In this document: in pieces, positions 1 through 64,000 of the stretch
How positions within the stretch are numbered: position 1 is the first letter of the stretch
Layout of the letters: each line of letters starts with the position of its first letter
Origin: Candidatus Aenigmatarchaeota archaeon
GTDB taxonomy: Archaea > Thermoplasmatota > Thermoplasmata > Halarchaeoplasmatales > Halarchaeoplasmataceae
DNA length: 64,000 nt
Reading direction: 5' to 3'
NCBI GenBank assembly: GCA_046537845.1
Contig: JBKHKA010000004.1
Coordinates: forward strand, 24,586 to 88,585
Notes under the pieces: model-generated
Databases searched by the model: none
What the model saw: the letters and a program-made list of their open reading frames with translations, nothing else
What the model was told of the DNA's origin: nothing
Made by a program: the position numbers and the translations under genes

Positions 1-175
1 CATATTACCACCATCTTAATACTTTATTTTGATATTTCAAGGTCATTCATGATCTCTCTTCTTTATCATCATCAAATGGGATTACCCCTATATTTGACTC
101 AACCATAATAAGTTTTTTCTCTAAATGAAACATCATAATAAGATATATTTTTTTTAAAGATAGCTCATAGATAAA

Positions 176-1291
176 TCATCTTTTATCTATATTCCATATC
201 ACATACAAAGGCTTATCTTCAAAGTCGGTTACCAAGGCGAGTCTTCCCTTCAGCGATATATCCTCCCCGTCTTGACTCATTCCCGTAACTTCTAGACTTT
301 TTTCTTCTAGTTCTCTTTTGAACATCAGGTCTAGATGTTCTTCGAATTTTTCCGCATCATCTCCCTTGAGGAGATCACTGCATTCTTTATTTGAAAGTGT
401 ATTTTCAGGATAGCCGAAGAGCTCACAAAAATTATCGTTCACTTCTTTACATTTACCCTCTTGACCCACAACTGCCACTGCGTCAAAACTCCTTTCAAAA
501 AGCCTTCGGAAAGCTTCTTGGCTCTCCCTCATCGTTTCGAATCTCTTGCGTTCCTCGGTGACGTCGATGAGCGAAACGATGCTCTTTTTATCGTCAGGCA
601 TCATACCCACCTGCATTATCACTTCTCGGGCGTCACCAAACTTATTGATCAGGGTAAAATTATAACGTTCAGGGATCTCTTCTAGATTTTCACGCCTCTC
701 TCGGTGATATTTTTCCATACGATCTAGGTCCGATCCACTCACCAATTCAGTCCATTTTTTCTCACCTTCTAGTTCTTCTTTAGGATACCCTGTCAGTTTT
801 TCGACTTCGTCGTTCGCCATCGAGATGGTCTTATTTTCTTCGATTATAGCCATAGCGGTGCCGGTGTTTTCAAAGATAGCTCTATATTTCTTCTCACTTT
901 CTTTCAATTTTTTTTCCATCCTTTGTTTATATAGCGCCATTTCTATATTGCTAGCGAGCTCTCTCTTCCGGTAGGGTTTGAGGATATACCCGTAAGGTTC
1001 GGTGACTTTAGCTCTCTCCAATCTTTTATCATCGGAATAGGCGGTCAAGTAGATGATGGGGATGTCGAATTCAGACCCGATCTTTTCGGCGGCTTCTACA
1101 CCGTCAATCTCACCTTTCAATACTATATCCATCAATATCAAATCGGGTACTTTTTCTCTCGCCAACTCTATCGCTTTTTCTCCCCTGCTCGTTATCCCGA
1201 CCACTCTGTGTCCTATGTCTTTCAAAGACTCTTTGATGTCTTCAGCTACTACCATCTCATCTTCAACGACGAGTATCTCTGCCTCAACCAT
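176..1291 (-). CDS. Response regulator: N-terminal REC receiver domain plus two PAS domains, no DNA-binding output domain
   Basis: The ORF-track protein has REC motifs (ILVVEDE...DLILMDIVL...YLTAYSD), followed by PAS-like blocks. The start is taken at MVEAEIL (ATG 1291..1289), which overlaps the kinase stop as ATGGTTGA. The ORF-track start at 1336 is an alternative. Confidence 0.8.
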
Positions 1292-4200
1292 CGTTCTCAC
1301 TCTCCTTTTCAAATCTGATCTCAAAAATCGTACCATCCTCTCTCTTCAACTCAACCTCTCCATCCAACCGGTCTTCGACCAGCATCCTTATCAGCCGAAA
1401 ACCGAAGCTCCTAGGGTCCTCTAGAGTTACATCTTCTGGCACACCTATCCCGTTGTCACCCACAATTATTTCAACTTCACTGTCATCGTGCAGCGAAGTC
1501 GATATATTCAACTTCTTCTGCCCCTCATGGTCCTCAGGAAAAGCGTGTTTCAGAGAATTCGAAACTATCTCGTTGATCACCTGTATACAGGGGGTGGCTT
1601 GATCGATGCTGAGTTCGATATCTTCCATATCTTTTTCCAATTGGACTTCCTCATAATTTACATCGTAGGCTTGATAGATGCTTCTAACTAATTCATTTAT
1701 GTACTTGGACAGATGGATATTCGCTACGTCCTCTGACCTGTGCAGCATCTCATGTATCAGTGCCATAGATTGGATCCGGTTCTGTCCTTCCTGTAAGACT
1801 CTCACCGTTTTCTTATCTTCTTCTTTACTAGCTTGGAGACTCAACATACTGGATATCACTTGAAGGTTATTCTTGACTCTATGGTGGATCTCATCTAAAA
1901 GGACTTCTTTTTCCTTCAAAGAACTCTTCAATTTTTCCTCCGCCTCTATCTTATTTTTAGCCATAGCCAAGTCCCCAGCTACCTCTTTAATAAGACCCAG
2001 CTCTTCTTCATCCATCTCTTTATCTACCTTAACGGCGAGAATCCCCTCGATCTGCTTATCTATCATGGGTGTAAAGATGTTTGTGTGATCTTCCTCTTTA
2101 GTCTTGATCACTCTCTCCGTTTTCTTGATCTCTTCTATTCTAGATTCCAAATCCTTTATCCTCATGTTCCCGACCCTTTTGCTGATATCCTCCTCCTTAT
2201 CAGTTATGAGTATAGATACATCTAGATAACCCCGCATTTTCATCAACACTTCTCTGGATTCTTTCATCAATTCCGATAGATCGTCTTCTTTTGTGATGAG
2301 TTGATTGATCTCCCTTATAGACCGTAATAAACTGTTCAGGTGCTCTATCCTTTCTTCCCTTTTCTTACGCTGCGTGATGTCGAAAACGATCCCGACAAGG
2401 TTCTCTATCTCACCATCTTTTCGGACAGCATCCCCGTATTCCTCCAACCAGCGGATCTCACCATCGGCATCGATTATACGATAGATCAGGTGGAATGGGT
2501 TATTTTCATCGAGTGCTTTATCTACCTCCGAGTAGACATTATCATGGTCTTCTGGATGATAAAGTTCATAGAAACTTATTTCGTCCTTTAAAAAGGAGTC
2601 TTTTGGATAACCCGTTATATCTTCTACCGCATCATTTGTATAGATCATGGGCCACCGCTTCTCGTATCTGCATAGATAGATTATGGCCGGAGCGTTTTTT
2701 CCCAACAGCCGGAAGTGCTTTTCTTTCCTTTGAAGTTCCTCTTCTCTTTCCTTACGCTCCGTGATATCGTGGACCAAACCGAATACTTCTTTTTTTTCTT
2801 TCACAGTTTCTATCGCCGATGTTATGTTCAAAAGATCTCTTGTAGTTCCATCCTTTCTCATGATCTTTATCTCTTTCCGTTCTTCTAGCTCTATGGGTTC
2901 TTCACCATATCCTCCTCTACTATCGAGTTCTTCCTTCGAATCGGGATGTAATAACTCTCTCGATTTCATACCTATGAGTTCATCTTTTTCATATCCGTGG
3001 ATCTCTGCAAATTTCTCATTGACGTACGTTATCGTGCCGTCGATATCTCTGATGTATATTCCCTCTTGAGCCTTGGATATCAACGTTTCAAATCGCTGTT
3101 TACTCCTTCTTAATTTCTCCTGGTACCTGAGCCTTTCGAGTACCTGGACCATGTGGGAGATAAGGGTTTCAGCCATCTCCAGATCGAATTCGTCGAAGTA
3201 TCCTCTTTCATAAGACATGGCTTGGAATACACCCTCGTCCTTTATCGGCACACTGATAGTAGATCTAAAATCAGGATCGGAAGGCTGTGCTTCTTCCCAT
3301 TCTGACAGATCTTCTAAAAGGTAAGAACGTTTATTTTGGTAAGTTAGTCCTCTTATACCTTCATCTGCCGGAAATATATCTCCAACCTTTACGTTTTCAG
3401 CGTTTGCTGCTTTTACCACCAGATCACCGTCTTCCATAATCTTGATGCTGCTAGATCTGAACCCTAAGATATCTTTTGCCGCCTCTAGAGTCACTTCAAA
3501 CACTTCCTCTTCCGATCTGCATCTTTCAAATTTTATGGTCGCCTGGTAAAGGGCCTTGACCTTTTCTTCTCTCTTTTCCTGTAAATTTTCGGCACTTTTC
3601 CGCTCGGTTATATCTCGAAATACCACTTGTATCGATGTTTTCCCGTCGAGCTTCACCGGGGCGGCAGCCACTTCTACCTCTATGGGTTCGTGGTTGTCGA
3701 TCCTTACAAATTTTTCTTCAGCCAAAGGTACTTCTTGGCCTTCCTCCACCATCTTTGAGATCCGTTTTTTTACCGTATCTCGATGATCGGGGTGCACCAC
3801 CTTCATTATTGAGTCCCCTATGTGCTCCTCTCTGTTATCTACGTCTATACCCAACATCTTCGCTCCAGAAGGATTGAGATATTGAAGACGGCCGTTCTGA
3901 TGGATGCATATACCGTCTGGGCAGAGTTCTAAAAATCGTCTATATTTCTTTCTGTTCTTTTCGAGTGTTCTTTCCAACTCTTCTACCTCTGTGATATCTC
4001 TCCCGATCACCACGTTTAAGAGTTTACCCTCCTCGCTATCGATGGAAGACGATTTTAGATTCACATATTTTTTTTCGCCATCTTTCGATTTTATCGGAAC
4101 GGTCACGGCTTTATTCGAATTTCCCTCTAGAGCCTTTTCTCCCATGATCTTCATAGCTCTTTCCTGATATCCCTCTTCCATGAGCTCCTTGTACACATCT

Positions 4201-4388
4201 GCAACATCCTCATCCCTCACCTCCTCTTCGGAATAACCAGTCATCTCTTCGAAGCCTTCGTTGACCTTTAAGACGCGGCCATCCGTATCGGTAACGAGTA
4301 TCCACTCATCCATGGATTCGATCAGTTGTAAAGCGCCCTTTCCCAGCGGATCTAGCGGATGGCTACCTTTCACTTCTTCTTTTCCCAT
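1284..4388 (-). CDS. Multi-PAS/GAF sensor histidine kinase with a HisKA_2-type H-box and HATPase_c domain
   Basis: 1034 aa. It has repeated PAS blocks, and the H-box [17 protein letters not shown] is typical of HisKA_2. The C-terminal ATPase has [12 protein letters not shown] and GDNGIGVP motifs. Confidence 0.85.
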
Positions 4389-4426
4389 CTTCCTCCTCTC
4401 CCATAATTATCACCTTTCTATCTTAT

Positions 4427-5017
4427 TCATACGTTCTCGAATTCAGAGGCTATCTCTTTCAATTTTTCATTCATTGTCTCATCATTTTCTATTTTTATGA
4501 TCTCTGCTAAGAACTTCGCTAGGATCAAGGAAAAGAAATCAGCATCTTCTGGATCTGAGAGAGATTCACCCATATCCATCGTCACTTCCTCGTCCACTTT
4601 TCCAAATAGCTTGATCAGTTTATCGGCCACTTCGCTCTTCTCCTCACATTCGAACCCGGCTTTTTCCAAGATCCCCAAACACCTCTTTATCCTCTCCTTT
4701 TTCCATTCTAAACCCAGGCCTGAAGGTTTATTTTTATCCATCGGTTCAGGCGCCAGAAGAAAAACTTCTGCCGTTCTCCCGTAGATCTTTTCCGGTATAT
4801 GGTATTCCTTCCTTTCTGATGTGACTTCGATGAATCCGGCTTCTTCCAATTTTTTTACATGCCTATAGATGGTGGATTGATCCTTGCCTAAAGCCTCAGC
4901 GAGCTGAGAGATCGTCATATCCTTGACTTTTAAGATATCTAGGATTTTCTTTCGGGTCTCCTCGAGCCCGATCTTGAGATCCATTGGATCCTCAAATAAG
5001 CGGACATCTTTTTTCAT
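4427..5017 (-). CDS. ArsR-family winged-HTH transcriptional regulator with an acidic C-terminal domain
   Basis: The N-terminus DMTISQLAEALGKDQSTIYRHVKKLEEAGFIEV is a classic ArsR/SmtB HTH. Confidence 0.7.
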   Translation of the reverse strand: MKKDVRLFEDPMDLKIGLEETRKKILDILKVKDMTISQLAEALGKDQSTIYRHVKKLEEAGFIEVTSERKEYHIPEKIYGRTAEVFLLAPEPMDKNKPSGLGLEWKKERIKRCLGILEKAGFECEEKSEVADKLIKLFGKVDEEVTMDMGESLSDPEDADFFSLILAKFLAEIIKIENDETMNEKLKEIASEFENV

Positions 5018-5206
5018 TTTTTTTCACATCATCTATATTTCCGCTTACCATCTTTCTTGCCTATCGTATACAATGTGCTTTAGGATATTTATAGATTCGC
5101 TTGATTTTTCATATTATATCTTTGTACTTAATTTCCTTTTTTCAACCAATAATCCGCTTCGAATCCGAATATTTTTTAATCAACCTGTAGATTATCTACC
5201 GGTAAA

Positions 5207-5836
5207 ATGATAGATGTAGCGGTGATGGCCTCTGGAGGAGGAACCGATTTTCAATCAATAATAGATGCCGGTGAAGCCGGAAAGATAGACGCTAGAGTGG
5301 TTCTGTTGGTGACGAATGAGCCGGACGCTTATTGTATAGAAAGGGCAAAAAAGCACGACATAGACCATACGGTGATCGATCATCGCGGTAAAGAGAGGGA
5401 GGAGCATGAAAGGGAGATTATAGACATCTTGGAGAAGTATGATCCCGATCTCATAGTGATGGCGGGATACATGAGGATATTGACCGATGAATTCGTTGAT
5501 AGGTATCATGGAAGATTGATCAATATCCACCCCGCGCTGCTCCCCCTGTTTGGGGGAAAAGGGATGTACGGAGAAAAAGTCCACAGGGCTGTATTGGACG
5601 CGGGTATGAAACGATCTGGTTGCTCTGTGCACTTCGTAACCAACGAAGTGGACGGAGGGCCTATAATAGATCAGAGGTGTGTACCCGTAAAGAAGGACGA
5701 CGATCCTCACAGCTTGTCGGAAAGGGTGAAAGAAAAAGAGCACGAACTTTTACCTTCAGTGGTCGGTGCTTTTGCCGAGGACAGAGTGAAATTGGAAAAC
5801 GAAAAAGCCTGTGTCCTGCCCAAAAAAGATAATTAG
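5207..5836 (+). CDS. purN: Phosphoribosylglycinamide formyltransferase
   Basis: MIDVAVMASGGGTDFQ...HPALLP..G and the 10-formyl-THF-binding region are present. Length is 209 aa. Confidence 0.85.
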   Translation: MIDVAVMASGGGTDFQSIIDAGEAGKIDARVVLLVTNEPDAYCIERAKKHDIDHTVIDHRGKEREEHEREIIDILEKYDPDLIVMAGYMRILTDEFVDRYHGRLINIHPALLPLFGGKGMYGEKVHRAVLDAGMKRSGCSVHFVTNEVDGGPIIDQRCVPVKKDDDPHSLSERVKEKEHELLPSVVGAFAEDRVKLENEKACVLPKKDN

Positions 5837-5894
5837 TTATACTCTATTACCGCTACAACTATCAAATAAAAGACGTTTTGGAGGAGTATATCAG

Positions 5895-6749
5895 ATGCCC
5901 ACCTTAAATGGATCGAGTATAGAAGAGTTAGAGGAGATCGCACGAAGAGTAAGGGTTCACATAGTCAAAAGCACCCATGAAGCTGGATCGGGCCATCCAG
6001 GAGGATCGCTATCAGCTACGGACATCCTGACCGCTCTGTATTTCGAGATAATGGAGCATAGACCGGATGAACCGGACTGGCCGAAAAGAGATAGGCTGGT
6101 GTTGAGCAAAGGTCATGCGGCCCCGGCTCTCTACGGCGTGTTAGCGGAATCGGGTTATTTTCCTGTAGAGGAATTGATGACCCTAAGGAATTTAGGTTCA
6201 CGGTTACAGGGACATCCACATGTGAAAGCTACACCGGGTGTGGATGCTTCCACAGGTTCGTTAGGACAGGGCATTTCCATAGCGGCGGGCATGGCCTTGG
6301 CAGCAAAACTAGACAGGGAATCGTATAGAGTGTTCGCTATCTGTGGAGACGGGGAGATGCAGTCAGGCCAGATATGGGAAGCTGCGATGTTCGCCAGCCA
6401 TCAGAAGTTGGATAACCTGATAGTGTTTTTGGATAGGAACAATCTTCAGATCGACGGCTCGACCGAAGAAGTGATGTCCATAGAACCCATAGTTTCTAAA
6501 TGGAACGCCTTCGGTTGGCACGTCCTGGAGATAGAAGGCCACGAGATGGACCAGGTCGTAGATGCGGTTGAAAGAGCCGAAGAGATCCATGGTCAGCCTT
6601 CTATCATCATAGCCCACACCATAAAAGGTAAAGGTGTGCCTTTCATGGAGGGTTCTCTAGCTTTCCACGGTAAAGCCGCCAACGAAAAACAGTTGGAAGT
6701 GGCGCTAAAGGCCCTAGGAGAAAAAGACAACGACGAAGGAGGTGAGTGA
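5895..6749 (+). CDS. tktA-N: Transketolase, N-terminal (TPP-binding) subunit of a split transketolase
   Basis: HIVKSTHEAGSGHPGGSLS and GDGEMQSGQIWEAAMFASH are TPP-binding motifs. The ATG at 5895 is preceded by GAGGAG. The ORF-track frame begins at 5811. Confidence 0.85.
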   Translation: MPTLNGSSIEELEEIARRVRVHIVKSTHEAGSGHPGGSLSATDILTALYFEIMEHRPDEPDWPKRDRLVLSKGHAAPALYGVLAESGYFPVEELMTLRNLGSRLQGHPHVKATPGVDASTGSLGQGISIAAGMALAAKLDRESYRVFAICGDGEMQSGQIWEAAMFASHQKLDNLIVFLDRNNLQIDGSTEEVMSIEPIVSKWNAFGWHVLEIEGHEMDQVVDAVERAEEIHGQPSIIIAHTIKGKGVPFMEGSLAFHGKAANEKQLEVALKALGEKDNDEGGE

Positions 6750-7695
6750 GATGTGGGAGATGGCTAAGCAGAGAGATGCCTACGGAGAAGCCTTAGTTGA
6801 ATTGGGGAGAGAAAAAGATGACATTGTTGTTGTGGGTGCCGACCTTTGCGGTTCCTGCCGAGTAAAGAAATTTGGAAGTGAATTTCCTGAGAGGATGTTC
6901 AATACCGGTATCGCTGAACAGAACATGACGGGAGTCTCTGCTGGTCTTGCACTGTCTGGAAAGACCGTATTCACCAGCACTTTTGCTGTTTTTGCTACGG
7001 GTAGAGCTTATGATCAGGTCAGACAGAGTGTCGCCTATCCCGAGTTGGATGTAAAGATAGTTTCCACCCACGCCGGTATAACCGTCGGAGGAGACGGCGC
7101 TTCTCATCAGATGCTGGAAGACATAGCGTTGATGAGGGTACTTCCGAACATGAAGGTGGTCGCTCCAGCGGATTATCACGAGAGCAGAAAGGCGACTTTC
7201 GCCGTGGCTGAAGAAGAAGGACCCTTTTACCTGCGGATGGGCCGTTCCAGCATTCCCATCGTGACGGAGGAAGACGATCCTTTTGAGATTGGAAAGGCAA
7301 CTGTCCTCAGAGAAGGTGATGATGTAACGCTCATAGGCACGGGTATAATGGTATCCGAGTGTCTGAAGGCGGCCGAGATGCTCGACAAGCAGAACGAGGT
7401 CGATGCAAAAGTGTTGAATATGAGTACCATAAAGCCATTAGATGAAGAGAGCATAGTAAAATCAGCTAGAGATACAGGGGGTATCGTTACCGCTGAAGAG
7501 CACGTGGTGAGTCAGGGCATGGGCAGCGGCATATCACAAGTTTTAGCCGAGAGCGATTACCATGTGCCGATGAAGAGAGTCGGGATACCCAACGTGTTCG
7601 GTGAGTCCGGCGAAAGCGACGAACTGATGGAAAAGTACGGCCTGACCGCCGAACACATCGTAGAGAGCGTACATGACGTTTTGGAAAGAAGATAA
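6742..7695 (+). CDS. tktA-C: Transketolase, C-terminal (pyrimidine-binding/C-terminal domain) subunit
   Basis: It lies immediately after the N-subunit stop (6747..6749) and has a transketolase Pyr domain with FNTGIAEQNMTGVSAGLA. The start is GTG 6742 or ATG 6751. Confidence 0.85.
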   Translation: MSEMWEMAKQRDAYGEALVELGREKDDIVVVGADLCGSCRVKKFGSEFPERMFNTGIAEQNMTGVSAGLALSGKTVFTSTFAVFATGRAYDQVRQSVAYPELDVKIVSTHAGITVGGDGASHQMLEDIALMRVLPNMKVVAPADYHESRKATFAVAEEEGPFYLRMGRSSIPIVTEEDDPFEIGKATVLREGDDVTLIGTGIMVSECLKAAEMLDKQNEVDAKVLNMSTIKPLDEESIVKSARDTGGIVTAEEHVVSQGMGSGISQVLAESDYHVPMKRVGIPNVFGESGESDELMEKYGLTAEHIVESVHDVLERR

Positions 7696-7719
7696 GATAG
7701 AAAACAAAAAGGTGATATT

Positions 7720-8622
7720 ATGGATATATTTGTAGATACCGCGGATCTAGATGAGATAAAAGAAGCCGAGTCTTGGGGAATCTTGGACGGCGTCACGACA
7801 AACCCTTCGCTCATAAAGAAAGCTGTCGATACCGCCGAAGGGGAGATCAGCCTGAAAGACCATATAACTGAGATATTGAAAACTGTCGACGGACCGGTGA
7901 GTCTAGAAGTGACCGAGATAGAGCACCAGAAGATGGTGGAAGAAGCTCAGACGCTGTACGACGAATTCAATCAGGTGAATGACAACGTGGTCGTAAAGAT
8001 ACCGGTGAATACAGCCATGGAAGAAGATGACGATGATTTTGAAGGTGTGAAGGCGATAAAAACTTTGAGTGGGATAGGTATACCTGTGAACTGCACCTTG
8101 GTTATGAAGCCTAACCAGGCTCTGATGGCGGCTAAAGCTGGAGCTGAGTACGTGAGTCCATTCCTCGGAAGGATAGACGATCATATCCGGGAGCTGATAG
8201 GACTAGAGAGAGGAGAAGATTATCCGAAAGGGACATATTATCCTTCAGAACTGACCGAGAGGATCAGGAATTCCGAACTCCAACGAAGGGTAGCCGAGAA
8301 AGGACCAGAGGATATAATCTATCGAGACCAGGAGACCATGAGGTTTTTCGAGTGGGGTAACGATAACGGCGTGCTTTCAGGGGTGGATCTAGTATGGTCT
8401 ATAAAAAATATCCTCGACAACTATTCCTATGGAACAGAGATAATAGCCGCCAGTGTCAGGACCTCCAGGCAGGTCAGACAGTGTGCCGAAGTCGGAGTTG
8501 AGATAGCCACCATACCTTTCAACGTTATCGAGGACATGATGGTGCACTACAAAACGAGTGAAGGGATGAAAGCCTTTGACGAAGACGTGATCCCCGAGTA
8601 CAAAACTCTCCTAAAAAGTTGA
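7720..8622 (+). CDS. tal: Transaldolase / fructose-6-phosphate aldolase family (TalC/FSA-like) with about 80 aa of insertion
   Basis: MDIFVDTADLDEIKEA...GVTTNPSLIKKA...VKIPV...SPFLGRIDD is the TalC/FSA signature. At 300 aa it is longer than the roughly 220-aa canonical forms. Confidence 0.8.
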   Translation: MDIFVDTADLDEIKEAESWGILDGVTTNPSLIKKAVDTAEGEISLKDHITEILKTVDGPVSLEVTEIEHQKMVEEAQTLYDEFNQVNDNVVVKIPVNTAMEEDDDDFEGVKAIKTLSGIGIPVNCTLVMKPNQALMAAKAGAEYVSPFLGRIDDHIRELIGLERGEDYPKGTYYPSELTERIRNSELQRRVAEKGPEDIIYRDQETMRFFEWGNDNGVLSGVDLVWSIKNILDNYSYGTEIIAASVRTSRQVRQCAEVGVEIATIPFNVIEDMMVHYKTSEGMKAFDEDVIPEYKTLLKS

Positions 8623-8660
8623 AAAGAGTTGAAAAGTCTCTGATTTAGAATGATATCAAG

Positions 8661-9350
8661 GTGGTATTCATCGCTGAAAGGATCGATCTCTCCGAATTGA
8701 GAGAATTTGAATTTGGACCTGAAGGTATGGATGTAAGAAGTGAACATATCGACGAATACATCGATACGATAACACAAAAGGTCGAAGATGAATTTTCCGA
8801 GCATCCTGATTATCATCCCGCGACCCTGGGCAGAGAGAGTGGAAGAAAACTGTATTTTCTCCTATTGAAAAAAAAGCCGGACATCGTGGTGGAGACCGGG
8901 GTGTGCAACGGCTTCTCTTCAGCCGTTATCCTGAAAGCTTTGGATGAGAACCAGAACGGACGATTGTTCTCGGTGGACCTCCCCGTTTCTATAGATGAGG
9001 TGGAAGAGGGGATGGGCGCTGTGATACCTCCCGGAAAAGATTCCGGTTGGGTTATACCTGACGAACTCCGAGACCGCTGGACACTCAGGGAAGGAGACAC
9101 ATATTACCAACTCCCTAAAGTATTTGAAGATCTCTCGGGCGGAGTGGACATCTTTCTGCATGACAGCGGACATTCTTACGAGACCATGATGTTTGAATTC
9201 GCCATAGCTTGGCGGCATCTGAAAGAGAAGGGTTTACTGCTAGCCGACAACATCGATCACAGCCGTGGCTTTTCAGACTTCGTAGAGGCTAAAGAGGTCG
9301 TTCCTTATCGGTTGGGGAACTTAGGGCTGATGAAGAAGACAAGGATATGA
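8661..9350 (+). CDS. Class I SAM-dependent methyltransferase-like protein (TylF/CmcI-like O-methyltransferase fold)
   Basis: VVETGVCNGFSSAVIL resembles motif I of the Methyltransf_24/CmcI family, and there is a downstream D/E-rich loop. The start could be an internal Met. Confidence 0.5.
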   Translation: MVFIAERIDLSELREFEFGPEGMDVRSEHIDEYIDTITQKVEDEFSEHPDYHPATLGRESGRKLYFLLLKKKPDIVVETGVCNGFSSAVILKALDENQNGRLFSVDLPVSIDEVEEGMGAVIPPGKDSGWVIPDELRDRWTLREGDTYYQLPKVFEDLSGGVDIFLHDSGHSYETMMFEFAIAWRHLKEKGLLLADNIDHSRGFSDFVEAKEVVPYRLGNLGLMKKTRI

Positions 9351-9396
9351 AGGAAAATGGGATAAGATCAGAATGGTCTTGGTCTTACTTCCATCT

Positions 9397-10224
9397 TTAT
9401 TCAGGCCTCTCATCGGATTTGTATTTATCCAGCACTTTCTTCACCACTGAGGCGGAGTACCTGTCACCCTCCTCTTCGTAATGACTTTTCAAACTATTTC
9501 CAAAGGAAATAATCTTATCTTCATTGAATTCGAACTTTTTCCCTATCTCTTTCCTGGGTATACCACTCTTTTCCAGCATATTTATCAGCTGTGGTTGAGA
9601 AAGGTTTCCCAGATCAGATCCACAAAGGAATAAGGCATCGAGAAGGTCACCAGTAGTCTCTATAGATCTCCTCTTGATTATATCTCCAGCATCCTCGATA
9701 TCCAGCGATAGATTCAGAGCTACTTCTCTGGCGAGTTTACTGAAGACATACTCCACGTTTCGACCGGTTTTTGCTGAAGTGAAGATAAGTTTTTCAAAAT
9801 TATTGGATAGCCTTGAGGGAGAGACCTCATCGAGAGGTGCCTCTTCTATGAGGTCAAATTTATTCACCACTGGGATTATGGGGTTGTCCCCACCTGCGAT
9901 CTTTTTGTATTTAGGTACCCATTCTTCTTTCAAGCTTTTCATCGTATCTAATCTGGTCAAATCCGATATGGCGATAGCTCCCGTAGAACCCGTAAACGCA
10001 CCTGTTTTCACAGCCTCATAATCCTTTTTCCCCATGATATCGTAGATTATCAATTTGACCTTCCCCTCGCTGAACTCGACTTCCTTCGAGTACACGTTGC
10101 TCCCGATAGTTTTCAGGTATTCTTCTCCGAATATATTCTTCACGAATTTCAGGATTAACGACGTCTTCCCTACAGCTGGGTCTCCCAATAGATTTACTTT
10201 TTTCTTCAGTAGTTTGTCTCCCAT
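9397..10224 (-). CDS. Ras-superfamily small GTPase (Rab/Roc-like) with a roughly 100-aa C-terminal extension
   Basis: It has the P-loop LGDPAVGKTSL, a G4 NKFDL motif and a SAK G5-like motif. The total is 275 aa. Confidence 0.7.
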   Translation of the reverse strand: MGDKLLKKKVNLLGDPAVGKTSLILKFVKNIFGEEYLKTIGSNVYSKEVEFSEGKVKLIIYDIMGKKDYEAVKTGAFTGSTGAIAISDLTRLDTMKSLKEEWVPKYKKIAGGDNPIIPVVNKFDLIEEAPLDEVSPSRLSNNFEKLIFTSAKTGRNVEYVFSKLAREVALNLSLDIEDAGDIIKRRSIETTGDLLDALFLCGSDLGNLSQPQLINMLEKSGIPRKEIGKKFEFNEDKIISFGNSLKSHYEEEGDRYSASVVKKVLDKYKSDERPE

Positions 10225-10422
10225 CTATTAAAACACCTTCGTTTTTGATCGTAGATAATTACTTTTCCTTCCACTTTCTTCCATTTTTATCTAACTTTCC
10301 GGCTTATATATATAGAGGACCACAAGGATATAAGAGTTGTGATTTATCAGATGGAACTTACCGCTCTTTCCATCCGGAAAAAATATATACCAATAATATA
10401 TTTATGAGCCCGAAGGGAGAAA

Positions 10423-11082
10423 ATGAAAACGAAAGCCGTGATAGGAGCAGGCGTAGCCATCGCCGCTATCATCCTGTTGATGTTCGCCTTCACCATCCCA
10501 TGGTATAATTACAGTGCTGAAAATGTTGAGCAGGGAGAAGAGACGGTCGATATAGAGAGGGATTTTCATCTGGACGAAGCCGAGGTCAAGCAAGATAGCC
10601 AAAGTACTACTTATGATTACCAAGAGGAGGACCTCGATGCGCTCGATTCTACTTTTGGAACCACTGAGATGTTCGTAATGATAGCGGTGATAGGGACCAT
10701 CCTTGGATTGATCGGAGCGATACTCGTGGCTTTCGGCATATTGAATCCGAAGATAGGCTCTTACTTGGCTGTTGTAGGTATCATCTTTGCCTTCGTGGCC
10801 CCCCTTTACCTTTGGGTGTATTTGCCCGGCGCCTTTGAGGAGGACATGGAATGGGGTGAAGTGGGCCCCCATCAAGGACCGCTTTATTTTGCTGGAGGAG
10901 GTTCTGTTGGCCAAGAAGAAAGGACCTGGGGTCCGGCGATAGGCTGGTTTTTACTACTGGTTGCGGGTATATTGAACGTGGTGGTCTTCAGGCTCACAGG
11001 TGCTTGTAGAGCTTCGCCCTCTTCTGAACCCGTCGAGGAAGAAGAATATCAGCCGATGGAAGAAGATGAATATATAGAATAA
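10423..11082 (+). CDS. Hypothetical integral membrane protein (about 4 TM helices) with an acidic C-terminal tail
   Basis: Hydrophobic segments include AIGAGVAIAAIILLMFAF, VMIAVIGTILGLIGAILVAFGIL and AVVGIIFAFVAPLYLWVYL. The C-terminus is EPVEEEEYQPMEEDEYIE. Confidence 0.55.
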   Translation: MKTKAVIGAGVAIAAIILLMFAFTIPWYNYSAENVEQGEETVDIERDFHLDEAEVKQDSQSTTYDYQEEDLDALDSTFGTTEMFVMIAVIGTILGLIGAILVAFGILNPKIGSYLAVVGIIFAFVAPLYLWVYLPGAFEEDMEWGEVGPHQGPLYFAGGGSVGQEERTWGPAIGWFLLLVAGILNVVVFRLTGACRASPSSEPVEEEEYQPMEEDEYIE

Positions 11083-11221
11083 CCGAACCAAGAAACTCTC
11101 TGCCTTTTTGCTTGCATGATAGGATGAAGGGGAGTATACTTGAATACCAAAAGACCAAAAACGTACCAAGACAATCCTTAAATATATAAAACACCGTTGA
11201 CAATTGAGAGGTAATTTTCAT

Positions 11222-11380
11222 ATGAAGAAGATCAAAAAGTGTCCTTCATGCGGGGGATACACGCTCGCAGAGTACTGCGATAGGTGTGACGAGAAGACGG
11301 TGTCACCTAAACCACCGAGCTATTCACCTGAGGATAGGTATGGAGAGTATAGAAGAAAGCAGATCAAAAGATCAAGATGA
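11222..11380 (+). CDS. nop10: H/ACA ribonucleoprotein complex subunit Nop10
   Basis: I translated it by hand: MKKIKKCPSCGGYTLAEYCDRCDEKTVSPKPPSYSPEDRYGEYRRKQIKRSR. It has a Zn-ribbon CxxC..CxxC and the SPEDRY motif characteristic of archaeal Nop10. At 52 aa it falls below the ORF-track cutoff. Confidence 0.8.
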   Translation: MKKIKKCPSCGGYTLAEYCDRCDEKTVSPKPPSYSPEDRYGEYRRKQIKRSR

Positions 11381-11415
11381 TATTGATAGTAGAAGAGAAA
11401 AGTTGAGATGATAAG

Positions 11416-12192
11416 ATGGATGATATAATCATAGATTTCGTAAAGAAGCCGGAACTTGAGGAAGCGATCCTCATCGAGGGTCTGCCAGGAGTAGGAAATG
11501 TAGGCAAAATAGCAGTGGAACACCTGATCGAAGAGATAGACGCGGAGAAATGTGCAGATATCTATTCGGTCTACTTTCCTCCACAGGTATTGGTAGATGA
11601 GGAGGGCCTATCGAACCTGGTGAATAACAGGCTTTACCACAAAAAAGATGTGGGGGAAAGTGATATCGATATCTTACTGCTCACTGGAGATTACCAGGGG
11701 ATGACCCCTCAGGGCCAGTATCAGCTTACCGACAAGATACTTTCGGTTGCAGAAGAGATAGGCGTGGACAGTGTGTTCTCATTAGGGGGTTACAGCAAAG
11801 GAGAGATGATCGAAGTGCCGGAAGTATTGGGTGCAGCCACGACACCTCAAAAGATCGAGGAGATGAAAGGATTGGGAGTGAAATTTTCAGAAGAGCACCC
11901 CTCCTCCGGTATCGTGGGGGCCAGCGGTCTTCTGCTTGGGCTCGGTGAAAAGCTCTACGACATGAGTGGTGTATGCCTGATGGGAGAAACATCGGGTTAC
12001 TTTGTCGACCCTGCCGCGGCTAGGGCCGTGTTGAAGAAATTGGTCAAATATATCGATCTCGAGATAACTTATGAGAAACTGGACCAGAAAGCTGAAGAAG
12101 TGGAAGAGTTGACCAACAAAGTCAAAGATATGGATATGGGGGGGCTTCAACAGCAGGAAGGTGGAACTGAAGACTTGAACTATATAGGTTGA
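11416..12192 (+). CDS. PAC2-family (proteasome assembly chaperone 2-like, COG1938) protein
   Basis: LIEGLPGVGNVGKIAVEHL is the conserved PAC2 N-terminal motif. Length is 258 aa. Confidence 0.7.
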   Translation: MDDIIIDFVKKPELEEAILIEGLPGVGNVGKIAVEHLIEEIDAEKCADIYSVYFPPQVLVDEEGLSNLVNNRLYHKKDVGESDIDILLLTGDYQGMTPQGQYQLTDKILSVAEEIGVDSVFSLGGYSKGEMIEVPEVLGAATTPQKIEEMKGLGVKFSEEHPSSGIVGASGLLLGLGEKLYDMSGVCLMGETSGYFVDPAAARAVLKKLVKYIDLEITYEKLDQKAEEVEELTNKVKDMDMGGLQQQEGGTEDLNYIG

Positions 12193-12241
12193 TGAGATCT
12201 GAAGGTCGACACCACTTCGACTGATTGGAACAAGTGATAGG

Positions 12242-12988
12242 ATGGATAAAGATAAGAGGATGAAGGTATATCTCAAAGGATATAAAGAGGGTCAGGAAGA
12301 GGCTTGGGCCGATATAAAGAGTATGCTCTCTAAGTTCGATGGATGGGAACTCAAAAGCAGGGTGGAAAGCAGGATAGGAACTCTTTATCAAGAGGTAGAA
12401 TCAAAGAAAGAAGAGTTGAAGGAGAACGAAGAGAAACTTATATTTGAGGAAGAGGGCCTGGAGGAAGAGGGAGAAAAAAGGACTACAGATGTCCCGTGGA
12501 GACCTGGGGATGCTTACCTTTTTGTGGAGAATAGATTAAAAGCGGGCATAGAGGTTTTCGACCAAGTGGTAAGGGGCGGAAATCCGATCTTACTGATCGT
12601 GAGGGATCCCCCATCTAAAGTCATGGATGGATTCGATGATATTTTGACTGGAGATAATTTGAAGTTCGTTTGGCTGTCTAGAAAGAAGAACCACGATGAG
12701 CAGAGAGATGAAAATGAGATCGAAAGGATATCTCCAGGTGATCTATCGGGGCTATCTCAGGTGATAGGAGATTTTTTTGGTTCGCACGAAAGAGCCGTGG
12801 TCCTGCTTCATGGGATACCATTCTTACTCAATTATAATGACGAAAAGAAGGTCCTCAAATTACTTCACTTCACCCACGACGAGGCTACAGAGAACAACGG
12901 TTGTGTGGTTGCCTCAATATCAGGAAATGCAGTGGAGGAGAAATTTTTAGAAAAAGTGAAGGGCGATTTTGATCGCAGCTTTGAATAA
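12242..12988 (+). CDS. Hypothetical acidic protein (weak resemblance to archaeal DUF835-type proteins)
   Basis: It is a 248-aa ORF with coding-like composition. I cannot recognise a defined catalytic motif. Confidence 0.45.
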   Translation: MDKDKRMKVYLKGYKEGQEEAWADIKSMLSKFDGWELKSRVESRIGTLYQEVESKKEELKENEEKLIFEEEGLEEEGEKRTTDVPWRPGDAYLFVENRLKAGIEVFDQVVRGGNPILLIVRDPPSKVMDGFDDILTGDNLKFVWLSRKKNHDEQRDENEIERISPGDLSGLSQVIGDFFGSHERAVVLLHGIPFLLNYNDEKKVLKLLHFTHDEATENNGCVVASISGNAVEEKFLEKVKGDFDRSFE

Positions 12989-14349
12989 TGAGGAAGAATG
13001 AGACGATGTATATCTTCTACGGCGAAGGGGAACTCCTTGACAAGATCGAAAAGTCCGCAGAAAAAAGAAAAGAAAGGATAGAATGCTCCGATCATCGAGA
13101 AGTAAAAAAAGAGGGCCTATCAGGATTTGTCAAGGATAATATTTCAGAGGTAGACGTGGTAACATTCATCTATTTAGAAGAGGAAGAACTGCGGGCAGTA
13201 TCGAGCGAGGTAAAAGATATATCTCCTGAGATAAAACAGCTCGCACTCCTGAAAGAAGGGGCTGAAAAGGAAGATGGGGAACTTTCAGTGGATAGTGTTC
13301 TTGTTAAAGACGACCTTTTGTGCGATTCTCTTTTCAACACAATAGATCATCTTTTTTTGGAGAAGAAGAGCGAGGATTTGAAAAAGGCGATATCCAAGAC
13401 CGACGGAAAGATATCGATCTTTATCCATGACAACCCAGATCCGGATGCTATAGCGTCAGCTATCGCTTTGGAAGAGGTCTGTGCCTTAGAGGAGATAGAA
13501 GTCATGACTTACTTTGGAGGTTCCGTGGGGCATCCGGAAAATGAGATACTCCTGCAGAATACCGATTTTTATATTAAAAATATCGATAGTTCTTCAGTAA
13601 AAGAGGTCCTTGAAACTTCTCAGAAGATAGTGTTCATAGATTTTGCTGATCCATCTGTAACGAACATACTACCGGAGGACGTGGAACCAGATATCGTCAT
13701 CGATCATCACTACACGAGCAAGGATATCAGGGCTGTAGAGTACGGTGAGATAAGGAACGATGTTGGGGCTACCGCGACCATCATGACGAAACATCTTCAA
13801 AACCTCGATATCTCCATCGACCCTTTACTGGCCTCCGCGTTGTTGATAGGTATAAAAGTGGATACACACGATTTCACCAAAAATATATACCCTGCAGATT
13901 ACAGGGCCATATCTTATCTTTCCGCATTGGCTGACAAAGACATCTTGGACCTGCTAAAGGAACCAGCTATCTATCCAGAAACTCTAGATGCTATGGGAAG
14001 AGCGCTCACGGATAGAAAAGTGAAGGATACTGTTCTTACCGCTTACGCTGGAGAATTATCTCATCGAGACGACCTCCCTCAGATAGCGGAATATCTGCTG
14101 AGAGAAAGAGATATACTGACCGTTTTAGTCTACGGGATAAAGGATGGCAAAATACATATGTCAGCTCGAAGTAAAGACATGCAGATAAACGTTGGTAAGG
14201 TGATGGAAAGCGCTTATTCAGAGTCGGGACAAGGTGGCGGGCATAGACACGCAGCAGGCGGTACCGTCCCACTCTATAGGTTCGATGACGAAGAAGAGGC
14301 GGTAAAAAAGATAAGAAAATTGTTCATCGAAGAGGTGTTCAGAACATGA
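12988..14349 (+). CDS. DHH-DHHA1 family phosphoesterase (NrnA/RecJ-like) with a roughly 130-aa N-terminal extension
   Basis: IFIHDNPDPDAIAS is DHH motif I, VIDHH is the DHH motif, and GGGHRHAAGG is the DHHA1 GGGH motif. Confidence 0.8.
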   Translation: MRKNETMYIFYGEGELLDKIEKSAEKRKERIECSDHREVKKEGLSGFVKDNISEVDVVTFIYLEEEELRAVSSEVKDISPEIKQLALLKEGAEKEDGELSVDSVLVKDDLLCDSLFNTIDHLFLEKKSEDLKKAISKTDGKISIFIHDNPDPDAIASAIALEEVCALEEIEVMTYFGGSVGHPENEILLQNTDFYIKNIDSSSVKEVLETSQKIVFIDFADPSVTNILPEDVEPDIVIDHHYTSKDIRAVEYGEIRNDVGATATIMTKHLQNLDISIDPLLASALLIGIKVDTHDFTKNIYPADYRAISYLSALADKDILDLLKEPAIYPETLDAMGRALTDRKVKDTVLTAYAGELSHRDDLPQIAEYLLRERDILTVLVYGIKDGKIHMSARSKDMQINVGKVMESAYSESGQGGGHRHAAGGTVPLYRFDDEEEAVKKIRKLFIEEVFRT

Positions 14350-15008
14350 GGCCGGCATATTCCCAAGTGAGTTATCAAAAGAAAGAAGGGTTGAGCGGCA
14401 CTGAGAAGAGGCATCTAGCCATAGCATTGGGCGTACTCACCTTAGCCTTCGCCATAAGCTTTTCGGGTGGATATAGGGGTATAACTTCGGGCGGCTTTCC
14501 TCTCCTGTTATTGGTCTCGTTCATCTCCGTTGGAACCGCCTTTTTGTTCCATGAATTGGCCCATCGAAAGCTCGCGAGGCAGTACGGCTGTTGGGCCGAA
14601 TTCAGGATGTGGCGGTGGGGTCTGATGATGGCCCTTTTGTTCAGCTTGTTCGGTTTTGTTTTTGCAGCTCCTGGAGCGGTGGTGATAAGAGGAAATATCA
14701 CTAAAGATCAAAATGGTAAGATCAGCGCTGCCGGCCCCGCGACGAACTGGGGAGTCGGTGCCGGATTTTTGGCTGCCTCCTTCATCTTGAAATTTTCCGG
14801 CATACCCTATTTCTCGCTGCCGTTCATCCTTGCCTTCGTGGCATTCGTGAACCTCTTCATAGGGGGTTTCAATCTCTTACCTTTCGGCCCCCTCGATGGT
14901 AGAAAGATATTCAGCTGGAGTGTGAAAAATTATTTTCTGCTGGTGGTTCTGATCGTGGGCACTTTAGCAGGAGGGTATCTTCTCGGGCCTTTCTCAAGTT
15001 TCCTCTGA
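14346..15008 (+). CDS. Site-2-protease-like M50 family membrane zinc metalloprotease
   Basis: HELAH lies inside a TM segment, and there is a downstream FNLLPFGPLDG motif. The protein has multiple TM helices. Confidence 0.7.
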   Translation: MRPAYSQVSYQKKEGLSGTEKRHLAIALGVLTLAFAISFSGGYRGITSGGFPLLLLVSFISVGTAFLFHELAHRKLARQYGCWAEFRMWRWGLMMALLFSLFGFVFAAPGAVVIRGNITKDQNGKISAAGPATNWGVGAGFLAASFILKFSGIPYFSLPFILAFVAFVNLFIGGFNLLPFGPLDGRKIFSWSVKNYFLLVVLIVGTLAGGYLLGPFSSFL

Positions 15009-15033
15009 GACCTCTTAAACCGCTTGAACCGCT

Positions 15034-15654
15034 TCACTTCCTAGCTCTTCCCCAGCAGTATATGAACTCGTACTCGAAAACTTTTCCGGGGCACCTTTCG
15101 CTGTGGAATATCTCGAAAAGATTCAATCTTTCTTTGATCTCATCTAAGGTGTAATATGTGTAGTAGCGTTCGTGTTCATCTATCACACTGGTCTCGAACC
15201 CTTCTTTTTCGCCTTCTTTGAAGCTGAAGCAGAATACACCGCCGGGCTCGAGTATCCTGTACACTTCCTTTTCGACGTGAGAGAGCTCCGACTTTGGAAT
15301 ATTTACGATCGAAGCGTTAGCCCAGGCCCCATGAAAAGTATCGTCGGGGAAAACGGTGTCTCTCATATCTGACTGGAGAAAACTAGCCTTGGGATATTTT
15401 TTTCTGGCTAGAGAGATCATACCTTTTGAAAGATCGATCCCTACAACATCCGCTCCTTTATTCCTCAAGTACTCGGTATCTCTCCCATCTCCACAACCCA
15501 GGTCTATCACTCTGGGCTCGGGGCCTAGACGAGCTAAAGTTTTATCGAGCATCTTTTTCTGGAACTCTCTGTTCCCTTCTTCTTCTGTCTGCTCACAATA
15601 TTCTTCAGCTATCTCGTCGAAAGCTTTTCTGGTCTTTTCTATCGGATCCATCAT
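15034..15654 (-). CDS. Class I SAM-dependent methyltransferase
   Basis: AFDEIAEEY, motif I VIDLGCGDGRD and the post-I acidic residue are present, along with LEPGGVFCF. The 5' end overlaps the upstream radical-SAM gene by about 50 nt. Confidence 0.75.
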   Translation of the reverse strand: MMDPIEKTRKAFDEIAEEYCEQTEEEGNREFQKKMLDKTLARLGPEPRVIDLGCGDGRDTEYLRNKGADVVGIDLSKGMISLARKKYPKASFLQSDMRDTVFPDDTFHGAWANASIVNIPKSELSHVEKEVYRILEPGGVFCFSFKEGEKEGFETSVIDEHERYYTYYTLDEIKERLNLFEIFHSERCPGKVFEYEFIYCWGRARK

Positions 15655-16627
15655 CTGCCTCTACTTTTTGTTTCTTCATTTTTCCTATCCCTAGTTCCCC
15701 TATAATTCTTTCCATCTCGTCTTCCGTAGGTTCTCGAGGATAGTTGCGATGTTCTTTTCTCGGTGACGAAGTATAATATGGTCGGTTGCAGTCGGGGCAT
15801 CCTCTGGTTTGAAATGCTTTCTTGGCATCCACTTTTTTGAGAGCCTCCTCCGGTTCGTTTAATACCATCTGGAGAGTTTCCTTGACTTCCAGCCCTTGCG
15901 CCAAAAGAGCTCTTGTTAGTTGAGCTTGTCTGTAGTATTTAAGATCGACTTCTTCTTCTTTCTTCTTATAGGAGAACAGGGAGACTTCAGCACCGACTTT
16001 CATACATTTTTTTACCGCCAGGCCCAACTCTTCTAGATTTTCCCCCAATCCAACGATGATATGAGCCGTTGCCTTTCCTTTTCCAAATATATCCACGGCG
16101 CTACCTAAATAGTGCCAAAACACTATGGGATCGTAGTTAGGCTTTTTTTCTTTCCTGATCTCGTTGGTGGCTGCGTCGATCCCAACTCCTATCCTATCCA
16201 CTAGACCTTTGATATCTTTTAGGGTTTTCTTTTCTAGAGGCGGAGCGGAGAGAGAGATGGGTTTTTCCATCCCATCCTCCTGTAAGCTTTTGAGTACAGC
16301 CTCGGATTTACTCTCGTAGTCTGGAACATCGGGTATTTGTATACAGATCCGGGAGAGGTCCGAATCTTTTATCTTCTCCCTGACTTCGTTGATCTCGAAA
16401 AGAGGCCAAGAGACTCTTGAAAGCCATCTTTGGTTCCCTTTCGATTGTGGGCAGAAGGTGCATCCCCCTCGACATCCTTGTTCTTCACCTGTCAGCATCA
16501 AGTAAGCGGTCGTGGTTTCCTCTTTACTTTTCCCCGGCTTCAAACGAAGTCTCTGTGCTGTCCCGTAGGAAACCCTTATTTTCTCTTCAGAATTCAATAT
16601 TGATCCCACTCCCTTTCGTAAGTCCAA
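15605..16627 (-). CDS. Radical SAM protein (possible LipS-type lipoyl synthase component, given the adjacent lipoate ligase)
   Basis: CRGGCTFC is a CxxxCxxC radical-SAM cluster motif. A C-terminal CPDC pair is also present. It sits next to an LplA-family gene. Confidence 0.65.
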   Translation of the reverse strand: MDLRKGVGSILNSEEKIRVSYGTAQRLRLKPGKSKEETTTAYLMLTGEEQGCRGGCTFCPQSKGNQRWLSRVSWPLFEINEVREKIKDSDLSRICIQIPDVPDYESKSEAVLKSLQEDGMEKPISLSAPPLEKKTLKDIKGLVDRIGVGIDAATNEIRKEKKPNYDPIVFWHYLGSAVDIFGKGKATAHIIVGLGENLEELGLAVKKCMKVGAEVSLFSYKKKEEEVDLKYYRQAQLTRALLAQGLEVKETLQMVLNEPEEALKKVDAKKAFQTRGCPDCNRPYYTSSPRKEHRNYPREPTEDEMERIIGELGIGKMKKQKVEADDGSDRKDQKSFRRDS

Positions 16628-17451
16628 CTTTTGGAGGCGTATTTATCTTCTAAAGTCGATGCCAGCTTTTTTTCTTCCTCGCTCAGACCTCTTTCTTCCA
16701 CTTCGCCCCCAAAATGCTTTTCGTATTCTTCCTTCATCATATATATCAGCTCATCGGGGTCAGGCTTTTCTCCTTTCTCTTTCTGTATAGTGGTCACTAG
16801 GTCCAAAAAATTTTTGGCCCCTTTTTCCTTCATTTTTTTCTCATCCAATTTTAAGATCTTGGAGAGCTCTTTCAGGTCCGTACCATACATCAATGTGCCG
16901 TGCTGAAGCATGCCTTTTTTACCCCTTCTCTGGGCACTGCCAGATATCTTTTTATTTCCAACCAATATATCATTATATGGCTTGAATTTCGCATCCAATC
17001 CCAATCTTTGAAGCGTATTTATTATCGGCTGCAGATTTTCTTTGAAGCTCTTCTCGATGTCGCCGTGTTCTTTTTCAGTCACCATCGAGTAGGTTATCTC
17101 GCCGTGATAATCGTGGAAAACCGTGCCTCCACCGGTGATCCTCCTCACGTAAGGTATCTCTTTTTCCTTACACCGTTCTGCATGGATCGTCTCATCCACC
17201 GGTTGAGTGTAGCCCAAAGTTATCGCAGAAGGTTTGAAACGGAAGAACCGGAATATAGGCTCTTGCCCTTTCTCGTCGTAGTATCTAAGCAGCGCTTCGT
17301 CTATAGCCATCTGTTTCTCTGCTCCAGCTTCTATCAGCGGTATGTATCTAGCTTTCATAGGCCATGAATCATCTTTTCGATTATAATTTTTTCTTCTTAA
17401 AACTGAATTCTCCCAAACAAAAGTAAAATAAAGGTCATCTTTTATCTCCAA
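16594..17451 (-). CDS. lplA: Lipoate--protein ligase A family protein (LplA/LipB/BirA fold)
   Basis: MAIDEALL...FRFFRFKPSAITLGYTQ...RRITGGGTVFHD are LplA catalytic-domain motifs. The true start is probably MKARYIPL, near 17358. Confidence 0.75.
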   Translation of the reverse strand: MEIKDDLYFTFVWENSVLRRKNYNRKDDSWPMKARYIPLIEAGAEKQMAIDEALLRYYDEKGQEPIFRFFRFKPSAITLGYTQPVDETIHAERCKEKEIPYVRRITGGGTVFHDYHGEITYSMVTEKEHGDIEKSFKENLQPIINTLQRLGLDAKFKPYNDILVGNKKISGSAQRRGKKGMLQHGTLMYGTDLKELSKILKLDEKKMKEKGAKNFLDLVTTIQKEKGEKPDPDELIYMMKEEYEKHFGGEVEERGLSEEEKKLASTLEDKYASKSWTYEREWDQY

Positions 17452-17469
17452 TAAAGGAGTTCGTTATAT

Positions 17470-18624
17470 ATGAGGAGAAGAGAGAGAGATCGAAATTACT
17501 ATCTCACGTCAGAGTCAGTTACTGAGGGCCATCCAGATAAGATGGCGGATAAGATCAGCGATTCGATACTGGATGAATTGATCGAACAGGACCCGGATTC
17601 CAAAGTGGCCTGCGAAACTATCTTGACCAACGGTATAGCTTTTGTAGCCGGTGAGATATCCAGCAGTGGCTATGTTGATGTAAATGAGGTGGTTAGAGAT
17701 ACCATAGAAAAGATCGGATACACCGAGCCGGAGTATGGATTTGAAGCCGATTCCTGTGGAGTGATGACCGCTATACATTCTCAGAGTCCTGACATCGCCC
17801 AGGGCGTTGAAAAGGAAGATCAGGGTGCGGGAGACCAGGGTATAATGTACGGCTATGCTACAGATGAAACCCAAGAGATGATGCCCGTACCTATAGTTTT
17901 GGCGCACAAACTCTGTAGGAGACTCACCGAAGTGCGGAAACAGGGGCTTATAGACTACCTACGACCGGACGGAAAGTCTCAAGTCACCGTCGAATACGAA
18001 GGTACTGAAGCTAAAAGGATAGATGACGTGGTCATCGCGGCTCAGCACGATCCAGATGTAGAGAGTGAAAAGCTGAGGGAGGATATAATAAGCGAAGTCA
18101 TCGAACCGATATGTGGAAATATGGTGGACGACAATACGAGTTTCAACATAAATGAAACCGGTAGATTCGTGATCGGAGGGCCTCAAGCCGATACCGGATT
18201 GACGGGGAGGAAGATAATAGTGGACAGTTACGGCGGACATGGAAGTCATGGGGGTGGATGTTTTTCCGGCAAAGATCCCTCTAAAGTAGACCGTTCGGGC
18301 ACATACATGGCTAGGTACGTAGCCAAAAACATCGTCGCCGCGGAACTCGCAGAAAAATGTGAAGTCCAACTGAGCTATGCGATAGGTGTTCCGGGGCCGA
18401 CCAGCGTCTTCATCAACACCTACGGCACCAACGAGCTGGATGAGAGAGAGATAGAGGAGTTGGTGCGTGAAAAATTTCCTCTAAAACCCAGAGATATAAT
18501 AACCCACCTAGACCTGTTGAGGCCGATCTACGAGCAAACGGCTGCCTACGGCCACTTTGGAAGAGATGAACCCGGGTTCACGTGGGAAAATACAGACCTA
18601 GTCGACGAACTCAAGCGGCGGTAA
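17470..18624 (+). CDS. metK: S-adenosylmethionine synthetase, bacterial/eukaryotic (MetK) type
   Basis: [25 protein letters not shown] and the DPxKVDRSG region align closely with E. coli-type MetK. This is not the distinct archaeal MAT family. Confidence 0.9.
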
Positions 18625-18666
18625 AAAGTAAAAGATGGTGCGTTGAAGTTTAAATACCCGTTTTCC

Positions 18667-19215
18667 TCAATCTAAGAGCCCGGCCTTTTTGAGCTCTTCT
18701 TTTATCTTTTCCACTCCATCTTCCAGCTGTTCTTCGTTCTTCCCTCCGGTGCAGACCATCCTTCCGGATCCGAAAAGGAGCAGAACCACCGGTGAGTCAT
18801 CTAACCTATAGACCAGACCTGGGAACTGCTCGGGCTCATATTCAACTCTTTCCAATCCAAGTGTGATAGCCACAGAGTTAAGATTCAGGTCTGTATCTAA
18901 CTCATAAGAAGCTACGATGTTTTGGATCTCAGCCTTAACTTCATCTGCGGTATCTATTCCTCCTTCGTTCAAAAGTCTCTTTATCTTATCTACACTCTTT
19001 TGAGGTTCATCGAGTGTGACACCGCCAGTGCAGACCATCTTTCCGCTGGAGAAAAGCAGAAGAGAGGTATTCGGTTCGTCCATCTTGTAAATGAGTCCGG
19101 GGAACTTATCTGGATCGTATTCTGAACCTTCGAGCGCTTCGTGCACGTCCCAGAGATCCAATTCTTTTCCTATCGAGGAAGAAGCTACTACGTTTTCGAT
19201 TGTGAGACCTTCCAT
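18667..19215 (-). CDS. tbp: TATA-box binding protein
   Basis: It has two direct repeats, with ...VASSSIGKELDLWDV... and ...SGKMVCTGG/SGRMVCTGG. Length is 182 aa. Confidence 0.9.
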   Translation of the reverse strand: MEGLTIENVVASSSIGKELDLWDVHEALEGSEYDPDKFPGLIYKMDEPNTSLLLFSSGKMVCTGGVTLDEPQKSVDKIKRLLNEGGIDTADEVKAEIQNIVASYELDTDLNLNSVAITLGLERVEYEPEQFPGLVYRLDDSPVVLLLFGSGRMVCTGGKNEEQLEDGVEKIKEELKKAGLLD

Positions 19216-19371
19216 ATATTATCACTCTCTTCAACCTAAATATAAAGCCCTATTTAAAGGCAAGGGTCAACCCTAGCGTATATGTACAAATCACTCCTCA
19301 AAAGGTCTAGACTATTGACGAATAAATAATTCGACAATTTTATATACTCCCTTATCATAAACTCCCTCGAC

Positions 19372-20043
19372 ATGACGGAGTTGAATGAAAAGATAGCTGG
19401 AGAGATAACCGTTTCTGAGAACCCGGGAGAGATCATAAAAAAATGGAGGGAGATGTTCGATGTGTCTCAGACAGACCTAGCCGGTCATATGGGTGTGGCT
19501 CCGTCGGTGGTCAGCGATTATGAAAAAGGGCGACGGATGCCGGGAACCCCCCTAGTAAAAAAGATCGTTGGCTCTCTTATAAGTATAGATAAAGAGAGGG
19601 GAGGCGAAGTGATCGAACGTTTTTCTAAGCCGGGCCAGGAAGGTATATTGAGTATAGAAGAATACGCCAACCCCGTTTCTTTGATAGAATTAGTGGAAAG
19701 GATTCGAGGAGATATAGTATCCCAAGGGAAGTGGGAACGTGAGATCTATGGTTATACGGTTATAGACAGCATAAGAGCTATCTTGTCAATGAAATCTTTC
19801 GATTACCTCAGCATATACGGCTGGAGCACCGAACGGATACTCTTCTTTGCAGGAGTAGAATATGGGAGGTCGCCGTTGGTGGCGATACGGTCAACTCCTC
19901 TAACTCCAGCAGCCGTAGCTTATGTGAAGCCTAAAAAGATCGATGACCTATCACTAAAATTAGCCGAAGAAGAAGGCGTTCCTTTGATCAGGATCGATCT
20001 TGATGTTGATGAATTGATAAAAAAATTGAAAAAAAGGTCGTGA
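19372..20043 (+). CDS. XRE-family (Cro/C1-type HTH) transcriptional regulator with a C-terminal domain (archaeal COG1395-like)
   Basis: IKKWREMFDVSQTDLAGHMGVAPSVVSDYEKGRRMP is an HTH_3 motif. Confidence 0.65.
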   Translation: MTELNEKIAGEITVSENPGEIIKKWREMFDVSQTDLAGHMGVAPSVVSDYEKGRRMPGTPLVKKIVGSLISIDKERGGEVIERFSKPGQEGILSIEEYANPVSLIELVERIRGDIVSQGKWEREIYGYTVIDSIRAILSMKSFDYLSIYGWSTERILFFAGVEYGRSPLVAIRSTPLTPAAVAYVKPKKIDDLSLKLAEEEGVPLIRIDLDVDELIKKLKKRS

Positions 20044-20049
20044 TGTAGT

Positions 20050-21114
20050 ATGAAACCGAAGGAAGATGTAGGTATAAAAGGATATGCAGGTTATGTACCC
20101 AAATACAGGATAACCCCCAAGGAGATAGGTGAAGTATGGGGGAAAGACGGAGAGATGATGGGAAAAGGTCTCCGGATAAAGAGTAAATCGGTACCTTCTC
20201 CTGATGAGGACGTGGTCACCATAGCTACACAGGCTGCCAAGTGGGCCGTGCAGAGAACGGAGATAGAGAGTAAGGACCTAGAGGCGATCTACGTTGGTTC
20301 GGAGTCACATCCTTACGCGGTGAAGCCAACAGCTACCATCGTTGCGGCTTCTCTAGCCGCTTCGCCGGACCTTACAGCGGCCGACTACGAGTTCGCCTGT
20401 AAAGCAGGAACTGCTGCATTCCAGACGTGTATGGGTCTCGTGGCTTCCGGCATGATCAAGAACGGTATGGCCATAGGAGCAGACACCTCTCAGGGTGCCC
20501 CGGGAGACGCGCTCGAGTATTCCGCCGCTGCGGGAGGAGCCGCCTACATAATCGGCTCCGAAAATATATTGGCTAAGATCGAGCACACCTGTTCTTACAC
20601 CACAGACACCCCCGACTTCTGGCGCAGAGAAGGAGAAAAATATCCTCAGCACGGTGGAAGGTTCACTGGTAAGCCAGCGTATTTCAAACATATCACGAAC
20701 TGTACGAACAAACTTTTAGAGGAGACGGGAAAGGAACCGGAAGACTATGATTATGCGGTCTTCCATCAACCCAATGGTAAGTTCCCGATGAAGGCGGCAA
20801 AGAAGATGGGTTTTTCACAGGAACAGATAGATCCAGGACTCCTGGTTCCCAGGATTGGTAACACCTATTCAGGTGCGGTACCGCTTGGCTTAGCCGCAAC
20901 TCTAGATCAGGCTGAACCAGGTGATGATATATTGGTAACTTCGTACGGCTCCGGTGCAGGTTCTGACAGTTTCGATATCAAGGTCACCGAGAACATAGAG
21001 AATGTAAAAAGTCAGGCCGTACCCGCCATACAAGAAGTGATCGCTGAAGAAGAATTCATAACTTATTCGAAATACGCAAAATTTAGAGAAAAGATACACG
21101 AAGGAGGTGCATAA
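20050..21114 (+). CDS. hmgS: Hydroxymethylglutaryl-CoA synthase (archaeal type)
   Basis: [11 protein letters not shown]...[17 protein letters not shown]...[12 protein letters not shown] matches archaeal HMGCS. It is the first gene of the conserved HMGCS/thiolase/DUF35 trio. Confidence 0.9.
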
Positions 21115-22279
21115 TTTGAGAGACGTAGCTATAATCGGTGTTGGTGAGACTCAGATCGGCGAACTTTGGGACAAGTCACTGAGAGAACTCGGGATCGAAG
21201 CCGGTCTGAAGGCCTTGAAAGATGCGGGTTTGAAAGGAGATGAAGTCGAGAAACTTTATGTTGGTAACATGTCCGCGGGTAAGCTGATAAATCAGGAACA
21301 TGTGGCACCTTTGATAGCGGATTATGCCGGTTTCAGTGATATCCCATCTATCAGGATAGAATCAGGAAGCGCCTCGGGTGGAATGGCCCTTGCAGAGGGT
21401 TACAAGGCTGTTGCCTCCGGGATGGAAGACCTCGTGGTGGTGGGAGGAGCAGAGAAGATGACCGACGTGGGCGAACAGGAAGCCAAAGACATACTTTCTT
21501 CTACCGCGGACCAGGAATGGGAGACCGTCTTTGGATCCACTTTCGATTCATTGTATGCTATGATGGCCCGGTATCATATGAACGAATTCGGAACCACGAA
21601 GGATCAGTTAGCTCAGGTCGCTGTGAAGAACCATTCCAATGCGGCAAAGAACCCCAATGCGCAGTACCCCCGTGAGACTTCGAAAGATTTCGTAAAAAAC
21701 GCGCCCATGGTCGCTGATCCGTTGGGTATGTTCGACTGCGCTCCGATCTCCGACGGTGGTGCGGCAGTGGTCCTATGTCCCGCTGACCGGGCTGACACTT
21801 TCCGAGGAGAGCCGGTGAGCATCGTCAGTCTGGGCCAAGGCGGCGATTATATGGCCGTTCACGAAAGGGAAAATATAGGTACCATGGAAGCCACGAAAAG
21901 GGCCGCCAAAAAAGCTTACCAGAGAGCCGGTATAGCTCCAAAAGACATCGACTTCGCAGAGGTCCACGATAACTACACCATAACTGAAATAATGTCCATT
22001 GAGGATCTGGGATTCTTTGAAAAAGGTGAGGGCGGACCTGCGACTGAAGAAGGAAAAACTGAACTCAACTCTGAGATCTCTATCAACATATCCGGCGGTC
22101 TTAAAGCGAAAGGACGTCCTGTGGGTGCCGTTGGCCTCAACCAAGCGGTGGAAGCTGTTCTGCAGTTGAGAGAGGATGCCGGTGGGAGGCAGGTAGAAGA
22201 CCCTGATTACGGGATGATCCACAACATCGGAGGGACCGGAGCAAGTGCCATAGTCCATATTTTGAGGAGGTGGTCATGA
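21107..22279 (+). CDS. Archaeal-type acetoacetyl-CoA thiolase (SCP-x-like thiolase)
   Basis: [12 protein letters not shown]...GGAEKMTD matches the thiolase fold. It overlaps the HMGCS stop. GTG start. Confidence 0.85.
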
Positions 22280-22698
22280 TGCCTATACCGAGGTTCTGGA
22301 GAGAGATCAAGCAGAGGTATAAAGGGATTGGTTCGCGGTGCAAAAATTGTGGAGTGATATACTTCCCCCCCAGGAAGATCTGTCCTGAGTGCAGGAGAGA
22401 GAGTTTCCAGAACATGGAAGAATATGAATTGGAAGGAAAAGGTGAAGTGGTCACTTTTACAGAAATACACGAACCTCATCCGGAATTCGAGATGCTCACC
22501 CCTTATATCATGGCGATAGTCGAGATGGAAGAAGGCGTGAGACTTACAGGACATCTTGTTAATGTGGAGATGGGAGACGTTGAGCCAGGTATGAAAGTGG
22601 AGGCGACCATGAGAAAACTCGGAGAAGAGAGCAGTAAAGGTCTGATATACTATGGATACAAGTTTTGGCCTCTTGAATCCAAGAAGAACGACGACTGA
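22270..22698 (+). CDS. DUF35 OB-fold/Zn-ribbon protein (scaffold of the thiolase/HMGCS complex)
   Basis: A CKNCGVIYFPPRKICPEC zinc ribbon is followed by an OB-fold. The probable ATG is at 22276. Confidence 0.85.
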   Translation: MVMMPIPRFWREIKQRYKGIGSRCKNCGVIYFPPRKICPECRRESFQNMEEYELEGKGEVVTFTEIHEPHPEFEMLTPYIMAIVEMEEGVRLTGHLVNVEMGDVEPGMKVEATMRKLGEESSKGLIYYGYKFWPLESKKNDD

Positions 22699-22746
22699 AA
22701 AGGTCACACAGTAAAATTTAAAAATTCATGCATCTTCTCCTCCGCC

Positions 22747-23235
22747 ATGGATGTAATAGATGCGATCAGGGAAAGAAGGAGTATCAGGGATTATACAGGC
22801 GAAGCGATAGAACAAGAGGACCTAGAACAGATGTTGGATGCCGCTAGACGGGCTCCATCCGCGAAGAACTTACAGCCGTGGAAATTCGTCGTGGTTATCG
22901 ATCCATATGTGCTTGAGGATCTCGTTCCCGCGTGCCGCAATCAAGCTTTCGTGAAGGATGCAGGTGCTTTCATAGTCGGATTGATAGAGGACAAAAAATG
23001 GGCCGAGATCGACCTCGCTATAGCCCTAGATCATTTATCACTTGAAGCGGTCGAACTGGGATATGGTAGCTGCTGGATAGGAGCTTTCAAGGAAGAAGCT
23101 TTGCGGGAAAAATTGGATATACCTGAGGATCACCAGATAAAGGTCTGTATGACCATCGGCGTACCGGGCGAGTCACCTCGTCCACCGACGAAGAAAACGA
23201 TGGATGAACTGGTGGACTGGGTGGAGATAGAATAG
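22747..23235 (+). CDS. Nitroreductase family protein
   Basis: IRERRSIRDY...SAKNLQPWKFVVV matches the nitroreductase N-terminal signature. Confidence 0.8.
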   Translation: MDVIDAIRERRSIRDYTGEAIEQEDLEQMLDAARRAPSAKNLQPWKFVVVIDPYVLEDLVPACRNQAFVKDAGAFIVGLIEDKKWAEIDLAIALDHLSLEAVELGYGSCWIGAFKEEALREKLDIPEDHQIKVCMTIGVPGESPRPPTKKTMDELVDWVEIE

Positions 23236-23245
23236 GGTTATACCA

Positions 23246-25273
23246 CTACTCTGATCCTAGATACTTGTCGAACCAGTCTATCATCTCTTGTAATCTTTTC
23301 ATCCTCTGTTTTGGTCTACCGTTCCTTGAAAGGTCGTGATTTTCATCTTCGAAGAGGATCACCTTGCTCTCAACGCCGTGGAGTTTCATGGCTGTGAACA
23401 TCTGGAGAGGCTCGCTTTCCCAGCACCTGTAATCTTTTCTAGAATGGATGAACAATATGGGTGTACCGGCTTCGTCCGCATGTTTCAAAGGGGATCTATC
23501 CCAAAGCTCTTCAAAATCAGTCCAGGGCGTTTCTTCCAATTGGTCCTCAACGAAGTAATAGCCGATATCGGTGGTACATCCCATGGAGATCCAATTGGAT
23601 ATACTCCTTTGTGAAACGGCAGCTTTGAATTTATCGGTTTGAGTAATGATCCAATTCGTCATGTACCCTCCGTAAGAACCGCCGGTCACGCCCAAGTTTT
23701 CCTCGTCGATAAAGTCAAAATTCTCTTCCGCAGCTTCCACGACGTTCATGAGGTCCTCGAAATCTTCTCCGCCGTATTTTCCGAGTATATCAGCAAACTG
23801 ATTGCCTTTCCCCGAACTGCCCAAGATGTTGGATAGAACGACCACGTAGCCGTGCTCCGCCAGAACTTGAAGTTCGTGGAACAGGATCTCTCCAAAAACT
23901 GTTTTTGGTCCTCCATGGATTTCGAGTATGGTGGGATAGCTCTTATCCTTGTTTTCATCGAAATCCACTGGTTTAATAATCCATGCATCGATCTCCTTTC
24001 CGTTGGATTCTACTGTGAAATGTTCTTGTGGGGCGATCTTTTTTTCTACCCCGTTGAAGTCGGTTATCCGTTCTTCATCTTTTAGTTCGATGTCTAGTCT
24101 GTAGAGCTCTTGGGGTCTCTGGTCTTTAAAGCTTATATGAGCCACTTCATCTTTTTGGATATCAAAGAAATCGACGGTACCTCTAAAGTCGGTGAGCTTT
24201 TTTACTCCTTCCTTCAGATCGAATCTGTACAGATTCACAAAGTGGTCTTCGGTCGCTGTGAAATAATATCTTTCGTCTTCTACCCGGGCGGAATCTCCAC
24301 CACCGAATCTCAAGTCCGTGAGAACTTTATTACCTATGTCTTTGTTCATCTGGGTCTCCTGCTCCATCCTTTCTTCTTCAAGATCGTAGATGTAGAGTTC
24401 TTTATTGGTGTTCAGCCCCATCTCTTCCATGTCCGTAGCTTCAAAGATTATCTTATCTCGTTTCAAAAATCTCACTCGTTCTATGGTCAGTTCTTCCTCG
24501 GTCAGTTTTGATAGTTCATCTTTCTCCAGGTCCAAGTGGTAGATGTAATTCACGGGCTCCATCTTATCTTTGTATTCGACCATGTTCAGACAGATCTGCT
24601 TTTCTTTCACGTCGAAGTCCTGTATGCTTTTATAACCCCCTAAAAGGAGCTGCATCTCTTTTGTTTCAAGGTCATATGAGTATAAGTGGTTCCTCTTTTT
24701 GTTGCTGAAGCCGGTTTCATTGGACCAGAAAGGTATTTCATCTAATTCATGGTAATCTTCGCCTTCTTTGAGTTCGCTCTCTTCTTTTTCTTCCTCTTTT
24801 TTCTCTTCTTCCTTCTTTTCTTCTTCAGCTTTGACTCCCTCGTCCTCTATTTTTTCTTGGACCGTGAGATATAGAGAGGAATCGTGTATCTTCATGCTGG
24901 AGACATTCTTTTTTATTGTATCGAGGTGCTGAGCTTCTCCTCCACGTATGTTTATCTTGAAAAGTTTAGTTTTTTCCGCTGTTTCTTTTTCCTCTTTTTC
25001 TTCCTTTTTTTCGCCCTCCACACCCATATCTCTTTCGGATATGAACAATATCTCTTCTTCGCTCAGCCATACGAAATCTTTGTCCTTCCCGCTGTTGGTC
25101 AACTGCCAAAGTTCTTTTTCTTCCTCTTCAAAGATCCATATATTGCTTTTGTATTCGTTCTCCTTCATATCCATAGTGTGTTTATTGAAGGCAATGTGAC
25201 ACTTATCAGGAGAGAATCGAACGTTCGAGAGAAAGTCAAAATCTTCTAGGTCCTCGATATCTAAACCCGTCAT
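23246..25273 (-). CDS. S9 family serine peptidase (acylaminoacyl-peptidase / prolyl oligopeptidase-like) with EK-rich low-complexity insertions
   Basis: The C-terminal alpha/beta hydrolase has GGSYGGYMT (GxSxGG nucleophile elbow). The N-terminal region is a beta-propeller. Runs such as KKEEKEEKE and EEEKKEEEKKEEEKEE are inserted. Confidence 0.8.
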   Translation of the reverse strand: MTGLDIEDLEDFDFLSNVRFSPDKCHIAFNKHTMDMKENEYKSNIWIFEEEEKELWQLTNSGKDKDFVWLSEEEILFISERDMGVEGEKKEEKEEKETAEKTKLFKINIRGGEAQHLDTIKKNVSSMKIHDSSLYLTVQEKIEDEGVKAEEEKKEEEKKEEEKEESELKEGEDYHELDEIPFWSNETGFSNKKRNHLYSYDLETKEMQLLLGGYKSIQDFDVKEKQICLNMVEYKDKMEPVNYIYHLDLEKDELSKLTEEELTIERVRFLKRDKIIFEATDMEEMGLNTNKELYIYDLEEERMEQETQMNKDIGNKVLTDLRFGGGDSARVEDERYYFTATEDHFVNLYRFDLKEGVKKLTDFRGTVDFFDIQKDEVAHISFKDQRPQELYRLDIELKDEERITDFNGVEKKIAPQEHFTVESNGKEIDAWIIKPVDFDENKDKSYPTILEIHGGPKTVFGEILFHELQVLAEHGYVVVLSNILGSSGKGNQFADILGKYGGEDFEDLMNVVEAAEENFDFIDEENLGVTGGSYGGYMTNWIITQTDKFKAAVSQRSISNWISMGCTTDIGYYFVEDQLEETPWTDFEELWDRSPLKHADEAGTPILFIHSRKDYRCWESEPLQMFTAMKLHGVESKVILFEDENHDLSRNGRPKQRMKRLQEMIDWFDKYLGSE

Positions 25274-25372
25274 CTTATCCCTATCCGAGAAAGACTTGCC
25301 CCTTTTAATCCTTTTCGAAATTTATCGGAGTAAAAATGAACAAAAAGATTATTATCTTTCTCACCTAATCTG

Positions 25373-28300
25373 TTGATGATGTCCCAACCGGATCTAGATA
25401 TCAAGGAACTCATCCTCCTTCATCTGAAAATGTATGAAAAAAAGAAGTCCTCAGAGAACGAAAGGAGCGATAAAGTCCCTCTTCATCTCTCAGAATCGAG
25501 TATAGCGGATTCCATAAATAAAAATCCGACCGAAGTTTCTGAAGCACTTCAAGAACTGCAAACAGAGAGGTTGATAGAACCCTCAGTGGAGAAGATCAGG
25601 GGTAAGGACCGGAAGAGAAGGGTATATTCTCTCTCTGACCAGGGATCGGAAAAAGTCAGCAAGCTTTGGAAAGAGATCAAAAGAGAATCCATCAAAGTGG
25701 AGACAGGGAGCGGCCAAAAAGAGATCCGGCTTGAAGAATTGGATACATACATAGGCAAAAAAGATGCTTTTGCCTCTGCACTCTCGAAGCTCGATCAAGA
25801 AGGGGTATTAGACCTTTCAGATATGAATGAAAAAGACAAAGAGACATTCGTGGGACGTAAGGAAGAGCTGGAAGAACTCGCGGATGAACTCGACGATGTT
25901 AAAAGAAAAGGATCCCGTGTTCTTTTCATAGAGGGTGAAGCTGGAGTCGGAAAGACGACCCTTATAAACGAGTTCAAACCTTTTGCCCTAAAAGAGGATT
26001 TTGATTTTCTACACGGGGGTTGTTACAGCGATATCTCCGAGCCCTTTTTGCCCTTCAAGGAAGCCTTCGAAGATTACATGGAAAATGAGTCGGAAGAAGA
26101 TGTGTCTCCTCTATCCTTTATTGGTGCTCCAAAAGGACCAGAGATAGAAGATAAAAAGATGTTCGACGCACAGAGGCAGGCCACTTTCCATAAGACGACT
26201 CAGGAGATCAAGAAGATCGTCTCTCAAAATCCTTTGGTGATCTTTTTAGACGATATGCATTGGACAGATCAGGCGACTCTACAGATTTTGGGTTACATTG
26301 TTGATAATCTTCAGGAAGAGAGTATATTGTTCATCTGCACCTATAGGCCTGAGGACGTCGAAGAAGGTCATCCTTTGAAAGAGATGATACACCGATTGAA
26401 AAGGAGAGACTTATCTGAAAAGCTGACTCTTTCACCTTTGGGTGAGAGAGCTACAAGAGATATAATAGTAGATGAGACCGGCGTGAGTAAAAAACACATC
26501 CCAGAAAGATTTGTTAAGACGATCCATCATAAAACTGACGGCAATCCCCTGTTCGTCAAAGAGTATATGAACGAGATGATAGAAAGAGGCGCTATCGAGC
26601 CCGAAAAGAGAGTCTTTCCTGGGTCTGTAGAAGATATGGACGTTCCAGATGTAGTTCTGAGTGTGATAGAGAGGAGAGTAGATAGACTAGACGATAAAAC
26701 CAAGAAGGTTCTTGAATTAGGCAGTATAATCGGTGAGGAGATACCTTTTTCTCTCCTTCTCAAAACTTCTTCTATGGATGAGTTTGACCTGTTGGATCAT
26801 ATAGATGTGCTGACAGAGAACAGATTGTGGCATGAATCTATAGAGGGGGGTAGATTCTATTTTCATCATGACCTGATAAGGGATGCAGTCTATCACGCGC
26901 TGATGGACAGGAAAAGGAGAGTATACCATAAAAAGGTGGCCGAAAATATAAGAGAAGTATATTCTGAGGATATAGAACAAAAATACTTACCATTGGCTAG
27001 GCACTATGAAAGGGCTAAAGAGTTTAAACAGGCTTTAGATCATTACCTTAAAGCAGGGAAAAAAGCAGAAGGAGTCTATGCTCATGAAGACGCCATCGAA
27101 TGTTATAAGCAGGCATTGAGTGTAGGGGAGCAACTGTCCGAGGAAGATGTCAAGGAAGAGGGAAGAGAAAAGATAATTGAAACCTTGGAAGAGCTCGGAA
27201 ACGCTTTCCAGATAATCGGAAAAGGGGGAAAAGCTGTAGAGACTTATCGAAGAGCTTTGAGAAAAGTGGAGAGGTCTCAAAAGGAAGCCGATCTGCACCG
27301 AAAGATAGCGGAAGTTCGAGAAAAAGAGGCCGAGTATGATAAAGGTTTAGAACGATGTGAGAAGGGGATGAAAGCCGCGGAGAGAGATGCAGAAGAGGTT
27401 GTAGAGCTACTGAACACGAAAGGCTGGATATTTTTCAGAAAAGGGTCCTACGATGAAGCTGAAAAATTTTTGAACGAAGGTATGGAGATCGCCGAAGAAG
27501 TGGGGAACGAAAAACTCATCGCGGAGACACTCCACAAGCTTGGATCAGTACACTTTGGAAAGGGAGATTACGAGAGGGCATTAGAGCACCTCAAAGAGGC
27601 ATTGAGCATCAGGAAGAGTATAGGGGATGAAGCGGGGATGGCAAAATCCATCAATAACATAGGGACCGTGTATTGGAACAAAGGAGACCTAGATAAAGCT
27701 CTACAGCTCTTCAAACAGAGCTTGGAACTCGAGAGGAAGATAGGGAATAAACAGGGCATAGCTCAATCTCTCAATAATATCGGGACCATCTATTGGAACA
27801 AAGGCGAGCTCGACCGGGCCCTTGAGAATTATGAGAAGAGTCGAGAGATATCTAAGGAGATCGGGGATGAAGCAGGTATAGCGAATACACTCCATAATAT
27901 GGGATTGATCCATTATAACAAAGGAGACTTAGAGAAGGCTCTCCAAGACTATAAAAGGAGTGTTGAGATCAAAGAGAATATAGGTGATAAAGAGGGGCTT
28001 ACAGGGTCTCTTACGGGCATTGGAGATGTGTATGCTGAGAAAGAAGAGTTCGAAAAGGCAGAGGAAAATTACTGGAAGAGCATCGAGATCTGTTCTGAGA
28101 TAGGAAATAAGGTAGAACTGGTATCGAATCACACTGGATTGGGAGAGGTAAAAATAGAGAAAGAGAATATGGAGGATGCGCTCAGACACGCAAAACAAGC
28201 GGTCGAGTTATCCACTGAGCTCGGCATGAAAAATAAAGAAGGTATGAGCCGCCGTGTTTTGGGGACGGTTTATCGAGAAAAGGGAGACTTAGAGAAAGCG

Positions 28301-28546
28301 GTCGAGGAGTTCAAAGAGGCCATGAAGACCCTACATGGGATCGGCAGCCAGGTGGAGAAGGCGAAAGCCACATATGAATATGCTCACACCTTCAAGGAGA
28401 AAGATGAAGATTCTCTCGCTGAGGGTTATTTTAGCAACGCTCTCGAATCGTTTGAGAAGATGGGCATGGGTCTATGGAAGGAAAGGTGCGAGGAAGCTCT
28501 AGCAGAACTAGATACTAATGGATTTCAAAAAAATAAAAAAGAATAA
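25373..28546 (+). CDS. STAND-class NTPase: N-terminal winged HTH, AAA_16-type P-loop ATPase and a C-terminal TPR repeat array
   Basis: FVGRKEELEELADELDDVKRKGSRVLFIEGEAGVGKTTL is the Walker A context. The C-terminus has at least 8 TPR_12-like repeats (IGDEAGMAKSINNIGTVYWNKGDLDKALQLF...). Confidence 0.8.
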   Translation: MMMSQPDLDIKELILLHLKMYEKKKSSENERSDKVPLHLSESSIADSINKNPTEVSEALQELQTERLIEPSVEKIRGKDRKRRVYSLSDQGSEKVSKLWKEIKRESIKVETGSGQKEIRLEELDTYIGKKDAFASALSKLDQEGVLDLSDMNEKDKETFVGRKEELEELADELDDVKRKGSRVLFIEGEAGVGKTTLINEFKPFALKEDFDFLHGGCYSDISEPFLPFKEAFEDYMENESEEDVSPLSFIGAPKGPEIEDKKMFDAQRQATFHKTTQEIKKIVSQNPLVIFLDDMHWTDQATLQILGYIVDNLQEESILFICTYRPEDVEEGHPLKEMIHRLKRRDLSEKLTLSPLGERATRDIIVDETGVSKKHIPERFVKTIHHKTDGNPLFVKEYMNEMIERGAIEPEKRVFPGSVEDMDVPDVVLSVIERRVDRLDDKTKKVLELGSIIGEEIPFSLLLKTSSMDEFDLLDHIDVLTENRLWHESIEGGRFYFHHDLIRDAVYHALMDRKRRVYHKKVAENIREVYSEDIEQKYLPLARHYERAKEFKQALDHYLKAGKKAEGVYAHEDAIECYKQALSVGEQLSEEDVKEEGREKIIETLEELGNAFQIIGKGGKAVETYRRALRKVERSQKEADLHRKIAEVREKEAEYDKGLERCEKGMKAAERDAEEVVELLNTKGWIFFRKGSYDEAEKFLNEGMEIAEEVGNEKLIAETLHKLGSVHFGKGDYERALEHLKEALSIRKSIGDEAGMAKSINNIGTVYWNKGDLDKALQLFKQSLELERKIGNKQGIAQSLNNIGTIYWNKGELDRALENYEKSREISKEIGDEAGIANTLHNMGLIHYNKGDLEKALQDYKRSVEIKENIGDKEGLTGSLTGIGDVYAEKEEFEKAEENYWKSIEICSEIGNKVELVSNHTGLGEVKIEKENMEDALRHAKQAVELSTELGMKNKEGMSRRVLGTVYREKGDLEKAVEEFKEAMKTLHGIGSQVEKAKATYEYAHTFKEKDEDSLAEGYFSNALESFEKMGMGLWKERCEEALAELDTNGFQKNKKE

Positions 28547-28568
28547 GGTTGTTGAGATAGAGAATATC

Positions 28569-30254
28569 TTAGTACGGCAGTTCGTCGTGCTCTTCTAAGT
28601 ACTCTTCTTCCGCTCTATCTCTTAGTTCGGTCCGCCGGATCTTACCGCTTATCGTTTTGGGCAGTTCATCCAAGAATTCGATCTCTCTCGGGTACTTGTA
28701 AGGAGCGGTGACCTCTTTAACGTGATCCTGGAGTTCTTTGACCAGTTCTTCACTCGGCTCGTATTCATCGTTCAGGATTATGTACGCTTTCACTATCTTT
28801 CCCCTGACCTCGTGAGGAGCTCCTATGACTGCGGGTTCCTGTACGGCCGGATGTTCCTGAAGAGCGCTTTCGACCTCGAAGGGACCGATCCTGTAACCGG
28901 AAGCTTTGATGACCTCGTCGGCTCGACCGACGAACCAGAAGTATCCGTCTTCGTCCTTGTAGGCTCTGTCTCCCGTATAGTACCAATCACCTTCGAAGAC
29001 GCTAGCGGTCTTATCTTCGTCCTTCCAGTACTCTTTGAAAAGACCCGGTGGTCTTTCAGGTTTCACCTTAAGACCGATATGGCCTTCCTCTCCGGGAGGT
29101 AACCTTTCCTGGTTATCATCTATTATGTCTACTTCGTGCCCCGGAGTGGGTTTACCCATAGATCCGGGTTTGACCTCCATCGTTGGATAATTAGCTACGA
29201 GTGCTACACTTTCCGTCTGACCGTAATAATCGTAGATGCGCAAGCCGGTGTAATCTTCCCACTTATCTATCACATCGGGATTTAGAGGTTCGCCGGCACT
29301 GAGACAGTGACGGAGGGAGCTGAGATCGTAACTTTCTACGTCCTCGTTGATCATCATCTTGTATATGGTGGGTGGGACGCAGAAAGTCGTTACGTTATAA
29401 TCCTGGATGATCTTGAGGGCTTTTGTTGGATCGAACTTACCTGTTATGTTCTGCTGTACCACCGTTGCACCGACGATCCACTGGCCAAAAAGTTTGCCCC
29501 AGACAGCTTTTGCCCAGCCATTATCGGCTATGGTCCAATTGATGTCCTCTTTACGGAGATCTTGGACGTACCTCGCCGTGACTTCGTGACCCAAAGGATA
29601 GGAATGTGTATGCAGGACCATCTTCGGCTTCCCGGTAGTGCCAGAAGTGAAGTATATGAGTAAAGGATCGTCGCTCTTCGTGGGTTCGACTTCTTCCCTA
29701 TCTAAGTCGGAAGACGCCCTGGCCATCAGATCTTCGTAATTTTCCCAACCGTCCTTATCTTCCTCAGAGTTAATGAGGATAAAGTTCTCTAGTGAAGACA
29801 TCTCCCCTTCATCTCTGACTTTTTCTACCTTTTCATGATTCGACCAGTCCGTCACGATAGTACTCGCCTCTGACCTTTCGATCCTGTAAGTGATATCTTC
29901 AGGAACAGCTAGATTGGGCGTCGGGATGGGAACCACCCCGATCTTCATCATGCCAAGCATGACCACGTACCACTCAGGGATCCTGTGGATGAGGACCTTC
30001 GCTCTATCTCCCTTCTTCATCCCCTTCTCTCTGAGGACATTCGCAAATTTATTGGATAGCTCACTGAGTTCTTTGAAGGTGTGCCGCTGAACTTTTTCTC
30101 CTGAATTGTCTATAGATATCAGCGCGTCTTTGTCCGGCATCTCCTTAGCTCTTTCATCTACCTCATCAAAAGCGAAATTGTAGTACTCTGGAATATCCCA
30201 TTCAAATTCCTCTGTCACCTTTTTATAATCATACATATTATGTTCTTCTGTCAT
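28569..30254 (-). CDS. AMP-forming acyl-CoA synthetase (medium-chain fatty acid--CoA ligase family)
   Basis: YFTSGTTGKPKMV is the AMP-binding motif. YGQTE and the C-terminal region TGDRAYKDEDGYFWFVGRADEVIK are also present. Confidence 0.85.
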   Translation of the reverse strand: MTEEHNMYDYKKVTEEFEWDIPEYYNFAFDEVDERAKEMPDKDALISIDNSGEKVQRHTFKELSELSNKFANVLREKGMKKGDRAKVLIHRIPEWYVVMLGMMKIGVVPIPTPNLAVPEDITYRIERSEASTIVTDWSNHEKVEKVRDEGEMSSLENFILINSEEDKDGWENYEDLMARASSDLDREEVEPTKSDDPLLIYFTSGTTGKPKMVLHTHSYPLGHEVTARYVQDLRKEDINWTIADNGWAKAVWGKLFGQWIVGATVVQQNITGKFDPTKALKIIQDYNVTTFCVPPTIYKMMINEDVESYDLSSLRHCLSAGEPLNPDVIDKWEDYTGLRIYDYYGQTESVALVANYPTMEVKPGSMGKPTPGHEVDIIDDNQERLPPGEEGHIGLKVKPERPPGLFKEYWKDEDKTASVFEGDWYYTGDRAYKDEDGYFWFVGRADEVIKASGYRIGPFEVESALQEHPAVQEPAVIGAPHEVRGKIVKAYIILNDEYEPSEELVKELQDHVKEVTAPYKYPREIEFLDELPKTISGKIRRTELRDRAEEEYLEEHDELPY

Positions 30255-30450
30255 AGTAATCGGCGGTTAATTCAATGAAAGTGATAGATAAATTTTTTCC
30301 TTTAGATGGGGCGAAAAATGTAAGGTCTCTATGTTTGATGGAGAGGAGATATATCCCATACACCAGATATGACCGCCCTATCCGCAGGGCTCTGCACGAG
30401 GATAAAGTGGATGTGGATCCTCGTTCCAGTCGGTCGAGTATAATAAAATT

Positions 30451-31389
30451 TTATCTTTTTGATTGATGATCCCGTTTTTCAAGATAAACTAGAACTCCTT
30501 CTGTATTCATCCTGAAAATATGTTGTATCCTCTCATTGCCTCCCTCTCCTCTTTCCTTCACTAGGTGTCTGTATTTTCTCGTCATCTCCTCGATGATATC
30601 TTTTTTATCGTCTAGATCAACAGTAGCCTGCTCTATCTCATTTACCCATTCCTCCAATAAATTCTCATACCTGCTTAATTTTCCGTAAGGCTCACTGGTC
30701 CATCCTTTATGAGAGTAGAATAGGCGATCCAAGTCGAGGCCTTTGAGCTTAGAGAGACTCTCTTTGTTCTTCTCTAAATCGAAATTTGGAGGAGGTGTAG
30801 TGGGGAAAAACATGTCCTCTTCGGGATAATATCGACCCGCAACATCTCCTACCGCTAAGGACTTAGTCTTTCTTTCATAGTAACATGTATGGTGGGGAGC
30901 GTGGCCGGGAGTATATATGACCTGGATAGAGTGGCCTGCCCCCAAGTCGAATCTCTCTCCTCCAGTGACGGGCACTATATTCTCATCAGGGATAGGTTTG
31001 ATATCTCCAAAGTATTTGAAGGCTTTGCCGGTAATCTCCTCGACACTCTTTTTCAATCTTGTTGGATCAACCAGATGTTCACTCCCCGATTCATGGACCA
31101 CGACTTCAGCGTCAGGATATCTATCTAAAAGAAATCCAGCCCCACCGGAGTGGTCCATATGGATGTGAGTAAGCATTATGTAATCTAACTCTTGAACCCC
31201 AATATTGGATAGATCTTCGGCTATCTTCCTGACGGCTAGGGAATTACCCGATTCGAGGAGGACGTTCTTTTCTGCATCTATCAAAAAACAAGATCCTTCG
31301 CTGAGCCCATAACGGTCCTTTCCGACTACATATATATTATCGAGGGCGTCCACCATTTTCAATTTTTTTCTAACCATGCTATTTTTCAC
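30451..31389 (-). CDS. MBL-fold metallo-hydrolase
   Basis: LTHIHMDHSGG is the HxHxDH metallo-beta-lactamase motif. Confidence 0.75.
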   Translation of the reverse strand: MKNSMVRKKLKMVDALDNIYVVGKDRYGLSEGSCFLIDAEKNVLLESGNSLAVRKIAEDLSNIGVQELDYIMLTHIHMDHSGGAGFLLDRYPDAEVVVHESGSEHLVDPTRLKKSVEEITGKAFKYFGDIKPIPDENIVPVTGGERFDLGAGHSIQVIYTPGHAPHHTCYYERKTKSLAVGDVAGRYYPEEDMFFPTTPPPNFDLEKNKESLSKLKGLDLDRLFYSHKGWTSEPYGKLSRYENLLEEWVNEIEQATVDLDDKKDIIEEMTRKYRHLVKERGEGGNERIQHIFRMNTEGVLVYLEKRDHQSKR

Positions 31390-31479
31390 TTCCTTTTATT
31401 TTCCTTTGATCAAGGGAGTCGGGAAAGTAGGTTAAAGACCTTTTATAGTCAAAGACACGACTTTCTTTTAATTTTCAAG

Positions 31480-31640
31480 TGTTCTTGACTAGTTGTGGAT
31501 GACGAAGTGGAAGTAAACCTCCACATACTCGCAAGACACCTGTCTTGCTCACGCAACGCAATTACAAATAATCACGAGTGTCTTCGACCGAGTGAGGACG
31601 AGGGAAATATTCCTCAAAGTTGCGTTTTCCACTATAATTC
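31480..31640. other. Structured segment inside a 446-nt non-coding spacer: two strong local hairpins plus a long-range 7-bp pairing. Possible leader or ncRNA.
   Basis: GTGGAagtaaaccTCCAC runs 31507..31524. GCAAGACAccTGTCTTGC runs 31531..31548. AACGCAA (31555..31561) pairs with TTGCGTT (31620..31626). Confidence 0.2.
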
Positions 31641-31835
31641 TTAAGTGGACCTCCTCCATTCTAGATTGATAAATGATGGCCCACTATATAGGTATTTTTA
31701 TCCTTATGGTAAGAGCTGGATGGTAGTTTTTTTGGTGGACGATATTTATTGTTTGATTACAGGGAAAAAAAACTCACCAATAACTTTATTTCACCCTTTC
31801 ATAATAAAGGAATAACTCTAAAAGGAGTGTTAGAT

Positions 31836-32234
31836 ATGGACAGGAAGATTAGAGTATTGATAGCGAAACCAGGGTTGGACGGGCACGATAGAGGGGCGAA
31901 GGTGGTGGCCCGGGCACTGAGAGATTCAGGCATGGAGGTCATATACACTGGTCTTCACCAGACGGCCGAACAGATCGTGGAGGCCGCGATCCAAGAAGAC
32001 GTTGACGTTATAGGATTATCGCTCCTTTCGGGCGCTCATATGACATTATTCCCCAAGGTTTTAGAGTTATTAGAAGAAAATGACGCTGAGGACATCATGG
32101 TCCTAGGGGGAGGCATAATACCAGAAGAAGACGAGGAAGAACTCAAGGAAATGGGGATAAGTGAAGTATTCGGACCTGGGACTCAGACGGATAAGATCGT
32201 TGACCACATCCGAGAGAACGTCGATACAGGGTAA
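31836..32234 (+). CDS. mcmB: Methylmalonyl-CoA mutase, small (B12-binding) subunit
   Basis: [23 protein letters not shown] is the B12-binding DxHxxG region. The ATG at 31836 is preceded by AAAGGAG. Length is 132 aa. Confidence 0.85.
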
Positions 32235-32245
32235 GGGCGGCAGAG

Positions 32246-33199
32246 ATGGCATCAAAGATAGTACCTCGAATCCTAAATGGCGATAGGAGGGCGGTAGCTA
32301 GACTTATGACGATGGTCGAAAATTTCGACCCAGAAGCTAAAAATGCCCTGGCCGAGTTGCATTCACATACGGGAAACGCCCACATAATCGGGATAACGGG
32401 CCCCCCAGGATCGGGGAAAAGCACTGTAGTTGACAAATTAGCCATGAATTTTAGAGAGAAAGGTATGAGTATTGGAATCATCGCAGTCGATCCCACCTCT
32501 CCCTTCACAGGAGGGGCCCTCCTCGGAGATAGGGTCAGGATGAGCGAAGTTTCCTCGGATAAGGAGGTGTTCATAAGGAGTATGGGGACGAGGGGGCACC
32601 TAGGAGGACTTGCGACCACGACCAATGAGATTATAAAGATACTAGATGCCTTCGGAAAGGATATCATACTGGTAGAAACCGTGGGGGCGGGACAGTCAGA
32701 GGTCGAAGTCGTTAAGACAGCGCACACCACCATAATCGTGGAGGTCCCAGGGTTAGGAGACGATATCCAGGCTATCAAGGCGGGCATATTAGAGATAGGA
32801 GATATATTCGTGGTCAATAAGGCAGATAGGAAGGGCGCTACAAATACAGCCCGGGAACTAGAAACGATGTTGGAGATGGGAAGGTCCGACGAGGGATGGA
32901 AACCTAAGATCATCAAGACAGTCGCCACGAAGAACGAAAACATAGCTGAACTGGCCGAGATCTTAGAGGAACATATGGATTATCTGAAAGAGAGCGGAGA
33001 ACTGGCCGATGTAGAAAAAGAAAAGACCCGGGAGGAATTTTTAGAGTTGCTGAGAGAAAAGATCAATTCCTATATTAAGGAATATACTGGCGAGAAAAAG
33101 ATCGACGAGACCGTCGAAAAGATTACAGAAGGTGAGATCGACCCTTATCGCGCCGCTGAAGAGCTGTGCGAGCCCCTAGATGAGGTCTCAGATGAATGA
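32246..33199 (+). CDS. meaB: Methylmalonyl-CoA mutase-associated GTPase MeaB/ArgK
   Basis: It has the P-loop GITGPPGSGKST and an NKAD G4 motif. Confidence 0.85.
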   Translation: MASKIVPRILNGDRRAVARLMTMVENFDPEAKNALAELHSHTGNAHIIGITGPPGSGKSTVVDKLAMNFREKGMSIGIIAVDPTSPFTGGALLGDRVRMSEVSSDKEVFIRSMGTRGHLGGLATTTNEIIKILDAFGKDIILVETVGAGQSEVEVVKTAHTTIIVEVPGLGDDIQAIKAGILEIGDIFVVNKADRKGATNTARELETMLEMGRSDEGWKPKIIKTVATKNENIAELAEILEEHMDYLKESGELADVEKEKTREEFLELLREKINSYIKEYTGEKKIDETVEKITEGEIDPYRAAEELCEPLDEVSDE

Positions 33200-33228
33200 A
33201 GTATGATCTCAAATTTCACTTCACTACA

Positions 33229-34908
33229 CTAATAGATCAAAGGTTCGTCGTACTCCCCAAAGACGTCCTTCAGCACCGAGGTGATCTCTCCTAAAGTTCC
33301 GTAAGCTTTGGCGCACTTCAAAATAGCGGGCATAGTGTTCTCATCTCCTTCCGCCACTTCTCTCAGGTTATCTAACGTCTCCTTGACTTTTTCGCTATCT
33401 CTCTCCTCTTTAAGCTTGTTCAACCGTTCGATCTGCCTGCGTTCTCCTTCCTCGTCCATCTCCAAGAGCGGTATCTCGATGTCCTCGTCCAACTCGTATT
33501 CGTTTACACCAACGACTGTCCTTTTATTCTCTTCAATCTCTTTCTGGTACTGGGCTGAAGCGTCCGCTATCTCTTTCTGGAAGAAACCTTTTTCTATCGC
33601 AGGGACTACACCTCCTAAACTCTCTATCTTGTCAAAGTACTTGTAGGCTTCTTCTTCCATATAGTCCGTCAACCATTCTACGTAGTAAGAACCCCCCAAT
33701 GGGTCGATAGTATTGGGGACTCCAGATTCGTGAGCTATAACTTGTTGGGTCCGCAGAGCCAATCTTACTGCCTTCTCCGAGGGAAGGGCTAAAGCCTCGT
33801 CCATCGAATTGGTATGGAGGGATTGAGTTCCTCCCATAACAGCCGCTAGTGCTTGTATCGTTACCCTGATGAGGTTCACCTCCGGCTGCTGCTCGGTAAG
33901 AGTGCATCCCGCGGTCTGGGTATGGAATCTCATCCACATAGAGCGTTCCTTTTCCGCCCCAAAAGTTTCCTTCATCTCTCTAGCCCATATCCTTCGAGCG
34001 GCTCTGTATTTGGCAATCTCTTCAAAAAGGTCATTATGGGCGTTGAAAAAGAAAGAGAGACGGGGGGCGAATTCATCAACATCTAGTCCTCTTTCCATGG
34101 CAGATTTCACGTATTCAAAACCGTCAGCGAGAGTAAACGCTAATTCCTGTATTGCCGTCGCTCCTGCCTCTCTGATGTGATACCCCGAGATGGAGATAGT
34201 ATTCCATTTGGGGACGTGCTTCGAACCGTACTCGAACGTATCTACGATCAGCCGCATGGAAGGCTCAGGGGGGAATATAAAAGACTTCTGAGCTATATAT
34301 TCCTTCAAGATATCGTTCTGTATGGTTCCTCTTAACTTCTCTTTAGGTACACCCTTTTTCTCCGCCATGGCTATATAAAAGGCCCAGAGTATGGAAGCAG
34401 GGCCGTTGATCGTCATAGAGGTGCTTATCTTCCCTGGGTCTATGCCATCGAAGAGTATCTCCATGTCTTTCAAAGAAGACACAGCAACTCCACATTTTCC
34501 AAATTCACCTTCAGCTTCCGGGTCGTCCGTGTCGTAACCGTATAAAGTGGGATAATCAAAAGCGATAGACAGTCCGGTTTCACCGTGGTCGAGGAGATAT
34601 TTGAACCTCTCGTTAGTTTCTTCAGCAGTTCCAAAACCCGAGAACTGACGCATTGTCCAGAGCCTACCTCGATACATCGTCGGGTGGATTCCTCGGGTGA
34701 ATGGATATTGACCCGGAAAATTCAAATCTTCCAGATAATCGTGGTCTTCTAGATCATCAGGAGTATAGAGTCGATCCACCGATTCGCTCGAAGTGGTGAT
34801 AAACTCATCTCTACGCTCAGGGTGTTTTTCTAAAACAGGATCTAAACATTCTTCCTTCCACTTCTCCTTCGCCTTCCTTACCTTCTTCTTGTCATACATC
34901 TTATCCAT
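33229..34908 (-). CDS. mcmA: Methylmalonyl-CoA mutase, large (catalytic, substrate-binding) subunit
   Basis: [24 protein letters not shown] and RFHTQTAG are MCM catalytic-barrel motifs. Length is 559 aa. Confidence 0.9.
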
Positions 34909-35188
34909 CTCCTCTGGGCTTTCTCCTCGGACCTTCAGGTATCCTTGGTCATGAATCCGGGATTTAAGTTTAGAGCAGAACCAGGATATAAAAGAACCAA
35001 CATAAAGTTTTTGTTTGTTTTAGAATAAAATAAAGTATGCCCATAAACTATCCTCTCTTCGCAGGAAGTCCACATCACCAGTCCTGATTACATGCCTGCT
35101 ATCTTCGTCCTTTAAATGGATGTCAAAAAAGACATCTCTTCAGACATGCTTACTAAAATATATATACTCCTGTTTTATCTAATAAGAC

Positions 35189-35722
35189 TCAAAACTCGAT
35201 CCCCTTTCTTGCTTCAATACCCTCTTGATAAGGGTGCTTTATCTCCTTCATCTCTGTTACTAAGTCCGCCAACTCGATTATTTCCTCAGGGGCCTTCCTG
35301 CCCGTGAAAACTAGTTCCACTCCTTCGGGTGCATCTTCTACCAGATCCACTAGTTCCTCTAATGAGAGGAGATTAAAATGATGGGCAACGCAGATCTCGT
35401 CCGCTATAACAACATCGAATTTCCCAGAGTTCAATGCATCTTTTATCTTCTGTAAACCTCTTTTCGCCATTTTAATCTCTTCCTCCGATGGCGAATCGGT
35501 GACATGTAAACCCTCCTCACCATATTGTTCTAGGGTTATTTCCTCATCAAATCTCTCAAGTGCGATTTGCTCACCATATTCAGTCCCTTTCATAAACTGG
35601 CCAAAATAAATATTAAGATCTCTACCAGCAGCCCTCACCGCTAAACCTATGGCAGCAGTTGTTTTCCCTTTTCCATCGCCAGTATACACTTGGAACAAAC
35701 CAGGTCCTTTTTTTTCACTCAA
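35189..35722 (-). CDS. cobA: ATP:cob(I)alamin adenosyltransferase (CobA/CobO/BtuR type)
   Basis: QVYTGDGKGKTTAAIGLAVRAAG is a P-loop-like motif typical of CobA. Length is 177 aa. Confidence 0.8.
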   Translation of the reverse strand: MSEKKGPGLFQVYTGDGKGKTTAAIGLAVRAAGRDLNIYFGQFMKGTEYGEQIALERFDEEITLEQYGEEGLHVTDSPSEEEIKMAKRGLQKIKDALNSGKFDVVIADEICVAHHFNLLSLEELVDLVEDAPEGVELVFTGRKAPEEIIELADLVTEMKEIKHPYQEGIEARKGIEF

Positions 35723-36010
35723 ATCAAAGCACCTCTTTCTATTTCTGCTTGGGGTATGGGTTGTTGATTCATATATTTTTTGTTCTCAAAAGCCGCAAAA
35801 CGGCTAAAAAATATATATCCTTATTTCCCCTAACATCTATAAGTAGAATAATCACCCTTATTGCTTTACCTGTCTCTGATCTAGTTTTGGTTTTTGAGCC
35901 TACTTACAGCCTACTTACGATGATAGATAATACTGAACAAAGACTACCGAAGACCTTTTTTTTAACCAGCCTGCAAAAAAGATTTATAAGCAGTTTCAAT
36001 AAGGTCTATC

Positions 36011-36532
36011 ATGACGTTATACGAGTTCGAAGGGAGAAGACCCAATGTGGCCGATAGTGCATATGTAAGTGGGAGTGCAGAAGTTGTCGGTGATGTGACG
36101 ATCGGTGAGGACTGCTTCATAGGACCAGGTGCCAAGATAAAAGGGGATTACGGCACCGTGGTCATCGGAGATAATACGAACATACAAGAAAATTGTGTCG
36201 TTCACGCCAGACCTGGAAAGAAAACAGTTATAGGCGACTGGGTCACCATAGGGCACGGAGCGATAATCCACGGACCGGAGATCAAGGACTACGCGGTCAT
36301 CGGGATGGGAGCTATAATAAGTGATTTCGCAGTTATCGGCGAGTGGAGCGTCGTGGGAGAAGGAGCTTTAGTTACAAACGAGAAGGAGATACCTGATGAG
36401 AAGGTAGCCGTGGGCGTACCCGCTAAAATAGTGAAAGAGGTAGATGAAGAATACAAGAAAACGTGGCGAGAGTATAAAGAGATCTACAAGGAACTTTCGA
36501 CTCGATACGAAGAGAATCTGACTAAGTTGTGA
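36011..36532 (+). CDS. Gamma-class carbonic anhydrase / hexapeptide-repeat (LbH) protein
   Basis: It has left-handed beta-helix hexapeptide repeats and the His ligands of gamma-CA-like proteins (VHAR...HGAIIHG). Confidence 0.75.
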   Translation: MTLYEFEGRRPNVADSAYVSGSAEVVGDVTIGEDCFIGPGAKIKGDYGTVVIGDNTNIQENCVVHARPGKKTVIGDWVTIGHGAIIHGPEIKDYAVIGMGAIISDFAVIGEWSVVGEGALVTNEKEIPDEKVAVGVPAKIVKEVDEEYKKTWREYKEIYKELSTRYEENLTKL

Positions 36533-36628
36533 CCGAACTGTCTAGCAATCATTTGGTTATGTAGCATATTCTCTCCCCTGACCGCGAGGGACGAAAATTT
36601 TATTTAGTGCAGTAATATTGGCGACAAC

Positions 36629-37768
36629 ATGAACTTCGAACTGACCGATAATCAGAAGATGGTCCGTAATATGGTGAAAGATTTTGCAGAGAATGAGATC
36701 GAACCAGTAGCTGATGAATTGGATGAAGAAAGGGAATATCCTCACGAGATACTCGATAAGATGTCCGATCTCGGCCTTCTCGGGATCATGATCCCCGGGG
36801 AGTATGATGGAGCTGGGATGGATACCGTTAGCTTCGCCATAGTGATCGAGGAGATATCGAGAAAGTGTGCGGCTACTGGCGTTATAACCGAAGTCCATAA
36901 CTCATTGGTCGCCAGCCCTATAATGCATTATGGGACGGAAGAACAGAAAGAAAAATATTTACCGATGTTAGCGAACGGTGAAAAGATCGGTGGATTCGGC
37001 GGTACAGAACCGGACGCCGGGACTAATCTCGGTGCCATGCAGACTACCGCCGAGAAGGACGGCGACAAATACATAATCAATGGCCAGAAAACATTCATAA
37101 CCAGCGGCAGCGAAGCGGGGCTTTTTCTAATCTTCGCAGTGACCGACAAAAGCAAGGGTCGGAAGGGGATAAGTGCATTCATCGTCGAAAGCGATACGGA
37201 CGGATTTGAAGTAGGGGACGTTTTCGATAAGATGGGTATCCACGCCAATAAGGTTTCTGAGCTCTTCTTCGAAGATATGGAAGTTCCCGAGGAAAATCTG
37301 CTTGGAGAAGAGGGCGAGGGGTATAAGATAGCCCTCAGTGCCCTCGATCACGGGAGGATAGGGATAGGTGCTCAGGCTGTCGGGATCGCCCAGGCTGCTC
37401 TTGACGAAACCATCGAATACTCTCAACAGAGAGAGCAATTCGGTAAGCCTATATCTAATTTTCAAGCGATACAGTTCAAATTAGCCGACATGGAAACCAG
37501 GACTCAAGCTGCGAGGTTGCTCGTCTATAACGCCGCGGACGCTGCAGACCGTGGTGAAAGGTTCACGAAAGAGGCTTCTATGGCCAAGTTGTTCGCCTCT
37601 GAAGTGGCGATGGATGCCGCAGATGAAGGTGTCCAAATCCATGGAGGCTATGGTTATATAGAGGAATACAAGGTAGAGCAGCTCTTCAGGGACGCGAAGA
37701 TAACCGAAATTTATGAAGGTACTTCGGAAGCTCAAAAAATGGTGATCGCAAGAAGTCTTTTAAGTTGA
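36629..37768 (+). CDS. Acyl-CoA dehydrogenase (short/medium chain type)
   Basis: ELTDNQKMVRNMVKDFAE, the FAD/CoA-binding core and the C-terminal EIYEGTSEAQKMVIAR are all present. Confidence 0.9.
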   Translation: MNFELTDNQKMVRNMVKDFAENEIEPVADELDEEREYPHEILDKMSDLGLLGIMIPGEYDGAGMDTVSFAIVIEEISRKCAATGVITEVHNSLVASPIMHYGTEEQKEKYLPMLANGEKIGGFGGTEPDAGTNLGAMQTTAEKDGDKYIINGQKTFITSGSEAGLFLIFAVTDKSKGRKGISAFIVESDTDGFEVGDVFDKMGIHANKVSELFFEDMEVPEENLLGEEGEGYKIALSALDHGRIGIGAQAVGIAQAALDETIEYSQQREQFGKPISNFQAIQFKLADMETRTQAARLLVYNAADAADRGERFTKEASMAKLFASEVAMDAADEGVQIHGGYGYIEEYKVEQLFRDAKITEIYEGTSEAQKMVIARSLLS

Positions 37769-37769
37769 G

Positions 37770-38549
37770 GTGGTAGAGATGAATATTGCGGTCTGTGCGA
37801 AGGAAGTTGTCGACGTCTCTGAGATTAAGATAGATGAAAAAACGAATGAGCCTATCTTAGAGGGTATCTCAAGGGAAGTCAGCGATATAGAAAAAAGTGC
37901 TGTCGAGGAAGCTATAAAGATAAAAGAGGAGTACGGCGGAAAGATAACTGTTTTGACCGTTGGATCCGTGGAGAACATGGAGAATATCAAGGAGTTACTT
38001 GCCATGGGGGCAGACGAAGCGGTGATAATATATCCTCCTAGGGAAACTGATTATACGGTGGTGTCGGAGCTGTTAGCCGGTGCGATAAAAGAGATCGGCG
38101 ATATCGAACTAGTGCTGTGCGGTGAAGCCTCGATTGATCTGTTCTCTGGCCAGGTCGGTCCCAGGATAGCTGAATTACTCGATATCCCACAGGTTACTTA
38201 TGCCGAGAACCTTGAAGTTGAAGAAGAAAAGATAATTGGGGAAAGGGATGTCGGCGGAAACAAGGTCATGACGGTAGAATCACCTTATCCTGTGGTGGTC
38301 ACCGTGACCAAGGAGATAAACGAGCCGCGGTTACCGAGTCTTCAGGAGATTCTAGGGGCGGCGAATAAACCTATAAATGAATGGGAGCCGGAGGAATTCA
38401 TGGACCATGAGTTAGAACCTACCACTGAGACGAGGAACATAAGAGGAGTTTCTATGGAACGCAAGAACATGATATTTGATGAGGACGAACTTGAGGATTC
38501 TGTCAAAAAACTTGCCGAGAGCCTTGCCAAGGAAGGTCTACTGGGGTGA
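37770..38549 (+). CDS. etfB: Electron transfer flavoprotein, beta subunit
   Basis: MNIAVCAKEVVD matches the EtfB N-terminus. The probable ATG is at 37779. It lies 1 nt after the ACAD stop. Confidence 0.9.
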   Translation: MVEMNIAVCAKEVVDVSEIKIDEKTNEPILEGISREVSDIEKSAVEEAIKIKEEYGGKITVLTVGSVENMENIKELLAMGADEAVIIYPPRETDYTVVSELLAGAIKEIGDIELVLCGEASIDLFSGQVGPRIAELLDIPQVTYAENLEVEEEKIIGERDVGGNKVMTVESPYPVVVTVTKEINEPRLPSLQEILGAANKPINEWEPEEFMDHELEPTTETRNIRGVSMERKNMIFDEDELEDSVKKLAESLAKEGLLG

Positions 38550-38555
38550 AAAAAG

Positions 38556-39530
38556 ATGGTGTTGATATATTCCGACGACGAAGATATAACCAAAGAGTTG
38601 ATAGCTAAAGGAAAGGAGTTAGCGGATGAGAAAGGTAGTGGTAGTAAGGTTACTTCGGTAATCATCGGCGAAGAAGATGAAAGCGTAACTGATGAGTTAG
38701 CTAATGAGTTGATCCATCGTGGTTCCGATGAAGTCATCATCGCCAGTGCGGAGATAGACCAGTTCAAGGCAGAAGAGTACGCCCAGGTTTTGAACCAACT
38801 GGTAGAAAAGACCGATTCGGAGATCGTATTGATCGGTTCCGATAAGACCGGAAAGGAATTAGCCCCAAGACTGGCGGCAAAGCTAAAGACGGGCTGCGTG
38901 ACCGATTGCACGGACCTTTACTTTGAGGACGGAACCCTGATCACGGAGAGGATAGCTTACAGCGGAAACGCGGTCGCCGTACAAAATTTCATCTCAGAAC
39001 CTTACGTGCTGACGATCCCGGCGAAGAACTTCGATCCTCTGCCCAAGGACGAGGGTAGAGAAGGGGAGATAACTCGGGAAGAACTGGAAGTCATAGAGGC
39101 TGAGTCAAAAATCATAGATATCAAGGAAAAAGAGGGTGAGGCGGTCAACGTCGAGGATGCGGAGATAATAGTCTCCTGCGGTCGGGGTTTCGACAATAGG
39201 GAAGACCTCGACCTTGCAGAGGACCTTGCGGGAGTCCTCCAGGGAGGAACTATGGGTTGCTCCAGGCCGGTCGCTGCCGATCTTAAATGGCTGCCGGAGG
39301 ACCACTGGATAGGACTTTCGGGACACGAAGTGAAGCCCAATCTTTACGTGGCCATAGGGATATCGGGTCAGATCCAGCACATAGCAGGCATGCGTGATTC
39401 TGGGACTGTAGTTGCTATAAATAAGGACGAGGACGCGCCCATCTTTGAATCCGCCGATTATGGGATAGTGGGCGATCTCTACGAAGTCCTGCCGAAATTG
39501 GTCGAGGCGATAAACGAGGAAAGAGGCTGA
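38556..39530 (+). CDS. etfA: Electron transfer flavoprotein, alpha subunit
   Basis: VAIGISGQIQHIAGM matches the FAD-binding C-terminal domain. Confidence 0.9.
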   Translation: MVLIYSDDEDITKELIAKGKELADEKGSGSKVTSVIIGEEDESVTDELANELIHRGSDEVIIASAEIDQFKAEEYAQVLNQLVEKTDSEIVLIGSDKTGKELAPRLAAKLKTGCVTDCTDLYFEDGTLITERIAYSGNAVAVQNFISEPYVLTIPAKNFDPLPKDEGREGEITREELEVIEAESKIIDIKEKEGEAVNVEDAEIIVSCGRGFDNREDLDLAEDLAGVLQGGTMGCSRPVAADLKWLPEDHWIGLSGHEVKPNLYVAIGISGQIQHIAGMRDSGTVVAINKDEDAPIFESADYGIVGDLYEVLPKLVEAINEERG

Positions 39531-39632
39531 TAACGGCTGATCCTTGAATGGGCTCACTAGGTTAATTAATATTTGAACTCGAGGAGAACCATCACTTTAT
39601 CCTCTTCACCAATCTTAAATAATTGTAATCTA

Positions 39633-39656
39633 TACCACCTATGCAATCGAAGAGTT
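39633..39656 (+). promoter_or_regulatory. Candidate operator: TACCACCTATG box abutting an AATCGAAGAGTT box, 23-46 nt upstream of the thiolase ATG
   Basis: The same 11-mer, TACCACCTATG, recurs at 52957..52967. AATCGAAGAGTT recurs at 48890..48901, preceded by CACCCCTATTCAA at 48864..48876. Confidence 0.35.
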
Positions 39657-39678
39657 GATAGTTAAAGGAGAGATATAC

Positions 39679-40857
39679 ATGAAAAATGCTGTAATAGTTT
39701 CTGCTGTAAGAACACCGATCGGCAAATTTGGAGGAACCCTGAAGAACGTACGAGCCCCTAAACTGGGTAGTATAACGATCGACGAGGCGGTCGATAGAGC
39801 AGGGATAGAAAAAGGAGACGTTGACGAGGTACAGATGGGATTGGTTTTGTCGGCGGGCATGGGACAGAATCCGGCCCGTCAAGCCGCGCTTGAAGCTGAG
39901 ATCCCTGTAGATGTCGGAGCCGTGACTGTAAACAAGGTCTGCGGCTCAGGACTCAAGACCGTTATGAACGCCGCTAACAGCATCAAAGCCGGGGAGTATG
40001 AAACTATAGTTGCCGGAGGAATGGAAAATATGGATAAGGCTCCCTATATCTTGAGGAAGGCAAGATACGGCTACAGGATGAACGACGGGGACCTTGTCGA
40101 TGCGATGGTCTACGACGGGCTATGGGATTATTTCAACGATTTTCATATGGGTATAACCGGTGACAGGATAGCCGAAAGATTTGATTTGAGCAGAGAGGAT
40201 ATCGATAGATTCGCTCTCCGGAGTCATCAACTCGCTGCCGAAGCAAGGGAGGAGGGAAAATTTGATGATGAGATAGTGCCTGTAGAGGTTCCCCAGAGGA
40301 GAGGTGACCCGATTCTTTTTGAGGAAGACGAAGGTATACGGCCCGATACTTCGCTAGAACAACTCAGCAAACTTTCACCGGCTTTTCAAGAAGACGGATA
40401 TATCACCGCGGGAAATGCTTCACAGATTTCCGCTGGTTCTTCTGCTACAGTCGTGACGAGTGAGGAGAATGCAGAAGAAAAAGGAATCGAGCCCATGGCC
40501 AAGATAGTCGATTATTACACGTCTGGAGTTAAACCTGAGAACGTCATGGAAGCCCCTATACCCGGTATAAGAACAATCCTTGAGAGAAATGATCTTGACA
40601 TCGCTGATTTAGACTTGGTAGAGCATAACGAGGCTTTCGCCTCCGCTTCTGCAGCTATACAGAATGAATTCGAGATTCCTGATGAAAAATTAAACGTTCA
40701 CGGCGGAGCGGTAGCGTTGGGCCACCCCATAGGGTGCAGCGGAACCAGGATTTTGACCACTCTTCTCTATGCATTGAAACAGAGAGGGGGAGGAAGAGGT
40801 CTGGCAACCGCCTGCCTAGGCGGCGGAAATGCTGTCACGATGATTGTTGAGATGTGA
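39679..40857 (+). CDS. Acetyl-CoA C-acetyltransferase (thiolase II, bacterial type)
   Basis: MKNAVIVSAVRTPIGKF, NKVCGSGLK (active Cys) and the C-terminal GGGNAV are present. The ATG at 39679 is preceded by AAAGGAGAG. Confidence 0.9.
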   Translation: MKNAVIVSAVRTPIGKFGGTLKNVRAPKLGSITIDEAVDRAGIEKGDVDEVQMGLVLSAGMGQNPARQAALEAEIPVDVGAVTVNKVCGSGLKTVMNAANSIKAGEYETIVAGGMENMDKAPYILRKARYGYRMNDGDLVDAMVYDGLWDYFNDFHMGITGDRIAERFDLSREDIDRFALRSHQLAAEAREEGKFDDEIVPVEVPQRRGDPILFEEDEGIRPDTSLEQLSKLSPAFQEDGYITAGNASQISAGSSATVVTSEENAEEKGIEPMAKIVDYYTSGVKPENVMEAPIPGIRTILERNDLDIADLDLVEHNEAFASASAAIQNEFEIPDEKLNVHGGAVALGHPIGCSGTRILTTLLYALKQRGGGRGLATACLGGGNAVTMIVEM

Positions 40858-40897
40858 AGATTGAATACAAAATGGAATAGAAAAAGAGGTAGATAAA

Positions 40898-41749
40898 ATG
40901 GATATAGGAAAAATAGGAGTAGTCGGCGCGGGAACCATGGGTCACGGTATAGCACAGGTTTCAGCCGCTAATGGATATCAAGTGGTAATGAGAGACATCA
41001 AACAGGAATTTTTAGATAACGGCATGAAGGGGATAAAGAGATCGCTGTCTAAAGGAGTAGAAAAAGATAAGATCTCGGAAGAAGAGAAAGAGGAGATGCT
41101 GGAAAGGATCGAGACCACCCTCGAACTGGAGGACTTGAGCGATTGCGATCTCATCATAGAAGCGGTGGTAGAGGACTTCGATATAAAGAAAGATGTATTC
41201 AAGGAACTGGACGAACTGTGCGGTCCGGATACGATTTTTGCCTCTAATACCTCGACGATCCCGATAACTAAGATGGCTGGGATCACCGACAGGCCGGAGA
41301 AGTTCATCGGGATGCACTTCATGAACCCGGTCCCAAAGATGGCTCTTGTAGAGGTGATTCGATCACTGACCACTTCGGATGAAACCACGAATACCATAAT
41401 CTCCGTGGCTGAAGAGATGGGAAAAGAACCCGTGGAAGTGAACGATTCCCCCGGTTTCGTCTCTAACCGGGTCTTGATACCCATGATCAACGAGGCGATC
41501 TACTGCGTTCAGAACGGCATCGCTGACCCAGAAGATGTCGACAAAGTAATGAAACTAGGTATGAATCATCCCATGGGGCCGTTAGAATTAGGTGACCTGA
41601 TTGGTCTGGATACCGTACTCCATATAATGGAGGTCCTTTACGAAGAGTTCAACGACTCGAAGTATCGATCGTGTCCCCTCTTGAAGAAAAAGGTTAGAGC
41701 CGGAGAACTGGGTAGGAAGAGCGGAAAAGGATTTTACGACTACAGTTGA
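40898..41749 (+). CDS. hbd: 3-hydroxyacyl-CoA / 3-hydroxybutyryl-CoA dehydrogenase
   Basis: [16 protein letters not shown] is the NAD-binding Rossmann motif, in the HADH family. Confidence 0.9.
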
Positions 41750-41750
41750 G

Positions 41751-42521
41751 GTGATCTTCATGATCGAGATAGAGAGAGAGGGCGACATCACTATAATCAA
41801 ATTGGACAATCCCCCGGTAAATGCGGTATGTACTGAACTTTTGGACGAATTGGATGAGAAGTTGGACGAGGTTAAGAACGACGACAGCAGAGCGGTCATA
41901 ATGACCGGTAAGGGCAAGGCCTTCGTCGGGGGAGCAGATATCAAAGAGATGAAGGAGATGGACCCGAAAGAGGCGAACCAGTTCTCCCAAAAAGGTCAGT
42001 CCGTTTTGAACTGGATAGAGAACCTTCCTAAGCCCATAATAGCGGCCGTCAACGGCTTCGCCCTCGGTGGAGGTTCCGAGCTCGCGATGAGCTGTGATTT
42101 CATCATCGCTTCGGAGAAGGCAAAGTTCGGTCAGCCTGAAGTGGGACTAGGGCTCATCCCAGGGTTCGGCGGGACCCAGCGTTTAGCACGGTTGATAGGT
42201 ATGGGTCCTGCGAAAGAATTGATATTTACCGGTAAACAGATCGGCGCCGAAGAGGCCGAAAGATTGGGATTGGTAAATCACGTAGTGGAAGCGGACGAGT
42301 TGATGGATTTCTGCCGAGAGATAGCCGAGGAGATATCATCTAACGGGCCGTTAGCTGTTCGCTACGCTAAATTATCGATGAACGACGGGATCAAGGTTCC
42401 TCTCGACGAAGGCTTGAAAATAGAATCTGAACAGTTCGAAAGATGTTTTGAAACCGAGGATCAGGAAGAAGGTTTGGAGGCATTTATAGAAAAAAGGGAA
42501 GCCAAATTTAAAGGAGAATGA
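41751..42521 (+). CDS. crt: Enoyl-CoA hydratase (crotonase)
   Basis: AAVNGFALGGGSELAMSCDFIIASEKAKFGQPE is the crotonase-fold signature. The probable ATG is at 41760. Confidence 0.9.
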   Translation: MIFMIEIEREGDITIIKLDNPPVNAVCTELLDELDEKLDEVKNDDSRAVIMTGKGKAFVGGADIKEMKEMDPKEANQFSQKGQSVLNWIENLPKPIIAAVNGFALGGGSELAMSCDFIIASEKAKFGQPEVGLGLIPGFGGTQRLARLIGMGPAKELIFTGKQIGAEEAERLGLVNHVVEADELMDFCREIAEEISSNGPLAVRYAKLSMNDGIKVPLDEGLKIESEQFERCFETEDQEEGLEAFIEKREAKFKGE

Positions 42522-43064
42522 GTGAGTGAAACGATGAGCTTGATAGATCTAACCTCCATGGCGGAACCAGACGAAGAGCTGCAGGAAAAGATAGAGGAAA
42601 CTTTAGAAGGGTTAAGAGAGGATATACCTGATTTCTGCTACCAGTGCGGTAAATGTACATCTGGATGTGAAGCTTTTATCTTATTGGAACTGGAGCCCCA
42701 TTCAATCATGGGAAAATCAAGGGCCGGTTTTATAGACGAACTAGTGAATTCAGACGAGATCTGGACCTGCATGCAGTGTTTCAAGTGTCAAGAGAGGTGT
42801 CCGCAGGATCTTTCCCCGGTCAGGATGATTTTTGCACTTAAGAACCTCGCCGTGGCCTCGGGAAAAGAGATACCCAGCGGTTATCAGAAGATGCTACAGT
42901 CGGTTCTCGGCAACGGGCTGATCCAGCAGACCAAAGAGGTGCTGAACCGGGCGAACAATACCAGAAAGAGAGATGATTATGACCTCCCCCCCGTTCCCCA
43001 GCCTGAAGATATGGATAAAGTCCAGCAGATATTGATTAAAGCGACCCAGGAGAAACTGAGGTGA
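42522..43064 (+). CDS. hdrC: Heterodisulfide reductase subunit C
   Basis: It has two ferredoxin-type motifs, CYQCGKCTSGCEA and CMQCFKCQERCP. It starts at the nucleotide after the crt stop (GTG 42522 or ATG 42534). Confidence 0.85.
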   Translation: MSETMSLIDLTSMAEPDEELQEKIEETLEGLREDIPDFCYQCGKCTSGCEAFILLELEPHSIMGKSRAGFIDELVNSDEIWTCMQCFKCQERCPQDLSPVRMIFALKNLAVASGKEIPSGYQKMLQSVLGNGLIQQTKEVLNRANNTRKRDDYDLPPVPQPEDMDKVQQILIKATQEKLR

Positions 43065-43948
43065 TTATGATGGAGAAGCTTGGCTTATATCTTGGATGTG
43101 TTATCCCGACAGAACAGTATGCCTATGAGATGTCCATCAGGGAAGTACTTCCCCGATTTGATATAAAATTGACGGACCTGGACGAAGCCACTTGCTGTGG
43201 AGCTCCTCTCAGAAATATAAACTTGTTCACGACTATGTACCTTTCCGCGAGGAACATGGCGCTCTGTGAAAAGGAGGGCATAGATCTCTACGCTCCCTGC
43301 CCGATATGTCACCTGGCTTTGACCGAGGCAAAGGAGAAGTTGGAAGAAAATCAAGAGTTGAAAGACAAGATAAATTCAAAGCTGGAGGAAGAGGACTTAC
43401 GATACGAGGGAACTACGGAACTATATCATACACTGGATCTACTGCATGACGTGATCGGGTTGGACGAGATAAAAGATAAGGTGGAGGAACCTTTAGAAGA
43501 TATCACCTTCGCAGCTCACTACGGTTGTAATTCCATCCGACCTAACGCTCTTCCGAGACCCGATGATTCCGAAAATCCCCGAAAGCTGGAAGAACTTATG
43601 GAGGGGATCGGGATGAAAACGGAAGATTATCCGGAGAAACTCAACTGCTGCGGGGGTCAAGTAATATTGGATTACAACGAATCAGCCCTGACCAAGGCCG
43701 GCGAAAAAATCGAGGCGGTGCAGAATCAGGGATTCGATGGCATGTCGACGGTCTGCCCGTGGGGTCACAGGATGCTTGATTCTAAACAGGACAGCGCCGC
43801 CGATACCATAGGAGGATCCTTGGACCTGCCGGTGTTGTATTATATTCAACTCTTGGGGATAGCGATGGGCATCGATCAATCTAAGTTAGGACTAGAATTA
43901 AACCTGAGTCCTATAGATAAATTAGATATCATCGAGGAGGTTGAATGA
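43061..43948 (+). CDS. hdrB: Heterodisulfide reductase subunit B (two CCG domains)
   Basis: CCG domain cysteine patterns are present (..ATCCGAP.., ..NCCGG..). It overlaps the hdrC stop. Confidence 0.85.
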   Translation: MIMMEKLGLYLGCVIPTEQYAYEMSIREVLPRFDIKLTDLDEATCCGAPLRNINLFTTMYLSARNMALCEKEGIDLYAPCPICHLALTEAKEKLEENQELKDKINSKLEEEDLRYEGTTELYHTLDLLHDVIGLDEIKDKVEEPLEDITFAAHYGCNSIRPNALPRPDDSENPRKLEELMEGIGMKTEDYPEKLNCCGGQVILDYNESALTKAGEKIEAVQNQGFDGMSTVCPWGHRMLDSKQDSAADTIGGSLDLPVLYYIQLLGIAMGIDQSKLGLELNLSPIDKLDIIEEVE

Positions 43949-43949
43949 T

Positions 43950-45932
43950 ATGTCAGGAATAGGCGTCTTTATCTGTCACTGCGGGACAAATATAGCGGGA
44001 AGTGTGGATGTGGAAGAATTGACGGAATATGCATCTAATTTGAACGGAGTGACCTTTGCAACCAATTACAAATACATGTGTTCGGACCCTGGCCAAGAAT
44101 TGATCAAAGAGAATATCGAAGAGCACGACCTGGACGGTGTGGTCGTTGCGGCTTGCTCACCCAGGATGCACGAACCGACGTTCCAAGCCGTCCTCGAAGA
44201 TGCTGGTTTAAACCCCTATCGCTTTCAGATGGCCAATATAAGGGAACACTGTGCTTGGGTCCACAGCGATGATATGGAAAAAGCTACGGAGAAGGCAGAA
44301 CATTTGGTAAAGATGAGCGTGGAGAAAGCTCGCTTATCTGAAGACCTTGAAAAGACCGAGATAGATGTCAATTCAGATGCGTTAGTCATCGGTGGAGGGA
44401 TTGCCGGGATACAGGCCGCACTAGATCTCGCGGATCAGGGTAAAAAAGTCTATCTTGTCGAACGAGAACCCAGTATAGGTGGAAAGATGGCCCAATTGGA
44501 CAAGACTTTCCCCACTTTAGACTGTTCCTCCTGTATCTTGACTCCTAAGATGACCGACGTGGCTCGTAATCCGAATATCGAATTACTCACTTATTCAGAA
44601 GTCGAAGAGGTCGATGGCAGCGTAGGAGACTTTGAGGTAAAGGTGAAGAAGAAGGCCACCTACGTCGATTGGGACAAGTGTACCGCATGTGGAGAGTGTG
44701 CAGAAGTGTGCAGGATGGAAGGCCAGATCGCCGACGAGTTCAACGAAGAGCTGGATAAACGCTCCGCTATCTATACGCCCTTCCCGCAGGCGGTACCCGC
44801 CGCGTATACCATCGATCCGGAGAACTGCCTGTATGTCCAGACAGGAAAGTGCGGTGATTACCCGCCCTGTAAAGAAGTATGTGATCTCGACGCTATAGAC
44901 CACGAAGACGAGGACGAGATAGTAGAACTGAACGTCGGCTCCATCATCGTAGCTACTGGCTACGACCTCATGGACCCGGAGAAGATGTACGAGTATGGTT
45001 ATGGTAAATCCGAAAATGTAATCACAAATCTAGAATTGGAGAGGATAATAGACGCTTCGGGACCCACCGAAGGTGAGATACATAGGTTATCGGATGGAGA
45101 AGAAGTGGAAAGCGTGACCTTCATCCTATGCGTCGGGTCTAGAGACGAGGAATTACAGTCTTACTGCTGCAGGATAGGCTGTATGGGCGCCCTGAAGCAC
45201 GTACACCTGTTGAGAGAACACCTGGACGAAGATGTGGACATAAACATCTGCTATACTGATATCCGATCCTTCGGAAAGGGCTATGAAGAGTTCTACAGGA
45301 GGACGAGAGGATTAGACGTGAACTTCGTTCGTGGGAGGCCTTCGGAGGTCAGCGTTCGAGAAGAGAAGGTAGAACTGAACGTCTTCGATACTACCATGGA
45401 TAAGCTCCTTCAGATGGAATCCGATCTGGTCGTTTTGGTCCCTGCACTACTTCCGAGCGAGGGTACCGAAGAACTGTCGAGGCAGCTGCGGATAACCCGT
45501 TCTGGGGACGGCTTCCTTCAAGAGGCGCACCCCAAGTTGAGACCCGTGGACACTTTCACGAACGGGATATTCATAGCGGGATGCTGTCAAGGGCCAAAAG
45601 ATATACCAGATTCAGTATCACAGGCTTCTGGAGCGGCTGCAAAGGCTTCTACCATTTTGTCCAAGGAAAAATTACAATCCGAAGCCACCATAGCCTCCAT
45701 AGACGAGGATATCTGTAGCGGATGTAAGATGTGCATATCGGTCTGCCCCTACGAGGCCATAGAATACGATGAAGAAGACGAAGTTGCGAAGGTTACCGAC
45801 GTGCTCTGTATGGGGTGCGGTTCCTGCGCGAGTGTTTGTCCTTCAGGCGCTATCGAGCATAAAGGATTTAAAGATGAGATGTTAGAGGCGATGATAGAAG
45901 CAGGCCTGTCAGAAGGCGAGGCGATAGAATGA
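43950..45932 (+). CDS. hdrA: Heterodisulfide reductase subunit A (FAD, multiple Fe-S clusters)
   Basis: IGVFICHCGTNIAG, the FAD-binding GGGIAGIQAALDLA and several CxxCxxCxxxC clusters are present. The ATG at 43950 follows GAGGAGG. The ORF-track frame begins at TTG 43941. Confidence 0.9.
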   Translation: MSGIGVFICHCGTNIAGSVDVEELTEYASNLNGVTFATNYKYMCSDPGQELIKENIEEHDLDGVVVAACSPRMHEPTFQAVLEDAGLNPYRFQMANIREHCAWVHSDDMEKATEKAEHLVKMSVEKARLSEDLEKTEIDVNSDALVIGGGIAGIQAALDLADQGKKVYLVEREPSIGGKMAQLDKTFPTLDCSSCILTPKMTDVARNPNIELLTYSEVEEVDGSVGDFEVKVKKKATYVDWDKCTACGECAEVCRMEGQIADEFNEELDKRSAIYTPFPQAVPAAYTIDPENCLYVQTGKCGDYPPCKEVCDLDAIDHEDEDEIVELNVGSIIVATGYDLMDPEKMYEYGYGKSENVITNLELERIIDASGPTEGEIHRLSDGEEVESVTFILCVGSRDEELQSYCCRIGCMGALKHVHLLREHLDEDVDINICYTDIRSFGKGYEEFYRRTRGLDVNFVRGRPSEVSVREEKVELNVFDTTMDKLLQMESDLVVLVPALLPSEGTEELSRQLRITRSGDGFLQEAHPKLRPVDTFTNGIFIAGCCQGPKDIPDSVSQASGAAAKASTILSKEKLQSEATIASIDEDICSGCKMCISVCPYEAIEYDEEDEVAKVTDVLCMGCGSCASVCPSGAIEHKGFKDEMLEAMIEAGLSEGEAIE

Positions 45933-46375
45933 CAGAAAATAAAGATTTCGAGCCGAAGATAATAGCTTTTCTATGCAACTGGTGCAGCTACGCCGGGGCC
46001 GACCTGGCCGGTGTGAGTAGAGAACAGTATCCTCCAAACATTTTGAACATGAAGGTCATGTGTTCTTCGAGAGTTTCTCCAGAACATATTTTCGACTCAT
46101 TTCAGAAAGGTGCCGACGGTGTTCTCATCGCGGGATGTCACCCCGGCGACTGCCACTATATCGACGGAAATTATAAGACCATCAGGAAAACAGAACTGAT
46201 GTGGAAGATGCTGGAGGATTTTGGTATAGATCCTCACAGATTGAGACTGGAATGGATATCATCCGCTGAAGGAGGCAAGTTCGCTAGCATGATGAGAGAG
46301 ATGACAGAGGACATACGGGAATTGGGTCCGCTGGAGATGAACGGTCATTCCAAGGGAGAGGATAAAGATGAGTGA
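45929..46375 (+). CDS. mvhD: Methyl-viologen-reducing hydrogenase delta subunit
   Basis: IIAFLCNWCSYAGADLAG matches the MvhD signature. Its ATG overlaps the hdrA TGA (ATGA). Confidence 0.9.
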   Translation: MTENKDFEPKIIAFLCNWCSYAGADLAGVSREQYPPNILNMKVMCSSRVSPEHIFDSFQKGADGVLIAGCHPGDCHYIDGNYKTIRKTELMWKMLEDFGIDPHRLRLEWISSAEGGKFASMMREMTEDIRELGPLEMNGHSKGEDKDE

Positions 46376-47348
46376 AGACAAGAAAACCATAGGATTTTAC
46401 TGGTGCGCATCTTGTGGCGGGTGCGAGATCAGTGTGTTAGATATAGACGAGATGATCTTGGACGTGGTCGAGAAGGCCGACATCAAATTTTGGCCGTGTG
46501 CCATGGATCCAAAATATGATGACGTAAGAGCCATGAACGACGATGAGTTCGATTTCATATTCATAAACGGCTCCATACGCTCCGAGGAGAACGAGGAGAT
46601 GGTAAAACTGCTGCGGAAGAAAGCCAAAAACGTGGTGGCTTACGGCTCCTGTTCCAGTATTGGCGGATTGTTCGGTTTGGGTAATCTTCACAGCAGTCAG
46701 GAACTGCTTGATAAAGGCTACAATACTAGATCTACTGACGAAGGTCCGATGCCTAAAAAAGTAAGTAAAGTTGAAGAAGGGGAATTGGAACTTCCAGAAT
46801 TGACACTTCATGTGACTCCACTAGAGGACGTCATAGAGGTCGATTATTATATCCCCGGATGTCCTCCCCTGCCGGTCCAACTTGAGGAGGCGTTCCCGGC
46901 GCTTTTGGACGACGATACCGAAGTGGGGAAATACGATTTCATCTCGGAAAAGAGCGTATGCGACGAGTGCCCCATGGAGAGAGAAGAGAAGAATATAGAG
47001 AGGTTGATCCCGATACAGGAGAAAATGGACATCGACCCGGTGGAATGTTTGCTGGACCAGGGTGTCCTATGCATGGGTCCCGCTTCGGCAGGTATGTGTG
47101 AAGCTGCCTGCCCCTCGGTTGGTCATCCCTGCATCGGCTGTAACGGACCTACAAGAGAAGTTGCGGACCAGGGAGGAAGGATGGCTTCGGCCTTGGCGTC
47201 CGTGATCGCTATCGAGGGAGAAGAGAGAAAGACGGAAGAGGATATCAGAGATGCGATGGAGAGTGTGAGAGATCCGACTGGATCGTTCTATAGATTCAGT
47301 CTTCCGACCAGCATCTTGAGATATAAAAGAGGGGATACCGATGAGTGA
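46368..47348 (+). CDS. mvhG: F420-non-reducing [NiFe] hydrogenase small subunit
   Basis: FYWCASCGGCEISVLD is the proximal Fe-S cluster motif of NiFe hydrogenase small subunits. Confidence 0.85.
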   Translation: MSEDKKTIGFYWCASCGGCEISVLDIDEMILDVVEKADIKFWPCAMDPKYDDVRAMNDDEFDFIFINGSIRSEENEEMVKLLRKKAKNVVAYGSCSSIGGLFGLGNLHSSQELLDKGYNTRSTDEGPMPKKVSKVEEGELELPELTLHVTPLEDVIEVDYYIPGCPPLPVQLEEAFPALLDDDTEVGKYDFISEKSVCDECPMEREEKNIERLIPIQEKMDIDPVECLLDQGVLCMGPASAGMCEAACPSVGHPCIGCNGPTREVADQGGRMASALASVIAIEGEERKTEEDIRDAMESVRDPTGSFYRFSLPTSILRYKRGDTDE

Positions 47349-48801
47349 AAAGAAGAAGATATCCATAGATCCTATAACGAGGTTAGAAGGCCACGGTAAG
47401 ATAGAGATATTTTTGGATGATGAGAAAGAAGTGGAGAACGCCTATCTTCAGGTACCGGAGTTCAAGGGCTTTGAAAAGTTCTGTCAGGGAAGAAGGGCAG
47501 AGGACATGCCCACCATAACTAGCAGGATATGTGGTGTATGTCCGGTAGCCCATCATCTTGCTTCGACAAAAGCTTTAGATGCTGCCTATAACGTAGAACC
47601 GCCCGAGCCGGCGGAGAAACTGAGAGAACTCTTCTATAACGGCTATATCTATGCGGATCATCTTTTACACTTCTACTATCTAGCCAGTCCCGATTTCCTG
47701 GTCGGCACGGACGCCCCGAAAGAAGCGAGGAACATATTGGGGGTTATAGAGGAAGTTGGAGTCGATATAGGAAAGAAGGTCATCAAACAGAGGGGCAAGG
47801 GTCAGGAGATCATCCGCATGCTGGGGGGAAAGGCGGTACATCCGAGCTTCGGTGTCCCCGGTGGCGTGGTGAAATCACTAGATAACGAAGAGAGAGAGGA
47901 ACTGATAGAGTTGTCCGACGATATGGTCGATTTTGCAGAGTTCACTCTTGACCTGTTCAAAGATGAAGTGCTGAGTGAGTTTGAAGAGCCGATAAAAGAA
48001 GATCGTTTGGAGACCTATAGCATGGGTCTGACCGAGGACGGAGAACTCAGCCATACCGGAGGTATCGTGAATGTGGTGACCCCGGATGGTGAAGATCTTA
48101 CCGATTTCTCTGGCGAAGATTATCTTGACGTTATCAGAGAACATAAGGAATCCTGGAGTTATATGAAATTCCCGTATCTGAAAGAGGTGGGATGGGAAGG
48201 ATTCGTGGATGGTGAAGATTCAGGTGTGTACCGTGTCGGCCCGTTGGGCAGAGTGAACGCATCCGAGGGCATGAAAACTGAGAAGGCCCAGGAAGGATAT
48301 GAAGAACTCTTCGAAATGTTGGGATATCCGGTCCACTCGACATTGGCTTACCACTGGGCCAGGTTGATAGAGGTCCTTCAAGCCGCTGAGTTGGTTCAGA
48401 AATTGGCACACGACGAGGACCTGGAAAGCGATAACATCCGGAACGAGCCCGGGGAACCGGGAAAGGGTGTAGGTATCGTGGAAGCGGCGAGAGGGACGCT
48501 GATCCACGATTACGAATTGGACGAAGATGGATTGGTTAAAGATCTCAATCTTATTGTAGCTACCACCCACAATGCGGCACCTATATCGATGAGTATCAGA
48601 GATGCTGCCAAAAAGTATATCGACGCAGGAGATGTTCAAGAAGGGATGCTCAACAGCGTCGAGAGAGCTTTCAGGGCTTACGATCCGTGCCTGGCCTGTG
48701 CTACACACTCCGCGATGGGAGAGACGCCCTTGAAGGTCAATATCTATGACAAGGACGGAAAAAATTTGAAGGAGGTCACCCAGGGGATAGGTGAAAGCTA
48801 G
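47341..48801 (+). CDS. mvhA: F420-non-reducing [NiFe] hydrogenase large subunit
   Basis: The N-terminal RICGVCPVAHHLAS and the C-terminal DPCLACATH are NiFe-ligating CxxC pairs. A roughly 30-aa C-terminal tail after His suggests maturation-protease processing. Confidence 0.9.
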   Translation: MSEKKKISIDPITRLEGHGKIEIFLDDEKEVENAYLQVPEFKGFEKFCQGRRAEDMPTITSRICGVCPVAHHLASTKALDAAYNVEPPEPAEKLRELFYNGYIYADHLLHFYYLASPDFLVGTDAPKEARNILGVIEEVGVDIGKKVIKQRGKGQEIIRMLGGKAVHPSFGVPGGVVKSLDNEEREELIELSDDMVDFAEFTLDLFKDEVLSEFEEPIKEDRLETYSMGLTEDGELSHTGGIVNVVTPDGEDLTDFSGEDYLDVIREHKESWSYMKFPYLKEVGWEGFVDGEDSGVYRVGPLGRVNASEGMKTEKAQEGYEELFEMLGYPVHSTLAYHWARLIEVLQAAELVQKLAHDEDLESDNIRNEPGEPGKGVGIVEAARGTLIHDYELDEDGLVKDLNLIVATTHNAAPISMSIRDAAKKYIDAGDVQEGMLNSVERAFRAYDPCLACATHSAMGETPLKVNIYDKDGKNLKEVTQGIGES

Positions 48802-48995
48802 AATAGGTAGTATATATTTAAATCATGAACAAGTGATGGGGACATTTCGAAAGATGGTCTGTGCACCCCTATTCAAGTAGATTCTATCAAATCGAAGAGT
48901 TTAAATCTATCTTTCATAATTTGAAAGCGGTTTTACATAAAAAAACAAATTGGATTAGTTGGGTAAAACTTGGAAGAACAAAAAAGGTGAAAAAA

Positions 48996-50891
48996 ATGGA
49001 TGAATATGAGAAAGTATATGAAGAATCATTAGAGAACCCTAGATCATTTTGGGCAGACGCGGCTGAAGATATAGAATGGGATGAAAAATGGGATCACGTT
49101 TTAGATGAGTCTAACAAACCGTTCTATAGGTGGTTTTCAGGAGGAAAGCTCAATACCTGTTATAATGCAGTCGATTATCATATCAAAGATGGCAGAGGTG
49201 ATCAAGATGCTATCATATATGATAGCCCAGTAACAGATACGATAGAGAAATATTCCTTCGAAGAGTTGAAAGAGCGGGTTTCAAAGATCGCGGGATTCCT
49301 GAGAGAACTCGGGGTCGAGAAGGGCGATACGGTAGTTATCTACATGCCCATGATACCCGAGTCTCTAATGGCCATGTTAGCGTGCGCACGGATAGGCGCC
49401 GTTCATTCCGTCGTGTTCGGCGGTTTTGCATCCAATGAACTGGCGATCAGAGTGGATGATGCCGAACCCGACGTTATACTTTCTGCATCATGCGGGATCG
49501 AACGGGACGAGGTCATAGAGTACAAACCTCTTCTTGACGAGGCGATAGAACTGGCGGAGAACAAGCCCACGAAGTGCGTTATCAAGCAGAGACCCGAGTA
49601 CGAAGGCGAACTTATCGAGGGGAGAGACTATGATTGGGACGAGCTGGAAGAAGAGGCCGAACCCGCAGACTGCGTCTCTGTAGGTGCTAATGATCCTCTT
49701 TATGTGTTGTATACTTCTGGAACCACGGGTAAGCCCAAGGGAGTCGTCAGAGATAATGGCGGACACGCCGTGGCATTGAAATGGTCTATGAGAAATGTTT
49801 ATGGGGTAGAACCCGGAGACGTTTACTGGGCCGCTTCAGATGTCGGCTGGGTCGTGGGTCATTCTTATATCGTCTATGCACCGCTCTTGATCGGCGCTAC
49901 CACGGTCATGTACGAAGGTAAACCTGTTGGAACTCCTGATCCAGGTGCGTTTTGGCGGGTCATCTCTCAGCATGACGTCGACGTGTTGTTCACAGCTCCT
50001 ACAGCCATCAGGGCTATAAAAAGAGAGGATCCAGAGGCGGAGTACTTTGAAGATTACGATGTTTCCGGTTTGGATTCGCTCTTCCTAGCGGGTGAAAGGA
50101 CCGATCCCGATACCTATCATTGGGTTTCCGATCTGCTGCAAGTCCCGGTTATCGACCACTGGTGGCAGACGGAGACAGGGTGGCCAATCGTAGGGAACTT
50201 CAGAGGATTAGAGCAGTTCCCGATCAAACCGGGTTCGGCGACCAAACCTATGCCCGGATATGACCTTCAAATATTGGATCCCCAGACTGGAGAGGAGTTA
50301 CCTCCTGGCGAGACCGGAGTGATCGCGATCAAGCTTCCTTTACCACTAGGGAACTTCATCACTTTGTGGAATAACGATGAGAAGTTCAAGCAGGAATATA
50401 TGGATCCCTTCCCGGGCTATTATTTCACCGGCGACGCAGGCTTCGTCGACGAGGATGGCTATGTGTCCATCATGGGGCGGGTAGATAACGTCATCAATGT
50501 AGCTGGACATAGACTCTCTACCGGCAGTATGGAAGAAGCAGTCGCGAAGCATGATGCGGTAGCGGAGTGTGCAGTGGTAGGTATCAATGACGAGTTGAAG
50601 GGTGAAGTGCCCCTTGGCTTCCTGGTATTGAAGTCGGGTGTCGATCAAGATCATGAGGAAATAAAATCGGAAGTTATACAGATGGTCAGGGATGAAGTGG
50701 GTCCAATTGCGTCTTTCAAGAAGGTGCTGATCGTCGACGAGCTGCCAAAGACACGATCTGGTAAGACGCTGAGAGGGACCATGAAGAAGATAGCCGACGG
50801 TGAAGATTACTCCGTACCTTCAACTATCGCGGACGAGGGAGCTTTAGATACTATAGAAGAGGCGATAGAGGAAGAAGGGGTAGAAAAGTAA
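48996..50891 (+). CDS. prpE: Propionate--CoA ligase / acetyl-CoA synthetase family (PrpE-like)
   Basis: YTSGTTGKPKGVVRDNGGHAVAL resembles the PrpE variant of the ACS motif. The ATG at 48996 follows AAAAAGGTGA. The ORF-track frame starts upstream at 48861. Confidence 0.8.
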   Translation: MDEYEKVYEESLENPRSFWADAAEDIEWDEKWDHVLDESNKPFYRWFSGGKLNTCYNAVDYHIKDGRGDQDAIIYDSPVTDTIEKYSFEELKERVSKIAGFLRELGVEKGDTVVIYMPMIPESLMAMLACARIGAVHSVVFGGFASNELAIRVDDAEPDVILSASCGIERDEVIEYKPLLDEAIELAENKPTKCVIKQRPEYEGELIEGRDYDWDELEEEAEPADCVSVGANDPLYVLYTSGTTGKPKGVVRDNGGHAVALKWSMRNVYGVEPGDVYWAASDVGWVVGHSYIVYAPLLIGATTVMYEGKPVGTPDPGAFWRVISQHDVDVLFTAPTAIRAIKREDPEAEYFEDYDVSGLDSLFLAGERTDPDTYHWVSDLLQVPVIDHWWQTETGWPIVGNFRGLEQFPIKPGSATKPMPGYDLQILDPQTGEELPPGETGVIAIKLPLPLGNFITLWNNDEKFKQEYMDPFPGYYFTGDAGFVDEDGYVSIMGRVDNVINVAGHRLSTGSMEEAVAKHDAVAECAVVGINDELKGEVPLGFLVLKSGVDQDHEEIKSEVIQMVRDEVGPIASFKKVLIVDELPKTRSGKTLRGTMKKIADGEDYSVPSTIADEGALDTIEEAIEEEGVEK

Positions 50892-50892
50892 T

Positions 50893-50920
50893 CTTCGAGC
50901 GCCCCTTCGAGCGCTTTTCA
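50893..50920 (+). terminator. Hairpin (AGCGC-cccttcga-GCGCT) followed by a TTTT run, directly after the prpE stop
   Basis: TTCGAGCGCCCCTTCGAGCGCTTTTC. Archaeal termination commonly occurs at T-runs. Confidence 0.3.
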
Positions 50921-51098
50921 ATTGGATCACACATATCATCATTACATACTCGGTAGACCGAGATAAAAGTGTGATGTCTTCCGTAAAGTCTTCACTTCCT
51001 GTAGTGTCAAGTTCGTCACTTGGAAGACCTGATCTGTCCAGGTATGGAGATCCATTGCGAACAGCAAAATAAAAATAAGAGAAATATATTGGCCCTTT

Positions 51099-51713
51099 AT
51101 GGATGAAAAAGATCAGCTCGAGCCTCGTACGATAATCAAGAAACCGCCGCCCAAGATAGCTGATCCCGCTTGTTTGGGTTTGATCGGTCTTGCCATAGCT
51201 GCTTTGGTACTAGCTTTTACAGACCTAGGTTTTGCCTCGAGCAAAATGGAATCCCTGATTATCCCTTGGACTCTGTTTCTAGGAGCTACGGCCCAGTTGG
51301 TAGCTGGAATAATGGATTTTAAGAGAGATAACATATTTGGAGCTACTGCATTCACAACATATTCTATGCTCTGGTATTCTGTTTCACTCACGTTGTTCAT
51401 AACTATATTCACGTCCATCGATTTTGATCTCACGCATTATGCGCACGGGCTGCTAGGATTTTTGATCTTCAGTATCATATTGACAGGCGCCTCGTTGATG
51501 ACGAATAAAACTCTCCTGGCAGTCCTTATATCTATCGACGTCGCCATTCTGGCTCTCGTCTCTCATATCTTGGTCGGTACAGGAGCGGTTCCTGTGGGTG
51601 TTTCGCTTCTTTTTGTCTCGATATTCTCTTTCTACGGAGCCGCCGGAGTGCTGCTCAACAATATGGCGGAAAAGGAGATATTGCCTTTAGGGGAACCTCT
51701 CTGGGAGCCATAG
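51099..51713 (+). CDS. satP: GPR1/FUN34/YaaH (SatP) family acetate/succinate channel
   Basis: ADPACLGLIGLAIAAL resembles the NPAPLGLxGF signature. It has six TM helices. Length is 204 aa. Confidence 0.7.
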   Translation: MDEKDQLEPRTIIKKPPPKIADPACLGLIGLAIAALVLAFTDLGFASSKMESLIIPWTLFLGATAQLVAGIMDFKRDNIFGATAFTTYSMLWYSVSLTLFITIFTSIDFDLTHYAHGLLGFLIFSIILTGASLMTNKTLLAVLISIDVAILALVSHILVGTGAVPVGVSLLFVSIFSFYGAAGVLLNNMAEKEILPLGEPLWEP

Positions 51714-51751
51714 ACCGTTAAGGGTTGGAAAAGGGGTCAAAAGTTTCGGAT

Positions 51752-52915
51752 TCATATGACCCCACGATCCTCCAATCTTTCTATTTCCTCCTCGGTGTAA
51801 CCCGCATCATTCAGTATCTCTCGCGTATGTTCACCTTTTTGAGGAGGCGGTGTTCTGAATTCATCAATATCCTTCTTTGATCTAGCGGGAAATCCTATCT
51901 GATCGATCTCCATCCCAGAGAAGTCCAATGAACCGATCAGATCTCTCTCTTCGACATGTTGACTTTCGAAGACTTCTTTCAAATTATTTACAGGAGATAT
52001 CATCACTTCGTTTTCTTTTGATATCTTCTTCCATTCCTCGAAAGTTTTCTTCTTGAATTCTTCCTCGATTATCTTTCTGATCCTTTCCTTCTTCTCGGAA
52101 AACTGCTGGTCTTTAAATTCTTCTCTCCCTATCAATTCACAAAAATTCTTCCAATATTTTTCTTCATAGGCAGCTAGGGCGAAGTATCGCCCGTCCTTTG
52201 TCTCATAGATATCATAAAAGGGATATCTTCCCGTCAATTCTGTCTCTCTCGCTCGCGGGACTTCCTCCTCCAAGAGAGGCTGCCAGGCGATGCCCGTGGA
52301 GAACGAAATCAGACAATCCAAGATGGAGATGTCTATATACTCTCCCCTGGAGTCATTGAGTTCTCTATCAAGGAGTGCGTTGATTATGGAAAAGGCGGAA
52401 AAGAGTCCCGCGGTCATCACCGATATGGGAAAGCCAGGGATCGCAGGTTTACCATCCTTCGACCTGGTGATATCGATAAGGCCTCCTTCGGAAGCATAAT
52501 TTAGATCGTGGCCGCCTTTATCCTTTAGTGGACCGGTCTGGCCATAACTGGATAAAGAGCAGTAGATTATATCCGAGTTGACCTCTCTCACCGAGTCGTA
52601 ATCCACCTTCAGTTTTTCGACGACGCCGGGACGGAACTGTTCAAAGACCACGTCGGCGTCTTCGGCGAGGTTCATGAATATCTCTTTACCTTCTTCTTTT
52701 TTAAGATCGATCTCAATTGCCTTTTTATTCCTGTTCAGCATCAAGAATGGGGCTCCTTCTCCCCCGATGGAAGGTTCCATGTCTCTAGCATAGTCTCCTG
52801 TTTCTGGGTCCTCTATCTTTATAACTTCCGCTCCCAGGTCGGCCAAAAGCATTGTAGCGTAGGGACCAGGGATCAATCTAGTCATGTCCAAGATCTTGAT
52901 TCCCTCTAATCTCAT
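51752..52915 (-). CDS. Family III CoA-transferase (CaiB/BaiF/Frc family)
   Basis: The N-terminus MRLEGIKILDMTRLIPGPYATMLLADLGAEVIKIE is diagnostic of CoA-transferase family III. Confidence 0.85.
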   Translation of the reverse strand: MRLEGIKILDMTRLIPGPYATMLLADLGAEVIKIEDPETGDYARDMEPSIGGEGAPFLMLNRNKKAIEIDLKKEEGKEIFMNLAEDADVVFEQFRPGVVEKLKVDYDSVREVNSDIIYCSLSSYGQTGPLKDKGGHDLNYASEGGLIDITRSKDGKPAIPGFPISVMTAGLFSAFSIINALLDRELNDSRGEYIDISILDCLISFSTGIAWQPLLEEEVPRARETELTGRYPFYDIYETKDGRYFALAAYEEKYWKNFCELIGREEFKDQQFSEKKERIRKIIEEEFKKKTFEEWKKISKENEVMISPVNNLKEVFESQHVEERDLIGSLDFSGMEIDQIGFPARSKKDIDEFRTPPPQKGEHTREILNDAGYTEEEIERLEDRGVI

Positions 52916-52956
52916 GTTCTCGATCGTTTATAGGATGAGAGCCTTTTATAGATTAC

Positions 52957-52967
52957 TACCACCTATG
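52957..52967 (+). promoter_or_regulatory. Second copy of the TACCACCTATG box, in the divergent spacer between the CoA-transferase (-) and the phasin-like genes (+)
   Basis: It is an exact 11-nt match to 39633..39643. Confidence 0.3.
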
Positions 52968-53114
52968 TATAAGACTGTCCATCGATGGCTATAAAACTAC
53001 GGCTCAATCATAGTCTTTGTATCATAACGCAAGCGGATATATAAAAAAGTTTATAAAGCTTATGGGACATATTATACTTTGAGTACCTTTAGAAGAGGGA
53101 AGAGGAGAGATAAT

Positions 53115-54326
53115 ATGAAGCAAGAAAAAGACCCTATAGAGAAGTACGTATCTGCGTACGAAGAAGCTAACGACGACGAAGAGTGCAAGAAAAAAGTGGC
53201 CAACAGACTGCTAAAAGACGAGTTGATCGAAGTAGCCGGAGAGAACGGATTAGATGTCAGTAAAAATCAGACCAAAGATGAGATAGCAGAGAAGCTGATA
53301 AAACCGGAAGTCTACAATCAGATAGTCAGCGAAAGAGAAATTTCCCAGGAGGTAGGGGAAAAGAAAGAAGGAATTGAAGGCGAACTTACTCCCCCAGAGC
53401 CGCCTGAGGTCAAAACAGAGGTCCTCGAACCCTTATCGGACCTAATATCCGATTCAACCTTGAAAGGATCCGAAAAGGTTAACGAGTTATGGATAGACGG
53501 GATGAAAGGGATCGAAGAGAACTTGGAAGGAGTAACGGAACAGAACCTCGAATACTGGGAGGAACTTGAAGATGAATGGATGGAAAAGGCAACTGAATTC
53601 CAGGAACAGATCGACGAACTAAGAGAGAGATCCGTCCTGCCAGAGGACAAGACGAAAGAACTATCGGTGATATGGAGGAACTTCTTCAATAAGATGATGG
53701 CCAGAGTGAAAAAGGCAAATCAGCGTACAAGGGAAAGGCATGAATCTTTAACTCAGCTCGTAGAAAAACATACGGAAAAAGCAAGAGAGACCTTCGATGA
53801 AGAGAGCGAGAGTATAGATACGGGGAAACTACTTGGTCTTTGGTCGGATTTTTCAAAAGATTTGGGAAGCGAGTTAGAGAAGACATTGGATAACTATAGG
53901 AGAGATTACGAGGCAGTAGAAGAGACATGGAAAAATTTTGCCGATAAGACAGAGGATCTCATCGACGATCTCCAAGAAAGTCAAGAGGAACAGGTAGAAG
54001 AACTCTATGAAATGTGGAATTCAAATTTTGAGTTCGTACAAGATAACGTGGAAAAAGGGTTTGAAGATTATATGGATGCCTATGAAATCACGAGAGAGGA
54101 ATTCGAAAGACATAGCCGGAAGGTGACAGAATCTCTTTTTGAATTGGCGGAGAACGTAGAAGAAAATTATTCCAGGTTGATGGAGAGCTACCAGAAAACC
54201 TTAGACGAAGGGTACAGCGGTATGTTTTCCATGGCAAACCCATTAGTTCCAAAAAAGGATGAAAAAGAGTTGGAACGACTCAAAGAAAGAGTGGAAAAAT
54301 TAGAAAAGAAAATAGAGGAGGATTGA
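53115..54326 (+). CDS. Phasin-like acidic coiled-coil protein A, with an N-terminal SAP/Rho_N-like helix-hairpin motif
   Basis: The ATG at 53115 follows GGGAAGAGGAGAG. The ORF-track frame starts at 53079. The motif LLKDELIEVAGENGLDVSKNQTKDEIAEKLI is present. It has repeated E[ED]LYxxW blocks (VEELYEMWNSNF). Confidence 0.6.
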   Translation: MKQEKDPIEKYVSAYEEANDDEECKKKVANRLLKDELIEVAGENGLDVSKNQTKDEIAEKLIKPEVYNQIVSEREISQEVGEKKEGIEGELTPPEPPEVKTEVLEPLSDLISDSTLKGSEKVNELWIDGMKGIEENLEGVTEQNLEYWEELEDEWMEKATEFQEQIDELRERSVLPEDKTKELSVIWRNFFNKMMARVKKANQRTRERHESLTQLVEKHTEKARETFDEESESIDTGKLLGLWSDFSKDLGSELEKTLDNYRRDYEAVEETWKNFADKTEDLIDDLQESQEEQVEELYEMWNSNFEFVQDNVEKGFEDYMDAYEITREEFERHSRKVTESLFELAENVEENYSRLMESYQKTLDEGYSGMFSMANPLVPKKDEKELERLKERVEKLEKKIEED

Positions 54327-54331
54327 GAATA

Positions 54332-55171
54332 ATGGACGAAAAAAACCGAGGAGATAGAAATCTGTTCAGATCCATGGATTATCTTTCCAGCATGGATTTC
54401 AGTGGATTCACAAGAGAATTCGTAGATCAACAGGAAAGGTACATGACCGACGTAGACCAACTGTTAAACCAGTCTTCAGAATTTGGTAAGGACGTGAGGA
54501 AAGTGGTCGAAGAGACCAATGATCAGTATGAAGAACTGATGGACCTGTGGTCCGATCTTTCCGACATGTCCGAAGAATTGGTCGAGAAGAACGTTAAGGA
54601 AGGATTTCAAGAGGATATCCAAGAGTATAACAGGGAGGTTGGTGAGAAGCTGAAAGAACTGGTCAAATCCAGTTATCAAGATGCTGAAGAACTCTATTCG
54701 GCGTGGACAAAGATGTCCGATAGCATTTTCAAGGGCATCAAAGCTGGAACGGGTCCGGATCCTGAGGAGATAACCGAGGCGACGGCAGATTTCCAGGAAG
54801 CTGCTCTTCATATAGCAAAAAGAAACATAGAGGAAAACAACGAATCATTGAGAGAGCTGAGAGAGACACTCGAAGAGATCGCAGAAGAGAGTTCGAACCG
54901 GTTGAAAGAGAACGCTGAATCTAGCGGAGAAGGGTACGAAAAGATGGTGAAGGGCTGGCTTAATACCATCGACGAGATGGAAAGCAAGACTGATAGTTAT
55001 TTAGAGGACCTGAGGGAGAGCTACCTTTCAGCATTCAAACCGTATTTTGGAAGGGGATGGATCTTTCCCTTGTTCCCTTGGCAGCCATCTAGGAAGATGA
55101 GTGAATACGAAAGCGATATAGAGGACCTGAAGAAAAAGATCGAAGAGCTAAAAACTAAGGTGGAGGAATAA
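54332..55171 (+). CDS. Phasin-like acidic coiled-coil protein B (paralog of A)
   Basis: YEELMDLWSDL and AEELYSAWTKM are repeat blocks. The ATG at 54332 follows GAGGAGG. The C-terminus is coiled-coil (EDLKKKIEELKTKVEE). Confidence 0.6.
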   Translation: MDEKNRGDRNLFRSMDYLSSMDFSGFTREFVDQQERYMTDVDQLLNQSSEFGKDVRKVVEETNDQYEELMDLWSDLSDMSEELVEKNVKEGFQEDIQEYNREVGEKLKELVKSSYQDAEELYSAWTKMSDSIFKGIKAGTGPDPEEITEATADFQEAALHIAKRNIEENNESLRELRETLEEIAEESSNRLKENAESSGEGYEKMVKGWLNTIDEMESKTDSYLEDLRESYLSAFKPYFGRGWIFPLFPWQPSRKMSEYESDIEDLKKKIEELKTKVEE

Positions 55172-55204
55172 AACCTCCATCTTTATTTTTTGAGGTAGAT
55201 AACC

Positions 55205-56050
55205 ATGGATAGAGATATTGATATGGAAGATTATTATAAAGAGTTGAGAGAAGATATGCTGACGGTCTGGGAAGATTTTTCTTCTGAGATGGAAGATTTT
55301 CTGGGAGAATTACAGGAGGAAAACGTTGAAGCTTACGAGGAGATGTACGAGGAATGGAAGGACTTCAGCGAACAGATGATGAATCAGAAGAAAAATTTTG
55401 GAGACATCGAGAACTACGTTTCTCTCGCAGATCTTTTTCAACGGTGGGTAAGAGCTTCAAAGGACTTCAGAAATGTAGTCCAGGAAAAGAGCGGAGAAGA
55501 TATCCCCGTCGCTGATTTCGATAATATCTTCTCGGAGTATATGGAAAACCTGAGACTTCTGTTAGGTGAGACCATCGAACTCGGGATGGAACGACAGAGA
55601 AAGGAACAGGAAGATCTTTATGACCTGTGGATGGACGCTTGGTCTAGTCTGGGTGAAGAAGAAGGAGAAAGCATCCCGGACGTGGTCAAGGACGTTCAAA
55701 GTGAATGGATAAAGTCCTCAACCGACCTTTTAAAGATGTGGTCGGAAAGTTTAGAGGAAGGTCAAGCCGAGGACCTTTTCCAGAAAACACAGAAAGAGAT
55801 GCTCAAAAACGCCTCGAACAGCATGGAAGAACTCTTGAGCTCCGAGCCTTATGCTATGTTCCAGGGCAGCTATCTAGATAACTTGCTTGATACGAAGATC
55901 ACGCAGAAGGAACTGCTGAACACCTATCTCGAATCCTTTGGGGTCCCCACTCGGGACGATATACTGAAAGTATACGAATCTATCCACGAGCTGACCTCTA
56001 GAATCAGAGATCTGGAGAGAAGAGTAGACGAGCTCTCAGTAGAGAAGTGA
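55205..56050 (+). CDS. phaE: PhaE-like subunit of class III PHA synthase (paralogous to the phasin-like proteins)
   Basis: It lies directly upstream of phaC. It has EEMYEEWKDF and EDLYDLWMDAW blocks. The C-terminal FGVPTRDDILKVYESIHELTSRIRDLERRVDEL resembles the conserved PhaE C-terminal box. Confidence 0.5.
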   Translation: MDRDIDMEDYYKELREDMLTVWEDFSSEMEDFLGELQEENVEAYEEMYEEWKDFSEQMMNQKKNFGDIENYVSLADLFQRWVRASKDFRNVVQEKSGEDIPVADFDNIFSEYMENLRLLLGETIELGMERQRKEQEDLYDLWMDAWSSLGEEEGESIPDVVKDVQSEWIKSSTDLLKMWSESLEEGQAEDLFQKTQKEMLKNASNSMEELLSSEPYAMFQGSYLDNLLDTKITQKELLNTYLESFGVPTRDDILKVYESIHELTSRIRDLERRVDELSVEK

Positions 56051-56068
56051 ACAGGTGGGGGATATTAT

Positions 56069-57337
56069 ATGAACGAAAATCCTGATCTCACTGATCTACC
56101 GTCCCAAAAATGGATGGAAGGACAGATACAATACATGAAAGACCTTACAAAGAACGTAAAGAAGTTGAATGATGCTCTTGAACTCCTAGCTTCTCAACCC
56201 GAGGTGGAAGTCGGTCAAACTCCAGCTGAAGTGATCTGGGAAGGTGATCTCGCAGAACTTTTACATTTTAAGCAGGAGAACGTGGAGCAAAAACCGCCGG
56301 TACTTTTGGTCTACGCTTTGATTAACGAGGAGTACATATTGGACCTTCAACCGGGCAGGTCGGTCGTAGAATCGTTGTTGAACGAAGGATTAGACGTGTA
56401 CATGATCAATTGGTACAAGCCGGATAAACGTCATCGGTTTGAAACTTTGAACGATTACGTGAATTATTTTATGGACGTCTGCGTGGACAAAGTCAGGAAG
56501 AAAAGGAACAGGGATTCGATCAATATCCTGGGATACTGTATGGGAGGCACGATGTCTTCGATGTATGCCGCTTTATACCCGGAGAAAGTCAAGAGCTTGA
56601 CTTTGATGGCCGCTGGATTGGATTTCGAGGAGGATGAAGGATTATTGAGTCATTGGGCGAACTCCGATTATTTCGACCCAGAAAAAGTGGTCGAGGCCTT
56701 TGGTACCTGTCCTGGAGATTTCCTGGACGGGGCATACCTTGCTTTAGCACCGGTCAATAACACCGTGGGAAAACTTTTGAATCTGGCAGATAACGCTGAA
56801 GACGAGGAATTCGTCAAGATGTTCTTCAGGATGGAAAAATGGATACACGACAGTAAGGATATACCGGGACCAGCTTTCTCAAAATTCGTAGGAGATCTCT
56901 ACCAAAAAAACAAGCTCATAAAAAATGAATTCCATATCGGAGGTGAACATGTAGATATTAACAATATCACCATGCCCCTGCTAACTATTATCGGAGAGTA
57001 CGATACCTTGGTACCTCCAGAAAGCAGTCTTCCCTTCAAAGATAAGGTTCCGAGTGAGAAGACCGAGGTGATGAAAGCGCCGGTAGGTCACATAGGACTC
57101 TCTGTGAGTTCCAAGGTTCATCCGGATTTATGGGGGAAAGCCGCCGAGTGGATAAAAGAGCACGATAGAATCCCATTGAAGAGCATCAAAGGCATCGGCG
57201 AAAAAACGGCGGAAAAATTGAAAGAAGCTTCGGTTAAAGATGGAACAGACCTGAAGCGAGCGGATACAGAAGAATTGTCTGAAAAGACAGGCATCTCTGA
57301 AAATAGGATCGAAAAATGGAAAAAGAGGGCAGAGTGA
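56069..57337 (+). CDS. phaC: Class III poly(3-hydroxyalkanoate) synthase catalytic subunit PhaC with a C-terminal (HhH)2-like extension
   Basis: The alpha/beta hydrolase has the lipase-box GYCMGG (catalytic Cys). Downstream are Asp (GEYDTLV) and His (VGHIGL). The C-terminus is SIKGIGEKTAEKLKEASVKDGTDLKRADTEELSEKTGISENRIEKW. Confidence 0.85.
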   Translation: MNENPDLTDLPSQKWMEGQIQYMKDLTKNVKKLNDALELLASQPEVEVGQTPAEVIWEGDLAELLHFKQENVEQKPPVLLVYALINEEYILDLQPGRSVVESLLNEGLDVYMINWYKPDKRHRFETLNDYVNYFMDVCVDKVRKKRNRDSINILGYCMGGTMSSMYAALYPEKVKSLTLMAAGLDFEEDEGLLSHWANSDYFDPEKVVEAFGTCPGDFLDGAYLALAPVNNTVGKLLNLADNAEDEEFVKMFFRMEKWIHDSKDIPGPAFSKFVGDLYQKNKLIKNEFHIGGEHVDINNITMPLLTIIGEYDTLVPPESSLPFKDKVPSEKTEVMKAPVGHIGLSVSSKVHPDLWGKAAEWIKEHDRIPLKSIKGIGEKTAEKLKEASVKDGTDLKRADTEELSEKTGISENRIEKWKKRAE

Positions 57338-57341
57338 TAAG

Positions 57342-58112
57342 ATGGTTGGTGACAGCGAACCCTACAGGGACCGATTCAAAGACAGGAATGCCCTAGTGAC
57401 CGGAGCATCAAGAGGAATCGGAAAAAAAATTACGAACACACTAGCAGAGTACGGCGCGGATGTGGTCGTCAATTACAACACGAGCCACGAAGAAGCGAGC
57501 GAAACAGCCACGACCGTAGAGTTGGCTGGCGAAGATAGTTGGGTCTATCCGGCAGATATCAGCTCTTTTAAAGAAGTCGAAGAGATGAAAGAAAACATTG
57601 AAGAGAATTTTGGAAAGATAGATATACTGGTGAATAACGCTGGTATAAACAAAGATAAGTTCTTTGCTAAGATGGAAAAAGACGATTGGGAAAAAGTTTT
57701 GTCTGTGAACCTTGACGGAGTTTTCAACTGCTCCAAGATATTTTTAGATGATCTAAGGAGATCCGAATCGGGAAGGATAGTGAACATTTCTTCGGTTGTA
57801 GGCCAAAGGGGTAACCAAGGACAGGTCAATTACGCCTCATCCAAGGCAGGCATTATAGGATTCACCAAGGCGTTAGCGAGAGAGTTGGTGAGAGATGACG
57901 TAACTGTTAACGCTGTTGCCCCGGGATTCATCGCTACGGAGATGGTATTGAACATGCCAGAAAAAATCCAGGAGAAGATAAAAAGTGATATACCCATGGG
58001 ACGCTTTGGAGACCCGAAAGAGGTGGCCGAGACGGTAGCGTTCCTTGCCTCTTCGGATGCATCTTACATCACAGGGGAAGTTTTAAAAGTCAACGGTGGT
58101 TTCTACATCTGA
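57342..58112 (+). CDS. phaB1: SDR family acetoacetyl-CoA reductase / 3-oxoacyl reductase (PhaB/FabG-like) 1
   Basis: ALVTGASRGIGKKI matches TGxxxGIG. NNAG and the YASSKAG YxxxK catalytic motif are present. Confidence 0.8.
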   Translation: MVGDSEPYRDRFKDRNALVTGASRGIGKKITNTLAEYGADVVVNYNTSHEEASETATTVELAGEDSWVYPADISSFKEVEEMKENIEENFGKIDILVNNAGINKDKFFAKMEKDDWEKVLSVNLDGVFNCSKIFLDDLRRSESGRIVNISSVVGQRGNQGQVNYASSKAGIIGFTKALARELVRDDVTVNAVAPGFIATEMVLNMPEKIQEKIKSDIPMGRFGDPKEVAETVAFLASSDASYITGEVLKVNGGFYI

Positions 58113-58134
58113 ATCTATCGAAAGAGGGATACAT

Positions 58135-58965
58135 ATGAAAAGCGATGAAGACCAACAGTTAAAGCTAAAATCATATTTTGAAAACGACGACATAGAAAAC
58201 CTAGATCCCAGCAGTAACCGTTTGGAGGGATTGAATGCACTCGTAACAGGCGGAGGACAGGGCATCGGCAGAAGGATATCACTAGAGTTCGCAAACGAGG
58301 GGGCTAACGTGGCTATAAACGACTTGAGCTCGCAGAAAGATAAGGCGGATAGGGTAGCCCAATATATAGAAGGAGAATTGAACAAAAATACATGGATAGC
58401 CGAAGGAGACGTTTCGGACTTGGACGATATGAAAAAGGTCAAGGAGCAGGTAGAGGAAAATCTAGGTAAGATTGACATATTGGTGAATAATGCTGGGATC
58501 AATAGAGATTCTTTATTCATAAAGATGGACAAAGAAGAGTGGGATCAGGTCTTATCGGTGAATCTTGATGGGGCTTTCAACACCACTCATGTGTTTCTAG
58601 ATCATCTCCGAGAGTCCGATCAGGGCAGGATAATCAATATGTCCTCTGTTGTAGGAGAAACTGGAAATATCGGTCAGGTGAATTACGCCTCCTCAAAAGC
58701 CGGATTGATAGGGTTCACTAAAGCTCTAGCTAGAGAGTTGGTGAGGGATGAAGTCACCGTCAATGCTGTAGCTCCGGGTTTCGTGGATACCCTGATGGTA
58801 AAAAATATGCCTGAGAAAGTCAAGAAGAAAATCCTCGATCAAATACCGATGGGGCGTTTTGCGGAGCCCAAAGAAGTGGCGAAGGTCTTCTGCTTTTTAG
58901 CATCAGAAAAAAGCTCGTACATCACCGGAGAGGTGATAAGGATGAACGGAGGTTTTTACCTATAA
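58135..58965 (+). CDS. phaB2: SDR family acetoacetyl-CoA reductase (PhaB/FabG-like) 2, a paralog of the preceding gene
   Basis: ALVTGGGQGIGRRI, NNAG and YASSKAG are present. The ATG at 58135 follows AGAGGGA. The ORF-track frame begins at 58096, overlapping the phaB1 stop. Confidence 0.8.
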   Translation: MKSDEDQQLKLKSYFENDDIENLDPSSNRLEGLNALVTGGGQGIGRRISLEFANEGANVAINDLSSQKDKADRVAQYIEGELNKNTWIAEGDVSDLDDMKKVKEQVEENLGKIDILVNNAGINRDSLFIKMDKEEWDQVLSVNLDGAFNTTHVFLDHLRESDQGRIINMSSVVGETGNIGQVNYASSKAGLIGFTKALARELVRDEVTVNAVAPGFVDTLMVKNMPEKVKKKILDQIPMGRFAEPKEVAKVFCFLASEKSSYITGEVIRMNGGFYL

Positions 58966-59295
58966 CCACTTAGAGGATCAAAAAACAAGAGGGATGACCG
59001 ACCGAAGGGGGGTCAAATACCCACAGCTTTCGAGGAATTTTTGAAAATTCCTTTGTATCACGAAGAGTTATTCTGAGTGAGAAGAGGAATTCATTTCCTC
59101 TGTATTGCTGGAATCATATTCCACCTATCTCTAGAAATCCTAGGGATTTCAAGAAATTTGCTGGAAAATCTTATTTCCCATCAATTGATGGAATCTCTGA
59201 TTCTAGACAATATCACAGGAAAGCTAACTTTCCTGTTAGTTTCGGCTGTGGGAAAGGATCATCAAACGTAGAAACCCAAAATTTTTGCACACTTC

Positions 59296-59903
59296 CAAAA
59301 AACTCTATAGAAAGATCTCTGTCCAAAGCGGTGGAAAAAGACAAGCTGTCCGCTGAAAAGTAAGAAAAAATCCTCTCCAAGATCGAAACGACCCTTGATA
59401 TAGAGGACCTCCAGGATTGTGACGGTGTGATCGGAGCGGTCAACGGCTACGCCCTCGGAGGCGGTCTTGAATTGGCCTTGAGTACTGACTTTTTGATAGC
59501 CTCTGAAGCGGCTAAATTCGGTCAACCAGAGGTCGGTTTAGGAGTGATACCCGGTTTCGGCGGCACCTTTTTACTAGCCCGGCAGATCGGACCTGCACGA
59601 GCTAAGGAATTGATTTTTACAGGTAAAAGGATAGATGCCGAAGAGGCAAAGGATATAGGGATAGTCAATCATACCGTTGAAAAGGAAGAACTGATGAACG
59701 AAGCCCAGGAGATCGCCCAAAATATAGCCGATAATTCCCCTGTTGCTTTGGACCATGCTAAAAGAGCCATAGAGCATGGAACGGATCATTCGAAGAAAGA
59801 GGCACTCCTGCAGGAAAGCGCTAACTTCAAGGAGTGTTTTGAGAGCGAAGACCAAAAAGAAGGTATGGAAGCTTTCCTAGAAAAGAGAGAACCCGACTTT
59901 TGA
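59296..59903 (+). pseudogene. Fused remnant of a second hbd-crt pair: HADH residues about 47-85 with an in-frame TAA, joined directly to the C-terminal two-thirds of an enoyl-CoA hydratase
   Basis: I translated it by hand: RSLSKAVEKDKLSAEK*EKILSKIETTLDIEDLQDCD|GVIGAVNGYALGGGLELALSTDFLIASEAAKFGQPEVGLGVIPGFGGT...EAFLEKREPDF. Compare hbd (40898) [38 protein letters not shown], and crt (41751) [33 protein letters not shown]...EAFIEKREAKF. Confidence 0.75.
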
Positions 59904-60083
59904 ATAAGTACCGTTAACCGTCGACTGGACCTACTGAATTTCTGTCTCGTGGTAGAACTGCCTGTTTTAGCCTAGATAAATATATCTTTTTTCGAGACTT
60001 GTATACCGACGAAAATTTTAATCCGAAGATATAAATATTCGAACTCCGATGAGCTCGCCGAAAAATCTTATGGAGGTAAGAAA

Positions 60084-63000
60084 GTATGAGTTTAAATGAG
60101 AGTAAATCAAGGATAGCCCTGGTAGGGCTTACAGTCTGTATTTTGATCGCTGCCGGTTTTGGAAGTACATTTATGGGCAGCGCCGAAGGACCGACAACAT
60201 CGTCGGATGGGATCGGTGTTGAGGAGAAAGGTCCTATTGAGAAGGTGCGTGAAGTAGAAAGCACAGAGTCCGTTCAAGACAGAAAAAATAAGTACATTTC
60301 TACCGACATGAGAGATGCTGCTGAAGAAGAAAACTTATCCCTTAAGTTCGATCAAAGCTATGAGAACGGTTCTATCGCCGCTACCAGCGTATATGAACCG
60401 GATCCTTATGGCACCGATGATCCAGAGTTACTCGATATGGAAGCAGCCGAGAACTTCTGGAGTGCGTCAGGGACCATAAGAAAGATCGGAGTTTACGGTC
60501 TAGCCTTATATTGGGATTATGAAGCTGAAGAATGGCGTGAAGAGACCCCCGACCTTTATGAGCCCTTCGATGTACGATTTTATGAGGGTGCCGGACCCAA
60601 CGCTGGGGAACCGGATTGGGACAACCCCGATAAAGAATGGAATCTCGATGGAGAGAGATTCGTTGAAGATGATGATTGGCACTGGGAAACCGCCGATGTC
60701 CTATACAGGTACGAGATCGAGCTGCCTGAACCACTCACTTGGGACGAAGGCTGGGTATCGGTCCAGATGGACAACGAGGAGAGTGTAACTAACTCCTGGA
60801 TACTATGGATGGAATCACCGGGTGAAGGCGACGGCCAGGGTTGGCAGCGGGCTAGAAAGATAGAAGGAGGCGAGGGTTCTACAACATACGACCAACTATC
60901 GTACGACCTAGCCTTTGAGTTATGGGGAGATGAAATAAGAACTGAACCCGCGGCGGCCTTGGACCTGAACAATGCAACCTTGAAAGGAAACCTTACCGGC
61001 TTAGCCGAAGGCGATGAAGCGGATGTATTTTTCAGATACAGAAGAGCTGGAGACACCGAATGGTCTGAAACTCCACCGGTGACCAAAAGTGATCCGGGTA
61101 CTTTCACTGAGAACTTGACCGATCTCTCGCCTATGCAGGAATACGAGTTCCAAGCGGTAGGTGAAGTTGAAGGAGTCGAATTCACTGGAGATATACTTTC
61201 ATTCACACCCGCTACTGTTTCTTCTACGACGCAGCTCGAAGAAGAATGGAAAAATTATGAAGAGATGAACTCGCTAAAAACCGTCGAAGACGACCTCGCT
61301 CTAGATGCGGTAGAAGTGGGCAGCGAAACATTCAATTTCACTGGCGAAAAGGAAACCGTCGATGTATCGGGATACTCCCAAATGAAAGTCGAGATGTGGG
61401 GTGCCGGAGGCGGTGGTGAAGACGGCGATGATTACTATGCCGGCGGCGATGGGGGTTATGTTGAAGCCCTGCTGAACGTCTCCGAATTTGATGAGCTCGA
61501 TATCTGGGTGGGAGAAGGTGGAGGATACGGCGGTCCAGGCGGTTGGGGCCGCCACAACGGTGGAGACGGCGATACCAATACTGGGGGAGGCGGCGGCTCT
61601 ACGGAGATAGTGGCCGACGACGGTACGTTTTTAGCCGCAGCTGATGCTGGAGGAGGAGCAGGCTATTTAGGGTGGATTATTGATTATGAAGGTGGGGGGG
61701 GAGCCCGAGGCGGCGAAGGTTACAACGACGGCGAAGGTGAAGGCCGCGGCGGTGACGGCGGTATAGGCGGTTCAGACGGAGCTCCTGGAAGCGGCGAGAT
61801 CAATTTCGACCTGCTGTTGGATGAAGCAGAGATAACAAGAGGAGATGGATCCAGCGGCGGCCTCGGCGGAGATGGCAGCGACGGGTTGATATCTACCACT
61901 TATTATGCGAACGAATACGAAGGAGAGCGCATTTCCGAGCCTATATCACTCGACGAGATCGAGAGCGTAGGAGATAATGTCATAGATTGGACTGAAGAAA
62001 TTCAGGAAGGTACCAACGTTACCGTCTATACGGGAATATCTGGCGACAGCGAAGCACTTCCTGAAACTTGGGATCATGCGGAAAAAGGTGAACCGATCCC
62101 GAGCATAGACGAGGGTGAAGACCTCACGGGCCGGTACCTGTGGACAAGACAAGTATTGACCACTACCGATGCTTCAGTCACTCCCCGTCTGTCCGATCTG
62201 AGGATTGGAATAATAGACGGATTAGAGACCCTGAATCTCGAAGTGAGATCAGAAAAAGGCGGCACAACGGATCCCGCCCCAGGAAATTATACCTATATGG
62301 TTGGTGATGAGGTCACCGTACAGGCCCTTCCGGACGACGGTTGGATATTCGACAACTGGACGGGAGATGTATCACAAGGCGAAGAAGACCAAGACGAGAT
62401 AACCATGACGATGGATACAAACAAGGAAGTAACCGCCCACTTTTTAAAAGAAGCAACCTTCGAGGTAGAGATCCTCTCGCCTGAAGACGGCGATAGGTTC
62501 ATCGAGAATGAAAGCGTAGAGGTGGAATACCGGGTGAACAATACAGGGGACTTCAACGATACGCAGACGATAGCATTAGAAGTAGATGATGAACAGATAG
62601 ATACTAATGAAGTCACCCTTGAAAGCGGTGAGAGCTATACCGACACGTTCACTTGGGAGCCTAGTGAGAATTTCATAGGTGAGAATAACGTGTTCGTGAG
62701 CAGCGATGATGATCAGGATAACATCTCCGTTACCGTGTTAGAGGAAGGTATATTCTATACTGAGATAATCGACTCTGATGAAGAAGTAGTAGAGGGAGAG
62801 TCAGCTAGTGTGACGAGCGAGATAACCAATACAGGTAATGAGGAAGTGACTCAGGATGTATCCTTTGTGGTTTATGATCAGGACGATGTCGTTTACGAAG
62901 ATACAGAGACCGTAACACTTCAAGGTGAAGAGACCTCCGTTGAGGCCTTTACCTGGCAGACAGAGGAAGGAGAAGCTGGAGAGTATGAAACCGTAGTGGC

Positions 63001-64000
63001 GAGTGAGGGATCTGAAGATAGAGTCAATCTAACGGTCCTAGAAGACGCCTATTTTGATCTAGATATAGTAGACTTTGACGAAGAAGTGCTCGAGGGCGAT
63101 ACCGCCTATGTGAATTTCACGGTCATGAACACGGGAGAAGTAGAGGGTACAAAGGATGTCGAAATAAGTATTTATGATGAAAATGGAGAGAGCGTCGTAG
63201 AAGAACATCTTGAGATAACTCTAACGGCTGGAGAAGAAAAAGAAGTATCCTTTCCATGGGAGACCGAAGAAGGAGACGCTGGCAATTATGATGCGGTGAT
63301 ATCGAGTGAAGATGCCGAGCAAAGCGTTGAGATGGTGGTCCTACCTCAGATTTATTTCGAAGTAGAGATGATCGATTACGAGGATAATATCGTTGAAGGT
63401 GATGATCTCGAAGTGACCGTAGAAGTAGAAAATACGGGCGTGGTAGAGGCTACCCAGGACATAAAGCTTTTAGATTTCAACGGAGATGTAGCGGATGTAG
63501 AAGGGGACGTGGAGCTAGGGCCAGGAGAATCTACAGAAATAACCTTGACCTGGCAGATCGAAGAAGGAGATGAAGGAACCGATGAGATAACGGTGGCTAG
63601 CGAAGACGAAACGGTCAGTCAACAGGTAACGATAGAAACTAGAAGTCCTCATTTTGAAGTGGAAGTAACCGATCACGATGAAGAAGCGGTCGAAGGAGAA
63701 GAGCTCCTTGTCAATTATACGGTCACCAATACTGGAAATGTAGAAGACACTCAGACAATAGAGGTGAGTTTAGACGGCGCATTAGAAGATAGTGAGGAAG
63801 TCACACTGGGTCCTGGTGAAGATCATGACGGTGAGTTCAGCTGGCAGACGGAAGAAGGCGATGCAGGAGAGTACGATATCGTGGTAGCCAGCGAGGACGA
63901 GGAAGCGGAGATCACAGTTACCGTGATGGAGCCCGCATTTTTCGAGGTCGAAATAGAGGATTACGACGAAGAAGTGGTCGAAGGAGAAGAGATCGTGATA
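60084..64000 (+). CDS. Very large secreted/cell-surface protein (more than 1305 aa, 3' end beyond the window): signal/TM anchor, glycine-rich domain, divergent InlB-B-repeat-like domain and tandem CARDB-like repeats
   Basis: I translated it by hand from the ATG at 60084 (preceded by GGAGGT) and found no stop through 64000. The N-terminus RIALVGLTVCILIAAGF is hydrophobic. The Gly-rich block is MWGAGGGGEDGDDYYAGGDGGYVEA...VGEGGGYGGPGG. The protein is extremely acidic. Confidence 0.8.
62446..64000 (+). repeat. About six tandem coding repeats with a period near 300 nt (about 100 aa), CARDB-like domains
   Basis: The units begin near 62446, 62738, 63038, 63341, 63641 and 63926. The shared pattern is FEVE..D.DEEVVEGE...V.V.NTG.VE.TQD..V.L.......V.L..GE.....F.WQTEEGDAGEYD.VVASED. 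Confidence 0.7.

Follow-up and report, generated by a model that had tools for sequence, protein, structure and literature searches.

Background

Bacteria position and partition their PHA granules by means of dedicated DNA-binding adaptors, namely PhaM, PhaF and PhaH. The helix-hairpin-helix (HhH) phasin PhaH of Caulobacter crescentus reportedly goes back to work by Salinas et al. in 2023. PhaM of Cupriavidus necator and PhaF of Pseudomonas putida each carry a C-terminal module that binds DNA without sequence specificity and positions granules, and PhaM additionally activates PhaC. A 2025 review (PMC13052382) describes all three proteins as granule tethers that act through nonspecific DNA binding, PhaH doing so by means of its HhH domain.

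For the archaea, reviews attribute a longer C-terminus to haloarchaeal PhaC, and truncation of the long C-terminus of Hfx. mediterranei PhaC is reported to lower PHA accumulation (PMC7137286, PMC6631277). Because the published truncations took off the whole extension, their effect cannot be traced to the HhH domain specifically. A 2025 paper (PMC12028471) presents an AlphaFold model of Hfx. mediterranei PhaC with a disordered region and an HhH DNA-binding domain of unknown function, which the paper likens to PhaH. Taken with the literature on the bacterial tethers, this means that both the feature and the hypothesis have already been voiced for Halobacteria; our literature search found no test of DNA binding by an archaeal PhaC. 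HhH modules have also been fused to Phi29 polymerase, with an increase in salt tolerance (PMC8313265).

A class III PHA synthase gene and its neighbours

The window analysed here is a contig stretch of 64,000 nucleotides, and the gene of interest and its canonical part are located as follows.

56069..57337, + strand: phaC, class III PHA synthase catalytic subunit, 422 aa plus stop codon
56132..57163, + strand: canonical PhaC core, aa 22-365, with lipase box G155-Y-C157-M-G-G and triad C157/D312/H341

Judged from its sequence, the product of 56069-57337 is a class III PhaC with a predicted polymerising activity. The NCBIfam profile for class III PhaC, TIGR01836, scores 382.7 bits, above its cutoff of 365.3, and Pfam assigns PhaC_N to aa 16-101 and Abhydrolase_1 to aa 76-343. 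Residues C157, D312 and H341 and the G-Y-C-M-G-G box are invariant in an alignment of 45 homologues. The best PDB matches found by Foldseek for a full-length AlphaFold2 model (mean pLDDT 82.6, from a 45-sequence alignment) are solved PhaC structures (E 1e-17 to 5e-15), headed by those of A. caviae, Chromobacterium and C. necator, and the model has the alpha/beta-hydrolase fold of PhaC. The body of the protein (aa 1-364) is acidic, with a net charge of -23 and a pI of 4.8. Residues 22-365 occupy positions 8-350 of the 350 positions of TIGR01836 and thus use up the profile, so that aa 366-422 constitute an addition to the canonical family.

An NCBI protein named PhaC from a Ca. Natronoplasma sp. 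MAG is 100% identical to the PhaC studied here. Ca. Natronoplasma belongs to the Thermoplasmata, order Ca. Halarchaeoplasmatales, and all relatives found in the genome collection are likewise Thermoplasmata MAGs (39-71% identity), including Ca. Haladaptatiplasma halalkaliphilum. A 95.7-kb contig labelled Ca. Aenigmatarchaeota archaeon carries a protein identical to the upstream phasin-like one. We read that label as the outcome of conflicting binning or classification.

The genes adjoining phaC are listed below.

53115..54326, + strand: acidic phasin-like protein, 403 aa from the ATG at 53115; sub-threshold Pfam Phasin_2 and Apolipoprotein
54323..55171, + strand: acidic phasin-like or apolipoprotein-like protein, 282 aa; sub-threshold Pfam Apolipoprotein and Phasin_2
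55205..56050, + strand: phaE, class III synthase partner subunit; Pfam PHA_synth_III_E, 27.3 bits against 25.7
57342..58112, + strand: FabG/PhaB-like 3-ketoacyl reductase; Pfam adh_short_C2, E 7e-67
58096..58965, + strand: second FabG/PhaB-like reductase (Pfam/NCBIfam); an SDR pair is also found 3' of phaC in L001

The local order therefore runs from a CoA-transferase III gene on the minus strand through the two acidic phasin-like genes, phaE and the HhH-tailed phaC to the two FabG/PhaB-like reductases, and the same gene order is found in L001, a 70%-identical relative. The phaE product reaches 29.5 bits with NCBIfam TIGR01834, which is below the cutoff, and the gene occupies the same position in relatives. 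The reductase at 57342..58112 scores 311 bits with TIGR01830 (above the cutoff) and 293 bits, just below the cutoff, with the acetoacetyl-CoA reductase model TIGR01829. The reading frame of the 403-aa phasin-like protein extends upstream to a TTG at 53079, and the alignment with its syntenic L001 gene (47% identity) begins at M13; the 282-aa gene has a syntenic counterpart in L001 as well. The family of the upstream phasin-like protein comprises only 4 members, and its HeH/SAP-like looking N-terminus gave nothing relevant in Pfam and no match in a PDB sequence search. Scans of the window or its 3' end for tRNAs, Rfam families and tandem repeats found nothing.

The locus resembles those of Haloarcula marismortui/hispanica and Haloferax mediterranei in having the same catalytic core, an adjacent phaE and a terminal HHH_5 domain, with an overall PhaC identity of 42-53% and a tail identity of 22-40%. 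It differs in its neighbours, which include two large phasin-like genes, whereas a maoC-phaR-phaP-phaE-phaC cluster is reported for haloarchaea, and in its host, a halophilic Thermoplasmata lineage rather than a member of the Halobacteria. The PhaC studied here thus has an extension ending in an HhH block, as haloarchaeal-type PhaC does, but lacks the long acidic linker and comes from outside the Halobacteria.

The C-terminal HhH domain

The elements of the extension were placed as follows, the two hairpins being read from the sequence.

57170..57334, + strand: C-terminal (HhH)2 domain, aa 368-422, with essentially no linker to the core
57191..57199, + strand: hairpin 1, G375-I-G377
57290..57298, + strand: hairpin 2, G408-I-S410, a degenerate second HhH
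57305..57307, + strand: R413, basic and conserved, where the last helix begins

Hairpins 1 and 2 are spaced by 33 residues. Pfam HHH_5 (PF14520), with a gathering score of 27, matches aa 370-421 of the whole protein with 37.9 bits (E 2.6e-9) and the isolated tail with 43.2 bits (E 5.4e-11). AlphaFold2 predicts helices at 378-386, 392-397, 400-407 and 411-421, with pLDDT values of 90-97 for the tail within the full-length model and a mean of 84.6 when the tail is modelled alone. In Foldseek the tail model superposes on the N-terminal (HhH)2 of RadA/Rad51 with TMq 0.72-0.77 (52-57 columns, rmsd 1.2-1.8 A); it also superposes on the HhH in the thumb of Pol iota, and a Rad51 N-terminal domain bound to a histone H4 tail is among the structural matches. 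The tiny size of the domain keeps the Foldseek E-values weak (0.02-0.3), but the reported probability is 1.0. Weak sequence matches connect the tail with Pol IV, Topo V, the RNAP alpha CTD, RadA and XPF, and further with the C-terminus of archaeal Topo I, the N-terminal HhH of haloarchaeal L32e and S13; NCBIfam RadA models match aa 369-419 weakly. The tail (aa 365-422) is basic, with a net charge of +2 and a pI of 9.0.

The profile and the structural models together confirm that the last ~55 residues of PhaC are an (HhH)2 domain of the RadA N-terminal type, and we consider this fold assignment solid. The first-pass annotation, whose segment 57150-57337 corresponds to aa 361-422 plus the stop codon, had described a tandem HhH with two GIG/GIS hairpins that canonical PhaC proteins lack, and had proposed structure prediction and a profile search as checks. 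Both checks bear the description out: HHH_5 lies above its gathering score, AlphaFold2 and Foldseek agree on an HhH fold with no coiled coil, and the canonical TIGR01836 profile stops at aa 365. A coiled-coil or amphipathic tail is ruled out by AlphaFold2 and Foldseek.

Of the solved folds, the RadA/Rad51 N-terminal (HhH)2 comes closest, and 24-38% of residues are identical across the roughly 52-57 that align. What the two share is the generic HHH_5 module, and the setting differs, the HhH being at the N-terminus of a recombinase in RadA/Rad51 and at the C-terminus of a hydrolase-fold polymerase in PhaC.

Distribution and conservation of the HhH tail

PF14520 is present in nearly all of the best 120 PhaC homologues, which come from Thermoplasmata MAGs and Halobacteria, and the HhH block of ~50 residues lies at the extreme C-terminus in every HhH-bearing homologue of that set. 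Among the archaeal class III PhaC proteins that match best, the tail is therefore the rule; it is the standard PhaC architecture in Halobacteria and halophilic Thermoplasmata and is already recorded in domain databases. The expectation that orthologues keep the tail thus held, while the notion of a synthase-fused HhH as an unusual solution did not survive, given its presence throughout this set and its mention in the 2025 paper. The same architecture in independent homologues rules out an assembly, frameshift or fusion artefact, since these sequences stem from independent assemblies and have 38-72% tail identity.

The linker between the core and the HhH is variable. It has 0-3 residues in the Natronoplasma-like clade (0 in the PhaC studied here) compared with 0-192 residues in Halobacteria, where it is strongly acidic with a net charge down to -70. 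The haloarchaeal HhH tails themselves carry a net charge of -5 to -14, compared with +2 here, where the glycine of the second hairpin is also kept. The PhaC studied here, which comes from a halophilic lineage of Thermoplasmata, is a compact variant with a basic tail and no linker.

Residues 366-422 could be aligned to the tails of 126 further non-redundant sequences. Among the resulting 127 tails G375 is conserved in 97%, G377 in 98%, L384 in 98%, L395 in 99%, D399 in 91% and W417 in 99%. Position 413 is K or R in 87%, even in haloarchaeal tails with a net charge of about -10, and G408 of hairpin 2 is retained in 61%, with Asp in about 30%. Outside the hydrophobic core, conservation is thus highest for one Arg and for the G-h-G hairpin, the pattern by which HhH motifs that bind nucleic acid are recognised.

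A profile of the PhaC tail run against 1.84 billion representatives matched 15,382 cluster representatives at E<=1e-3, many of them tandem HHH_5/DUF4332 arrays joined to other domains; such arrays head the list, one of them fused to a protein kinase. This result shows a generic and mobile HHH_5 module and says nothing specific to PhaC. Within the window PhaC is the sole carrier, as no second HhH copy was found in 742 stop-free stretches.

Lys/Arg-rich tails in relatives

One homologue without HhH, P0050, ends in the sequence KKGGSPKTQKKSKKRKTKKKSRK. A search with P0050 as the query retrieved a set of 80 PhaC relatives that have, at the same position as the HhH, a low-complexity Lys/Arg-rich tail of 18-87 residues with roughly 31-68% K/R and a net charge of +6 to +37. 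They are Thermoplasmata wherever the source gives a name, and their operons also have the order phaE-phaC. Sequences with both a basic linker and an HhH (P0186, P0189, P0201 and P0209) are intermediate; P0183 has two HhH modules, and a few relatives are tail-less. We found no description of Lys-rich tails of archaeal PhaC in the literature.

Across 225 relatives, the type of tail varied with how acidic the catalytic body is. With body acidity taken as a proxy for a salt-in proteome, so that halophily is read from protein acidity rather than from sample metadata, the median body charge per 100 aa was -12.7 for 134 HhH-tailed, -2.2 for 80 K/R-tailed and -1.9 for 8 tail-less proteins.

The K/R-tailed sequences formed a single clade apart from the HhH-tailed ones in 0/100 bootstraps of rough NJ trees, which had no outgroup, were effectively unrooted and had moderate support. 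Instead there were two K/R clades, each with HhH-bearing nearest neighbours (support 51-78), and this separation implies at least two exchanges of tail type among the PhaC relatives. The Natronoplasma-like clade grouped with Halobacteria or with K/R-tailed Thermoplasmata, differing between two NJ trees.

That HhH and Lys/Arg tails replace each other at one and the same position points to a polyanion as the ligand, with DNA the most plausible one, and away from any particular protein partner. The family has tails of three interchangeable kinds (an HhH, a basic linker plus an HhH, or Lys/Arg residues only) behind linkers of arbitrary length, as would be expected of a polyanion tether; an interface with one particular protein, or an element of the enzyme's own structure, would not be expected to vary in this way. 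The K/R tails of the non-halophilic relatives lend comparative support to the idea of granule-nucleoid tethering.

Proposed function and alternative explanations

These patterns lead us to propose that the HhH tail serves the synthase as an integral nucleoid anchor that tolerates salt and has no sequence preference, a reading to which we give a slightly better than even chance; DNA binding, nucleoid anchoring and the connection with salt are what we infer from the fold and the comparisons. What HhH modules bind makes duplex DNA the most likely ligand of the tail. The PhaC HhH would contact double-stranded DNA irrespective of sequence, by way of R413 and the G-I-G hairpin with its backbone amides. 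Because the growing polyester stays covalently bound to the synthase, a tail that binds DNA would hold nascent PHA granules on the nucleoid and so do within the synthase what PhaM, PhaF and PhaH do in bacteria as separate tethers. The HhH would be the version suited to an acidic, high-salt cytoplasm, since HhH-DNA contacts tolerate salt, and the non-halophilic relatives would use an electrostatic Lys/Arg-rich tail in the same position; that HhH fusions raise the salt tolerance of DNA enzymes is a reason why HhH might be used in acidic, high-salt proteomes and Lys-rich tails in the others. We count in favour of a tether the invariable placement of the HhH at the extreme C-terminus behind linkers of 0 to 192 residues, and the combination of an acidic body (-23, pI 4.8) with a basic tail (+2, pI 9.0) in the PhaC studied here.

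In function, the proposed anchor corresponds to PhaM and PhaF, whose histone-like tails are similar in composition to the Lys/Arg tails of non-halophilic Thermoplasmata PhaC. They are nevertheless separate proteins with a histone-like tail instead of an HhH, and have no sequence relationship to the PhaC tail. PhaH likewise is a PHA-granule protein with an HhH and a proposed role in linking granule and nucleoid, but it is a separate non-catalytic phasin, whereas here the HhH is fused to the synthase. That PhaC associates with the granule is a consequence of its being the synthase. Our Pfam and NCBIfam searches gave no match to the PhaM, PhaF or PhaH families.

Several observations count against the anchor. 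The haloarchaeal tails are negatively charged (net -5 to -14), the second hairpin has degenerated across the family, and (HhH)2 domains also make protein contacts, as the Rad51 N-terminal domain does with the histone H4 tail. HhH2 domains of XPF/ERCC1-type nucleases dimerise, and XPF is among the weak matches of the PhaC tail. The tail might accordingly be a protein-protein module for PhaC dimerisation, for docking of PhaE or for recruiting a granule protein or regulator, with a ligand other than DNA; the acidity of the haloarchaeal tails and the Rad51-histone complex would both suit such a module, and an assembly defect would also explain the lower PHA yield reported for C-terminal truncation. 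We consider this unlikely, for a specific interface would not plausibly be replaced, at least twice, by low-complexity Lys/Arg tails of 18-87 residues or tolerate a linker varying from 0 to 192 aa, and the conservation that stands out beyond the hydrophobic core is that of the hairpin and the Arg, the signature of nucleic-acid binding.

The choice of DNA among polyanions is a separate question, as Lys/Arg tails are generic polyanion binders and could equally bind RNA, polyphosphate or acidic proteins. A tail directed to RNA or ribosomes, polyphosphate granules or anionic membrane lipids instead of chromosomal DNA would also accord with the weak matches to the N-terminal HhH of haloarchaeal ribosomal protein L32e and to S13; nearly all characterised homologues and structural neighbours, however, act on DNA (RadA/Rad51, Y-family polymerases, Topo V, Topo I), and DNA is what the known granule tethers use, which makes another polyanion improbable in our estimation. 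We attach similarly little weight to the view, implied by the earlier haloarchaeal literature, that the extension serves chiefly as an appendage for solubility or stability in halophiles, in which the HhH has no ligand of its own. The long and very acidic haloarchaeal linkers are what such an appendage would look like, but the PhaC studied here has a basic tail (pI 9.0) and no acidic linker, the non-halophilic relatives are tailed too, with basic tails, and it is the HhH core, hairpin and R413 that are conserved across classes while the linker is not.

Extending the nucleoid-anchor reading to the family, we tentatively suggest, with rather less than an even chance of being right, that in many archaea the class III PHA synthase comes with an integral nucleoid anchor, whose chemistry is matched to the ionic strength of the cytoplasm. 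Salt-in halophiles (Halobacteria and Halarchaeoplasmatales-like Thermoplasmata) would have the (HhH)2 and non-halophilic Thermoplasmata a histone-H1-like Lys/Arg tail, the two having been repeatedly exchanged.

Implications

The HhH tail is not peculiar to this genome and was noted in print in 2025 for Hfx. mediterranei. New here, as far as our literature search shows, is its Lys/Arg-tail counterpart in non-halophilic relatives, which strengthens the anchor as a testable hypothesis. The wider significance is not specific to this window, although the compact, linker-less, basic variant found in it could suit in vitro constructs. If the tail binds DNA, this would explain why the long haloarchaeal PhaC C-terminus is needed for full PHA accumulation. 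The alternation of HhH and Lys-rich tails would then be a natural example of DNA-binding chemistry being chosen by intracellular salt, and swaps or deletions of the tail would offer a handle on granule number and size in haloarchaeal bioplastic strains. If the hypothesis is true, these archaea would segregate or nucleate their PHA granules on the chromosome without an adaptor of the PhaM, PhaF or PhaH type.

Distribution of the PhaC-tail module and Lys/Arg-rich tails in relatives

A profile search with the C-terminal (HhH)2/HHH_5 tail of the PHA synthase PhaC matched 15,382 cluster representatives. The best matches (P0227-P0376) contain 3-25 copies of the HHH_5/DUF4332 module in tandem and include giant proteins of ~3000 aa, and a protein kinase fusion was found in one of ten scanned matches. 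In PhaC proteins from metagenome-assembled genomes of non-halophilic Thermoplasmata (P0050, P0121-P0212 and the loci L002 and L003, where L002 carries the gene at its positions 6001-7152), the HhH module is absent and the C-terminus is a histone-H1-like, Lys/Arg-rich tail of 18-87 aa with a net charge of +6 to +37. Our literature search found no paper describing Lys/Arg-rich tails on PhaC of non-halophilic Thermoplasmata.

N-terminal stretch of the first phasin-like protein

53115-54326, plus strand, first phasin-like protein (stretch of interest, residues ~30-65)

The N-terminal stretch of this protein, LLKDELIEVAGENGLDVSKNQTKDEIAEKLIKPEVY, is more conserved than the remainder, the overall identity to the orthologue in L001 (a relative with the same PHA gene order) being 47%. 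By eye the stretch looks like a HeH/SAP/Rho_N-type motif, and as such it could be a second DNA-binding element within the PHA operon. Searches with the N-terminus returned nothing relevant from Pfam and no hit from PDB sequences, and the family of this protein comprises only 4 members.

Genes downstream of phaC

57342-58965, plus strand, two tandem FabG/PhaB-like reductase genes
59427-59903, plus strand, enoyl-CoA hydratase ORF
60080-64000, plus strand, one uninterrupted reading frame (1307 codons or more) that continues past the window end and for that reason is missing from the ORF list

The reductase genes directly follow phaC, and the same pair is kept in L001. Their ORFs overlap slightly; the true start of the second is probably downstream of the listed GTG at 58096. 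Of the 251 positions in the ECH_1 profile, the hydratase ORF covers just 92-248. Within 58966-59903 (plus strand), the same frame upstream of the ORF is interrupted by a stop codon and its sequence fits the profile poorly. Judged from these features, the gene looks either 5'-truncated or degraded, or affected by a sequencing error; L001 has no such gene at the corresponding position. The frame at the window end starts with a hydrophobic segment resembling a signal or transmembrane sequence, so its large product is probably secreted or located at the cell surface.

Taxonomic labels

The two labels for this DNA are in conflict: a 4-kb contig with a protein identical to PhaC is filed as Ca. Natronoplasma sp., and a 95.7-kb contig with an identical copy of the phasin-like protein as Ca. 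Aenigmatarchaeota archaeon. The relatives in the genome collection are all Thermoplasmata.

Genes upstream of the PHA cluster

43941-45932, HdrA-like FAD/4Fe-4S protein
46368-48801, [NiFe]-hydrogenase small and large subunits
48861-50891, acetyl-CoA synthetase
51099-51713, putative acetate channel of the GPR1/FUN34/YaaH type
51752-52915, minus strand, family III CoA-transferase

The composition of this neighbourhood (43941-52915) suggests that acetate and acyl-CoA feed PHA synthesis.

Follow-up and report, generated by a model that had tools for sequence, protein, structure and literature searches.

Crotonases (ECH_1, PF00378) require a complete spiral core of ~250 residues to function. Their FGQPE segment carries the second oxyanion-hole glycine and a catalytic glutamate, the second catalytic glutamate is located in AKELIFTG, and the GADIKEM region, in the N-terminal third, is the first oxyanion-hole/CoA-binding segment in rat ECH and Crt structures. 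A functional 3-hydroxyacyl-CoA dehydrogenase (PF02737 and PF00725) requires GxGxxG, the catalytic core and the C-terminal 3HCDH domain. Genes for the two enzymes adjoin each other in the A-type operon (thl-hbd-crt) of L003, L006, L008 and L025, which are related MAGs of the Haloplasmatales. Fused pseudogenes of prokaryotes are known to arise by microhomology-mediated deletion, in which the DNA between two short similar stretches is lost.

The window, i.e., the whole stretch of 64,000 nucleotides that was analysed, contains an hbd-crt relic (59301-59903, forward strand) that resembles each of these systems in part. The relic forms a single reading frame in which hbd codons ~44-85 are fused to crt codons ~94-253. 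Like crotonases, it has the FGQPE segment, the AKELIFTG glutamate and the C-terminal helices, but it is a fragment only, with an incomplete spiral core; the first ~95-100 residues and the native start are absent, as is the GADIKEM region, which is present in all intact homologues aligned. The nearest solved structure is Crt of Clostridium acetobutylicum (PDB 5Z7R), residues 101-254 of which align to residues 2-155 of the relic open reading frame (ORF; E 7e-48). The 42 hbd codons of the relic match positions 36-86 of 3HCDH_N, but the segment contains a stop, and nothing remains of the GxGxxG Rossmann start, the catalytic part or the whole C-terminal domain. With the A-type operon the relic shares the Crt clade, the gene order, the orientation and the chromosomal slot. 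It differs by the loss of thl, of 85% of the hbd sequence and of 37% of that of crt, and by the presence within the slot of a block of 29 kb and a gene of 4.7 kb. As in microhomology-mediated deletions, a similar stretch of ~15 nt is found where the intervening 888 nt were lost, although the microhomology of the relic is deduced from orthologues and not from the actual parent sequence, and slippage and recombination are indistinguishable from the relic sequence. We conclude that the relic is very probably a non-functional remnant of an ancestral A-type thl-hbd-crt operon in its original chromosomal slot.

Composition of the hbd-crt relic

The initial annotation placed the relic directly after the PHA genes, and this was borne out: it is preceded by the phaB2 stop (58965) and followed by a long gene whose start is at 60086. 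The features of the locus are listed in Table 1. The frame of the relic, which is the one containing 59202, reads NSIERSLSKAVEKDKLSAEK, a stop, EKILSKIETTLDIEDLQDCD, a single G, and VIGAVNGYALGGG, followed further on by FGQPEVGLG, AKELIFTG and EAFLEKREPDF with a terminal stop. Residues 36-90 of the resident Hbd (40898-41749) matched the relic in tblastn with 56% identity (E 2e-14), and residues 96-253 of the resident Crt (41751-42521) matched it with 61% identity (E 1e-62). In the conceptual fusion, Pfam recognized 3HCDH_N (E 3.5e-6, exceeding the curated cut-off) over positions 36-86 of the 180 in the profile and ECH_1 (E 1.4e-48) over positions 83-248 of 251; the 158-codon ORF by itself matched ECH_1 at positions 92-248 of 251. 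Translation, tblastn and Pfam all confirmed that an hbd piece with an in-frame stop is joined at ...DCD to the C-terminal part of crt, as the initial annotation had read from the letters. Its list of missing parts was also correct, namely the Rossmann N-terminus of hbd, the remainder of hbd and the N-terminal third of crt (the first ~95 codons). The hbd piece had, however, been called nearly identical to the resident Hbd, from which it differs at almost half of the matched positions.

Table 1. Coordinates of the hbd-crt relic and of the features around it in the window.
Feature	Position	Strand	Basis or description
AMP-binding acyl-CoA ligase, left anchor of the slot	28569..30254	-	84% aa identity to the L025 gene
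Block of ~29 kb in place of thl and the hbd 5' end	30451..58965	.	Pfam; synteny with L028, L032, L012
Resident intact W-type hbd-crt pair	40898..42521	+	Pfam; separate clade in tree
Non-coding spacer, phaB2 stop to start of hbd homology	58966..59300	+	335 nt
hbd-derived segment	59301..59423	+	~codons 44-85 of a 283-286 aa 3-hydroxyacyl-CoA dehydrogenase; ends ...EDLQDCD
In-frame TAA nonsense codon within the hbd segment	59361..59363	+	Translation, alignments
Deletion junction GGT GTG ATC GGA GCG GTC	59424..59441	+	Codon-by-codon comparison with relatives
crt-derived segment	59427..59903	+	~codons 94-253 and native TGA stop
T/C polymorphism between assemblies	59615	+	Synonymous ATT/ATC (Ile), crt segment
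CARDB/Flg_new_2 surface-protein gene, 5' 3.9 kb	60086..64000	+	Pfam; 1573 aa, 4.7 kb

Clear hbd homology begins at ~59301 in the alignment, and the spacer upstream of it is the 5' breakpoint of the loss of thl and of hbd codons 1-43. Lenient tblastn searches of this spacer with A-type and W-type thiolases and Hbd found no trace of a thiolase or of the hbd N-terminus (best E 0.2-0.6). The spacer has no second copy anywhere in the window, and neither the spacer nor the DNA downstream of the relic was found by tblastx and blastn in the regions 3' of phaB2 in relatives. Short GGAAT/ATTCC palindromes are present in the spacer, and apart from such palindromes no repeated or mobile element was found at the relic in the window. 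An Rfam scan of 58800-60200 returned nothing credible, and the base composition around the relic showed no island signature.

The junction was compared codon by codon with hbd and crt of L025, L003, L006 and L008. The relic reads GAT TGT GAC GGT GTG ATC GGA GCG GTC AAC, where L025 hbd has GAT TGC GAT GTT GTG ATA GAA GCG GTA (D-C-D-V-V-I-E-A-V) and L008 crt has CCG GTG ATC GGA GCC GTA AAC (P-V-I-G-A-V-N). The GGT codon is one change away from the GTT of hbd, and the five codons after it are compatible with both parents. This puts the crossover inside a stretch of ~15 nt in which hbd and crt resemble each other. In L025 coordinates the internal loss amounts to 888 nt, and since this is a multiple of three, the reading frame was preserved. 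At the position of the TAA the intact genes have a Lys/Glu codon, from which a single substitution is enough to produce it. The junction bears the signature expected of a short-homology deletion (V-I-x-A-V microhomology), and it is this process that we infer as its cause. It would represent a clean, textbook-style in-frame deletion across short microhomology.

Paralogue type and chromosomal slot

Crt sequences fell into two clades, here called A-type and W-type, in a neighbor-joining (NJ) tree that rested on 158 shared columns only; the relic crt was placed in the A clade and the resident Crt in the W clade. The nearest full-length proteins to the crt part were the A-type Crt P0002-P0010 (65-70% identity), and the resident Crt was less similar (61%). 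When the A clade was defined as a clade holding at least 13 of the 15 A-type and no W-type sequences, the relic fell within it in 197 of 200 NJ bootstraps and joined the resident W_crt first in the other 3. Profile HMMs scored the relic crt at 263.6 bits for A-type vs. 240.2 bits for W-type, a difference of 23 bits in favor of A; the basal A members P0010, P0003 and P0002 show a similar margin, and all W members preferred the W profile by at least 57 bits. The relic also has the A-type signatures AVNGY (not AVNGF) and GPA(K/R)AKELIFTGKRIDAE, and its C-terminus ends at EAFLEKREPDF without the W-type extension, as in A-type proteins. The hbd piece was 48-59% identical to A-type Hbd (53-57% in tblastn) and 56-59% identical to the resident Hbd, and by itself it is too short and variable to be assigned to either type. 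The resident pair has orthologues of its own at 82-91% identity (L028, P0019, P0026, P0027, P0029, and P0030), those of the resident Crt (P0019, P0026, P0027, P0029, and P0030) being 82-86% identical. The resident pair is a paralogue of the relic and not its parent.

The A-type operon occupies a defined chromosomal slot in L003, L006, L008 and L025, where the gene order is AMP-ligase (- strand), thl-hbd-crt (+ strand) and ribosomal P1-L10-L1 (- strand). In these relatives the AMP-binding ligase has 561 aa and the thiolase 432-434 aa; the thiolase gene is missing from the slot of L006, where hbd directly follows the ligase, and a MatE gene stands between crt and P1 in L008. On the left side, window positions 19393-30254 are collinear with positions 1-7668 of L025 (64-87% aa identity) in the order HTH regulator, HMG-CoA synthase, archaeal thiolase, DUF35, nitroreductase, S9 peptidase (- strand) and AMP ligase (- strand), the two flanks differing by a TPR/STAND gene inserted before the ligase. 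The block that follows the ligase in the window begins with genes for MBL, B12-binding, MeaB, MCM (methylmalonyl-CoA mutase), CobO and hexapeptide transferase proteins. Its middle part, acd-etfBA-thl-hbd-crt-hdrCBA-mvhGA, holds the resident operon and is followed by ACS, YaaH and CoA-transferase genes, and the block ends with two phasin-like genes, phaE, phaC, phaB1 and phaB2. The relic comes next, in the orientation expected for the slot.

The right flank was followed on contig L037, which was reached via the L1 gene P0242 of the same species and is 100% identical to window positions 60012-64000. The surface-protein gene ends ~807 nt past the window and separates the relic from P1-L10-L1. Beyond it, L037 has P1-L10-L1-x584-transglutaminase on the opposite strand, in the same order as downstream of crt in L025; the ribosomal genes are 77-89% identical to those of L025 at the aa level and x584/transglutaminase 49-58%. 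Local alignment of the crt-P1 spacer of L025 with the intergenic DNA around the surface-protein gene gave a plausible match in the P1-proximal part only, which is too weak to define the insertion point. Because the ligase flank on the left and the P1-L10-L1 flank on the right are conserved, both anchors of the slot are present around the relic.

Other relatives show further states of the slot. In L012 and L032, phaB2 is followed by P1-L10-L1 after 75-78 bp (PhaB2 76% and L1 83% identical), with no trace of hbd or crt between phaB2 and P1. The ligase gene of L028 is directly followed by the block, with L1 on the same contig, and the proteins of the shared cluster are mostly 81-98% identical (CobO 45%, MvhG 68%, and MeaB 70%). 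The PHA cassette is located elsewhere in L016 and L033-L036, where a MiaB-like gene is next to it, and in L015 it is followed by a putative deacetylase-like ORF; these differing contexts indicate a movable unit of 6 kb. Comparison of the contexts after phaB2 revealed no relative in which an intact thl-hbd-crt set comes next. The initial annotation suggested that the relic was possibly once dedicated to the PHA pathway, a proposal that finds no support: the four intact A-type loci adjoin the acyl-CoA ligase and the ribosomal genes and have no PHA genes nearby. Since the relatives differ in the state of the slot, it is a site of recurrent rearrangement with repeated gain and loss, such as the loss of the whole operon or the presence of a MatE gene instead of the surface-protein gene.

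The relic had been described as a partial duplicate of the resident pair at 40898-42521, i.e., the product of a local duplication with later decay and fusion by deletion. The two pieces do share homology, order and orientation with the resident genes, and the similarity of the hbd piece to the resident Hbd equals that to A-type Hbd. Such a duplication is nevertheless very improbable, given that the crt part is more similar to A-type Crt from other genomes than it is to the resident Crt, that bootstraps and HMM scores alike put it with a separate paralogue clade, that the A-type slot is conserved on both sides of the relic, and that the resident pair has its own orthologues in relatives. The nucleotide alignment of the relic with the resident crt, in which a recent duplicate would show identity to its parent, gave one match of 20 nt only, at the codons for AVNG(Y/F)ALGG. 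Membership in the A clade together with the conserved A-type slot therefore identifies an orthologous remnant and provides no evidence for local duplication. The broader claim that the region had undergone duplication and reductive decay holds for ordinary reductive decay, and its other half finds no evidence here. Horizontal transfer of a foreign hbd-crt fragment along with the PHA cassette or the surface-protein gene would agree with the mobility of the region, as seen from the different genomic contexts of the cassette among relatives, and with the presence of an ECH gene after phaC in distant Thermoplasmata and of a thl-hbd-crt set after phaC in L020. However, the phaC-adjacent ECH genes are a distant outgroup (only ~44% identical), whereas the nearest Crt relatives of the relic are chromosomal genes of the same slot, including that of L025, which shares the left-flank order. 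Both flanks of the slot are conserved around the relic and the base composition is unremarkable, and we rate transfer as highly improbable, somewhat below local duplication.

State of the crt reading frame

The crt ORF is open for 158 codons without a frameshift. Its only start is the GTG at 59427, which was created at the junction, and GenBank (PGAP) annotates the product (P0001) as "enoyl-CoA hydratase/isomerase family protein." Of the columns that do not vary in 66 intact homologues the crt part keeps all 21, and of those conserved at 95% or more it keeps 44 of 45, on a par with a typical intact member. Tajima relative-rate tests with five A-type sequences and three outgroups detected no excess change on the relic branch. 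In the hbd piece one of nine invariant columns is changed, in addition to the stop; these are too few sites to serve as a neutral control for crt. The term "decayed" in the initial annotation is thus apt for the truncation and the stop and overstated for the crt part, in which every invariant residue is kept. Protein divergence from the nearest intact sequences is 30-35%, at which synonymous sites are expected to be saturated. Measured against this divergence from the nearest intact orthologues, the deletions would be recent because the crt part has no excess change, and the decay of crt looks recent.

The relic has the lesions by which pseudogenes are recognized, truncation and a premature stop, in the form of the 5' truncation, the 888-nt internal deletion and the TAA codon. 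These features support the view of the initial annotation that the locus is the scar of a second hbd-crt pair, non-functional and carrying both an internal-deletion fusion and a nonsense codon. The 158-codon ORF is unlikely to be functional and is probably an annotation artefact rather than a working hydratase. Selection on this ORF, unlikely as it is, would give the same data of conserved residues, an open frame and a synonymous SNP.

Two alternatives bear on whether the relic is what it appears to be. A chimeric join or a wrong stop is conceivable a priori in any assembly, and MAG contigs break 110-160 nt downstream of the feature. The breaks fall outside the relic, at 60012-60066, and the sequence over the stop and the junction is identical in three other assemblies of the species: GCA_048620515.1 and Logan SRR21542051 match the window over the entire relic, and GCA_048622275.1 matches it up to 59454, i.e., through the stop and the junction. 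Differences between the assemblies and the window were seen at 53380, 57065 and 59615 only. Because the stop and the junction are the same in all three, the relic is not an assembly artefact, a reading to which we give next to no credence, and the possibility of assembly error raised with the initial annotation is settled accordingly. The other alternative is that the ORF at 59427-59903 is a live gene, a crotonase C-terminal module transcribed from a fortuitous promoter and kept by selection, which might pair with full-length Crt trimers or serve as a PHA-associated protein. The frame open to the native stop, the retained conserved columns, the lack of rate acceleration, the PGAP protein call, a TATA-like TTGATATA ~25 nt upstream of the GTG, and the fact that the sole polymorphism inside the ORF is synonymous are all in keeping with a live gene, although a single SNP is without statistical weight. 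On the other hand, ~95 N-terminal residues of the fold are missing, including the GADIKEM oxyanion-hole/CoA segment, the start codon is a product of the deletion junction, and there is a stop in the in-frame hbd piece immediately upstream. No similar truncation was seen among the best 120 of 7884 matches (E <=1e-20), except for one cut by a contig end, and two degenerate patterns representing the fusion junction had zero hits in JGI metagenome contigs. We consider a live gene improbable on this balance. The more specific proposal of a half-crotonase of 158 residues that was made by deletion, is expressed and is kept by selection appears slightly more improbable still. If true, such a protein would have the catalytic glutamates and the trimerization helices and no N-terminal CoA-binding part, and it might join or poison the resident Crt trimers and thereby shift the flux between beta-oxidation and PHA synthesis, the genes of the latter being its neighbors.

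Proposed history of the locus

Read as a remnant of the A-type operon, the locus shows four lesions. The ligase gene and the relic are separated by the block of ~29 kb, and thl and hbd codons 1-43 have been lost. An in-frame deletion of 888 nt across the microhomology fused crt codon ~94 onto hbd codon ~85, one codon of the hbd piece mutated to TAA, and the 4.7 kb surface-protein gene was inserted between crt and P1. The W-type paralogous operon may have made the A-type operon dispensable. The operon was probably still intact when the block arrived upstream of it, and was deleted only afterwards, an order that fits the crt part being without excess amino-acid change. The later deletion of the operon would have been partial here and complete in the lineage of L012 and L032.

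Going by the source name of P0001, whose ORF is identical, the window comes from Ca. Natronoplasma sp., a salt-lake archaeon. Ca. Natronoplasma belongs to the order Ca. Haloplasmatales in the Thermoplasmatota, halophiles that have been described from MAGs (PMC11332174; PMC11287216). A metabolic reconstruction of this genus that relies on the present annotation would count a second crotonase, which is almost certainly non-working. The relic is a case of ordinary genome decay with a neat junction and will not surprise a specialist. It also serves as a positional marker, as it indicates that the PHA-bearing 29 kb block occupies the slot in which relatives have thl-hbd-crt.

Acd-Etf-Hdr-Mvh gene cluster and its counterpart in a relative

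A single cluster of the window joins a butyryl-CoA dehydrogenase/Etf set with an Hdr/Mvh-type hydrogenase module, and the same string from acd to mvhA is kept in L028, a relative that shares the block of about 29 kb, with most products 81-95% identical at the amino acid level and MvhG 68% identical. Relative to L028 (506-4145), the window has its B12-binding/MeaB/MCM/CobO segment (31749-35722) in inverted orientation. CobO is just 45% identical between them, whereas the products of neighboring genes are 70-88% identical, and the MBL gene (window 30451-31389) had no counterpart in the examined stretch of L028.

Features of the window, by position
Feature	Position	Description
AAA_16/TPR (STAND-type) gene	25373-28546	1057 aa, N-terminal HTH; between S9 peptidase and AMP-ligase genes
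acd-etfB-etfA-thiolase-hbd-crt-hdrC-hdrB-hdrA-(flpD)-mvhG-mvhA	36629-48801	Unbroken gene string
PHA cassette	53079-58965	Two phasin-like proteins, PhaE, PhaC, two PhaB
Palindrome GAATTTTTGAAAATTCC	59035-59051	GGAAT/ATTCC type, phaB2-relic spacer
Further GGAAT/ATTCC palindromes	59079-59100; 59104-59128; 59127-59157; 59167-59202	phaB2-relic spacer
TATA-box-like octamer TTGATATA	59395-59402	About 25 nt 5' of GTG at 59427
Truncated crt ORF (P0001)	59427-59903	158 aa

PHA cassette and linked enoyl-CoA hydratases

The phasin-like proteins of the PHA cassette are acidic (415 and 282 aa), its class III PhaC carries a helix-hairpin-helix (HHH_5) domain at the C-terminus, and the two PhaB paralogs lie in tandem. 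Relatives carry this 6 kb unit in no fewer than three distinct genomic contexts (L012/L032, L016/L033-36, and L015). More distant Thermoplasmata (L017-L024) carry an enoyl-CoA hydratase (ECH) gene immediately 3' of phaC, and one of these loci has the gene order phaC-ech-thl-hbd-crt (L020, 5288-10368). Linkage of ECH and PHA genes is therefore present in the phylum; the ECH involved, about 44% identical to the A-type Crt (the paralog clade of the relic's Crt), is of a different lineage.

Flanking insertion, relic and possible assembly fork

The S9 peptidase and AMP-ligase genes are adjacent in L025, a relative collinear with the left flank of the window, which identifies the intervening STAND-type gene as a lineage-specific insertion. 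The spacer between phaB2 and the hbd-crt relic holds several short GGAAT/ATTCC-based palindromes in series; this run (59035-59202) has no second copy elsewhere within the window and no Rfam match. The Asp-Ile codons of the relic's hbd piece make up the TATA-like octamer, a predicted element that might fortuitously promote leaderless transcription of the truncated crt ORF. The public record labels P0001 an "enoyl-CoA hydratase/isomerase family protein", not a pseudogene.

Contigs of two other same-species assemblies end at window positions 60041 and 60066, and the neighboring contig L037 begins at 60012, giving a 55-nt overlap. Positions 60012-60066, immediately 5' of the gene for a 1573-aa CARDB/Flg_new_2 surface protein, look like an assembly-graph fork, which may stem from strain variation in that gene.
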